DNA from: Eledone cirrhosa
Taxonomy: Eukaryota
DNA: 64,000 bases
Assembly: GCA_964016885.1 (NCBI GenBank)
Contig: OZ024744.1
Span: forward strand, 34,844,001 to 34,908,000
Reading direction: 5' to 3'
Part shown: positions 1 through 64,000 of the stretch, piece by piece
Numbering within the stretch: the first letter of the stretch is position 1
Layout of the letters: each line of letters opens with the position of its first letter
The notes under the pieces: generated by a model
The model's input: the letters and a program-made list of their open reading frames with translations, nothing else
Database searches by the model: none
Told to the model about the DNA's origin: nothing
Position numbers and translations under genes: made by a program

Positions 1-235
1 TTTGCCTTTCATTCTTACGTGGTCGATAAAATAAAATAACAGTAATACACTGGAGTAATTGCTTGCCTTGTGCCAAAAGTAGAAACAATTATTATAAAAT
101 AAAGTACCAGTAATGCACTGGAGTAATTGCTGACCTTGTGCCTAAAGTAGAAGCAATTATTATAAAATAAAGTACCAGTAATGCACTGAGGTAAGAGGTA
201 ATTGATGGCTTTGTACCAAAAGTAGAAACAATTAT
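1..235 (+). mobile_element. SINE family A 3' part with its terminal segment triplicated
   Basis: gcctttcattcttacgtggtcgataaaataaa, then three copies of ataaaataaagtaccagtaatgcactg...aaagtagaaacaattatt. Confidence 0.8.
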
Positions 236-237
236 TC

Positions 238-269
<32 letters not shown>

Positions 270-669
270 CGTTGACATTCGTATATTCAGCAGCTGTTTG
301 GAAAGTCATCATTTCCGTTTTGTTCGTGTTGTAGCAATGTTGCTTCTGATTATGTTGTTTTGTTTTTTGTGTTGTTAAATGTATTTTTTTTTTTTTTTTT
401 TTTTTTTAGTAAACAATAAATATTTTCTTCCGTCTTATTACATATGCTATTCGTTCCATCATCCATGAAGAGCTTTTAGTAGGAAATTATTTAACAAAAT
501 AGACAAATAAACGAACAATCAAACAATAATATTAATATGAAAAAAGCACTTACAAGAATGACAGTGGTAGCAGGTTGTCACATCAGCTGAATATGTTCTT
601 TTATATGGAGATTAACGAACGAAAGGCATGTCTGTCCCATTATATTTTGTATGAAAGTGTGTGTGTGTG

Positions 670-700
<31 letters not shown>

Positions 701-959
701 CTATATATATGTGTGTGTAAAAGGTAAACAGAAATAACAATATGTGTGTGTGTCTGTGTTTGTAAAAGGTAAGCAGAATATAATAACAATATACATATGT
801 ATATAATAACAATATATATAAATATATATATATGTGTGTGTGTGTGTGTGTAAAAGGTAAACAGAAATAACAATATATATATGTGTGTGTGTGCAAAATG
901 GTTGTGTTTAGGAAGCCGTTAGAATGCAGGTGGCTTTGAAATGCCAATTTTTTAGGAGT

Positions 960-1203
960 ATGGGGAAAGTCGATTAAATCGATCTCACTGCATTACAGGT
1001 ACTTTATTATATCGATCTCGTAATGATGAAAGGCAAAGCTAACTTCGGCGGGATTTGAACTCAGAACTGTCAATCCACCTTCTGAGTAATAATATAATAA
1101 TTGTTTCTACATTTGGTACAAGGCCAGCAATTACCCAGTGCATTACTGGTACTTTATTTTATCGACCCCGTAAGGATGAAAGGCAAAGTCAACCTCGGCG
1201 GGA
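960..1203 (-). mobile_element. two SINE family A fragments
   Basis: Reverse complement of the family A body (gatgaaaggcaaag, gggatttgaactcag B box). Confidence 0.75.
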
Positions 1204-2049
1204 TAATATAATAATATAATATAATAATATATAATATAATAATAATATAATATAATAATAATGTAATAATATAATAATAAACTGGCAACCTCAACAAGCT
1301 TGTTTGGCGAGGAGGGTGATTTTTAGAAACCCCGCGGGATGAAAAACGAAACTCATCAAAGGGTGGAGGAATTCAGGAGAGTTAACAGCCATCCAAAGAT
1401 TCGTAAAATCCCCTGCTGTGGAGTACAAAATATTAGATTGATGACCAGCGCAGGGTAGCTCACTTCAATTTTAAGGTTTGGGTGCCCCTTAAAATCGTTT
1501 ACGTCACCTTCTAGAGATGGTGTCACAAAACAAAATATATATATATATATATATACCTGTCATGGTGGAACCTTAGAACCACTAACTTCAAAGAGTGAAA
1601 TGAATCAAAACATTTGTTTAGTCAAAGACGTGAATGGTAGTGGAGCTACTAGTGATATGCCTCGTCCAGTAGGTGGTTGAGCAGCATAGGCCCGGTCGTC
1701 ATCATGACATTGCTAATATGAAGTGGAGTAAGGAGTAAACAAGGTTGTTATGGAGTGTTATTTTAGAAGCAGGCCTGTGAATGGAAATGGTGTGTCAATA
1801 TAGACAAAGGATGTTACAGGTACGACAGGAGATGGGGCTCTTTGAATTAACTGGGCAGAAGATTTGTGATTAGGCAAGGGCAATACGCAGAAACGGATGG
1901 TTATCTGAGATTCAGATTGACATGATAACGAAAAATATAAACCAGGAAGGTGTGGAGGATATAGAAACTCAGGAATCCAACAGGAAGAATATTCGATGTG
2001 ATGCGGGGGGGGGGGACACATTAACATTGATGAACTGAAGGACATATCA

Positions 2050-2865
2050 GAAAAAGACAGATGGATGATTGTTGATATATTGGAGATATATTGGAGGCAG
2101 TAATCAAAAAAGTTTAAAACAGCAAACCAACGTCAGCTAATAGAAATAACTAACAAAGTAAACAACATCCTTGACAAGGTGTCAACTAGAACCACCACAG
2201 AAACCAACAATCTAATCAGCGCTACAAGTATCTCCATTGCTAAAGAGTTAGGTTTGAAACAAACTACACTGAAGCAGATCAAGGAACCATGGCGGAAAAG
2301 GAGAATTGAAGCGGACATCAAATGCTTAGGAAAGATATTAAATATTCTGGAAAGGGAAAAACGAGATGAATTAAGAAAAGGGGAAACGATTGAACAACTT
2401 TCAGGGAATTACAATATCAGGAGAAAGAAGATTACTACGGTAATTGAGGAGCTGAAACAAAAGGTACTTGCCAAAGCTGCAAAGATTAAGAATGTACGTT
2501 TCCAACAAAATCAAAAGAGATTCTAACAGGAGGTATATGGTATGGCTGGGAATGGTGATGTAATCCCTGATGCAGATGAAAGTAAGAAGTTTTGGAATGA
2601 TATATGGAGTATAGGAAAAGAGCACAGTAGAAGTGTGGAGAGGCTGACATAAAATGACATTGGGCATAATCAACAGGGAGAATTGGTGATAACAACTAAT
2701 GTGGTAACTATCCAGTGTAGAAAGATAACATATTGGAAAAGTCTCGACAGAGACGGTGTGCAACGGTTCTGGTTGAAAAAACTAAAGGCCCTTCATGGGA
2801 GAATTGCTGTGCAACTGAATGGGGAAGAGAGGTTGCCAGAATGGCAATCTTGAAGGACCCCAGAA
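2050..2865 (+). mobile_element. R4/Dong-clade non-LTR retrotransposon fragment (pre-RT region), degenerate
   Basis: [38 protein letters not shown] resembles the R4/Dong ORF N-terminal to RT; stops and frameshifts present. Confidence 0.6.
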
Positions 2866-2875
2866 ATAATAATAA

Positions 2876-3010
2876 TAATTGTTTCTACTTTTGGCACAAG
2901 GCCAGCAATTACCCAGTACATTACTGGTACTTTATTTTATCGACCCCGTAAGGATGAAAGCAAAGTCAACCTCGGCGGCATTTGAACTCAGACCGTAAAG
3001 GGACGTAACT
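2876..3010 (-). mobile_element. SINE family A fragment
   Basis: Matches the family A body and tail in reverse. Confidence 0.8.
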
Positions 3011-3499
3011 AATAATAATTCAGTGTCGGTTTTTCTTTGTTTAAAATGAAATTTATAAAAGAGACTACAAAAATAAACGTTTAACAACTTCTCCAAAATA
3101 ATAATTACGATTGCTTATTGGCCATAAAGGTTCATGACGTTTTATTTACAATTGTATAAATTTATAGTTGAATAATATTACAAAAGAGGGCTCGATAAGG
3201 ATAAATATATATCAAATATATAAGAACCGTAGAGTAAATATTTATTAAAATAACAGATTAACGTTTAAGCAAAGAATCGCTGCTTAAATAACGAATATTT
3301 TCACGTATTGTCTGTAACATTGTTTGTTTTAAATATATACATAAATAACATTACGTGTTCAGGACATTACAAATATGTTTAAATCGTGTATAGAAATATA
3401 ATTCATTGAACAATAATGATAAAGGAAAGAAAAAGGAAATGGGGGAGGGAGCAATTCACCACCAAGTGTGACAATCTGCAACACCTCACATCTTAGGAG

Positions 3500-4080
3500 T
3501 TAACTACACACTTTCAGGCAAGCCAACACGCTCGCAGCATTACCACGGGTGATGGCGAGGCTAAGGCGCTGAAATAACCAAACACCCTCACGGGCATCAG
3601 CCGACACCTCAGTAAGGTGAGCTGCCAGTGAAGACAAGAACTTCACTGACAGTGGCCCGACTCCACCAAACGTCTCGAACGCCACATGCTGGAAAAAATA
3701 ATTGTTTGGTAAGTCCTGGTATTTCCGAATTTTATTCTGTTTGGCAGCGGAAGCAGTGACCCCAACATTTACCATGGCGTCCATGATGTGGAAGGGGGTA
3801 AAAAGAGTCGCTAACTGTGATGTCCCAGATGAGACACCTTCATCTCACCCAGGGACAAAGGGTAAGATTGTCTGGTCTCTTCCCATCACTTCTGGATATA
3901 CCAAGAACTGTGGAGATATTTACCCAAGCCAGAACCCGTTTGATGATCAGGTTTAGCTCGGTGTGACGGGCAATACGACCAACATTCAGGCGTCTGGACA
4001 AACCATGTAAACCTGTGGAGTCGAGGGACCTACCGCAGCGGCATCTCAGACCCCCCACAGGCGTCGGCTCCCACACGAAG
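3500..4080 (-). mobile_element. CRE-like non-LTR retrotransposon 3' fragment (CCHC finger plus restriction-like endonuclease)
   Basis: CRCG..LDSTGLHGLS..GRIARHTELN..DGKRPD..PW, then KIRKYQDL..VAFETFGGVG..LFQRLSLAITRGNAASVL; frameshifted. Confidence 0.75.
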
Positions 4081-5262
4081 TGCAATGGAGATGCGGAGTA
4101 TTTAATTCTGATAATATTCGTCAAGAAATTCATTTTTACTTTTCAGTAGAATATGTTAATTATAATTTCATGTTTAACTTGTTTGTTTTTGTTAAATTAC
4201 ATGAGCTTGATAATGAGAAAATTAGTTGGATTACTAAGTCCCTCCAAAATTCTAAATTTTTTTTAAAAGCATTTGAAAATCATTGACAGTGTCTTTCATT
4301 AGAAATATGGCAATGAAACAGAAACAGTTAAAGAAGCACACACAGAGGAACATGCACATTTGCAGCGATGCAAGTTATTTGGTTGTAGCGTGTGAAGAGT
4401 TGGTATTAGTTTGGTTTTGTTATTCACTTTTGTGTGGCAAAATTTGTGGTAGTAACAGTTGGCTTCGTCGGTGATTCCGTGAATTGCTTCCTCTCATATA
4501 AGCGCTATGGAAATGTTTGTGACTTATGGCAAATGAATTGTGTCTGTGTCTCATTGAGTCGATATGTGTGGCTATTTTCGTTGCCATAATCAACAATAAC
4601 AAACACCGATACTTTACTAATCTTTATTAAGAAATAACTATTAAGAAATAACTAACGTCGAAGCTATTTTGACAACACAGGAAAACAACAAAGAATCAAA
4701 CGTAATTGCATGTTATGTTTGTGTAAATACTGTAATAATCTGACAACATGCATGGAACTAACCTTTATCGAAGTGCCAACCCTTTTGAGAGGGCTGGAGT
4801 GTTTTGGCTAAGTGCTACATCCCTCTGCTTCCTGGAGTAAGCTCTATGTGATGTCTCTTTTGCGAGACGAGAGTAGAATGGTTTGAAGAAAGTGTTGTAT
4901 TTGATAACCTGAAAATGACTCTAGTGGGATGATTTCCTAAGACTGATTGACGTCAATATTTGAAACAAAGAAAATGGCTCTTCCAACGCATCTCCTTTAC
5001 CTTCCTCCGGGAAAAAGCCTTCTACATCCTGTCCGCCGGGGCTATGGTGAAGCCAGCACGTGGGATCCCATTTGTTCAGCATACGGATTAACCACACTGT
5101 TTGGCATGTTCACAGTTTAAAGACTTAAATAAGTAATAGAATAAAAAAGAATAAATGTTGCTACATGAACTACGACTTCACACTTATTTCCAATGTATGT
5201 TCTTTCATATCATATTTTTCGTATATATATATATATTTTTTTTTTTTTCTTTTTTTTTTTAG

Positions 5263-5707
5263 GTTTCATATGGGCTGAATGTAAACAGCTGTGGGAAGAA
5301 GGACTAAAAGCTTATGTTCGCCAGTGGTGGAATTGGCTGGATTTTATTATGTTATCACTCTACCTGGCTACATTTTCGTTACGAATTGTGGCCTACATTC
5401 AAGTAGAATCAGGAAAATATGGACCCGACAACATGCAAAGAAAGAACTGGCCAGTTAATGACCCAACCCTTATATCTGAAGGACTTTTTGCTGTTGCAAA
5501 TGTTTTTAGCTTTGCTCGAATTATATTTTTGTTCCAAGCGAACCAACACTTAGGGCCATTACAAATATCCTTGGGGTGTATGTTGATAGACATTGCAAAG
5601 TTTTTATTTATATTCTTCTTGGTTTTGACGTCATTTGCGTGTGGTCTCAATCAGCTCTACTGGTACTATAACCCAAGTAACAACCCTGGAAATAGAGCAT
5701 TTTCAAC
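5263..5707 (+). CDS. TRPC: TRPC-family (TRP/TRPL/TRP-gamma-like) channel, internal exon covering S2-S5
   Basis: Polypyrimidine tract plus AG at 5261-5262 and GTAAGT donor at 5708. Translation [75 protein letters not shown] is typical of TRPC transmembrane segments. Confidence 0.95.
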
Positions 5708-5785
5708 GTAAGTAATAACTTTCTACAACATATTTTACTTTTTATGTATCAAAAATTTATCGAAATTATCTACCGTGGATTTAGG

Positions 5786-5973
5786 GGTGGATTGGCAGTA
5801 CCGATAGAGGGTCAGACGCCATGCTTTGACGCATAGAGTTACGGCCCTTGCCATTCTGAGTTCAAATCCCTCCGAGGTTAACTTTGCCTTTCATCCTTAC
5901 GGGGGTCGATAAAATAAAGTACCAGTAATGTACTGGGTTATTGCTGGCCTTGTGCCAAAAGTAGAAACAATTA
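5786..5973 (+). mobile_element. tRNA-derived SINE family A
   Basis: A box tggcagtaccgatagag, B box gagttcaaatccc, body gcctttcatcc..gtcgataaaataaagtaccag. Confidence 0.85.
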
Positions 5974-6693
5974 TCTACCGTCTATCGCTTCACAGAAAAA
6001 CTTTATTGTTGTTGATTAGGGCCATGTTGGCTAAGCTCAAGCAGTCATCATAACATATCCAGAGTTGTTGCCGTAACTTATAAAATATCACATTCATTCA
6101 TCTTACATTCAATTTTTAAACGAATTTTAGTTAATTTCAATTCCAAGGTTGTCTTCCCTGTTATTTTTAACTACAATTAATCATTAAGATAATGAATATT
6201 TTTGTATTTCCTCTTACCATAAATGTTCATGTATACGTTGTATCTTTTCTCATAAAAATATGTGAAAACCCAGCACGTATTTTATCAATTAGACTTACAA
6301 AACCTCAATTCAATATATCTGCCATGAAAGTCAACTATAACAGTTAGCATCAGGAAAGCATCTGGCCATAAAACACTGCTTCAAAATGCCCCATCCAACC
6401 CATGTCAACATGGAAAAACAAACATAAAATCAAGGATGACAATGATGATAATTGTTAATATCATACGTAAAATAGAGGTGCTATTTATCCATGAGCATTT
6501 GCAGCATGTTTGTGTGTGTGTGTCACTGGGTTGTATTGCCTAAGATGCTGTTTGTAGAAGTCCTGTCAATAATTGCGTAATGGCATCAATGGAAAGTAAA
6601 GACTGACACCGCAGAAATGCGTATTAAGCATATTACGTAATAAAGGGAATGCTGGAAATCTTGATTTCGTATTCATTATTATTGTACGGATAG

Positions 6694-6915
6694 AGCGGTG
6701 GATTGACAGTATCCATAGAGGGTCGGGCGCCATGCTTTGCAGCATAGAGTTACGGCCCTTTACATTCTAAGTTCAAATCCCGCCGAGGTTAATTTTTCCT
6801 TTCATCCTTACTGGGTCGATAAAATAAAGTACCAGTCACGCACTGGGGTCGATTTAATCGACTTTCCTCTCCCCCAAAATTGTTGGCATTGTGCCTATAT
6901 AAGAAACCATTATTA
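6694..6915 (+). mobile_element. tRNA-derived SINE family A variant
   Basis: Same head and body as family A, with an alternative 3' end (ggggtcgatttaatcgac). Confidence 0.8.
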
Positions 6916-7289
6916 TTGTATGGATATTCTGTCATGTACTACACAGGTGATCCCACATTGCAATTGGAAAGATGCATGCGACGTTGAGTGCTTGATATAC
7001 TTATGCCATTATACAAACGTATTTATTTCACGAGGCTCGATAAGGATAAATATATATCAAATATATAAGAACCGTAGAGCAAATCCCGAGCAACGCCGGG
7101 CCAATCTGCTAGTAGCTCCTAAAATTCTTGAGCGCTTTGTGATGTAAAAGAGAATAAAAGCATTTACCTTCTCTGGAACTCTCCGAACATCCCCACACCA
7201 AGTAAGCTGACACCTGACAGATGTTCCTCAAGCAAGTGCATTCCTCATACAGAGAATGCGAGGACAAGGATTCCTTCTCGATTTGAAGA

Positions 7290-7463
7290 TAATAATTGTT
7301 TCTACTTTTGGTACAAGGCCAGCAATTACCCAGTACATTACTGGTACTTTATTTTATCGACCTGTAAGGATGAAAGGCAAAGTTAACCTCGGCGGGATTT
7401 GAACTCAGATCATAAAGGGACGTAACTCTATGCTTTAAAGCATGGTGTCCGACTCTCTACCGA
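7290..7463 (-). mobile_element. SINE family A
   Basis: Reverse-complement match to family A. Confidence 0.8.
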
Positions 7464-7652
7464 TAAACAGCGAACTTCAAGTGAAAGTCATAATTTCGAA
7501 AATAACGTATGGAAGAAGTTTATAGATAAATTGGAAATAAAACCCTAGAATGTCATTCGCTGTCAACAGAACCAAATATAGACCTTGGTGGCCCAGGCCA
7601 GTTCAGGGGTGCTGGGCCCCTAATATAAGAACACACATACACACACACACAC

Positions 7653-7752
<100 letters not shown>

Positions 7753-7959
7753 TTATAAAATCACCAACGTTTAACGTCCAATTTCCTCATTAACATTGGT
7801 TAGACGAGTAGTCCCATTGTAAGACAAGCCAAGTCATGTGACCATGTCTTGCTCATACAGAACTGATTTTGGCTTGGTTTCCACAGTTGGCTGCCTTTCC
7901 TAATGCCAACCACATTTACAGTGAGTACTGGGTGTTTTTTGTCCTGACACCTAAACGGC

Positions 7960-10900
7960 CACTTTACATTGTGGACTGGGCGCTTTTTATTGAGTCACCA
8001 ACACGACCACTTTACATTGTAGACTGGGCGCTTTTTATTGAGTCACCAACACGACCACTTTACAGTGTGGACTGGGCGCTTTTTATTGAGTCACCAACAC
8101 GACCACTTTACATTGTAGACTGGGCGCTTTTTATTGAGTCACCAACACGACCACTTTACAGTGTAGACTGGGCGCTTTTTATTGAGTCACCAACACAACC
8201 ACTTTACAGTGTGGACTGGGCGCTTTTTATTGAGTCACCAACACGACCACTTTTCAGTGTGGACTGGGCGCTTTTTATTGAGTCACCAACACGACCACTT
8301 TTCAGTGTGGACTGGGCGCTTTTTATTGAGTCACCAACACGACCACTTTTCAGTGTGGACTGGGCGCTTTTTATTGAGTCACCAACACGACCACTTTTCA
8401 GTGTGGACTGGGCGCTTTTTAGTGAGTCACCAACACGACCACTTTACATTGTGGACTGGGCGCTTTTTATTGAGTCACCAACACGACCACTTTTCAGTGT
8501 GGACTGGGCGCTTTTTATTAAGTCACCAACAAGACCACTTTACATTGTGGACTGGGCGCTTTTTATTGAGTCACCAACACGACCACTTTACAGTGTAGAC
8601 TGGGCGCTTTTTATTGAGTCACCAACACGACCACTTTACAGTGTAGACTGGGCGCTTTTTATTGAGTCACCAACACGACCACTTTACATTGTGGGCTGGG
8701 CGCTTTTTATTGAGTCACCAACACGACCACTTTACATTGTGGACTGGGCGCTTTTTATTGAGTCACCAACACGACCACTTTTCAGTGTGGGCTGGGAACT
8801 TTTTATTGAGTCACCAACACGACCACTTTACATTGTGGACTGGGCGCTTTTTATGAGTCACCAACACGACCACTTTACAGTGTGGACTGGGCGCTTTTTA
8901 TTGAGTCACCAACACGACCACTTTACAGTGTGGACTGGGCGCTTTTTATTGAGTCACCAACACGACCACTTTACATTGTGGACTGGGCGCTTTTTAGTGA
9001 GTCACCAACACGACCACTTTTCAGTGTGGACTGGGCGCTTTTTAATGAGTCACCAACACGACCACTTTACATTGTGGACTGGGCGCTTTTTATTGAGTCA
9101 CCAACACGACCACTTTTCAGTGTGGACTGGGCGCTTTTTAGTGAGTCACCAACACGACCACTTTTCAGTGTGGACTGGGCGCTTTTTATTGAGTCACCAA
9201 CACGACCACTTTACATTGTGGACTGGGCGCTTTTTATTGAGTCACCAACACGACCACTTTACATTGTGGACTGGGCGCTTTTTATTGAGTCACCAACACG
9301 ACCACTTTACAGTGTTGACGGCGCTTTTTATTGAGTCACCAACACGACCACTTTTCAGTGTGGACTGGGCGCTTTTTATTGAGTCACCAACACGACCACT
9401 TTTCAGTGTGGACTGGGCGCTTTTTATTGAGTCACCAACACGACCACTTTTCAGTGTGGACTGGGCGCTTTTTATTGAGTCACCAACACGACCACTTTAC
9501 ATTGTGGACTGGGCGCTTTTTATTGAGTCACCAACACGACCACTTTTCAGTGTGGACTGGGCGCTTTTTAGTGAGTCACCAACACGACCACTTTTCAGTG
9601 TGGACTGGGCGCTTTTTATTGAGTCACCAACACGACCACTTTACATTGTGGACTGGGCGCTTTTTATTGAGTCACAAACACGACCACTTTACATTGTGGA
9701 CTGGGCGCTTTTTATTGAGTCACCAACACGACCACTTTACATTGTGGACTGGGCGCTTTTTATTAAGTCACCAACACGACCACTTTTCAGTGTGGGCTGG
9801 GCGCTTTTTATTGAGTCACCAACACTACCACTTTACATTGTGGACTGGGCGCTTTTTATTGAGCCACCAACACGACCACTTTACAGTGTGGACTGGGCGC
9901 TTTTTATTGAGTCACCAACACGACCACTTATCAGTGTGGACTGGGCGCTTTTTAGTGAGTCACCAACACGACCACTTTACAGTGTGGACTGGGCGCTTTT
10001 TATTGAGTCACCAACACGACCACTTTACAGTGTTGACGGCGCTTTTTATTGAGTCACCAACACGACCACTTTTCAGTGTGGACTGGGCGCTTTTTATTGA
10101 GTCACCAACACGACCACTTTTCAGTGTGGACTGGGCGCTTTTTATTGAGTCACCAACACGACCACTTTTCAGTGTGGACTGGGCGCTTTTTAATGAGTCA
10201 CCAACACGACCACTTTACATTGTGGACTGGGCGCTTTTTATTGAGTCACCAACACGACCACTTTTCAGTGTGGACTGGGCGCTTTTTAGTGAGTCACCAA
10301 CACGACCACTTTTCAGTGTGGACTGGGCGCTTTTTATTGAGTCACCAACACGACCACTTTACATTGTGGACTGGGCGCTTTTTATTGAGTCACCAACACG
10401 ACCACTTTACATTGTGGACTGGGCGCTTTTTATTGAGTCACCAACACGACCACTTTACATTGTGGACTGGGCGCTTTTTATTAAGTCACCAACACGACCA
10501 CTTTTCAGTGTGGGCTGGGCGCTTTTTATTGAGTCACCAACACGACCACTTTACATTGTGGACTGGGCGCTTTTTATTGAGTCACCAACACGACCACTTT
10601 ACAGTGTGGACTGGGCGCTTTTTATTGAGTCACCAACACGACCACTTTTCAGTGTGGACTGGGCGCTTTTTATTGAGTCACCAACACGACCACTTTTCAG
10701 TGTGGACTGGGCGCTTTTTAGTGAGTCACCAACACGACCACTTTTCAGTGTGGACTGGGCGCTTTTTATTGAGTCACCAACACGACCACTTTACATTGTG
10801 GACTGGGCGCTTTTTATTGAGTCACCAACACGACCACTTTACATTGTGGACTGGGCGCTTTTTATTGAGTCACCAACACGACCACTTTACATTGTGGACT

Positions 10901-12670
10901 GGGCGCTTTTTATTAAGTCACCAACACGACCACTTTACAGTGTGGACTGGGCGCTTTTTATTGAGTCACCAACACGACCACTTTTCAGTGTGGACTGGGC
11001 GCTTTTTATTAAGTCACCAACACGACCACTTTACAGTGTGGACTAGGCGCTTTTTATTGAGTCACCAACACGACCACTTTACAGTGTGGACTGGGCGCTT
11101 TTTATTGAGTCACCAACACGACCACTTTACAGTGTAGACTGGGCGCTTTTTATTGAGTCACCAACACGACCACTTTTCAGTGTGGGCTGGGCGCTTTTTA
11201 TTGAGTCACCAACACGACCACTTTACATTGTGGACTGGGCGCTTTTTATTGAGTCACCAACACGACCACTTTTCAGTGTGGGCTGGGAACTTTTTATTGA
11301 GTCACCAACACGACCACTTTACATTGTGGACTGGGCGCTTTTTATGAGTCACCAACACGACCACTTTACAGTGTGGACTGGGCGCTTTTTATTGAGTCAC
11401 CAACACGACCACTTTACAGTGTGGACTGGGCGCTTTTTATTGAGTCACCAACACGACCACTTTTCAGTGTGGACTGGGCGCTTTTTAGTGAGTCACCAAC
11501 ACGACCACTTTTCAGTGTGGACTGGGCGCTTTTTAATGAGTCACCAACACGACCACTTTACATTGTGGACTGGGCGCTTTTTATTGAGTCACCAACACGA
11601 CCACTTTTCAGTGTGGACTGGGCGCTTTTTAGTGAGTCACCAACACGACCACTTTTCAGTGTGGACTGGGCGCTTTTTATTAAGTCACCAACACGACCAC
11701 TTTACATTGTGGACTGGGCGCTTTTTATTGAGTCACCAACACGACCACTTTACATTGTGGACTGGGCGCTTTTTATTGAGTCACCAACACGACCACTTTA
11801 CAGTGTTGACGGCGCTTTTTATTGAGTCACCAACACGACCACTTTTCAGTGTGGACTGGGCGCTTTTTATTGAGTCACCAACACGACCACTTTTCAGTGT
11901 GGACTGGGCGCTTTTTATTGAGTCACCAACACGACCACTTTTCAGTGTGGACTGGGCGCTTTTTAATGAGTCACCAACACGACCACTTTACATTGTGGAC
12001 TGGGCGCTTTTTATTGAGTCACCAACACGACCACTTTTCAGTGTGGACTGGGCGCTTTTTAGTGAGTCACCAACACGACCACTTTTCAGTGTGGACTGGG
12101 CGCTTTTTATTGAGTCACCAACACGACCACTTTACATTGTGGACTGGGCGCTTTTTATTGAGTCACCAACACGACCACTTTACATTGTGGACTGGGCGCT
12201 TTTTATTGAGTCACCAACACGACCACTTTACATTGTGGACTGGGCGCTTTTTATTAAGTCACCAACACGACCACTTTTCAGTGTGGGCTGGGCGCTTTTT
12301 ATTGAGTCACCAACACTACCACTTTACATTGTGGACTGGGCGCTTTTTATTGAGCCACCAACACGACCACTTTACAGTGTGGACTGGGCGCTTTTTATTG
12401 AGTCACCAACACGACCACTTATCAGTGTGGACTGGGCGCTTTTTAGTGAGTCACCAACACGACCACTTTACAGTGTGGACTGGGCGCTTTTTATTGAGTC
12501 ACCAACACGACCACTTTGCAGTGTGGACTGGGCGCTTTTTATTGAGTCACCAACACGACCACTTTACATTGTGGACTGGGCGCTTTTTATTGAGTCACCA
12601 ACACGACCACTTATCAGTGTGGGCTGGGCGCTTTTTGTCGTGGCACCAAAACGCCCACTTTTCAGTGTGA
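7960..12670. repeat. 48-bp minisatellite, about 98 copies
   Basis: Unit acacgaccactttacagtgtggactgggcgctttttattgagtcacca gives the 16-aa periodic ORFs in the track. Confidence 0.97.
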
Positions 12671-12930
12671 GCTGTGGACTTGAGTGGGGAGGTGCGTGAG
12701 GTTTGGGGAGCTGGATTAGGGGTCATGGGTAGAGTGTTAAGATGTGGGTGTGGCATTACGGCGTGAGAGGTGTATGGAAGGTGGATGGTGAGGAAGGAGG
12801 TATGTACTAGATGTATGCTTCAGTCGTGCACACGGGAAGGCGGATCTTCTGTATTACTGCATAACGCCAGAGATCTCGGTCCTATATCATCCCCTTTGAG
12901 AGGTGCAATTGTGCAGAGTCAGCTTTTATT
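12670..12930 (-). mobile_element. RTE LINE ORF end and 3' UTR remnant adjoining the minisatellite
   Basis: ggcggatcttctgtattactgc..agatctcg matches the RTE C-terminus at about 37790-37830. Confidence 0.6.
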
Positions 12931-15719
12931 ACCTCATGCCAAGTTTTCCTACTCTATAACTTTCTTCAACTTTGAGCTCTCTGCACATTTCTATACATCC
13001 ATCATCCTTTTATATGCATCACATGTCCATACCAACACAATCTCCTCTCTTGTACACTGCAACTGATACCTCTTCTCTTAATTTTTATTTATTTTCTATT
13101 ATAGTTTCAATTACATGCGCTTATGCTTGTTTAATGTGCGTGTATTTACACATTTGCTGCTGTATGTGTGTATAGCTTCATATTATGTTTGTTTAATGTG
13201 AACTCAAAGAACAAACACCAGAAAGCATTTAATCCAATACTTTAACAATTCTCCACCTACACTTAATTTTTTTTCCCAATTCTAGCAACTCAAGATTAAC
13301 TTATGTTTCTCTTGATTCCATGAAGTATTTAGCAATTGAGAGTGAAATACTTCCCCCTTAGACAGTATGTCTCTCCCCAACAAGTTTTACCCCCAGCTGT
13401 TACCGGTACTCATTTTCAACTGAGTGCACTGGAGCAATATGAAATGATGTGCCTTGCTTAATACCACAAAATATGACCCAGTCATGAGATCAAACTCAAC
13501 ATCCTAGCCACTAGTACAAGTGTTTTCACTATGCATATGATATGGGATACTAGAATTTAACTGTTGTGAACATTCACTCTATACTTAACAGTACCCCAAA
13601 AGAAAAAAAAAGCAAACTCTTCTACCAGATAGAAATCTAAGGAAAAAAGAAAAATGACATTATATGAGTGTATCATAAATAGTAGAGTAATTTATCAGTT
13701 AAGGTGAAATATGTGGTAAATTATTAGATAATTTTCAATGACCTGTTGTTAAATAAGAGAAAATTAGGAAAATAAGACAAATTATTCAATTTGTTTCATG
13801 GGATTTGAGTTAAACAAGGAAAAATGAATTATTCAATTTCTTTCATTGAATAGAGGTTAAATAAGAGAAAATTATGGAAATAGGGCAAATTTTTCAATTT
13901 CTTTCAGTGAACAGAAAATAAGACAAATTATTTAATTGCTTTCAATGGTTGGAAGTTTAAATAAGATAAAATGAGGAAATACGAAAATAAGAGGAAATGA
14001 GGTTATTCATGACTATAATCGTAAATTGGGGAATCTCAGCATCAGGATGCTTGTTTGGCAAGATCGGCAAATTTTTTATGGTAAAAAAATAGATATTTAG
14101 TTTTTATTTTATAAAATTCATCATTATTATGTGCTATACTCTTGATAAAGCATCTACATACTTCAACTTTACTAGAATGAAAAGTGGTTGTCTTTAAGAA
14201 AAGGTATACTATTTGAGAGAGAAAGTGAGAGATGAATCAATTCCTGTATTTGACTGGTACAATATTTTATCAACCCTGAAAGAATAAAAGGCAATATTCA
14301 CCTCGGCAGGATTTGAACACATAAGGTGAGGAGCCAGAAAGAATATAACATTTATCCAATGCTGTAACAATTCTACTAATCAACCACCCAATATTCAAGT
14401 ACAAATTACAAAGAGTTTAAAACATTTGGGGCCTTTGTTTCATCTGAACTAGCCTTTTGATCTCACAAATTTTTAAAATAATACAAATTATTCAATTTTT
14501 TTTCTAATGGACAAAACTTAAATGAATAATTTCTTTCAACAATTGGAAAATGATGTGATGTATTTTTGTGGATTTGTTGTGGTGTCAATACACTGTGACC
14601 TAGTTTAATGCTACCTCCAAGTCCATCGATGCATTTATCAGAGTCTGTTCTGTTGCAAAAGTTAAGACCGGGGCTTCTGGCAGGGATATATTATTATTGC
14701 AGTCTCATAGCAACAACATCATTTGCATTTACCCAAAAGTTTTATTAAAAGAATCACACTGAACTTTGTAGAAGATGTTAGCATTTGATGGGAGCTAAAA
14801 TGTTAGATGGTTCTGAAGAGAAATGCCAGTGTTTGTGATATAGCCTATGTTATGTTAAAGATTTGGCTTTACCAGGAGAGATCATCTGTGATTGTGAGAC
14901 CTTACATTTGAAGTGATCACAAAAGGGCTCTAGTTGTGATAATGTTTTCTCATGTAAACAGTTCGACATACATGTGTCATATTTTAAATATCCCTGACAG
15001 CACATATGCTTCACCCCTGATTCATTTAAAACTACTAGATGAATGTCTAAAACCAACCTCTTAGGTATCACCTCAAAATACAACCTAAACCCAGAGTTTA
15101 AAATTGCTCAAGTTGTTCACAATTAACTGCACCTCAGCAGTTCAGGTAAAAACAAAAAAAAACATGGTCTACAACACTTGGAAAATATTATCAGCTCTTA
15201 TAAACTGAATTGTTACCCAACACCTCAACTTTTGTAAAACCATCAACCAAATGCAAGATATGCCTGTGTGACTTGCCATCACTAATGATGTACTGCAGTT
15301 AAAACATTTCAGAATTACCTTGAGTACTGCAACAAATGTCAATAAAAACAAAGTTCAACCAATGTTGACACCTTTCATGCAACAAATTTTATTTTCAACT
15401 CATCTCTTTCACTGAGCTAGATTGCTGGATCAAATGCAAACCAGTGTTGGGTGTCTTGTCTGGCATCTAGGGTGCCTGGCAACACTCTAGATACCACTTT
15501 CACAGATGAACAACATAATCAGTAACTGGGAAATAACACTTGCTTTCTATAGAGGATTAGTGGAAGGTATGAATGATAATGACCTGGGAGCATCAACAAG
15601 GCAAATCCTCCACCCTAATGGGATCCAATCCATAACACATTCTGACAGCCGGGAGTTTGTGAGTATTCCCACTCCCACTTTTGCAGTCATTTCTGGCACC
15701 ACACCTCAATAGTGGAGTT

Positions 15720-15880
15720 TCCATCTTCCATCTAAATCTAAAACATCAAAGTCACGGAACTTTGTGGTGAGACACCGACTATATCTAGCAAGTAGCATCT
15801 AGCCTCCTCCACTAGTTCCTGCTCCTTACCTGTAAGGGTTGTGATGTTCCAGGTTCTAATTGTCAAGGTTTGCTCCTTTC
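15720..15880 (-). mobile_element. RTE-like AP-endonuclease N-terminal fragment
   Basis: TIRTWNITTLTGKEQELVEEA..LDIVGVS motif. Confidence 0.6.
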
Positions 15881-17114
15881 CGGGCCCTCTTTGGAGTTCC
15901 GGGATATGCGATCTTTGTGTGTCCATCCCATGCCTCCCAGAATAGGTCACAGGCATATCGCCAGTTTTTGTGGCACAAAATGGAGATTGCAATATATTTT
16001 TTAATAAGCCCCTCTACATAAAGCTTGAACGTATCTCTTGTTAACCTGTGCAAAGACAATGCTGTATGGTTCTTTTTTGTTTTCCTCATCACATTGTAGT
16101 TTCAGTTTCAGTTGTCTTATTTGCAACAGTCACCAATCTGGTACTTTGTCAAACCTGCAAAGACTAGGTTTTTTTAGAGGTTGCCTTTACTTGCTTCATC
16201 ATAGCTATGTCACTGGGTTGTGGGATTTTTATTTCAGAGCTACCATTGCTCCATCTCCCCTAGTAGTTTACGGCTTTTGGTCTGGGGTTGCTTATTCGTT
16301 GCCTACTTATATCACAACTAGCCATCATATCTGGTAGCCATATTGCTATCTACCACCTGCAACTGGTTCTCTAGCAAAACAGCTTTACGAGAATGGGTAT
16401 ATAGTGAAAATTAACTCACCGCCTTCTTTTACAAAGAAGGTACAACATGTCTTCATCTACCTGGTAGCTATTGTGAAGGAAGTTATATGGTGGACTCACC
16501 TGAAAGGATTGAGAACAGGAATCTTCCTCTATGGCCAAGACCTCATCAACTTCTTTTTCAAAATTGCAGCCATTTGATGTAAAATGTCTGGCAAGTTCTG
16601 TCGGACTACTATCATACACAATAACAGTAGTTCGACAGAACTTGCCAAATATTTTGCCTCACTTTTGAAAAAGACTTGAACGTGCATATTCTCAGAAAAT
16701 ATTCTGAATCTGCTACACTTTCGGTACTCAAAATACATGAGGGAGGGATATGTTTGCGGGTTATTAACATCACACCCTGGAGGAATGAACAAAATGACAG
16801 GAGAATTTCATCATATTTACACAAACCTGTTTGATTAAATATTCTTTTTATTTTTATTTTTCTGTTTTCTTGCCATCTCTTTTTTTTCCTCATGGGGACG
16901 CAGGTTGACCTCGTTCATATTTTGGATTTGAATTTCTATAATTTTGAATTTTTATCACTTTTCATTTTGAACTCGACAAAGACAGACTAGCTGTCAAAAT
17001 ATCGTTCAACCAATCTATTGCAATCGCATTGTGTTCTTCATATTGTCTATTTACCTTTGTGAAGAAGAGTTACACCAATCCTTTTAAAATATTATTATTA
17101 TTATTATTGTTATT

Positions 17115-18602
17115 GTTATTGCTTGAATCTCAGTCATTGATGTTGGTTAACTGGAAAGTCCGTTGGATTGAATATCAAGCCACTACCTGCAGCTTCAGAT
17201 ATTCAGGACGTATCGGAGGGTTCTTGCCGTTCCAAGCAAGCATGCCTTTTGAAGCGTTCCAAAAAGCGTGAAGGGGCCGATTTTCTTTAACCATCCCTGG
17301 AAACCTTTGGAGATAGTCCCCAGTGCGCCTATGACAATCGGGATCACTTTGACTTCATGGCAGTTCCAAATCCTTTTCACCTCCCACTTTAGGTCCTGGT
17401 ATCGGTTAATTTTCTCCCTCTCCTTCTCTTGCACTCTCGTGTCGAACGGGCAGGCCACATCCACAATCAGGCACGATCTTTTTTCTTTGTCCACAACCAC
17501 CAGGTCAGGTCTATTGTGTTCCAGTTTTTTGTCCGTCTGTATCCTAAAATCCCACAGCACCTTCACCTGACTGTTCTCCATCACCGCCTCTGGCCTATGC
17601 TCATACCATTTCTCAGAATGTGGTAGATTGTTTACTTTGCACAGGTGCCAGTAGATCACCCTGCCCATCACATCGTGTCTCCAGCCCTTATAGTGGGTCT
17701 GGGCTAGGTGTTTACACTCGGACACAATGTGAGCCACAGTCTCCTCTCTCCACAGATCCTGCACAGTAGGCTAGCCTCCTCCCTGTAGATATGGTGCTTC
17801 AACCACTTCGTTTTGAGGGCCTGCTCCTGCGCAGCCATTAGCATTCCTTCTGTAGCCTTTTTGAGGTCTCCTCTTCTCAACCAGTTCCATGTCTGTGGAT
17901 CTCTAAATTCAGTTTTCTCAAAGAAGGTACTATGAAGGGATTTTCCCTTAAGGCTGCTCTTCCTCCTTGATGTTATTTCCTCCTTGGATATCCCCTGGCC
18001 TACTGTCCCCTCCTTCAGTACAGCTCTGAGCATTGGCTCCTTACTATAGGTCACGTATTTGTATAGGTTGTTTTTCTCCATCTGAACACAGTCCTCTATG
18101 CTGATAAGACCTCTTCCACCCTCAGATCTCCTTAGGTAGAGTCTATCGACATCACTCCTCTTGTGGAACATGTTGTAGATAGTCAATAGCTTCCTAGTCT
18201 TCCTATCCATTTCTTTTTGTTCAGCAACATTCCATCTCAGAATTCCCGCACTGTACCTAATAATAGACACAGCTCGGGAATTTACTGCGCTTATGGCATT
18301 TCTGCTGTTCAGATGTGACTTCAATACGCTCCTTATTCTCCGAATGTATTCAGTTCTTAACAATTCCTTCATTTTTTTGTTCTTTATGCCATCAGCCTCC
18401 AGAACGCCCAAATACTTGTATCCTTCCTCAGAGTCAATTTCCTTTATCATCTCACCTGTTGGTATCTGGATCCCGTTACTTCTGCTCAACCTACCCCTCC
18501 TCATCACAATGACTCCACATTTACCAATACCAAACTGCATACATATATCACTGCTGAAAATACGGACAGTGTCAACAAGCACATCCAACTCCTTCTCACT
18601 TT
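17115..18602 (-). mobile_element. 5'-truncated R4/Dong-clade non-LTR retrotransposon (RT C-terminus, zinc knuckle, restriction-like endonuclease)
   Basis: YKYLGVLE, GGRGLISIED, EGMLMAAQEQAL, CRIC..ETVAHIVSEC, RHD, WYEH, HNRPD..DVACP..EK..YQDL, IPIVIGALG. One frameshift near 17750; (TTA)n on both sides. Confidence 0.88.
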
Positions 18603-18604
18603 TA

Positions 18605-18669
<65 letters not shown>

Positions 18670-18670
18670 C

Positions 18671-18859
18671 AGGCGGTGAATTGGCAGTATCGGTAGAGGG
18701 TCGGACGCCATGCTTTGACGCATAGAGTTACGTCCCTTGCCATTCTGAGTTCAAATCCCGTCGAGGTTAACTTAGCCTTTCATCCTAACGGTTGTCGATA
18801 AAATAAAGTACCAGTAATACACTTGAATAATTGCTGGCCTTGTGCCTCTTGTAGAAACA

Positions 18860-18862
<3 letters not shown>
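18671..18862 (+). mobile_element. full-length SINE family A
   Basis: A and B boxes, body, and (TTA)n tail running into the exon acceptor. Confidence 0.88.
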
Positions 18863-18946
<84 letters not shown>

Positions 18947-18950
18947 TCAG

Positions 18951-19146
18951 GCTTGGAGCTAGTTATGGAACTCTGTTCTGGTCGTTGTTTAGCTTAACTC
19001 AGCTAAAAGATATCAAGATTGAAGATGGACCGAAATTCACAGAATTAATGGGCGAAATTTTGTTCATGGCATATCATGCAATGGCTATCATTGTCTTAAT
19101 CAACATGCTAATTGCCATGATGTCTAATTCATATCAAGAAATTGAG
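18951..19146 (+). CDS. TRPC: TRPC exon, pore helix and S6
   Basis: TTTCAG acceptor and GTAAGT donor. Phase 2 matches the previous exon (AC+G = Thr). Encodes TLFWSLF (LFW pore motif) and AIIVLINMLIAMMSNSYQEIE. Confidence 0.95.
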
Positions 19147-19907
19147 GTAAGTGTGACATTGTTGGTGGTAGTACTGTTGATGTCATTTCATCATCATCAT
19201 TATCATCATTGTTGTAATCATTGTTGTCATTGCCATCATTGTTGATGTCATCACCATCATCATCATCATCATTCTCATCATAATAATGATAATTCTTATC
19301 ACCATTGTCATCATCATCATCTTCATCATTATCAACATCCTCATCATAATGATCATAATTCTCATCACCATTGTCATCATCATCATCTTCACCATCATTA
19401 TTATCAACAAAAGATTGCAGTGTGTGTGCGTGCGCGTGGACTTGTATATCTAATAATGGTATTTTGGGGGGAGATGTAGCCACGGATGCTGCTGTTAATG
19501 AAGATGATGTCAATGATGCTGAGAATCATGATCATTATGATGAGGAAGTTGATAATAATTGTTTCTACTTTTGGGCACAAGGCCAGCAATTATCCCAGTG
19601 TATTACTGGTACTTTATTTTATCGACCATGCCAAAAATGGTAAGTATATATGAGACATGTTTCTCCAACCCATCTAATCTCAAACAGTAATGATCTATTC
19701 AACCCATGCCAATATGAAATGTGGAGGAAAAATCATGATGATGATAATATATTGGATAGATATACATATACCTTATATAAAACATTGTTTTGCTTGTTTT
19801 TACACCTATGGTTCTATTTTTGGACTTTGGAAGTTTCCTTTATAATTCTATATTCAAAATATACATATATATGTATGTAAATAAATATATATATATATAT
19901 ATATATA

Positions 19908-20235
19908 TCATCATTATTTTACTCCGCTTTTCCCTGCTTGCAAGGGTGGGACGAGAACTGATTCTGGCTTGATTTCTACAGCTGGATGCCCATCCTAACA
20001 CCAACCTCATTTACAGTGAGTGCTGGGTGCTTATTTTTCCATGGCGCCTACACGACCACTTTACAGTGGAATGATAGGGTCCCCAGTCGCTATCATCTCA
20101 TTTCTACAGCTGAGTAAACTGGAGCAATGTGAAATAAAGTGTCTTGCTCAAGGAAACAACACATCACCCAGTCTGAGAACTCACAACCTTTTGACTGCAA
20201 GGCCAATGCTCTAACCACTAAGCCATATGCCTCCA
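19908..20235 (-). mobile_element. SINE family B (tRNA head, CORE-like segment, RTE-like tail)
   Basis: Reverse of ggaggcatatggcttagtggttagagc..ccttgagcaagacactt..cccacccttgcaagcagggaaaagcgg. Confidence 0.85.
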
Positions 20236-20397
20236 TATATATATATATGTATGTATATATATATATATATGTATGTATATATATATATATATATAAATAT
20301 AAATTAGCGAGAATCGTTTTCAGCTCAGGAATTAACGAAAATCAACGTCCGATATGTGTGGCAAGCGCTCGATGAATCATATGAATCAGAGCTACAA

Positions 20398-20447
<50 letters not shown>

Positions 20448-20448
<1 letters not shown>

Positions 20449-21070
20449 GAAAACAGGGAGAAAGAGAAGATTATTAGGAAGAAACATTTTTTTTTTTTTC
20501 ATTTTTTGTTTCTCTCTCTTTTTTCTGGGTTAGAAAATGATTAAAACGAAATGTTTTACTTTGTGTGAAGTGTTAAGGTATTAGTTGATTAATTTATTAT
20601 TTAACAATGGCATTTATTTATCTATTTATATATTTAATTATTGTCTATTACCGGTTTCAGCATTTTTATGCATTATCAAATGATAGTGAAATGTATTAGT
20701 GTGGTGTCGCACATGTTAAACAGAAGGTGCAGAAAGAATAATGTTATTTACAAACAAGGTTTATGAAGTGAAAAGAAAAAAGAAAAGAACGTGCATAATG
20801 TAGAGCATGAAAAGTCAATGTGAAAGAAAAAATAATGTTATTTACAGGCATAGTCATTGAAGTTAAGCAGATCAAAATGTATTAATATAGCAAGAGTGCT
20901 TAGTTGATCCATGATTCCATGAAGGAGGCAAATAAATAAATGCAATTGTTAAATAATAAATAAATCAACTAATTAATACCTTAACACTTCTAACGCAGAA
21001 AAAAGAGAGAGAGAAACAAAAGAGGAAAAAAAAAAATTTTTCTTCCTAATAATCGTCTCTTTCTCCCTGT

Positions 21071-21076
<6 letters not shown>
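20448..21076. repeat. fold-back insert with about 150-bp inverted arms in (TA)n
   Basis: atgaaaacagggagaaagag..gcatttatt (20448-20620) is inverted at about 20930-21076. Confidence 0.85.
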
Positions 21077-21120
<44 letters not shown>

Positions 21121-21210
21121 TAACTCGTGTGCTTCCGCTCCACATTTTATTATTATATATATATGTATATATATGTGTATATATTTATATATTTATAATA
21201 TATATATATG

Positions 21211-21329
<119 letters not shown>

Positions 21330-21360
21330 AAGTATATATATATAGATATATATATGTGCA

Positions 21361-21427
<67 letters not shown>

Positions 21428-21429
21428 AT

Positions 21430-21945
21430 ATATATAAAAGCAAGTCGGTCTGTGTGTCTGTGTGTCTGTCTGTCATGTGTACAAATACTAGGCTCCTTTT
21501 AACTTTTGAAGTACTAGGCCGATTTGGCACGTGCTATTGAGGCGACCTCTCATTGGCTAGCCAATTAGCTGACATAAGCTGACATGCACTCAGAAATTAC
21601 TAGCTAAGCCATAAACGACCTTGAACAATTCGCCCGATTGAAGGTCGCGATTTCTAATTGGACTAGGCAACTAACATTAGTCAACATGACTGAACATATC
21701 CCGTGCATATTCCTGTGAGAAATACGTTTGATAGCACAACGTTACTCACGTCAATTAACTCAAGCTACCCTATAAATTGTTTTTATGATGCCGTTTATTT
21801 CACTCAATCATGTCACTGTACACCTTGCTTGTTAAACTTTTATTTACAATTACATTTCAATTCTTTGCTCAACCTTTGGCTCTCTTTATACCGACAAACA
21901 GGCTGTCATTAATTTCCCGAGCAACGCCGGGTACATCTGCTAATA
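21430..21945 (+). mobile_element. non-autonomous Helitron-like element
   Basis: Starts tatataaaagcaagtcggtctgtgtgtctg and ends with hairpin cccgagcaacgccggg plus tctgctaat. The same end with canonical CTAG occurs at 7085-7112. Confidence 0.6.
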
Positions 21946-21997
21946 TATACTTGTATTTATAAACATATGTGTATATATATGTATATATATGTATATG

Positions 21998-22114
<117 letters not shown>

Positions 22115-22117
22115 GTA

Positions 22118-22228
<111 letters not shown>

Positions 22229-22231
22229 GTA

Positions 22232-22334
<103 letters not shown>

Positions 22335-22468
22335 ATGTAGGAGGTGAGTTTTATTGTAGTACAATAAAGCAATGCAGATATCGGATAAGAAGCATGTTGA
22401 TAAGAAGCATGTTGATTTAAAACTGAACTATCCACAAGTGTTTTTTAACCTTCATATCATGTCTTCCT

Positions 22469-22537
22469 GTTTTATCTGATGAAAACACAAATATTATTGC
22501 ATGATGATATTTGTTTTTGAAATGCGCATAATAAAAT
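22469..22537 (+). ncRNA. type I hammerhead ribozyme motif (Penelope-type, palindromic stem III)
   Basis: gttttat-CTGATGA-long stem II (acaaatatta/tgatatttgt)-GAAA-tgcgc-ATA-ataaaat. Confidence 0.75.
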
Positions 22538-22575
22538 ACATGGAACTCTTTTAACCATCTTTTGTTCTTATATAC

Positions 22576-22680
<105 letters not shown>

Positions 22681-22714
22681 AGTGTAATTTTCTACACAAA
22701 ACGAAGGTTATAGA

Positions 22715-23032
<318 letters not shown>

Positions 23033-23524
23033 ATACAAATATATATATATATATGTATACTGCTAAGTGGTCGTGGAGGTGCCACGGCAAGAAAGCACCC
23101 AGCACTCACTGTAAATGAGGTTGGTGTTAGGAAGGGCATCCAGCTGTAGAAATCAAGCCAGAATCAGTTCCCGTCCCACCCTTGCAAGCAGAGAAAAAGC
23201 GGACGTAAAATGAAATTGTGATGATATATATATATATGTATATATATACATATATGTATATATGTATATCTATATATATATATATATGTATATATATACA
23301 TATATGTATATATGTATATCTATATATATGTGTATATATATATATATGTATATATACATATATGTATATATATACATATTTGTATATATATATACATATA
23401 TGTATATATATACATATTTGTATATATATATATACATATATGTATATATATATATATAAATGAAGTAATTCCATCGGAAAAGTCCAGGAAAAAAGAGTGC
23501 TCTATGTATGCAACAGAGCTTAAT

Positions 23525-23890
23525 TATTATTATTATGTAATAAACAACATAAGGCAATTATTCCATTTACCAGTGGTTTCTTAAAAGCAAAAGGTTTTGC
23601 TTTCAATCCTCAGAATGAAAAATCCTGGTTTGTTTATTGAATATGGATTCTAAAAACAAAAATGCAATCTATATGAAAGTGAGGCTGGAAAAGGGAAAAG
23701 GAAAGGAAAAATAAAATAAAACTACACATGCAAACACACACAAAAAAACACAAAAGCATACTTACACACACACACATATATACATATACATAAATGTACG
23801 CATACACATATACATATACACATATATATATATATATAAAGAGCGTACACCTACACACACATACACATATATACACATACATACATTCAT

Positions 23891-23964
<74 letters not shown>

Positions 23965-24315
23965 ATATATATATACACACATACATACATTCACACAAAC
24001 ATACAACGTACATACATACACATACATGAATGCACTCCACTACATATTCACACACGCAAATAAATATAAGAAAAAAATATATAAATATATATTAACAAAT
24101 TTTTGACAGCGATACATGCCCCAGCTAACAGGACAGACACGCGTGGTAAGTAATACACACATAAGCACATATACATACGTTCGAAATAGTAAACACATAC
24201 ACACACTCTCACACATAAATATACATATACAAATACATAAACACGTACATACACATACATACACAAACACGTACACGTATATAATATAAACACACACATG
24301 TATATGTAATTATAT

Positions 24316-24368
<53 letters not shown>

Positions 24369-24638
24369 TATATATATATATATACATACAAAAATATAAA
24401 AATATAAACGCACACACACATATAAATACGTAAACACACATATACATACATAGCTAAACAATTATACACATGCAAATACGTATATATCAAAAGAACGCAC
24501 AACCAAATACAAACACACACACATACACACACACACACACACACACCCACACATACATAAAAATAAATAAATACACACGCACACATATACATACATACAC
24601 ATACATATACATACACATACATATATACATATATACAT

Positions 24639-24671
<33 letters not shown>

Positions 24672-25224
24672 CATACATATATATATATACATATATATAT
24701 ATACACACACATACACGCATACATACACACATGCATACACATACACACACACACATATACATGTGTGTATGTGTAAAGCTCAGTATTAATAAGACAAATG
24801 AACCTTACATAAGGTGTGTGTGTGTGTATATGTGTGTGTGTATGTGTGTGTGTGTGTATGTATGAATGTATGTATGTGTATATATGTGTATGTGTGTGTA
24901 GGTGTACGCTCTTTATATATATATATATATGTGTGTATATGTATATGTGTATGCGTACATTTATGTATATGTATATATGTGTGTGTGTGTGTAAGTATGC
25001 TTTTGTGTTTTTTTGTGTGTGTTTGCATGTGTAGTTTTATTTTATTTTTCCTTTCCTTTTCCCTTTTCCAGCCTCACTTTCATATAGATTGCATTTTTGT
25101 TTTTAGAATCCATATTCAATAAACAAACCAGGATTTTTCATTCTGAGGATTGAAAGCAAAACCTTTTGCTTTTAAGAAACCACTGGTAAATGGAATAATT
25201 GCCTTATGTTGTTTATTACATAAT

Positions 25225-25230
<6 letters not shown>
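23525..25230. repeat. fold-back insert with about 380-bp inverted arms and a CA/TA-rich interior
   Basis: attatgtaataaacaacataaggcaattattcc..gagcgtacacc is inverted at about 24830-25228. Confidence 0.85.
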
Positions 25231-25277
<47 letters not shown>

Positions 25278-25404
25278 TATATATATATATATGCATATAT
25301 ATATATACGTATATATATATATATATATATATATATGCATATATATATATATTCATATATATATATACGTATATATATATATATTATATATATATATATA
25401 TATT

Positions 25405-25600
25405 TATTATAATAACAGATTAAAGTTTAAACAAAGAGTCGCTGCTTTCACCCTTAACGGGATCACCTGAAACTGAAATCCCGTTATGGGTGAAAGCAGC
25501 GATTCTTTGCTTAAACTTTAATCTGTTATTTTAATAAATATTTGCTCTACGGTTCTTATATATTTGATATATATTTATCCTTATCGAGCCCTCTTTGGAT
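25405..25600. repeat. hairpin-ended fragment of a repeat also seen at about 3188-3285 and 7034-7084
   Basis: Hairpin of about 55-bp arms at 25410-25530; shared ggctcgataaggataaatatatatcaaatatataagaaccgtagag. Confidence 0.7.
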
Positions 25601-25717
25601 TTTAGTCTTCAAATTTATTATTATTACTATATATATATATATATAAATATATATGTAAATATATATATATGTAAATATATATGTACATATATATATATGT
25701 ATATATATATATATATG

Positions 25718-25797
<80 letters not shown>

Positions 25798-25859
25798 ATA
25801 GCGGCGATGAATTAGTTTAGCGAGGTTTTTTATATGAAATCGTGTGTCGAAACAGATAT

Positions 25860-27409
25860 TGTTATACTTGGGGAGGGTCATATTTGCGTAATATTGCCAG
25901 AATTAATAACAGAACACACTCACTGTTTGGTTGGTTTTCGCTTCTCGCTGTCTTTTATATCTGCGATCTAACTTACTCGGTCCTCAATGTTGCCATTGAC
26001 TGACCGACGGTCAAAAATAATACAGATACAATATAGACACAAACACATATATATAGTTTACATAATTTACATAAATCTTTCGTTGCACATCTGCAACATC
26101 GTCAGTGGTGTTATATTCTTTGTTCCTCCTGTTGTGTTGTATGTCTACGCCATTTTTTTATTCAGTCTGTCTATATATTTATTTATTTGCTTGTTTGTTT
26201 ATCTTATTTTATTTAGTCTTCTTTGTGCATGCGTTTGCGTGTGTGTATAGTGTTATGTGTGCTGTGTGACTAGTGTGTATAGTGTTGTGTCTGCTGGGTG
26301 ACTAGTGTGTGTTTATGTGCTTGTTGTTATTGTGCTTGTGTATGTATTTATTTCTCTTATTTTATTTTATTTTATTTTATTTACTTATTTATACTTCTCT
26401 TAGGTCAGTGTTGTTTGTTTGGGTGTTGTTGTTGTTCCACTCATTCATTCTGTTTAGCTTTGGTCTTCTAATTTCAATTTCACTGGCCTCTCTGATTTGC
26501 CTATCTGCTGGGTCATTCCTATGTTTAGATATTATTCTAATTTCTATGTTGTCTATGTTACCGTCATGTTGTTGTCTAGCATGTTCGTATAGTACTGACC
26601 CGTTTTTTCGTCCTTTTAGTTCCCCCCAGTGTTGGTCTATCCTTTCACCTATGCTACGAGCTGTCTCGCCTATGTATGTTGTTGTCATGTTTATGCAAGT
26701 ACCCTCTGTACATCTTATGCTATAGACTACGTTTCTAGTTTTACAGTTTATCCGGGGGTTCACCTTACATATGATACATTTCCTATTGGTACAGTGGGTT
26801 TTCTTAAAAGGGTAGGTTTTGCTGATCAGGGATTTTATGGTGGTTCCTGGCTTTTCTACCACCTTTATTTTTAAGTGGGTCTTTCTCAGGGCCTTTCTAC
26901 ACTGGTTAGCTAATTTCCCTCCAGGGGTGGCGTCCACAAACATGACACTCTGATATCTCTGATATGGTTGTCGTACCATGATGTGGCCTTCCCTATCTTA
27001 TATCTAGCCCTATCTAAGCTATTCCATGATTTGCTCCTGTATAGTGGGCAAATTCCTTTCATGTCCAGTTCTATGAGGGTCTTATACTTTTCCATGGCTC
27101 CTTCGTATAATCTGACTCTGTCTCTTTGGTTGTACAACACAACAGGAGGAACAAAGAATATAACACCACTAACGATGTTACAGATGTGCAACGAAAGATT
27201 TATGTAAATTATGTAAACTATATATATGTGTTTGTGTCTATATTGTATCTGTATTATTTTTGACCGTCGGTCAGTCAATGGCAACGTTGAGGACCGAGTA
27301 AGTTAGATCGCAGATATAAAAGACAGCGAGAAGCGAAAACCAACCAAACGGTGAGTGTGTTCTGTTATTAATTCTGGCAATATTACGCAAATATGACCCT
27401 CCCCAAGTA

Positions 27410-27412
<3 letters not shown>
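25860..27412 (-). mobile_element. Penelope-like element, 5'-truncated, GIY-YIG region with inverted pseudo-LTR
   Basis: ORF 26389-26979 has C..C..C..CKTRNVVYSIRC..C..YIGETARSIGERIDQH..RQIREA..LN. The segment 25860-26142 is inverted at 27133-27412; (TA)n flanks. Confidence 0.9.
26078..26105 (-). ncRNA. hammerhead-like core in the Penelope pseudo-LTR
   Basis: CTGACGA-t-gttgca gatg tgcaac-GAAA on the minus strand; stems I and III not clearly resolved. Confidence 0.5.
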
Positions 27413-27490
<78 letters not shown>

Positions 27491-27514
27491 AGAATATATA
27501 TATATATATATACG

Positions 27515-27623
<109 letters not shown>

Positions 27624-27632
27624 GTATATTTA

Positions 27633-27695
<63 letters not shown>

Positions 27696-27708
27696 GTATA
27701 TTTATATA

Positions 27709-27780
<72 letters not shown>

Positions 27781-27787
<7 letters not shown>

Positions 27788-30700
27788 TGGAATAAATGCT
27801 CTGAAATAGCGATATATATGTGAATATAGACATAGAATATTCGAAGATATTCTGTATGTTTATAATAAACATTTTGAAGACCTAATCGCTATAGAATAGA
27901 ATACGTCACGTATTACAATTAGATTCTCGATAAAAGCAAGGGAAGTAAATCTACGCGTTTCATTCTTATTAGAAATCGTCAGGACTACATATCCAGTGCT
28001 TTTATCGAGAATGACACAGCTAGAGACTTATAGAATACTTAGCTGTGTACAGGAACTGGTTTGAAAGAGCGGTTGCCGGTCCGGCAGAAATTAGAAATTG
28101 GAATAAATGCTCTGAAATAGCGATATATATGTGAATATAGACATAGAATATTCGAAGATATTCTGTATGTTTATAATAAACATTTTGAAGACCTAATCGC
28201 TATAGAATAGAATACGTCACGTATTACAATTAGATTCTCGATAAAAGCAAGGGAAGTAAATCTACGCGTTTCATTCTTATTAGAAATCGTCAGGACTACA
28301 TATCCAGTGCTTTTATCGAGAATGACACAGCTAGAGACTTATAGAATACTTAGCTGTGTACAGGAACTGGTTTGAAAGAGCGGTTGCCGGTCCGGCAGAA
28401 ATTAGAAATTGGAATAAATGCTCTGAAATAGCGATATATATGTGAATATAGACATAGAATATTCGAAGATATTCTGTATGTTTATAATAAACATTTTGAA
28501 GACCTAATCGCTATAGAATAGAATACGTCACGTATTACAATTAGATTCTCGATAAAAGCAAGGGAAGTAAATCTACGCGTTTCATTCTTATTAGAAATCG
28601 TCAGGACTACATATCCAGTGCTTTTATCGAGAATGACACAGCTAGAGACTTATAGAATACTTAGCTGTGTACAGGAACTGGTTTGAAAGAGCGGTTGCCG
28701 GTCCGGCAGAAATTAGAAATTGGAATAAATGCTCTGAAATAGCGATATATATGTGAATATAGACATAGAATATTCGAAGATATTCTGTATGTTTATAATA
28801 AACATTTTGAAGACCTAATCGCTATAGAATAGAATACGTCACGTATTACAATTAGATTCTCGATAAAAGCAAGGGAAGTAAATCTACGCGTTTCATTCTT
28901 ATTAGAAATCGTCAGGACTACATATCCAGTGCTTTTATCGAGAATGACACAGCTAGAGACTTATAGAATACTTAGCTGTGTACAGGAACTGGTTTGAAAG
29001 AGCGGTTGCCGGTCCGGCAGAAATTAGAAATTGGAATAAATGCTCTGAAATAGCGATATATATGTGAATATAGACATAGAATATTCGAAGATATTCTGTA
29101 TGTTTATAATAAACATTTTGAAGACCTAATCGCTATAGAATAGAATACGTCACGTATTACAATTAGATTCTCGATAAAAGCAAGGGAAGTAAATCTACGC
29201 GTTTCATTCTTATTAGAAATCGTCAGGACTACATATCCAGTGCTTTTATCGAGAATGACACAGCTAGAGACTTATAGAATACTTAGCTGTGTACAGGAAC
29301 TGGTTTGAAAGAGCGGTTGCCGGTCCGGCAGAAATTAGAAATTGGAATAAATGCTCTGAAATAGCGATATATATGTGAATATAGACATAGAATATTCGAA
29401 GATATTCTGTATGTTTATAATAAACATTTTGAAGACCTAATCGCTATAGAATAGAATACGTCACGTATTACAATTAGATTCTCGATAAAAGCAAGGGAAG
29501 TAAATCTACGCGTTTCATTCTTATTAGAAATCGTCAGGACTACATATCCAGTGCTTTTATCGAGAATGACACAGCTAGAGACTTATAGAATACTTAAACC
29601 AGTTCCTGTACACAGCTAAGTATTCTATAAGTCTCTAGCTGTGTCATTCTCGATAAAAGCACTGGATATGTAGTCCTGACGATTTCTAATAAGAATGAAA
29701 CGCGTAGATTTACTTCCCTTGCTTTTATCGAGAATCTAATTGTAATACGTGACGTATTCTATTCTATAGCGATTAGGTCTTCAAAATGTTTATTATAAAC
29801 ATACAGAATATCTTCGAATATTCTATGTCTATATTCACATATATATCGCTATTTCAGAGCATTTATTCCAATTTCTAATTTCTGCCGGACCGGCAACCGC
29901 TCTTTCAAACCAGTTCCTGTACACAGCTAAGTATTCTATAAGTCTCTAGCTGTGTCATTCTCGATAAAAGCACTGGATATGTAGTCCTGACGATTTCTAA
30001 TAAGAATGAAACGCGTAGATTTACTTCCCTTGCTTTTATCGAGAATCTAATTGTAATACGTGACGTATTCTATTCTATAGCGATTAGGTCTTCAAAATGT
30101 TTATTATAAACATACAGAATATCTTCGAATATTCTATGTCTATATTCACATATATATCGCTATTTCAGAGCATTTATTCCAATTTCTAATTTCTGCCGGA
30201 CCGGCAACCGCTCTTTCAAACCAGTTCCTGTACACAGCTAAGTATTCTATAAGTCTCTAGCTGTGTCATTCTCGATAAAAGCACTGGATATGTAGTCCTG
30301 ACGATTTCTAATAAGAATGAAACGCGTAGATTTACTTCCCTTGCTTTTATCGAGAATCTAATTGTAATACGTGACGTATTCTATTCTATAGCGATTAGGT
30401 CTTCAAAATGTTTATTATAAACATACAGAATATCTTCGAATATTCTATGTCTATATTCACATATATATCGCTATTTCAGAGCATTTATTCCAATTTCTAA
30501 TTTCTGCCGGACCGGCAACCGCTCTTTCAAACCAGTTCCTGTACACAGCTAAGTATTCTATAAGTCTCTAGCTGTGTCATTCTCGATAAAAGCACTGGAT
30601 ATGTAGTCCTGACGATTTCTAATAAGAATGAAACGCGTAGATTTACTTCCCTTGCTTTTATCGAGAATCTAATTGTAATACGTGACGTATTCTATTCTAT

Positions 30701-31701
30701 AGCGATTAGGTCTTCAAAATGTTTATTATAAACATACAGAATATCTTCGAATATTCTATGTCTATATTCACATATATATCGCTATTTCAGAGCATTTATT
30801 CCAATTTCTAATTTCTGCCGGACCGGCAACCGCTCTTTCAAACCAGTTCCTGTACACAGCTAAGTATTCTATAAGTCTCTAGCTGTGTCATTCTCGATAA
30901 AAGCACTGGATATGTAGTCCTGACGATTTCTAATAAGAATGAAACGCGTAGATTTACTTCCCTTGCTTTTATCGAGAATCTAATTGTAATACGTGACGTA
31001 TTCTATTCTATAGCGATTAGGTCTTCAAAATGTTTATTATAAACATACAGAATATCTTCGAATATTCTATGTCTATATTCACATATATATCGCTATTTCA
31101 GAGCATTTATTCCAATTTCTAATTTCTGCCGGACCGGCAACCGCTCTTTCAAACCAGTTCCTGTACACAGCTAAGTATTCTATAAGTCTCTAGCTGTGTC
31201 ATTCTCGATAAAAGCACTGGATATGTAGTCCTGACGATTTCTAATAAGAATGAAACGCGTAGATTTACTTCCCTTGCTTTTATCGAGAATCTAATTGTAA
31301 TACGTGACGTATTCTATTCTATAGCGATTAGGTCTTCAAAATGTTTATTATAAACATACAGAATATCTTCGAATATTCTATGTCTATATTCACATATATA
31401 TCGCTATTTCAGAGCATTTATTCCAATTTCTAATTTCTGCCGGACCGGCAACCGCTCTTTCAAACCAGTTCCTGTACACAGCTAAGTATTCTATAAGTCT
31501 CTAGCTGTGTCATTCTCGATAAAAGCACTGGATATGTAGTCCTGACGATTTCTAATAAGAATGAAACGCGTAGATTTACTTCCCTTGCTTTTATCGAGAA
31601 TCTAATTGTAATACGTGACGTATTCTATTCTATAGCGATTAGGTCTTCAAAATGTTTATTATAAACATACAGAATATCTTCGAATATTCTATGTCTATAT
31701 T

Positions 31702-31705
<4 letters not shown>
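27781..31705. repeat. palindromic tandem array of 311-bp hammerhead-containing units (retrozyme-like)
   Basis: About 5.8 units in one orientation (27781-29596) and about 6.8 inverted (29597-31705); units look identical; (TA)n flanks; 13 hammerhead motifs. Confidence 0.95.
29646..29735 (+). ncRNA. type I hammerhead ribozyme, representative of array 1 (repeats every 311 bp)
   Basis: attctcgataaaagca..gtagtc-CTGACGA-tttct aata agaat-GAAA-cgc-GTA-gatttac..tgcttttatcgagaat; ACGCGT palindrome in stem III and a 16-bp distal stem I. Confidence 0.88.
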
Positions 31706-31775
<70 letters not shown>

Positions 31776-31789
31776 AATATATATAAATA

Positions 31790-31823
<34 letters not shown>

Positions 31824-31871
31824 CGTATATATATATATGTGTACATATACATACATAGAGGTATATATATA

Positions 31872-32210
31872 TGGAGGCACATGGCTTAGTGGTTAGAGCA
31901 TTGGCCTTGCAATCGAAAGGTTGTGAGTTCAATTCTCAGACCGGGTGATGTGTTGTTTCCTTTAGCAAGACACTTTATTTCACATTGCTCCAGTTTACTC
32001 AGCTGTAGAAATGAGATGATAGGGACTGGGGACCCTATCATTCCACTGCAAAGTGGTCGTGTAGGCACCATGGAAAAAAAAGCACCCAGCACTCACTGTA
32101 AATGAGGTTGGTGTTAGGAAGAGCATCCAGCTGTAGAAATCAAGCCAGAATCAGTTCCCGTCCCACCCTTGCAAGCAGGGAAAAGCGGACGTAAAAGGAA
32201 ATGATGATGA
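31872..32210 (+). mobile_element. full-length SINE family B
   Basis: tRNA head, CORE-like segment, gttaggaagagcatccagctgtagaaa, tail ending gacgtaaaa(tga)n. Confidence 0.88.
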
Positions 32211-32273
32211 TTATATATATATATAATGTTCATATATATACGTATATATATATATACGTATATATATATATAC

Positions 32274-32304
<31 letters not shown>

Positions 32305-32307
32305 CAC

Positions 32308-32398
<91 letters not shown>

Positions 32399-32404
32399 TA
32401 TATA

Positions 32405-32784
<380 letters not shown>

Positions 32785-32790
32785 TGTTTA

Positions 32791-32833
<43 letters not shown>

Positions 32834-32838
<5 letters not shown>

Positions 32839-33563
32839 TAAAGTTAGTGCTTCATCAGTGATCTTCCAACCATCATTTGTATTTCATCGCTTTAAAGACC
32901 ATATACCTCTGGTTGGTGCGAGCAACGGCTCAAAAAAAGTCCTTGGGACACGTAAATAAAGGGGACACGAGTGTAAACAAACAAAGATGGTGAAGCAACG
33001 AAAAGTGAGGAAGAAGAAGTCAAGTCCCAAATTTCTATGAATATAAATTCGGTGAAATCGTGAACGAGAGAGAATAAAGACCATCAAACCTGGTTGGAAT
33101 GTGAGCAAGGAAGGAATTCCGTACAGGTCTAACGGGAGGAAGAAGGGATCTAGTCTGTGAATTCGGTGAACGTAAGTTCTGTGAAATCGTAGACGAGAGG
33201 GAGAAAAAAAGCGACCTGCCTGACCAAGGGTGCGAAAGAAAAGAATTACGCACAGGTCAAACGGGAAGAAGGAGGAGGAGAGGTAGTAGCAGAGAGTGAG
33301 TCAGTGAAGGGTGAGGAAGAGGCTAACAGAGAGAGTGACTGTTAGAGACGGTAAAGATACAGAGAAAGAGGAAGCAGTAAGAACGAAATAGACGGGTCAC
33401 AGCGGGGGAAAAAATATGTGTAAATATGAGAATAAACGTGCTGCGTGGTTGCTAATGGGTTACATATGAATAAAGTTAGTCCTTCATCAGTGATCTTCCA
33501 ACCATCATTGGTATTTCATCGCTTTAAAGACCATATACCTCCGGTTGGTGCGAGCAACGGCTA
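32834..33563. repeat. insert in (TA)n with about 97-bp direct terminal redundancy (period about 632 bp)
   Basis: atgaataaagttagt..gcgagcaacggct at 32834 and 33466. Confidence 0.8.
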
Positions 33564-33587
33564 AAATATATATATATATATACACAC

Positions 33588-33772
<185 letters not shown>

Positions 33773-33875
33773 CATATATATATATACATATATATATATA
33801 TACATATATATATACACATATATATATACATATATATATATATACACATATATATATATACACATATATATATAT

Positions 33876-33922
<47 letters not shown>

Positions 33923-33933
33923 TATGTATACAC

Positions 33934-33978
<45 letters not shown>

Positions 33979-33989
33979 TATGTATACAC

Positions 33990-34042
<53 letters not shown>

Positions 34043-34161
34043 TATATATACACATATATATGTATACACATATATACATATATATATACACACATATATA
34101 TATATATATATACACACATATATATATACACATATATATATATATACACATATATATATAT

Positions 34162-34232
<71 letters not shown>

Positions 34233-34365
34233 GATAAATCTACCAAGAGTTTACGGTAGTGTCCAATCCGTATGAAGAACTCAATGTAATCCGGATATCA
34301 TGGAAAGAAGAGATGCAATGAAAAATCACTTTCGGTGAAAGATAAACGGAATACAGAGTCAAGAT

Positions 34366-34773
34366 AAAATATTAAAAAAATAATGAATAAAACAATGAAA
34401 CAGTTCCTTATATTAAACAAAAAAAGTTCATTATTTAACGATCGTTTCTGGGATATATATGTGTTAGAATTGGCATGTATATTTAACAGATCTATGTACA
34501 AAATTATACAAAATTATACAAACTATCAAAATTAAATATACATACCAACTCATATATATGCCGTCTTCAGAAATAATGAAGACGGCATATATATGAGTTG
34601 GTATGTATATTTAATTATGATAGTTTGTATAATTTTGTATAATTTTGTACATAGATCTGTTAAATATACATGCCAATTCTAACACATATATATCCCAGAA
34701 ACGATCGTTAAATAATGAACTTTTTTTGTTTAATATAAGGAACTGTTTCATTGTTTTATTCATTAATTTTTTA

Positions 34774-34781
<8 letters not shown>
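34366..34781. repeat. near-perfect palindrome with about 200-bp arms
   Basis: Centre gccgtcttca gaaataa tgaagacggc at 34560-34586. Confidence 0.9.
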
Positions 34782-34823
<42 letters not shown>

Positions 34824-35111
34824 TACATATATATATACACATATATATTAAAGTGTAAACACAGATCGCTGGACTTCTTCCTTGTTGAAAATCCAAGTAT
34901 CGGCCTTCGTGGTTTACCATTCGATTAATTGGTGAAATATATTTCTTTAATGGAATATATACAGGGAAGATTAATCATATTATAAGGTATCTATTTTTGA
35001 AGTTCTATTTAACTTTATTTAGTTACCTACCTAGCTATGTGTGCTTGCACACTTGTAAAGATTATCCCCTGTGATTATTCATGTTTATATATATGTTAAT
35101 CAATTTCTAGT

Positions 35112-35153
<42 letters not shown>

Positions 35154-35159
<6 letters not shown>

Positions 35160-36038
35160 TATGAAGAGAGAAGAAACATTTAGATATAATTAGTAATAAA
35201 ATGTATCATACCTAAACTGCTCCTAGGTTCCTCGACTACGTAGTTTCGTGGCATAAACAAAAACAATACATCATAAAGATATAGAGTCCTTGCGAGGTCT
35301 GCCGACTTATCAAGAGGATACCTCATTTTACTAGCCTCAAGAACGCGTCTACACGACGTGAGAAAGAATCCCAAAAGGCGGAGGGGGAGATAGTCACGCG
35401 ATATAACGGTCGAGAAACAGAGCTAAGCCTCTTATAACCCCGAAGAAAATACCACGGAGGCGGAGGGGGTATTTATATCGAAGCCGTAGAAGAGGTGGTG
35501 AAGGAGGCGAGAAGTATGAGTAATGGCAGCTTTCCAGCAGTCACCACACTTCAAAGATTACTCAACCAGAGGGAGTTATTAACAATATATTTAGAAACAC
35601 ACAGATACATGCGGGGACACACATATACATGAATGCATCCACACCCAACCGTGAGTTAAGGGTGCCAACCTCACCGATGTTGCTCAATGAATGACTGGGA
35701 CAGACCAATCCGGTTGAACCAGACTGAACCAGTATCAGAGTTAAAAATACATTATGAAGAGAGAAGAAACATTTAGATATAATTAGTAATAAAATGTATC
35801 ATACCTAAACTGCTCCTAGATTCCTCGACTACGTAGTTTCGTGGCATAAACAAAAACAATACATCATAAAGATATAGAGTCCTTGCGAGGTCTGCCGACT
35901 TATCAAGAGGATACCTCATTTTACTAGCCTCAAGAACGCGTCTACACGACGTGAGAAAGAATCCCAAAAGGCGGAGGGGGAGATAGTCACGCGATATAAC
36001 GGTCGAGAAACAGAGCTAAGCCTCTTATAACCCCGAAG
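35154..36038. repeat. partial tandem insert in (TA)n, 1.5 units of 593 bp
   Basis: 35154-35445 is repeated at 35747-36038, giving the duplicate 64-aa ORFs. Confidence 0.85.
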
Positions 36039-36073
36039 ATATATATATATATATATATACACATATATATATC

Positions 36074-37650
36074 GTTATACTTGGGGAGGGTCATATTTGT
36101 GTAATAATATTGCCAGAATTAATAACAGAACACACTAACTGTTTGGTTAGTTTTCGCTTCTGTATCTTTTATTCTGTTAATTTAATTTATTCGGTCCTCG
36201 ATGTTGCCATTGACTGACCAACGGTCAAAAATACAGATACAATATAGACACAAACACATATATATAGTCTAACAAAGTTCTTTTGTTGCGCATCTGCAAC
36301 ATCGTCAGTGTTGCTATTATGTTTCCTCCCGTTGCATTGTATGCTTACGCCATCTTTATTTAGTCTGTTTATTTATTTATTTATTTGTTTATTTTTGTTT
36401 GTCTTCTCTGCGCATGCGGTTGCGTATAGTGTTTTGTTTGATGTGCGTTCGTGTTTGGGTGACTCTGTATTGGTTAATGTATTCTATCTTAGTTTACTAG
36501 TTTGTGTTTATATGTGTTTGTTGTTATTGTGCTTGTGTATGTATTTATTTATTTATTTATATTTCTCTTAGGTCAGTGTTGTTTGTTTGGGTGTTGTTAT
36601 TCCATTCCTTTTTACTGTTTAGCCTTGGCCTTCTAAGTTCTATTTCGCTGGCCTCTCTGATTTGACTACCGGCTGGGTCATTTCTATGTTTAGATATTAT
36701 TCTAACTTCTATGTTGTCTATGTTACCGTTGTGTTGTTGTCTGGCATGTTCGTATAGTACTGAACCGTTTTTTTCGTCCTTTTAGTCCTTTTAGTTCCCC
36801 CCCCCCCCCCCCAGTGTTGGTCTATCCTTTCACCTATGCTACGAGCTGTCTCGCCTATGTATGTTGTTGTCATGTTTATGCAATTACCCTCTGTACATCT
36901 TATGCTATAGACTACGTTTACAGTTTATCCGGGGGTTTACTCTACATATGATACATTTCCTATTAGTACAGTGGGTTTTCTTAAAAGGGTAGGTTTTGCT
37001 GATCAGGGATTTTATTGTGGTTCCTGGCTTTTCTACCACCTAAATCTTTAAGTGGGTCTTTCTCAGGGCCTTTCTACACTGGTTAGCTAATTTCCCTCCA
37101 GGGGTGGCGTCCACAAACATGACACTCTGGTATCTCTGGTTGTCGTACCATGAGGTGGCTTTCCCTATCTTATGTCTAGTCCTATCTAAGCTATTCCATG
37201 ATTTGCTCCTGTATAATGGGCAAATTCCTTTCATGTCCAGTTCTATGAGGGTCTTATACTTCTCCGTGGCTCCTTCGTATACTCTGACTCTGTCTCTTTG
37301 GTTGTAGCCAGAGAACTGCATGCGGTTGATGAAGTGTTGGATGTATCTTTCCATTTCTGTTGGGTCGCACATGTGGGACACGTTCTTCATCACAAGTACC
37401 AAGTCTGCGATCAGAATATTAAACTTAGCACTACTGGACATTGCTGAGTTTTTGAGTATCAGGTATTTGGAGGCCATGGGTTTAGCATAGTGTGAGTGGA
37501 GAATTTTGGTTCTCTCGTCTATAGTGTTAATCCAGAGTTCCGTGTCTAATACAGGTAGTTTATTGTTAGGGTGTTTGGAAGGGTAGTCGATAGTTACAGT
37601 TATACTCTGGTGTATGGAATTAGCTATCTGCTGGATGCTTTCCATTGTGC
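36074..37650 (-). mobile_element. Penelope-like element, second copy of the 25860 family (RT C-terminus to GIY-YIG, pseudo-LTR)
   Basis: LPVLDTELW..HYAKPMAS..MQFSGY..CPLYRSKSW..MFVDATPGGKLA, then a frameshifted GIY-YIG region; same pseudo-LTR gttatacttggggagggtcatatttg. Confidence 0.9.
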
Positions 37651-39700
37651 TACATTCGGACTGGATGTTGTGGTACCAACATAACTTTACATCGAAAGGG
37701 GTGGTGTGGATGGGTGGGGGTGTTAGGACGGGGGTGTATTTTTGTTAGAGGTGCCTACTGACTGTAGGTCTCGCTTTGTACATAGGCAAGGCGGATCTTC
37801 TGTATTACTGCGTAGCTCCAAAGATCTCGATCCAGTGACATTGTCTTGGAGAGGTGTAAGTGTGTGAGGTCAGAATTTATCAAGTCGTCCCAGGTTTTTC
37901 TGGGTCTGCCTACTCCGTGGCTAACGTCTATTTTTATCGCCCTGCACTTTTTTATACAGCTGTCGCCTTTCATGAGCATCACGTGACCATACCAACGTAG
38001 TCTTCTCTCGAGTAAAAAACATCTGATTCCTCTTATTCCTAATGTCTCCCTTAGTTCATTTATGCTTTGCCGTTCACATATATTACTATTACACATCCAA
38101 CGGAGCATGAAAGCTTCGTTCCTCTCCAGTCTGCGTATATCCTCTGCACACAATGCCCGAGTCTCACTGCCATGTAACATTGCTGTTCGTATGCAGGCAT
38201 CATACAGCCTGCCTTTCATTTTTAGAGAGAAAACTTTAGCGGCCAATAGTGGTGTAAGCTCTCTGAACTTTTTCCATCCCGTTCTGACTCTAGCTACTGT
38301 ATTTTCAGAGCACCCTCCACCACTGCTGATTTTGTCACCCAGATAACGGAAGGTGTCCACTATTTCTATAGAACCATCTGTGCAATGGAATGAGCTAGTC
38401 TTCTGTGGGCACTTGCTGCTACTTATTGCACCTGAGCACCGGCCACATATAAAATCTATATTCTTAGTTAGCTTACCTGTGATCCCACTACATCTTTTAT
38501 GCACCTATACTTTGCATTTGGGACATAAAATGGAGTTTGTGCCTATTCCTTTCCTACACACTGAGCATGGCCATTTCCCAGATGAGACCAGTGCCCTATT
38601 TTCCTTCCTACAAACTAGATCTTTAGTCTTAGACAGGTTAACTTTAAGGCCTTTTGATTCTAGGCCATGCTTCCATGTTTAGAATTTCTTCTCTAGTTCA
38701 GCCATTGATTCAGCTATGAGCGTTAGATCATCTGCATATAGGAGTTCCCATGGGCAGCCGGTCTTCAACTCCTCTGTTATAGCCTGAAGGGCAATAATAA
38801 ACAGTAGGGGGCCAAGGACGGAGCCCTGATGAACACCAACTTTTACTCTAAACTCTTCACCATATTCGTTGTTAATTCTAACCTTGCTGACTGTTTCTTT
38901 ATACATGGCTTGTATAGCTCTCACAAGCCATTCATCAACACCTAGTTTTCTAAGAGCCCGCCAGATAATCGAGCAGGGTGCTCTGTCAAAGGCTTTCTCC
39001 AAGTCAACAAAAGCTAAGTATAGGGGTTTACTTTTAGCTAGGTACTTCTCCTGTAGTTGTCGTACAGTGAAAAGAGCATCTGTTGTACTTTTACCTGACA
39101 CAAACCCGAACTGCATTTCATCTAGATCAATTCGCTCTCTGATTAGTTGCGCTATTACTTTTTCTGTGACCTTCATGACCTGGTCAATTAATTTAATGCC
39201 TCTATAGTTACCCCTATCTAGGGCATCTCTTTTACCCTTGTAACAGTTAATGATGATGCTGCTACGCCAGTCCTTCGGAACGGCCCCATTCTGTATGACT
39301 TGGTTTACTATCCGGGTGACCATGGTGGGTCCCACCGTTCCAGATGCTTTCAGCATTTCAGCAACTATTTCCGAAGGCCCAGCCACCTTACCCGTTTTCA
39401 TATATTTGATTGCCTTACTTATTATACTACCTTCAACTTACACTGCTGGTCCCTCTATTGGATGGATGTGGGGGAGACTGTCTTTCTCCCATTTATTCTC
39501 CTCATTTAGTAGCCTTTCGTAGTGACACTTCCAAGTTACTTTCTTACCAGCGTCAGTGATGGCAAGTACACCATCATCATTAAGGACACACTTCTCCCCC
39601 GACAATATCACGGTTTTCCTTGACACATTGCCTAACAATCTCGAACACCTCACGTTTTTGGTCCTCGCGTTGTAGAACATGCTTGAACTATATATATAGG
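37650..39700 (-). mobile_element. RTE-clade LINE relic (RT plus Cys/His-rich insertion and C-terminus)
   Basis: YKGKRDALDRGNYRGIKL, QFGFVSGKSTTDA, FVDLEKAFD, GVHQGSVL, LYADD, FRYLGD, RRLRWYGHV, GRPRKTW. Confidence 0.92.
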
Positions 39701-39748
39701 TATGATACATTTTATTACTAATTATATCTAAATGTTCCTTCTCTCTTC

Positions 39749-39834
<86 letters not shown>

Positions 39835-39944
39835 ATGCTTGAGCTATATATATACACACATATATATATACACATATATATATATAGAATATGCTTGAGC
39901 TATATATATACACACATATATATATATATATATTCATATATATG

Positions 39945-40322
39945 TCATCATCATTTTACGTCCGCTTTTCCCTGCTTGCAAGGGTGAGACGGGAACTGAC
40001 TCAGGCTTGATTTCTTCAGCTGGATGCCCTTCCTAACACCAACCTCATTTACAGTGAGTGCTGGGTGCTTTTTTTCCATATCACCTACGCGTCCAATTTA
40101 CAGTGTGGGCTGGGTACTTTTTTGCCGTGGTACCTCCACAATCACTTTGCAGTGGAATGATAGGGACCCCAGTCCTATCATCTCATTTCTACAGCTGAGT
40201 AAACTGGAAAAAGTTGAAATAAAGTGTCTTGCTCAAGGAAACAACACATCACCCGGTCTGAGAATTGAACTCACAACCTTTTGATTGCAAGGCCAATGCT
40301 GTAACCACTAAGCCATGTGTCT

Positions 40323-40325
<3 letters not shown>
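39945..40325 (-). mobile_element. full-length SINE family B with two internal 48-bp units
   Basis: Reverse match to family B with the acagtg..ctgggt..tttttt unit duplicated. Confidence 0.85.
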
Positions 40326-40391
<66 letters not shown>

Positions 40392-40401
40392 TATACATCT
40401 A

Positions 40402-40437
40402 CTTTTGAAAAGCACTAGAACTGCGAAACCGGTAAAA
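40402..40437 (+). ncRNA. minimal hammerhead-like motif with U3-A8 core
   Basis: tt-TTGAAAA-gca ctagaac tgc-GAAA-ccg-GTA-aa. Confidence 0.55.
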
Positions 40438-40769
40438 AAACAAATAAATATATTTTTCAAAAAAAATGCAACTCCAGTTGCATTTTCGATTTCATCTTTT
40501 TTCCTTATATATATATATATATATCATCATCATCATCATCATTTAATCTGTAAAAGCGTGTAAGCACGCACAGCTATGTGTGTAACTAATTAAAGTTTAA
40601 CTAGAACTTCAAAAATAGATACCTTCAATGTCTAGTTGATATGTATATAGTAATAATTTTTAATAAATATATATGTGTATATATATATATGTATATATAT
40701 ACACATATATATATATATGTGTATATATATATATGTATATATATATACGTATATATATAGAGAGTCAGT

Positions 40770-41165
40770 AGGTACGTACCTCTTAACCATATATACACCC
40801 CAATCCACTACCCCTACCCTATCCTCCCACTCCCACCAACACCACCCTCTCTCTGTAAAGTTGGTACCACAACATCCAGTCCAAATAAATGAGTTAATGA
40901 GATCGAGATCGAGAACAAAAAACAAAAAAAAAACATATAGTCCACGCTGTAATGTGGCCGTGTAGGTAACACAGTAAAAAGTTCCCAGTTCCCCGCTGTA
41001 AATGTGGTTGGTGTTATGAAGGACATCCAGCCGTAGAAAACCTGCCATATAGTCCTATATGAGCGAGACATGGTCACCTGACCTACCTTGCCTCTAGTGG
41101 GACAACTCCCGTCTAACCCATGCTTGCGTGGAAGATGGACGTTAAATGAAGATGATGATGATGAT
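40770..41165 (+). mobile_element. RTE-related 3' UTR and tail fragment
   Basis: gttggtaccacaacatccagtcc is shared with about 37655-37680; ends ggacgttaaa(tga)n. Confidence 0.6.
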
Positions 41166-41228
41166 GATATATATATATATGTATATATATAAGGTATATG
41201 TATATATATATGTATATATATGTATATA

Positions 41229-41270
<42 letters not shown>

Positions 41271-41274
<4 letters not shown>

Positions 41275-44254
41275 TATAGACATAGAATATTCGAAAATAT
41301 TCTGTATGTTTATAATAAACATTTTGAAGACCTAATCGCTATAGAATAGAATACGTCACGCATTACAATTAGATTCTCGATAAAAGCAAGGGAAGCAATC
41401 TACGCGTTTCATTCTTGTTAGAATTCATCAGGACTACATATCCAGTGCTTTTATCGAGAATGACACAGCTAGAGACTTATAGAATACTTAGCTGTGTACT
41501 GGAACTGGTTTGAAAGAGCGGCCGCCGGTCCGGCAGAAATTAGAAATTGGAAAAATGCTCTGAAATAGCGATATATATGTGAGTATAGACATAGAATATT
41601 CGAAAATATTCTGTATGTTTATAATAAACATTTTGAAGACCTAATCGCTATAGAATAGAATACGTCACGCATTACAATTAGATTCTCGATAAAAGCAAGG
41701 GAAGCAATCTACGCGTTTCATTCTTGTTAGAATTCATCAGGACTACATATCCAGTGCTTTTATCGAGAATGACACAGCTAGAGACTTATAGAATACTTAG
41801 CTGTGTACTGGAACTGGTTTGAAAGAGCGGCCGCCGGTCCGGCAGAAATTAGAAATTGGAAAAATGCTCTGAAATAGCGATATATATGTGAGTATAGACA
41901 TAGAATATTCGAAAATATTCTGTATGTTTATAATAAACATTTTGAAGACCTAATCGCTATAGAATAGAATACGTCACGCATTACAATTAGATTCTCGATA
42001 AAAGCAAGGGAAGCAATCTACGCGTTTCATTCTTGTTAGAATTCATCAGGACTACATATCCAGTGCTTTTATCGAGAATGACACAGCTAGAGACTTATAG
42101 AATACTTAGCTGTGTACTGGAACTGGTTTGAAAGAGCGGCCGCCGGTCCGGCAGAAATTAGAAATTGGAAAAATGCTCTGAAATAGCGATATATATGTGA
42201 GTATAGACATAGAATATTCGAAAATATTCTGTATGTTTATAATAAACATTTTGAAGACCTAATCGCTATAGAATAGAATACGTCACGCATTACAATTAGA
42301 TTCTCGATAAAAGCAAGGGAAGCAATCTACGCGTTTCATTCTTGTTAGAATTCATCAGGACTACATATCCAGTGCTTTTATCGAGAATGACACAGCTAGA
42401 GACTTATAGAATACTTAGCTGTGTACTGGAACTGGTTTGAAAGAGCGGCCGCCGGTCCGGCAGAAATTAGAAATTGGAAAAATGCTCTGAAATAGCGATA
42501 TATATGTGAGTATAGACATAGAATATTCGAAAATATTCTGTATGTTTATAATAAACATTTTGAAGACCTAATCGCTATAGAATAGAATACGTCACGCATT
42601 ACAATTAGATTCTCGATAAAAGCAAGGGAAGCAATCTACGCGTTTCATTCTTGTTAGAATTCATCAGGACTACATATCCAGTGCTTTTATCGAGAATGAC
42701 ACAGCTAGAGACTTATAGAATACTTAGCTGTGTACTGGAACTGGTTTGAAAGAGCGGCTGCCGAGCTAAGTATTCTATAAGTCTCTAGCTGTGTCATTCT
42801 CGATAAAAGCACTGGATATGTAGTCCTGATGAATTCTAACAAGAATGAAACGCGTAGATTGCTTCCCTTGCTTTTATCGAGAATCTAATTGTAATGCGTG
42901 ACGTATTCTATTCTATAGCGATTAGGTCTTCAAAATGTTTATTATAAACATACAGAATATTTTCGAATATTCTATGTCTATACTCACATATATATCGCTA
43001 TTTCAGAGCATTTTTCCAATTTCTAATTTCTGCCGGACCGGCGGCCGCTCTTTCAAACCAGTTCCAGTACACAGCTAAGTATTCTATAAGTCTCTAGCTG
43101 TGTCATTCTCGATAAAAGCACTGGATATGTAGTCCTGATGAATTCTAACAAGAATGAAACGCGTAGATTGCTTCCCTTGCTTTTATCGAGAATCTAATTG
43201 TAATGCGTGACGTATTCTATTCTATAGCGATTAGGTCTTCAAAATGTTTATTATAAACATACAGAATATTTTCGAATATTCTATGTCTATACTCACATAT
43301 ATATCGCTATTTCAGAGCATTTTTCCAATTTCTAATTTCTGCCGGACCGGCGGCCGCTCTTTCAAACCAGTTCCAGTACACAGCTAAGTATTCTATAAGT
43401 CTCTAGCTGTGTCATTCTCGATAAAAGCACTGGATATGTAGTCCTGATGAATTCTAACAAGAATGAAACGCGTAGATTGCTTCCCTTGCTTTTATCGAGA
43501 ATCTAATTGTAATGCGTGACGTATTCTATTCTATAGCGATTAGGTCTTCAAAATGTTTATTATAAACATACAGAATATTTTCGAATATTCTATGTCTATA
43601 CTCACATATATATCGCTATTTCAGAGCATTTTTCCAATTTCTAATTTCTGCCGGACCGGCGGCCGCTCTTTCAAACCAGTTCCAGTACACAGCTAAGTAT
43701 TCTATAAGTCTCTAGCTGTGTCATTCTCGATAAAAGCACTGGATATGTAGTCCTGATGAATTCTAACAAGAATGAAACGCGTAGATTGCTTCCCTTGCTT
43801 TTATCGAGAATCTAATTGTAATGCGTGACGTATTCTATTCTATAGCGATTAGGTCTTCAAAATGTTTATTATAAACATACAGAATATTTTCGAATATTCT
43901 ATGTCTATACTCACATATATATCGCTATTTCAGAGCATTTTTCCAATTTCTAATTTCTGCCGGACCGGCGGCCGCTCTTTCAAACCAGTTCCAGTACACA
44001 GCTAAGTATTCTATAAGTCTCTAGCTGTGTCATTCTCGATAAAAGCACTGGATATGTAGTCCTGATGAATTCTAACAAGAATGAAACGCGTAGATTGCTT
44101 CCCTTGCTTTTATCGAGAATCTAATTGTAATGCGTGACGTATTCTATTCTATAGCGATTAGGTCTTCAAAATGTTTATTATAAACATACAGAATATTTTC
44201 GAATATTCTATGTCTATACTCACATATATATCGCTATTTCAGAGCATTTTTCCA

Positions 44255-44256
<2 letters not shown>
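41271..44256. repeat. second palindromic tandem array, 309-bp hammerhead-containing units
   Basis: About 4.8 units forward (41271-42763) and about 4.8 inverted (42764-44256); diverged subfamily of array 1; 10 hammerhead motifs. Confidence 0.95.
42796..42884 (+). ncRNA. type I hammerhead ribozyme, representative of array 2 (repeats every 309 bp)
   Basis: gtagtc-CTGATGA-attct aaca agaat-GAAA-cgc-GTA-gattgc, closed by attctcgataaaagca/tgcttttatcgagaat. Confidence 0.9.
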
Positions 44257-44286
<30 letters not shown>

Positions 44287-44347
44287 GTATATATATATAT
44301 GCATATATATATATATAAGTATATAGATATATATATGTATATTTATA

Positions 44348-44504
<157 letters not shown>

Positions 44505-44662
44505 GAGGTAGAAATGAAATTTCATTGCATTCTTTTCCATTTATCGTTTCCGGTGCGCCCGGCCGACTAACTCACTAGATATGCAAATTAGGCTGCTCAG
44601 CAGTTAATATGCATAAGAAAAGTATATACTTTCAGACGTTCTACCATCTGACAGAAAGGTAT

Positions 44663-44705
44663 ACGATGCTGACGATAGCTAATAAGCTTGAAACTAGTAC
44701 ATCGT
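44663..44705 (+). ncRNA. minimal type I hammerhead ribozyme
   Basis: acgatg-CTGACGA-t agct aata agct t-GAAA-cta-GTA-catcgt; perfect 6-bp stem I and ACTAGT palindrome. Confidence 0.85.
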
Positions 44706-44988
44706 TCCTGTGTCAGTGTTGAACAAAAAGGTGACGTGGTTGCCTAAACACTGTCCGGCGTAATTCGGGCTGTTTGTTTGTTTACAAACAAACAAACCGG
44801 GCATTATAATAAATGTTCGGTAAACCGATACTTGCATATATATATATATATGTGTGTGCATGTATGTATATATATACATACTACTGTACGTCTGTATACA
44901 TATATGTATGTACGTGTACATACATACTTAAACTTAAGTATCAGCCGTACTAAGAGTGAGAAATGAAATTTCATTTCATTCTTTTCCA

Positions 44989-45026
<38 letters not shown>

Positions 45027-45060
45027 CTGGTATGTATATATATATATATATATATACTGG

Positions 45061-45132
<72 letters not shown>

Positions 45133-45159
45133 ATGTAAAAAAGTAACAGACGAGTTGAT

Positions 45160-45334
45160 ATATATAAAAACAAATACTAGAAAGAAAAAAGATTTTTCCA
45201 GTAGAAAATGTTGAAGAGATTCTTTCAGTGAAATATCAAAACATTAATTTATTTACAACCGGTTTCAGCATTAAATGTATTGTCAATTGTGGATATGCAG
45301 AATATTGTTAAGTTGCATATTTGTACAAATAGTG

Positions 45335-45371
<37 letters not shown>

Positions 45372-46021
45372 TAATAATAATGATAATAATAATAATGGAG
45401 GCACATGGCTTAGTGGTTAGAGCATTGGCCTTGCAATCGAAAGGTTGTGAGTTCAATTCTCAGACCGAGTGATGTGTTGTTTCCTTGAGCAAGACACTTT
45501 ATTTCACATTGCTCCAGTTTACTCAGCTGTAGAAATGAGATGATAGGGACTGGGTCCATATCATTCCACTGTAAAGTGGATGTGTAGGTGCCACGACAAA
45601 AAAGCACCCAGCACTCACTGTAAATGAGGTTGGTTTTAGGAAGGGCATCCAGCTGTAGAAATCAAGCCAGAATCAGTTCCCGTCCCACCCTTGCAAGCAG
45701 GGAAAAGCGGACGTAAAATGAAATGAATGAATGAATGAATGAATAAGGGGAGGCTATTAACAGAGAAGGATGGACAGAGAATTGAACTTTCTTCTCTGAA
45801 TGAACATGTATGTGAAGATTAATTTTTCTTCTCCTTTTTATTATTATTATCACTATTTGTACAAATATGCAACTTAACAATATTCTGCATATCCACAATT
45901 GACAATACATATAATGCTGAAACCGGTTGTAAATAAATTAATGTTTTGATATTTCACTGAAAGAATCTCTTCAACATTTTCTACTGGAAAAATCTTTTTC
46001 TTTCTACTATTTGTTTTTATG

Positions 46022-46025
<4 letters not shown>
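45160..46025. repeat. fold-back insert with about 180-bp arms enclosing a SINE B
   Basis: 45160-45340 is inverted at 45840-46025. Confidence 0.85.
45396..45722 (+). mobile_element. full-length SINE family B
   Basis: tRNA head through RTE-like tail. Confidence 0.88.
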
Positions 46026-46052
<27 letters not shown>

Positions 46053-46340
46053 CGAATTTCATACTATAAACCACAATTGAATATATATCTGACCAGGAAT
46101 GCTTTTTGTGAAAATCAGTCATATGAAACTATTGTCATCTTGCCTGATGGTTTGAACTTTACACACCACCTGCCTCTTTGAGGTCAAATACCAACCCTAC
46201 TAGCATCTACAAACTGACCAATGAGAATTAAGATTATTCCTGTTGACAACATTAAATTATTCCTAACAAGCTCATATGTCCCAAGACTCTGATACAATCA
46301 ACACTATAAACACAGAGCTGGCATATCTAAGAACTTACTA

Positions 46341-46396
46341 ACTACCTGATGAGGTCATAGCAACTCAATGGCTATCATCGAAATATATATAGCAGT
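46341..46396 (+). ncRNA. type I hammerhead motif
   Basis: actac-CTGATGA-ggtcatagc aactcaatg gctatcatc-GAAA-tatat-ATA-gcagt. Confidence 0.7.
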
Positions 46397-46437
46397 AAAT
46401 AAAGGATTATGAGTTCATGCAATTGACTTATGTTTCG

Positions 46438-46519
<82 letters not shown>

Positions 46520-46660
46520 TATATATATATAGCCAAAATCAGTTACCAGGTCACCCGACCTGGCACTGCCCACAACAGGACAACCCATCCAACCCATGGA
46601 AGAATGGACGTAAAATGGTGATGATGATGATGATGATGATATATATTTATATATATATAA

Positions 46661-46692
<32 letters not shown>

Positions 46693-46698
<6 letters not shown>

Positions 46699-47570
46699 AA
46701 AAGGAGATAAAATCGAAAATGCAACTGGAGTCTTATTTTTTTTTTTTTTTTTTTAAATATATATATTTATTTGGTTCCTTTACCGGTTTCGCAGTTCTTC
46801 TGCTTTTCAAAAGGTGAGTTGAGATGGAGGGTCTGTGGTTTTTGTCACATCTGGTTGGTCTCTGAATGTTACTTGTTTTATATGGAAAAAGTGGCTCGAA
46901 ATGCCAGGTTTTTCGAGAAGTAATTTGATTGGTTTGTCAATAATTATAATAAATTTACAATAGTTCTTCAAATAAGAGGGGGGGCTGTCACAGGTTGTTT
47001 TTTCATATATGAGTGTTTGAATTTCTTTTTACTTGAAACAACCCCCACACCCACAACTCCCTCCCCATTTCTACTAATAGAACCACTTTCCTACACACAT
47101 ATATATATACACACACACAAAATATATATTCTCTCCATCTTAACATACTCGCACACACACACATAACACCCATATACACAAACACACAACTCCCTCCCCC
47201 ATTTCTACTAATAGAATCATCTTCCAATACACACATACACACACACTCACACACACACATACACACACACACAAGCACACAAATAAACATACATATCTTC
47301 ACTTCAATAGAAAATCTGAACTCTGACACCCCAGCGAACTAACCATATTCACTGAACCAGAACAATTCTCCCAATCCCATTTCTCTTGACCACTATCTTT
47401 CCATTGTCATAACATTCGCTATAAAGACTACAGAATAGTTTTCCAAATAAGGGCGCAAAAATGTAATGAAAACTTGTTCACGTGACAGCCAAATTTCATT
47501 TATAACCAATCAAATCACGTTTATTAAAAAAAAGCCTTCGTGAGCCACCTTTTTTTAAAGTAAAGAAATT

Positions 47571-47629
<59 letters not shown>

Positions 47630-48303
47630 GCACACAGATAAACACACATATCTTTACTTTCTTTATTCAATAGAAAATCTGAATTCTGACACCCCAGCGA
47701 ACTAACCATATTCACTGAACCAGAACAATTCTCCCATCCCTTTCTCTTGACCATTATCTTTCCGAGGTTAACTTTGCCTTTCATCCCTACGGGGTCGATA
47801 AAATAAAGTACCAGTAATACACTGGGATAATTTCTGGCCTTGTGCCAAAAGTAGAAACAATTATCTTTTACTTATCAAAACATTCTCTAAAAAGGCTACA
47901 GAATGGATTTCCAAATAAGGGCACAAAAATTTAATGAAAATTTGTTCACGTGACAGCCATAATTTCATTTATCACCAACCCCAAAAAAGCCTTCGTGAGC
48001 CTCCTTTTTTCAAGTAAAAAGAAATTCAAACACTCATATATGAAAAAACAACCTGTGACAACCCCCCCCCCTCTTATTTGAAGAACTATTGTAACGCGAA
48101 CTGGCGCGAAATTTATTATAATTATTGACAAATCAATCAAATTACTTCTCGAAAAACCTGGCATTTCGAGCCACTTTTTCCATATAAAACAAGTAACATT
48201 CAGAGACCAACCAGATGTGACAAAAACCACAGACCCTCCATCACAACTCACCTTTTGAAAGCAGAAGAACTGCGAAACCGGTAAAGGAACCAAATAAATA
48301 TAT

Positions 48304-48334
<31 letters not shown>

Positions 48335-48373
48335 GACTCCAGTTGCATTTTCGATTTCATCTCTTTTTCTTTA
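46693..48373. repeat. fold-back insert with about 350-bp arms, each carrying a hammerhead-like motif, plus an internal direct duplication
   Basis: 46693-47037 is inverted at about 48010-48373; about 47300-47500 is duplicated at about 47660-47980 with a SINE A fragment inserted. Confidence 0.85.
46777..46814 (-). ncRNA. minimal hammerhead with U3-A8 core
   Basis: cctt-TTGAAAA-gcag aagaa ctgc-GAAA-ccg-GTA-aagg; the inverted copy at 48251-48287 lacks one A. Confidence 0.7.
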
Positions 48374-48449
48374 TACTTTCACTCGTGTAGGACACCTCGG
48401 TTATTTTTCATTTTGTAAAAAAAACCTCACTTTCTAATATATATATATA

Positions 48450-48770
48450 ACTTTGAAATGTTTCGGCCAGTATTGGCCCAGGCCATGTCTAACTTAATAG
48501 CACCACCTGGCGAAGTCTTTCAATTCAGGATTTGGGCACCATGGCCCATTCGAGAAGGGAATTACTGTTTGCGGAGACATATCCGGGTGTGGGTGGTTTG
48601 TCCGGGATTACTTGGAGGAATTTGTCCAAAGACTTCTTGAATTTTGTGTGGTCAGTTTCTGTTTTGACGTGTCCTGGTGTGATGTTGAAGAGAGCAGGGC
48701 CAATTGAGGTGAAATAATTGTGCCGTTATGAGTTGCAATTTAGATTTTTGTCATAGAGGGTATACAATCA
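48450..48770 (-). mobile_element. CR1/L2-group LINE 3' end fragment
   Basis: Minus translation IGPALFNITP..FKKSLDKFLQVIPDKPPTPGY..NSNSLLEW. Confidence 0.65.
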
Positions 48771-49148
48771 ATTATTAGTTAATTAATTATATAATTCAAT
48801 AATTAGAATCATCAGAATTTAAACACAAACAACATTATTACCTCACCAAATAGTTGTATTAAGGAATTCATACATTTAAATATTGTATGTAGCCTTCTGT
48901 ATAGTTTACTGTAATAAATCTCATATTTTGAGCTGTAAAAATTTCTTCACCTACCTTTATCTCTTTTCGTATTTGAAAAAGACTTATTATATATATATAT
49001 TTGTGGTTCCTATTTAAAATTCATCTTCATTCAAAAACAAATGTATTTTCAAAATATTTACCGTTTGAAATATTTGTATAAGTTTTAAATTATACAAATT
49101 TTTATTCTTTTTCTTTTACTTCTTTTTCTTTCTTAAAAAAAAAAAAAG

Positions 49149-49361
49149 AATCATGCCGATATGGAATGGAAGTTTGCTCGATCCAAACTTTGGATGGGCT
49201 ATTTCGATGAAGGTTCAACATTACCACCACCATTCAACCTAATAATAAGTCCAAAATCTGTATATTATTTCCTACGCATCATCAAACAACTGATTTGTCG
49301 ATGCGTGACACACAACAAGCATCGTAAACCAAGAAGAAAATCTGTAGAAGGCACTATAAAG
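49149..49361 (+). CDS. TRPC: TRPC exon, TRP box
   Basis: Phase 0 continuation [37 protein letters not shown] contains the EWKFAR TRP box and LPPPFN. AG at 49147-49148 and GTATGC donor at 49362. Confidence 0.95.
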
Positions 49362-50081
49362 GTATGCATCATATAAATATTGTTGAAAAAAAAATCTTCC
49401 TCTCAGTTTTCATATATTGAAATACTACTTTTGTTTTATTGATGTCTTATTTAAATATTCTCTGAGGAATTCAATAGATGCATTATTATGGTATTTAATT
49501 CATCTGAGTTCAAATCCTGTCATGGTTTACATTATTTATTTTTGTTCACAACATCATAGTTCACAAAATAAATGGACATATTAGGGTCCATTCTAAGTCC
49601 ATCAGCTATCCCCCTTCCTTGAAAAAAATCCAAAAACATTTGGCCTTGTGCTTATTCAGAAATTAATACTTGTTAATCTAGTTTATGCCAGAAGTATGTC
49701 CATAAGAAAATCATGAAAGTCATATTATTATTATTATTTTTTTTTTTATTGTTATTGAAATGCTGCCTTCTAACCTGTTTGTTGAAAGGTGGGTGAGAGA
49801 GGCAAGCATGGTCCGAGTGAATGCGCTTGGAAATTGGAGGAGAATATCTGAGAAAGGGCACTTGGCCCAGCGGAAAAGTTTACCATGGCTTTTTATGGGC
49901 TTTTCCATGAGTGACCCTTGGAGGTATTCCCACTTTTGGGGAATTTGTTGTTTTGATTATTAAATGTTTATTTTTTAGTTTTCTTTATGAAACTTTCTCT
50001 CACACAAAAAACCCACACTGTACTATCCTGCACCGTCCTTATTGTCCTCTTTATGTAAGCCCTGTGTGGCTAATAAAGACA

Positions 50082-50084
<3 letters not shown>

Positions 50085-50144
<60 letters not shown>

Positions 50145-51990
50145 TTTACGTCCTCTCTTCCCTGCTTGCAAGGGTGGGACAGGTCTTATTCATCACAGCA
50201 TCTCTCCACTTGTCACGGTCCTTCATCATCTCCACCGTGAGCTTCAGCGATCTGAGGTCTGTTCTCACCACCTCCGCCCATGTTTTTCGTGGTCTACCTC
50301 TACCACGTCTTCCTTCAACTGGCATTTCCTGGCACTTCTTCACCCATGGGTCACCCTCCATGCGCATCACATGTCCATACCACCTCAGTCTCCTCTCTCG
50401 CACACTCCATTCTATCCCTCTCAGACACAGTTTCTCTCTCAACACATTCATGCTGGGTCGTTCACGGCATTGACATTGCACATCCAACAGAGCATGCTTG
50501 CCTCATTTCTCTCCAGCCGTCGCATATCCTCTGCAGTTGCTGCCCATGTCTCACTACCATGCAGCATCACGCTCCTCACACAGGCATCATATAACCGGCC
50601 TTTCATACGCAGGGAGAAACCCTTCTTCGTCAGCAGAGGAAGCAGCTCCCTAAACTTCTTCCAACCCGTCCTTATTCTAGATACTATGGCCTCGGAACAT
50701 CACCCTCCCATGATAATCTGATCTCCTAGGTACCGGAAGCTATCCACCATTTCTATAGCACCCGCCTGCATTTGAAAAATATGTCTATCAATGCGATTTC
50801 TACTGTCTAATTTCCCTGTACATCTACTGCATACATATTTCTCCCTACCTGTTAGTTTGCCTAATATCCTGCTACATCTCTTGTGTACCCAGGATCTGCA
50901 TTGTGTGCATTTTATAGAATTTATGCCAGTTCCTTTTCTACATATCGAACATGGCCATTTCCCTGGCGGAATCACAGAGTTTTGTCCTCCTTTCTACTCA
51001 TCAACAGTTTTGTCTTAGCTAGGTTCACTCTCAGTCCTCTTGCTTCCAACTGCTGTTTCCATAGCCAGAATTTATTCTCTAGTTCCTCTACTGATTCTGC
51101 TATAAGAACCAGATCGTCAGCATAGAGAAGTTCCCATGGACAGCCAGTCTTAAACTCCTCTGTTATGGCTTGGAGGACTATAACGAACAAGAGTGGGCTG
51201 AGGACCGAACATTGATGTACTCCTACTTGTATCTGTAATTCCTCACTAAACTCCATTCCTACCCTGACTTTACTGACAGTACCTCTGTACAAAGTACCAC
51301 TGTCCTCACAAGCCATTCCTCGACACCTAGTTTCCTTAGGGACCACCAGATGATAGATCTGGGTACCCTATCAAAGGCCTTCTCTAGGTCAACAAAGGCT
51401 CAGTATAGAGTATAGTGGCTTATTCATCTCTAAGAACCTCTCTTGTAATTGTCTCACCAAGAAGAGGGCATCTGTTGTACTCTTCCCAGGCACAAAACCA
51501 AACTGCATCTCATCTAGTTGACCCTTTCTCTAATTAGTTGTGCTAATATCCTTTCTTCCACTTTCATAACCTGATCCATCAGTTTCATACCCCTATAATT
51601 ACTCCTCTCCAGAGCATCCCCTTTACCTTTGTAGCAATTTATGAGAATACTGCTGCACCAGTCTTTGGGTATGACACCACCATATATAACCTGATTAATG
51701 ATGCGTGCAACCAGTTTAGTGCCTACGTCCTCTGATGCCTTCAGCATCTCAGCAACTATCCCCGATGTTCCAGCAGCCTTACCATTTTTCATTGCCTTAA
51801 TCGCGTTCTTGGACCCTATATTCGTCAATCTCAATAGCTAGTCCCTCTGTCGGATCTACTGAGGGTAATTTCTCTCTCTCTCCCATTCGTTCTCCACATT
51901 CATCTGTCTCTCATAATGACATTTCATGGCCTCCTTTTTCTGATCATTCGTGACACTAAGTACACCGGCATCATTCCGGACACATTTATC
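50085..51990 (-). mobile_element. RTE-clade LINE relic with intact 3' tail and (ATG)n
   Basis: YKGKGDALERSNYRG, LYADDL, WPCSICRKG..C..C..WVHKRCS, RRLRWYGHV, GRPRKTW; many frameshifts. Confidence 0.92.
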
Positions 51991-51991
51991 T

Positions 51992-52565
51992 CCTTCACCT
52001 GATCGTTTTCTATCACCGACTCTGGCTTATGCTCATACCACTTCTCAGAATGTGGTAAATTGTTTAGTGTGCATAAATGCCAGTGAATCAACTTTCCTAT
52101 TATATCATGCCTCCAACCTTTATAGTGAGTCTGGGCTAGGTGTTTTATTATCATCATCATCATCATCATTATCATCATTTGTAATGAGCAAGCCATAGCC
52201 AATGGTCAAAGGTCCTTTGGGTCATTCCTTCTCCTTCAACTTTCTAAAACCCTTCTTAGAATTCTTAGCGTTCCTAGCAAGGCTATTTTCTGCAACAACT
52301 CCGTCCTGGTGGTAATTCCTAGCTTCTCAAGCCATGCCTCCAACCTTTTGCTAACTGCACCAAGTGTACCAACCACAATCGGTACCACTTCTAAGTGTCT
52401 GATTCTACATAGTTTCCTGATTTCCCTCTTCAGCTCTTGATAGTTCTCAACTTTCTCACTTTTCTTTTCATTCACTCTGTGGCCCTATGATGAAGCAATA
52501 AGTGCTTTGTTGTTCTTCTTTTCTATAACAGCAATGTCAGGCTTTCTAGCCACAATAAGATGAGA
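51992..52565 (-). mobile_element. R4/Dong-clade fragments
   Basis: HLAQTHYKGWRHD..WYEHKPE (51992-52147) and EKVENYQEL..VVPIVVGTLG (52236-52475). Confidence 0.75.
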
Positions 52566-54787
52566 CTCCAGGTTTGGGACAGACTTTAACCTTTTCTAAT
52601 ATAGTAGACTATATGTTTGTTTGTACCCTAACTTCTATATCTAGTTAAAGCAACTTGATTTCATCTATGTTACTAATGACCTTGAGAAGATCACAAGTAC
52701 TTTTGATTCTATTCTTCTGTGATAAAAATAACAAGACATGTGCATACTCAGAAGAGCTAACTAGAAACCACATCAGTACTTTCCTGAATAGAATGACAAG
52801 ATGCAGAAAAATGAAGAGGAGACACAAAAGAGCAAAATAGTTATTGAGAGGGCCACAGAATTTGTGATGAAAGATATCTGATAATTAAATATAACAATTA
52901 AATAACCATATGGTTAATAAACTAACCAAGGAACAAATTAGTTGCCTGACTAATAATAAAACTGAACAAAAACTCAACTGGTGCTTGTGTTTTTATTGGC
53001 AACATGACCTTCCCAAAGTATAACAATATTATAAAAGGGCTTTACCAAGAACTTCATATAAGACCTAAGGTTTTAAATAAGGGTGACGGGCTCAGCTAGT
53101 TCATTGGTCTGGGGTCCAAAGAAGAAGGAAAAATCCTTTGAATAGCTGACCACCCCTTTCCAAATTAAAAAAACCTCTCGGCTCCCTTGAATTTTACAAG
53201 TAGTTCTTCCTCCCTCTTCTCTACCATACCCAGTAGGGGTCTCAAAAGCAATCTTATTTTGCCTTTCAAAATTTCTCTTGAATGCCCTGATGAATCTTCA
53301 TCACTGTCATCCTCATCTTCATCATCATTACCACCAATCATCATCATCGTAATCATCATCATCATCATCATCATTTTCACATCCACTTTTTCGTGCTGGC
53401 ATGGGGTGGATGTGGGACAGTGTTTTACAACCAAACCCTCTTCATAACACCAATACTAATAATCACCCTATTACAACCTGTACACAAATGGTGTACCTTT
53501 ATAAAACAAAAGAAAAGCAGGATGTTCAAGGAATTAGATATAGACTAATAATATACTTCCTCCTTTTATTTTATTAATTTTATTTTGTAAATTTATTCAT
53601 ATTTTTATATTTCTTTTATTATTATTTTCAAATCCTGTTATGAAAGAATTTATAGTGGAAACTGGACCTTCTTGTATAGTTTGTGGAGCTGTTCAGTTTT
53701 TGTTGTTCTTATTTTAAATGCTGAGTTCAAATATCCCCTGACCACTATGCACCATACCAGCAATATATTTGGATAAATAAGCATGACTGTAATTGTTAAG
53801 AATTTTACTTTGTAATCATGGGATTCTGGGTTTGATACCACTGCTTTCTACTATAGCCTCAAGTTGACCATTATAACTTGTGAGTAGAATTTAGTAAATA
53901 AAAGCTATATAGAATCCAGACCTACATATATATATATGTGTGTGTGTGTGTATTCATATACATGTGTATACATGCTGATGATGTTTAACTCATGCTAGCA
54001 TGGAAGATGGATGTTAAACAAAGATGATGATGCATATACATGTGTTTATGTGTGTGTATATATGTGTGTTTTTTATATGTATTTCACCTCTGTATATTAG
54101 TGATGGATGTAAACCATCAGTGAGAAAACCAAAATACTGGTCCACTTAAAGTGAGATCCTTTGCTCTATTTTTTTCTCTCATGAGAAACTCTGTCAACTC
54201 CTTAATTATCTGTTACAGAGATGAGAGAGAGGAATGAGAGAAAGACAAAGAGGTAGATGTAGCCAGACAGAGAGAGATAGAATTACCTGTTACAGAAATG
54301 AGAGAGAGGAATGAGCAAGAGATGAGAGAATGAGAATGAGAGAAAGACAAAGAGGTAGATGTAGACAGACACGGATAGATAGAATTAGAAAGACAGAAAT
54401 AGACAGAATGAGAGAGAAAGAGGAATGAGAGATAGAGAGAGAGAGGAATGAGAGATAGAGAGAGAAAGTGAGAGGGGGGGGGGCAAAAGAAAGAGAGGTA
54501 AAAATGAAGATTGTTTTTTTTTTATATTTGTTGTTTGTTCATCTGTAAAGTTGTGTTGTGCTACCTTAAAACTCCCCTCTTTAAACTGTATCTGATCAAT
54601 CATAAGAATTGTTACTTTTGTATATGTATTTGAGCCATGCACATTATCCATAGGCTATACTCTGAAATATCTTACAACAAAAGAAAAAAAATTAAATGCA
54701 AAAAAAACAAAAAAAAATGAAGCCCTTAATAGAAAGTTTTGACTTTTTTTTTTTTGCTTATGTTGTAAAAACGGTTTCTGTTCACAG

Positions 54788-54850
54788 CGGCCCACATACA
54801 ACGGGAAAAAAATGTGCGCCCCTCCTAAAATTATTCAGCTACACTACCAG
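54788..54850 (+). CDS. TRPC: probable short TRPC C-terminal exon (21 aa)
   Basis: TTCACAG acceptor after a T-rich tract, CAG|GTGAGT donor, 63 nt open in phase 0-0. Peptide RPTYNGKKMCAPPKIIQLHYQ ends in YQ, as expected before the TRPC C-terminal helix. Not in the ORF track. Confidence 0.7.
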
Positions 54851-55132
54851 GTGAGTGAAGCTTGGTCTTCGCATTTTCGCAATCCATTCGGACTGCAAAA
54901 AAAAAAAAAAATCCAGTAGTACCCTGAGCACTGAATATCCTGTATGAAAATATAAAAAAAAATATAAAAAAATAACATATACATACAAAATATACAAACA
55001 AAACAAAACAAAAACACCAAAATAAAAGCATTCTTTCTTTCATATAAGCACTTTCATTTCATTAAGATACTGAAGACATTATTGTATTATTGTGTACATG
55101 TGCAAGCATGAGTCTGTATGTATGTGTGTGAG

Positions 55133-55167
<35 letters not shown>

Positions 55168-55240
55168 ATCCCGGGTTCAATCAGGGGTAACCACAGTAAT
55201 TAAAGTACTCAATACATAGCAGAGTATAAATGTTTAATAT

Positions 55241-55325
55241 AGAAATGGCTTCTACAGGACTAGAACTGTTTCGATGATTTCCTTCGAATGAAACAGTTCT
55301 AGTCTGTGTAGAAGCCATTTCTCTC
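55241..55325. repeat. short hairpin insert
   Basis: agaaatggcttctaca..gactagaactgtttc / gaaacagttctagtc..tgtagaagccatttct. Confidence 0.8.
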
Positions 55326-55327
55326 TC

Positions 55328-55411
<84 letters not shown>

Positions 55412-55704
55412 CATACATATGTGTGTGAAGCTGTTTGTGAGTGTGTATATATAGAAAAGGTGGCCTAAAAATCGTCCAGTGTGAGCATAACATCTCTGGG
55501 TGTTTGCCAGCCTGGACATGATGTAGTCAATAAGATGCCAGTGTTTGGACCTAGGATACATCCACAAGGTCTTATATTTATTATTCTGTTAGAAGAGGGT
55601 TTAATGGTGATGTCATGCTCTGTAAACAGACAAATGAGCCTGATGCCATTGTGGAGAAATTCAATTTCTGCAAGCTTTTAGTTCCTGATATTTATAACAA
55701 CTTT

Positions 55705-55873
55705 CATGCGCAGAGTTATGACCCTTTATGTTCTGAGTTCAAATCCCGCCAAGGTTAGCTTTGCCTGTCAGCCTGTTAATAAAATAAAGCACCAGTTACA
55801 TACTGGGGTCGATTTAATCGACTTTTCCCTTCCCTTCAAATTACTGGCCTTATGCCAAATGTAGAAACAGTTA
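55705..55873 (+). mobile_element. SINE family A variant
   Basis: B box and body match family A. Confidence 0.7.
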
Positions 55874-56380
55874 TTCTTTAACTGTCTTACAGAAAGCTTC
55901 AGAGGTTCTGATCACCTCAGAGATTGGCATGGGTTGACATTCTCCTTACGTTCCACACTGTATAATGGTTTCAAGATGTAGACACAAAAACTGGTATAAT
56001 GTGAACTTTTTGACAAAATTGGCAAGCTCCTAAACAATATGTACGAAGACCATAGAGCAATTCTGGACAAGCTATCATCATACACACTAAAAAGGTAGTG
56101 GCAAGTTCTTTGGAGTGAGACTCAATCCACCCTTCAAAAGATTAAAGAGTATGCAGAGAGTCATGATATGCATAATTTCTATGATGCTACAAAAATTCAA
56201 TGCATTGTAAAACATTTTCCATTGCTCATGTCAAGTCAGCAAAATTATTTCTCTCTCAAAAGACCTGTCAGTACTATCAACTGGGGAAAATTTTCTAACT
56301 GGTTCCTATGTGAGTCCAAATCTACAAAATAACCATTATCCATCACCTTGACAAACCCCATATACATATATAAAACATAG

Positions 56381-56500
<120 letters not shown>

Positions 56501-56924
56501 GTAAAATCCGGACAGCAACACCAAGCATTTCGGCTTGTGTGTTAAGCAAGCCTTATCTTGAAGGGTATATATATATATATGTCTGTGTGTGTGTATGTAT
56601 GTATATATATAATTTATTTATTTTTTATACATGGAACAAAAGCGCTACCAAAGATTTCAAGGTGCAATATTAACCATATCTCAAGAATGTAAGAGGATCA
56701 AAATTGTGACCTAATTTTCAGGTGTTTATACAAGTTTATAAGATACCGTTAAAGGTAAAGCATAATAAAACACTAGTTTACGAAAAATGTATTATAACAC
56801 AAGGAAATAACTCCAAGTTGTAAATTTGAAATAGAAATATTTTCTTAATATCTTTTACCACATTTACATAAAGAGTACACCTTCTATTCAATTCTACACT
56901 CCATACCTTATAACTATTACCAGT

Positions 56925-59490
56925 AGACGACCTCTCTAGTGCTGGTGTCACAAATAAAAGTACCCAGTCCATGCTGTAAAATGGAGGGGTAAAGAGGGCC
57001 CCTGAGTCCAGTAGACAACCTCTCTAGTGCTGGTGGCACGAATAAAAGCATCTAGTTCATGCTGTAAAGTGGTGCTGGTGTTAGGAAGGGCATCCAACCA
57101 GTATAATAAGTGCCAAAATTATGAGCACAATAAATAAGAATTGCAACAACTGCGTCAACAGCAATAACACTAACCATGTTAGGGCTGCGCACGGTAGTGG
57201 GGTGGCTGGTGCGGGCATGTGTGAGAACCCCACGACCGTCATCTGGCAATCGCACAACAGGAAAAAGAACGAGACGTCGCATCTCAGAGTTGCCTCACTT
57301 AATGTTGGCATTCTAACAGGTAGATCTGGTGAGATAGCGGATATGCTGGAGAGAAGGCATTTGGATGTGTGCTGTGTGCAAGAGTGAGATGGAGAGGTGC
57401 CTCTGCAAGACTAATCACAGGCAAACATCGTAGTTATAAGCTTTTCTGGGTGGGTAATGATGATGGGTTAGGTGGGGTGGGCATATTACTGGCTGAGAGA
57501 TGGATCAATAAGAAAATAGTAGGTAGTTAGAGTTAGTGATAAAATAATTAGCTTAGATTAGTTGTAGGCAAGAGACTACTGACAATCATCTCTGTCTATG
57601 CTCCCCAAGCAGGCTAGGTAAAGAAGAGAAAGACTGCTTTTACGAGCAACTTTTACATACAGCCTCAATGACAGAGGACAGAGACATCGTATGCTAGCAG
57701 GGGACTTCAATGGACATGTTGGACAGCTCCAGGATGGATACACTGTGGTACAGGTGGGCACGGTAACAGCTCAAGAAATGAAGAAGGAGTAGGGCTCTTG
57801 AATTTTGTAATGCAAATGCACTAACCATTTGCAACACTAACTTCCAGAAGCCTATCAACCACCTAATAACATACAAATCAGGCGACCACATAAGCCAGAT
57901 TGACTTCCTGCTAGTTAGATAGTGAGACAGACAGATGGTGTCAAATACTAAGGCATACCCTGGGGAAGAATACCTACAGCATAGATTAGTCGTTAGTGAT
58001 ATCTCAATAAGCAAGAGAAAGAACATACAGACATACAGGAAGTCTGGAGAGATACAGGAAGATGTGGAAAAGAAAGGTCTGGAAGCTAAAAGACCTTTCA
58101 TTAAAATATAAATTAAGCAAAGCCCTTCAAGATGTGTATGAGGAAAAAGAAGACGATTTAGAGTCGTATGACATAGATGATAACTGGAATTTCTTGCGTG
58201 ACAACTTACTGCAGGCTACTGAAGAAACTTGTGGTTGGGGCAGAGCTTCAACCTGACAGAGAGTTACCTGGTGGTGGAACAGCACAGTAGATTAGAAACA
58301 AAGGCTGGCATGGAAGGCTTGGAAACGGTGGGAGTAGAGAAGGATACACAGCTGCTAAGAGAGAAGCTAGACGTCAGGTGTACTTAGCATGCAGGAAGGC
58401 TGAGAGTAGGAGATTTACCAAAGTTCTGCGACGGGAAGATCAGAGGACATGTTCCGCATTGCAAAGCAGTGTGTCAGTGCAAATCAGGATGTTGTTAGAG
58501 ATATATGTGTCCGGAATGATGCCGGTGTACTTAGTGTCACGAATGATTAAAAAAAGGAGGCCTGGAAATGTCATTATGAGAGACTGATGAATGTGGAGAA
58601 TGAATGGGACAGAGAGAAATTACCCCAGTAGACCCAACAGAGGGACCAGCTATTGAGATTGACGAATATAGGATACAAGGGGCAATTAGGAAATGAAAAA
58701 TGGTAAGGCGGCTGGACCGTCGGGGATAGTTGCTGAGATGCTGAAGGCATGAGGAAAAGTAGGCACTAAACTAGTTTCACGCATCATTAATCAAGTTATA
58801 TAATGTGGTGTCATACCCAAAGACTGGTGCAGCAATATTCTCCATAACGAATATTGCTACAAAGGTAAAGGGGATGCTCTAGAGAGGAGCAATTATAGGG
58901 GCATAAAGCTGATGGATCAGGTTATGAAAGTGGCAGAGAGAATATTAGCACAACTAATTAAAAAAAGCGTCAAATTAGATGAGATGCAGTTTGGTTTTGT
59001 GCCTGGGAAGAGTACAACAGATGGCCTCTTCTTAGTGAGGCAACTACAAGAGAAGTTCTTAGAGAAGAATAAGCCACAATACTTAGGTTTTGTTGATTTA
59101 AAGAAGGCCTTTGATTAGGGTACCCAGATCTGTCATCTGGTGGTCCCTAAGGAAACTAGGTGAGGAGGAATGGCTTGTGAGGGCAGTGCAAGCTATGTAC
59201 ATCGGTGCTGTCAGTATAGTGAGGGTAGGTATGGAGTTTAGTGAGGAATTCCAGATACAAGTAGGAGTACATCAAGGTTCGGTCCTCAGCCCGCTATGTT
59301 AATTATAGTCCTCCAAGCCATAACAGAGGAGTTTAAGACTGGCTGTCCATGGGAGCGTCTCTATGCTGACGATCTGGTTCTTATAGCAGAATCAGTAGAG
59401 GGGCTAGATAATATATTCTGGCTATGGAAACAGCAGTTGGAATTAAGAGGACTGAGAGTGAACTTGGCTAAGGCAGAAATGTTGATGAGT
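56925..59490 (+). mobile_element. RTE-clade LINE 5' part: 5' UTR, AP endonuclease and RT, running into the gap
   Basis: LRVASLNVG..DVCCVQE, GVGILL, AGDFNGHVG, SQIDF, QFGFVPGKSTTD, GVHQGSVLSP, LYADDL; degenerate. Confidence 0.9.
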
Positions 59491-59690
59491 NNNNNNNNNN
59501 NNNNNNNNNNNNNNNNNNNNNNNNNNNNNNNNNNNNNNNNNNNNNNNNNNNNNNNNNNNNNNNNNNNNNNNNNNNNNNNNNNNNNNNNNNNNNNNNNNNN
59601 NNNNNNNNNNNNNNNNNNNNNNNNNNNNNNNNNNNNNNNNNNNNNNNNNNNNNNNNNNNNNNNNNNNNNNNNNNNNNNNNNNNNNNNNNN
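59491..59690. other. assembly gap (200 N)
   Basis: Run of N. Confidence 1.
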
Positions 59691-59769
59691 GCCTCATAAT
59701 TTCTTAGTTAGACAGTTAAACAATTTCTTTTAATGTTTTTCTTTCTTTTATGAATTTTATTGCAGGTAC

Positions 59770-59975
59770 TAAATATGTGTGTATCCATATATGTGTGTAT
59801 CCATATATGTGTGTATCCATATATGTGTGTATTCTTATATGAGTATATTCATATATGTGTGTATTCATATATGTGTGTATTCTTATATGAGTAAATTCAT
59901 ATATGTGTAAATTCATATATGTGTAAATTGATATATGTGTAAATTCATATATGTGTAAATTCATATATGTGTATT
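59770..59975. repeat. degenerate 16-18-bp minisatellite
   Basis: Repeats of atatgtgtgtatccat and atatgtgtaaattcat. Confidence 0.75.
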
Positions 59976-60092
59976 GATTGTATATGTTTATTAATATGTG
60001 TATATTGATGTATGAGTGTATTTGTATATATCTATATTTATGTATACATGTATATATGAAATTAATGTGTGTATTCATGTATGTGTGTATTG

Positions 60093-60123
<31 letters not shown>

Positions 60124-60258
60124 CACAAGCAGTTATATATGAACAAGACATGGTCACCTGACCTGGCATTGCCCACAACAGGACAACTCGTCAACCCATG
60201 CTAACATGGAAAAATGGATGTAAAACGGTGATGTTGCTGACGGTGAGGATATATATAT

Positions 60259-60600
60259 ATAATAAAAAGGATGAGGGGTTACATCTCCATTACATTTATT
60301 GAGGGGTTACATCTCCATTACATTTATTGAGGGGTTACATCTCCATTACATTTATTGAGGGGTTACATCTCCATTACATTTATTGAGGGGTTACATCTCC
60401 ATTACATTTATTGAGGTGTGATGATCAGGCTGAACTCTGGAATCAAAGCTCATGAGATTTCTATGACCATAACAGAAGTTCAGTGAGCTTTTGATTCCAG
60501 AGTCGAGCCAGATCAATACAGATCGAGCCTTGAGATGTGCAAACATGTGTCACACCTCAATAAATGTAATGGAGATCTAACACTTCGTCCTTTTTATTAT
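60259..60600. repeat. fold-back insert whose left arm holds five 28-bp tandem repeats
   Basis: gaggggttacatctccattacatttatt x5 (60273-60412); a single inverted copy at about 60550-60600. Confidence 0.85.
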
Positions 60601-60618
60601 TATTATTATTATTAATAA

Positions 60619-60805
60619 AGGTGGATTGGCAGTATCGATAGAGGGTCGGACGCCATGCTTTCCAGCATAGTTACGTCCCTTTAGTGTCTGAATTCAAATC
60701 CCGCCGAGGTTGACTTTGCCTTTCATCCTTACGGGGTCGATAAAATAAAGTACCAGTAATGCACTGGGTAATTGCTGGCCTTGTGCCTAAAGTAGAAACA
60801 ATTAT
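60619..60805 (+). mobile_element. full-length SINE family A
   Basis: A and B boxes, body and tail. Confidence 0.85.
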
Positions 60806-60869
60806 TATTATTAATATAAATGGTGGTGGATTGCCAAAAGTAGAAACAATTATTATTAATATTACACTC

Positions 60870-63105
<2,236 letters not shown>

Positions 63106-63117
63106 GTATATATATAT

Positions 63118-63682
63118 CATCATCATCATTTTACGTCTGCTCTTCGCTGCTTGCAAGGGTGGGACGGGTCTTATTCAGCACAGCATCTCTCCACTTGTCA
63201 CGGTCCTTCGTCATCTCCACCATGAGCTTCAGCGATCTGAGGTCTGTTCTCACCGCCTCTGCCCATGTTTTTCGTGGTCTACCTCTACCACGTCTTCCTT
63301 CAACTGGCATTTCCTGGCACTTCTTCACCCATGGGTCATCCTCCATGCGCATCACATGTCCATACCACCTCAGTCTCCTCTCCCGTACACTACATTCTAT
63401 CCCTCTCAGACACAGTTTCTCTCTCAACACATTCATGCTGGGTCGTTCACGCACATTGACACTGCACATCCAACGGAGCATGCTTGTCTCATTTCTCTCC
63501 AGCCCTCGCATATCCTCTGCAGTTGCTGCCCATGTCTCACTACCATGCAGCATCGCACTCCTCACACAGGCATGATACAACCGGCCTTTCGTACGCAGGG
63601 AGAAACCCTTCTTTGTCAGCAGAGGAAGCAGCTCCCTAAACATCTTCCAACCCGTCCTTATTCTAGATACTATGGCCTCGGA

Positions 63683-63683
<1 letters not shown>
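63118..63683 (-). mobile_element. 5'-truncated RTE LINE, same family as 50085-51990
   Basis: SRIRTGWKMFRELLPLL..RRLRWYGHV..GRPRKTW; (ATG)n tail. Confidence 0.92.
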
Positions 63684-63736
<53 letters not shown>

Positions 63737-64000
63737 TACCCGTCCCACCCTTGCAATCAGGGTAAAGCGGACGTAAAAGGATGATGATGATGATGATATA
63801 TATAGTATTAATATATAAGGGAACAAAGAATCAGTGTTGTATCATATACATATTTAATTACATATTAAACATATATATATGCCGGTTAGTAAACAATGAT
63901 GCAATGAATGTATGAATATATATGTACATATATTTTTTATATAGTGCGGTGAAAACTTAGAAGGTTGTTAGAGCACTCAGTCCAAAGGACAAGTTGGGTA

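Follow-up and report, generated by a model that had tools for sequence, protein, structure and literature searches.

Metazoan non-LTR retrozymes have been described as direct tandems of non-coding units of 150-450 bp, low in GC and bearing a type I hammerhead ribozyme, for which a circular RNA template and a Penelope-like element (PLE) partner are hypothesised (Cervera and de la Pena, 2020; PMC7229834). Li, Clavereau and Pollet (bioRxiv 10.64898/2026.07.22.740005) regard retrozymes as non-autonomous PLE derivatives on the basis of co-occurrence and pLTR homology, report multimers in introns and intergenic DNA, and attribute arrays to local amplification. The word 'inverted' does not occur in the main text of the former, nor 'head-to-head', 'tail' or 'orientation' in that of the latter. 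EN+ PLEs combine an inverted 5'-truncated copy, a one-sided tail of 30-40 bp and a preference for (TA)n with a hammerhead upstream of two internal reverse transcription start sites (PMC8557442, PMC3846280, PMC11167929). Both the entry of retrozymes into genomes and the origin of the inverted ends and one-sided tails of Penelope elements are stated as open in this literature. In L1 twin priming (Ostertag and Kazazian, 2001, as reviewed in PMC10760644), two target primings and a microhomology join invert the 5' part of the insert, and in hepatitis delta virus ADAR edits a circular ribozyme RNA at a UAG site (PMC11019741).

The window analysed here, a 64,000-nt stretch of Eledone cirrhosa contig OZ024744.1, contains two fold-back arrays of one repeat family (Table 1). 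This family resembles the metazoan retrozymes in its tandem non-coding units, type I hammerhead and GC content (36%); its one-pair stem III bears a palindromic tetraloop like that of axolotl HHR_Amex1, and its majority state shares with HHR_Amex2 a basal U.U mismatch in stem II (PMC7229834). Unlike them, its normal insertion is head-to-head, with two fixed ends and one haplotype in both arms. The link to PLEs and the occurrence of multimers in introns and intergenic DNA agree with Li et al., but our link comes from insertion anatomy, and no pLTR homology was found in the two autonomous PLE families compared. The features listed above for EN+ PLEs all recur here, yet there is no ORF and the arms consist of repeated 310-nt units; moreover, haplotype marks trace both arms to one template variant, an origin that is hard to read from PLE copies so nearly identical. 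Compared with L1, where twin priming is a minority outcome that uses the poly(A) tail and a chance internal site, the inverted form is here the rule, both start sites are fixed and internal, the template is putatively circular and the enzyme belongs to another class. As in hepatitis delta virus, the recurrent A>G changes fall at paired adenosines with a 5' U, one of these sites being UAG, whereas here the RNA is genome-encoded, the change lies in chromosomal DNA copies and editing is deduced from DNA only. We consider it probable that array 2 is a head-to-head insertion made by a Penelope-like reverse transcriptase/endonuclease, which primed at both (TA)n cut ends on one circular, likely ADAR-edited RNA.

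Table 1. Features of the window; positions are counted from its first nucleotide
Feature	Position	Strand	Basis
Array 1, of the same family but independently inserted, unit of 311 bp	27781..31712	.	
Array 2, single retrozyme insertion with two head-to-head arms, unit of 309 bp	41271..44256	.	sequence
Left arm of array 2 (4.8 units), ending outward at site A, unit position 130, with ...CTCA before (TA)n	41271..42763	-	
Right arm of array 2 (4.8 units), ending outward at site B, unit position 164, with ...CCAA before (TA)n	about 42764..44256	+	
Asymmetric centre of array 2, 34 nt on left arm only	42730..42763	.	
(TA)n target flank, left	41167..41270	.	
(TA)n target flank, right	44256..44503	.	
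Stretch between two matched TRPC channel gene exons, containing arrays 1 and 2	19147..49148	+	tblastn
Minimal type I hammerhead: stem I, CUGAUGA, stem II, GAAA, palindromic ACGCGU	42820..42862	+	
Plus-arm hammerhead, other copies	43129, 43438, 43747, 44056	+	
Left-arm hammerhead	41395..41437; other copies 41704, 42013, 42322, 42631	-	
16-bp distal helix closing the hammerhead	42796-42811 with 42869-42884	+	
Private A>G of array 2, first full plus unit	42861 (unit position 5, stem I), 42896 (unit position 40), 43043-43044 (unit positions 188-189)	+	
Private 1-nt deletion of array 2	unit position 158		

The hammerhead unit and the two arrays

Judged by its sequence features, the repeat family is a non-LTR retrozyme: tandem units of 309-311 bp, within the 150-450 bp range, carry one type I hammerhead per full unit, lack coding capacity (no reading frame of at least 110 aa within array 1 or array 2), show no LTR structure and stay below the 45-50% GC limit of the class. 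The hammerhead is of the minimal kind, with a CUGANGA and GAAA core, stems I and II, an NUH site and a short palindromic stem III, and the copy in the first plus-arm unit is predicted to cut after the GUA at 42856. Rfam gave no match to the unit at the gathering score; below it stands a weak match to the HH9 hammerhead (E=0.031, 19.4 bits against a cut-off of 52). A 34-nt hammerhead pattern matches the genome 11,458 times, against 0 for its reversed control, so that the family holds at least 11,458 hammerhead units. Folding predicts that the unit RNA forms a stable self-paired circle, both in the family of arrays 1 and 2 (family 1; circular minimum free energy z about -4.1 against block shuffles) and in an older, diverged family 2 (-6.4).

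The first-pass annotation had described array 2 as a fold-back of two arms with a period of 309, internally uniform like array 1, and its coordinates and anatomy stand. In array 1, a minus arm of 5.8 units ends at site B and a plus arm of 6.8 units at site A, and all 11 of its full units agree; array 2 has arms of equal length (1493 each), its site B end reaches 34 nt beyond its site A end (the 'tail'), and its centre joins two 5' breakpoints about 35 nt apart in the unit. All eight full copies in array 2 are identical, the one mismatch being in the central partial copy, where unit position 188 is A rather than G; an inosine read as A, or CpG decay, could account for this lone A. As far as tblastn shows, both arrays of this octopod lie in a TRPC intron.

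Between the arrays, the unit differs at 12 places (10 substitutions and two indels). Those that had been reported within the ribozyme are all present (N7 C/U, loop II AAUA/AACA, stem II base U/A, stem I GAUUUAC/GAUUGC), while CUGA-GA, GAAA, ACGCGU and the 16-bp distal helix are the same in both; a further seven differences, outside the ribozyme, are new here. The inference that two RNA variants inserted independently is borne out, but the assignment of array 2 to a sister subfamily gives way to that of one insertion with a haplotype unique genome-wide, as all eight genome matches to 188G/189G lie within array 2 itself. Array 2 carries five private changes on a backbone present in 10 of 112 end-sampled insertions, and 5G outside array 2 sits on different backbones. 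Nor is it clear that selection restored the pair at the base of stem II, where the U.U mismatch is the majority state and 287A occurs in 23/112, and the stem I change turns an A-U pair into G.U.

The conservation of the hammerhead fold itself is upheld, in family 1 by helix variants that mostly keep pairing and in family 2 by compensatory pairs. In family 1, pairing is kept by eight of nine insertion-wide variants and by 7/29 of those confined to single units (p=0.0009). However, six of the eight are A>G at A-U pairs, and as such a change keeps pairing whatever its cause, the fold would here be preserved automatically. Family 1 by itself is too young for covariation, with no two-sided change at one pair. 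That core positions mutate less than their flanks is only suggested in family 1, where 0/46 insertion-wide and 10/119 single-unit variants fall at 16 core positions (p=0.063). In family 2, whose hammerhead has UUGAUAA (U3-A8 replacing C3-G8) and a 12-nt palindrome, the fold is kept, with 97.9% of cells paired and two-sided changes at four pairs (1/500 shuffles, relatedness uncontrolled). Families 1 and 2 have the region at positions 59-209 in common. Selection on the RNA fold is well supported between families, and may act together with editing.

Insertion architecture and template across the genome

Well over a thousand head-to-head arrays of the family are estimated to exist in this genome. 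Insertions were sampled by an end motif adjoining (TA)n, almost wholly from two contigs (C1-C2), and the 16 loci picked by likeness, together with the two window arrays, were left out of the counts of 138 and 112. Among 138 insertions, 120 are head-to-head and none tail-to-tail; 115 of these 120 have an A end on one arm and a B end on the other, none has A/A or B/B, and the other five run off the stretch or end elsewhere. The commonest junctions (A130 and A164) lie 34 nt apart, and unselected ends are TA-rich (46/49 and 67/68), establishing a (TA)n target preference. Three hallmarks of PLE insertion are thereby found: an inverted 5'-truncated copy, a one-sided tail of 34 nt (within 30-40 bp) and a (TA)n or AT-rich target; any target-site duplication would be masked by the (TA)n. 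In family 2, pairing looks looser (16 A/B, three B/B and eight other among 27 two-armed insertions). Priming at site A by annealing to the unit-internal ATATATAT was considered and rejected; most unselected A ends skip the CA that precedes this tract, so that site A behaves as a fixed start. One locus (L001) that resembled array-ORF-array proved to be a local duplication of a single-arm insertion, and its second copy was left out.

Arm lengths differ freely. In 134 complete fold-backs, the A arm is longer in 55 and the B arm in 66, with 14 within 60 bp; the difference exceeds one unit in 97, and in 14 one arm is shorter than a unit while the other is more than a unit longer. The two lengths nevertheless show a weak correlation (rho 0.27, p=0.002). 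Breakpoints at the centre are uniform across the unit (p=0.12), and none of the 268 falls exactly at the cleavage site; an apparent pile-up there (13/268) was a BLAST edge artefact that base-by-base extension removed. The two arms overlap by 0-7 nt of microhomology, with overlaps of at least 2 nt in 66/134 against 24.6 expected. Nine centres lie within long self-complementary overlaps, and near-symmetric centres are not enriched (19 against 13.4 expected, p=0.11).

Both arms share their majority haplotype in 66 of 68 two-armed insertions, where chance would give 0.115, and private variants occur in both arms. Of 46 haplotypes, 34 were seen once and are fixed across their own units, in a sample of less than a tenth of the family. 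Among insertions with at least four units, only 57/110 are wholly uniform, which weighs against the mechanism proposed below, as does the fact that unit identity can hide later unequal exchange and assembly collapse. The two discordant insertions are L113 and L211; in the latter, both arms begin on one haplotype and the long arm later switches to another, its inner 13 units carrying a haplotype missing from the other arm. Repeated variant patterns within long arms (L020, L032, L084, L106 and L194) point to later local amplification.

Two young autonomous families in the genome share the (TA)n target, the head-to-head form and two fixed ends, with tails of 176 nt and 45-60 nt against 34 nt in the retrozyme. 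Their assignment to PLEs is putative, drawn from RT and GIY-YIG motifs recognised by eye, from architecture and, for the first family, also from PF26215-bearing homologues; Pfam gave no family for the ORF of either, and PDB none for the one ORF compared. The repeat has no sequence in common with these two families, local scores lying within those of shuffles; the pLTR comparison covered these two families, in a genome with tens of thousands of further PLE-like candidates. No partner sequence was found beside the nine single-arm insertions examined.

A>G changes and their likely origin

Changes that extend through a whole insertion were counted in 129 of 149 insertions, those with fewer than two full units being excluded, and seven loci picked for 5G were left out of the change spectrum. 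In the ribozyme sense, A>G outnumbers T>C among insertion-wide changes by 13 to 3 (p=0.0045; Fisher against single-unit changes, 0.0004) and C>T, which is equally pair-keeping, also by 13 to 3 (p=0.0006). Single-unit changes show the opposite: T>C 22 and C>T 20 against A>G 7, with both genomic strands alike (p=0.025). Insertion-wide A>G occurs in 23/129 insertions. The excess over T>C weakens to 9 to 3 (p=0.044) without array 2, and then to 7 to 3 (p=0.13) among insertions of at least four units. Certain sites recur on different backbones (276G on five, 259G on four, 20G on three and 5G, insertion-wide, on four), and sites 5, 20, 259 and 276 all belong to the 13 paired UA adenosines among 92, in a test devised after the data were seen; sites 20 and 259 lie in the 16-bp distal helix. 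Haplotype recombination, as seen in L211, could carry one A>G across backbones. ADARs favour a 5' U (PMC11019741); over all 14 A>G sites, U precedes 6, compared with 36 of all 92 adenosines, with no clear skew. Array 2 itself has A>G at four of its five private changes and no other substitution relative to its backbone, two of the four being unique in the genome. Judging from this pattern, these four are likely to be RNA edits written back into DNA. Deaminase-domain loci are present on four stretches of the host genome, and in the metazoan retrozyme study RNA editing is named only as one possible cause of clone heterogeneity (PMC7229834). Public contigs show no more than the known 295 A>G variant, in one run, and a lone circular contig of 310 nt in each of three further runs; any tandem repeat yields such circles, and these contigs are neutral on expression.

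Mechanism, alternatives and significance

By analogy with known retrozymes, multimeric transcripts would self-cleave at the hammerhead and then circularise, and a PLE protein, probably a dimer, would cut both (TA)n strands. Reverse transcription would begin at unit position 164 from one target end and at 130 from the other, on the same circle; it is the fixed complementary ends together with the shared haplotype that lead us to infer one molecule. Purified PLE protein, a predicted dimer, cleaves both strands of the target and extends them from a pair of internal RNA sites, which set the tail; against the A/B pairing here, the strands in that in vitro study were not seen to differ in start site (PMC11167929). 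Each cDNA would make as many turns of the circle as its own extension allowed, with occasional single-unit T>C errors, and the two ends would join through microhomology anywhere in the unit. Inosines in the circle, attributable to ADAR from the A>G bias and its recurrence, would be read as G, so that an edit shows in every unit of both arms. A wider proposal, to which we give somewhat less than an even chance, is that octopod ADAR edits on a self-cleaving RNA circle enter the germline through a PLE reverse transcriptase dimer priming 34 nt apart and become fixed as G in every unit; each array would then be a single-molecule record of editing and rolling-circle reverse transcription, and editing a main source of new ribozyme variants.

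Several other routes to such an array have been suggested or can be imagined. Head-to-head pLTRs of PLEs have been ascribed to self-priming (PMC3846280), in which a single cDNA, after folding back or jumping to itself or to an antisense template, is copied from its own sequence; this would account for the identical haplotypes of the two arms, and the equal arms of array 2, the weak correlation of arm lengths and the nine self-complementary centres are in its favour. A copy can, however, never be longer than its template, yet either arm may be the longer and most pairs differ by more than a unit. Near-symmetric centres are not enriched, the second arm ends at the other fixed site rather than where the first arm ends, and the inner 13 units of L211 have no counterpart in the opposite arm. 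Self-priming is largely refuted by the arm lengths, and we regard it as very unlikely. The circle could be dispensed with if both primings took place on a linear multimer, or on a pair of clonal RNAs from one donor array; PLE insertion in vitro does not need hammerhead cleavage (PMC11167929), a uniform donor would yield uniform copies, and a second template evidently can join in, as L113 and L211 demonstrate. We nonetheless think a linear template improbable, as the assembly holds no donor array for the haplotype found in all eight full units of array 2, and most haplotypes sampled are singletons fixed across their units. Moreover, no breakpoint coincides with the cleavage site, the expected end of a cut linear RNA, and an edit on a linear multimer would mark single units and not all.

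The first-pass annotation had instead explained the variants by selection on RNA structure, which, with recombination among a few old lineages, would need no editing. The pair-keeping of insertion-wide helix variants, their absence from the core, the true compensatory pairs of family 2 and the template switch in L211 are all compatible with this account. It does not, however, readily explain why C>T, the commoner input among single-unit changes and likewise pair-keeping, is rare among insertion-wide ones, nor why array 2 differs from its backbone by four A>G and no other substitution, two of them found nowhere else; an origin without editing therefore seems to us unlikely, if less so than the preceding alternatives. 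Amplification of a satellite in place by unequal crossing-over, followed by inversion, or a long-read fold-back artefact, can be refuted as the origin of the arrays. Local amplification is the model of Li et al. and is evident in some long arms, and the fact that no public contig spans the centre of array 2 is uninformative either way. Neither process gives fixed complementary ends, unique flanks, unequal arms, microhomology centres and strand-biased variants, and the same form recurs in family 2, which is older and diverged, as well as in the two PLE families with coding capacity.

With an estimated thousand or more young, haplotype-marked products in one genome, the family separates models of retrozyme entry: its products favour two primings from complementary fixed starts on one template variant over self-priming and local amplification, and the 310-nt unit is a named substrate for in vitro work. 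If the A>G excess does reflect ADAR editing, edits made in RNA would have a heritable path into DNA, and this among the animals best known for such editing. Any intron that receives an array would also gain a kilobase-long perfect hairpin and active ribozymes, as would that of the TRPC gene here.

Two arrays and the family they belong to

Array 2, the feature under study, and its companion array 1 both occupy the stretch separating two matched exons of a TRPC channel gene. One exon of this gene shares 99% identity with a protein cluster with named members from Octopus and Argonauta, which makes the host an octopod. Both are built from family 1, a ~310-bp hammerhead repeat, with ribozyme-sense 5' ends joined at the centre and 3' ends directed toward (TA)n. 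The first-pass annotation described each array as internally uniform, and its full units are indeed identical (8 of 8 in array 2; 11 of 11 in array 1); the units of the two arrays differ at 12 places, 5 in the ribozyme, where the changes that it reported are confirmed, and 7 outside. The ribozyme is a minimal type I hammerhead in which a palindromic ACGCGU replaces stem III, accompanied by a 16-bp distal helix, and its Rfam match is weak (HH9, E=0.031). Within a single intron, the TRPC pre-mRNA would thereby contain 12 hammerheads in sense orientation and two perfect hairpins, each a kilobase long.

Features of the window and loci of related families
Feature	Position	Remarks
TRPC channel exons	5271-54850	plus strand
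48-bp minisatellite	7909-12669	~99 copies, within TRPC gene
PLE family with 1211-aa ORF, very young	25730-27418	5'-truncated head-to-head copy; its end lies in the (TA)n tract of array 1
Array 1	27781-31712	minus arm then plus arm; period 311
PLE family with 1211-aa ORF	36039-37657	older copy
Array 2	41271-44256	minus arm then plus arm; period 309
Second young PLE family (794-aa ORF)	60608-61734	relic; other loci L177-L190
Family 2 loci	L117-L146, L013, L033, L052, L100, L173, L242	

The proposal that array 2 represents a sister subfamily does not survive comparison across the assembly. Array 2 combines a common backbone, found in 10 of 112 end-sampled insertions, with five private changes (A>G at unit positions 5, 40, 188 and 189, and one 1-nt deletion), while array 1 carries a different backbone and one private change. 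As all eight genome-wide matches to the 188G/189G motif fall inside array 2, this array is a single insertion of one RNA variant, without a donor array in the assembly.

A 34-nt hammerhead pattern matched the assembly 11,458 times (control, 0), which is a lower bound because the pattern excludes the 295G variant; the exact end motifs matched 494 and 897 times. With 1154 full units in 149 sampled insertions (~8 per insertion), we estimate that family 1 comprises well over a thousand insertions. Loci were sampled by likeness (16), by one end motif (80), by the other end motif where absent from the first list (53), or for one variant (7), and all end-sampled loci come from two contigs. Head-to-head fold-back is the rule, observed in 120 of 138 end-sampled insertions, with none tail-to-tail; 18 were scored as single-armed, but at least three of these entries belong to fold-backs that are very small or interrupted (L021, and both halves of L090). 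The outer ends are fixed: 115 of the 120 have one arm terminating at ~130 (site A) and its partner within 157-172, most often at 164 (site B), and none of the 120 pairs A with A or B with B. The end not used for selection also adjoins TA-rich DNA (46/49 and 67/68).

Origin of the two arms

A single cDNA folding back on itself is argued against by several features of the 134 complete fold-backs. Either arm may be the longer (A in 55, B in 66), lengths differ by more than one unit in 97 and fall within 60 bp of one another in 14, and the two are weakly correlated (rho 0.27). Central breakpoints are evenly spread along the unit (p=0.12), and none coincides with the cleavage site. Near-symmetric centres show no enrichment (19 observed, 13.4 expected), and overlaps of at least 2 nt at the centre are enriched (66 against 24.6). 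Together, arm lengths, centre positions and overlaps favour the joining of two separate cDNAs through microhomology, much as twin priming is modelled for L1 (PMC10760644).

The arms nevertheless appear to share a template. Among 68 insertions with two or more full units per arm, the majority haplotypes of the two arms agree in 66 (random pair, 0.115), or in 54 of 56 in the end-sampled set alone (random pair, 0.105), and private variants are present in both arms. The simplest reading of arms and haplotypes, well supported by inference, is two primings on one circular RNA: a molecule read many times would be a circle, with an occasional switch to a second molecule. At L211 the two arms start with a single haplotype, which the long arm further along exchanges for another; at L113 one A>G is present throughout the A arm but in the B arm is confined to the innermost unit. 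Such changes part-way along an arm may reflect a template switch or editing during reverse transcription. The picture is not perfectly clean: of 110 insertions with four or more units, no more than 57 are uniform throughout, and repeated variant patterns in some long arms point to later local amplification. Three sequencing runs labelled as different organisms (X1, X3, X6) each contain one exact circular contig of 310 nt with a common haplotype at depth 10-15, which could be host DNA traces and which any tandem repeat would yield.

Ribozyme fold and variant spectrum

The first-pass annotation ascribed the substitutions to selection on the fold, for which family 1 gives partial support. Helix variants keep pairing in 8 of 9 insertion-wide cases, against 7 of 29 in single units (p=0.0009), although six of those eight are A>G at A-U pairs; the core holds 0 of 46 insertion-wide and 10 of 119 single-unit variants, a difference in the predicted direction that falls short of significance (p=0.063). 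In stem II, where the annotation saw pairing restored in array 2, a U.U mismatch is the majority state of the family, and restoration under selection is therefore not clear. Family 2, an older relative (~319 bp) discovered adjoining family 1 loci, offers better evidence. It has shorter arms, the same two ends and ~75% likeness over positions 59-209, and its hammerhead is unlike that of family 1 in sequence, with a UUGAUAA core (U3-A8) and a longer stem III palindrome. In an alignment of 26 copies, pairing is kept in 97.9% of cells and four pairs show two-sided changes (statistics that ignore kinship), with compensatory variants in stems II and III. Head-to-head form recurs in 27 of 31 sampled insertions (16 A/B, 3 B/B, 8 with an odd end).

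Minority-unit changes in ribozyme sense are biased toward T>C (22, against 7 A>G; p=0.025), whichever genomic strand the arm lies on, a pattern more in keeping with errors of reverse transcriptase than with mutation of the DNA. Insertion-wide changes show the opposite bias, with 13 distinct A>G changes compared with three each of T>C and C>T (n=34, leaving out six backbone positions), and A>G is carried by 23 of 129 insertions. The same A>G recurs on distinct backbones (position 276 on five, 259 on four, 20 on three, and 5 on four, the last including loci picked for 5G), and of the four other insertions in which 5G is fixed, three have 276G or 20G as well. Haplotype switching could spread one variant across backbones in this way. 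Each of the four sites is a paired adenosine that follows a U and lies in stem I or the distal helix; by a test devised post hoc, 13 of the 92 adenosines are of this class; ADARs favour a 5' U and edit heavily in coleoids (PMC11019741), and deaminase-domain loci are found in the assembly. Over all A>G sites the 5' neighbour skew is slight, and the excess shrinks to 9 against 3 without array 2 (p=0.044) and to 7 against 3 in insertions with at least four units (p=0.13). On balance, we rate RNA editing as the source of the excess at somewhat better than even.

Relation to Penelope-like elements and retrozymes

By unit size, ribozyme type and absence of coding, family 1 belongs with the non-LTR retrozymes (PMC7229834), with cleavage and expression predicted. 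Its insertion anatomy, observed directly, matches that reported for Penelope-like elements (PLEs), in which an inverted 5'-truncated copy occurs together with a one-sided tail of 30-40 bp (PMC8557442, PMC3846280). A purified PLE cleaves the two strands of its target and extends each, starting at two internal RNA sites bounding the tail, and a dimeric form is predicted for it (PMC11167929); a 2026 preprint links retrozymes to PLEs from co-occurrence and pLTR homology, leaving the mechanism open (bioRxiv 10.64898/2026.07.22.740005). Two young coding PLE-like families with intact ORFs (794 and 1211 aa) share with family 1 the (TA)n target, head-to-head form and two fixed ends. The 1211-aa family has an Asn-rich insert in its ORF, a minimal hammerhead in its pLTR and ends 45-60 nt apart; the 794-aa family has a 176-nt tail and, read by eye, an atypical hammerhead-like motif with a CCGAAGA core and long stem II. 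Neither shares sequence with the family 1 repeat, and neither is therefore established as its partner.

Other short perfect fold-backs, bordered by (TA)n and unrelated to the retrozyme, occur at many loci (e.g., L100:800-1100, L126, L139), which suggests that the head-to-head form is widespread among non-autonomous repeats of this genome. At L120:480-570, beside (TA)n, lies yet another hammerhead-like motif, the third, whose core is TTGATAA and whose stems are unrelated.

In the literature, mainly open-access main texts, we found neither fold-back arrays of retrozymes with complementary ends nor the capture of edited RNA circles in DNA described. Family 1 of E. cirrhosa thus appears to present an undescribed form of retrozyme insertion and, given that capture of ADAR edits in DNA copies of its RNA is plausible, may also preserve edited circles as DNA.
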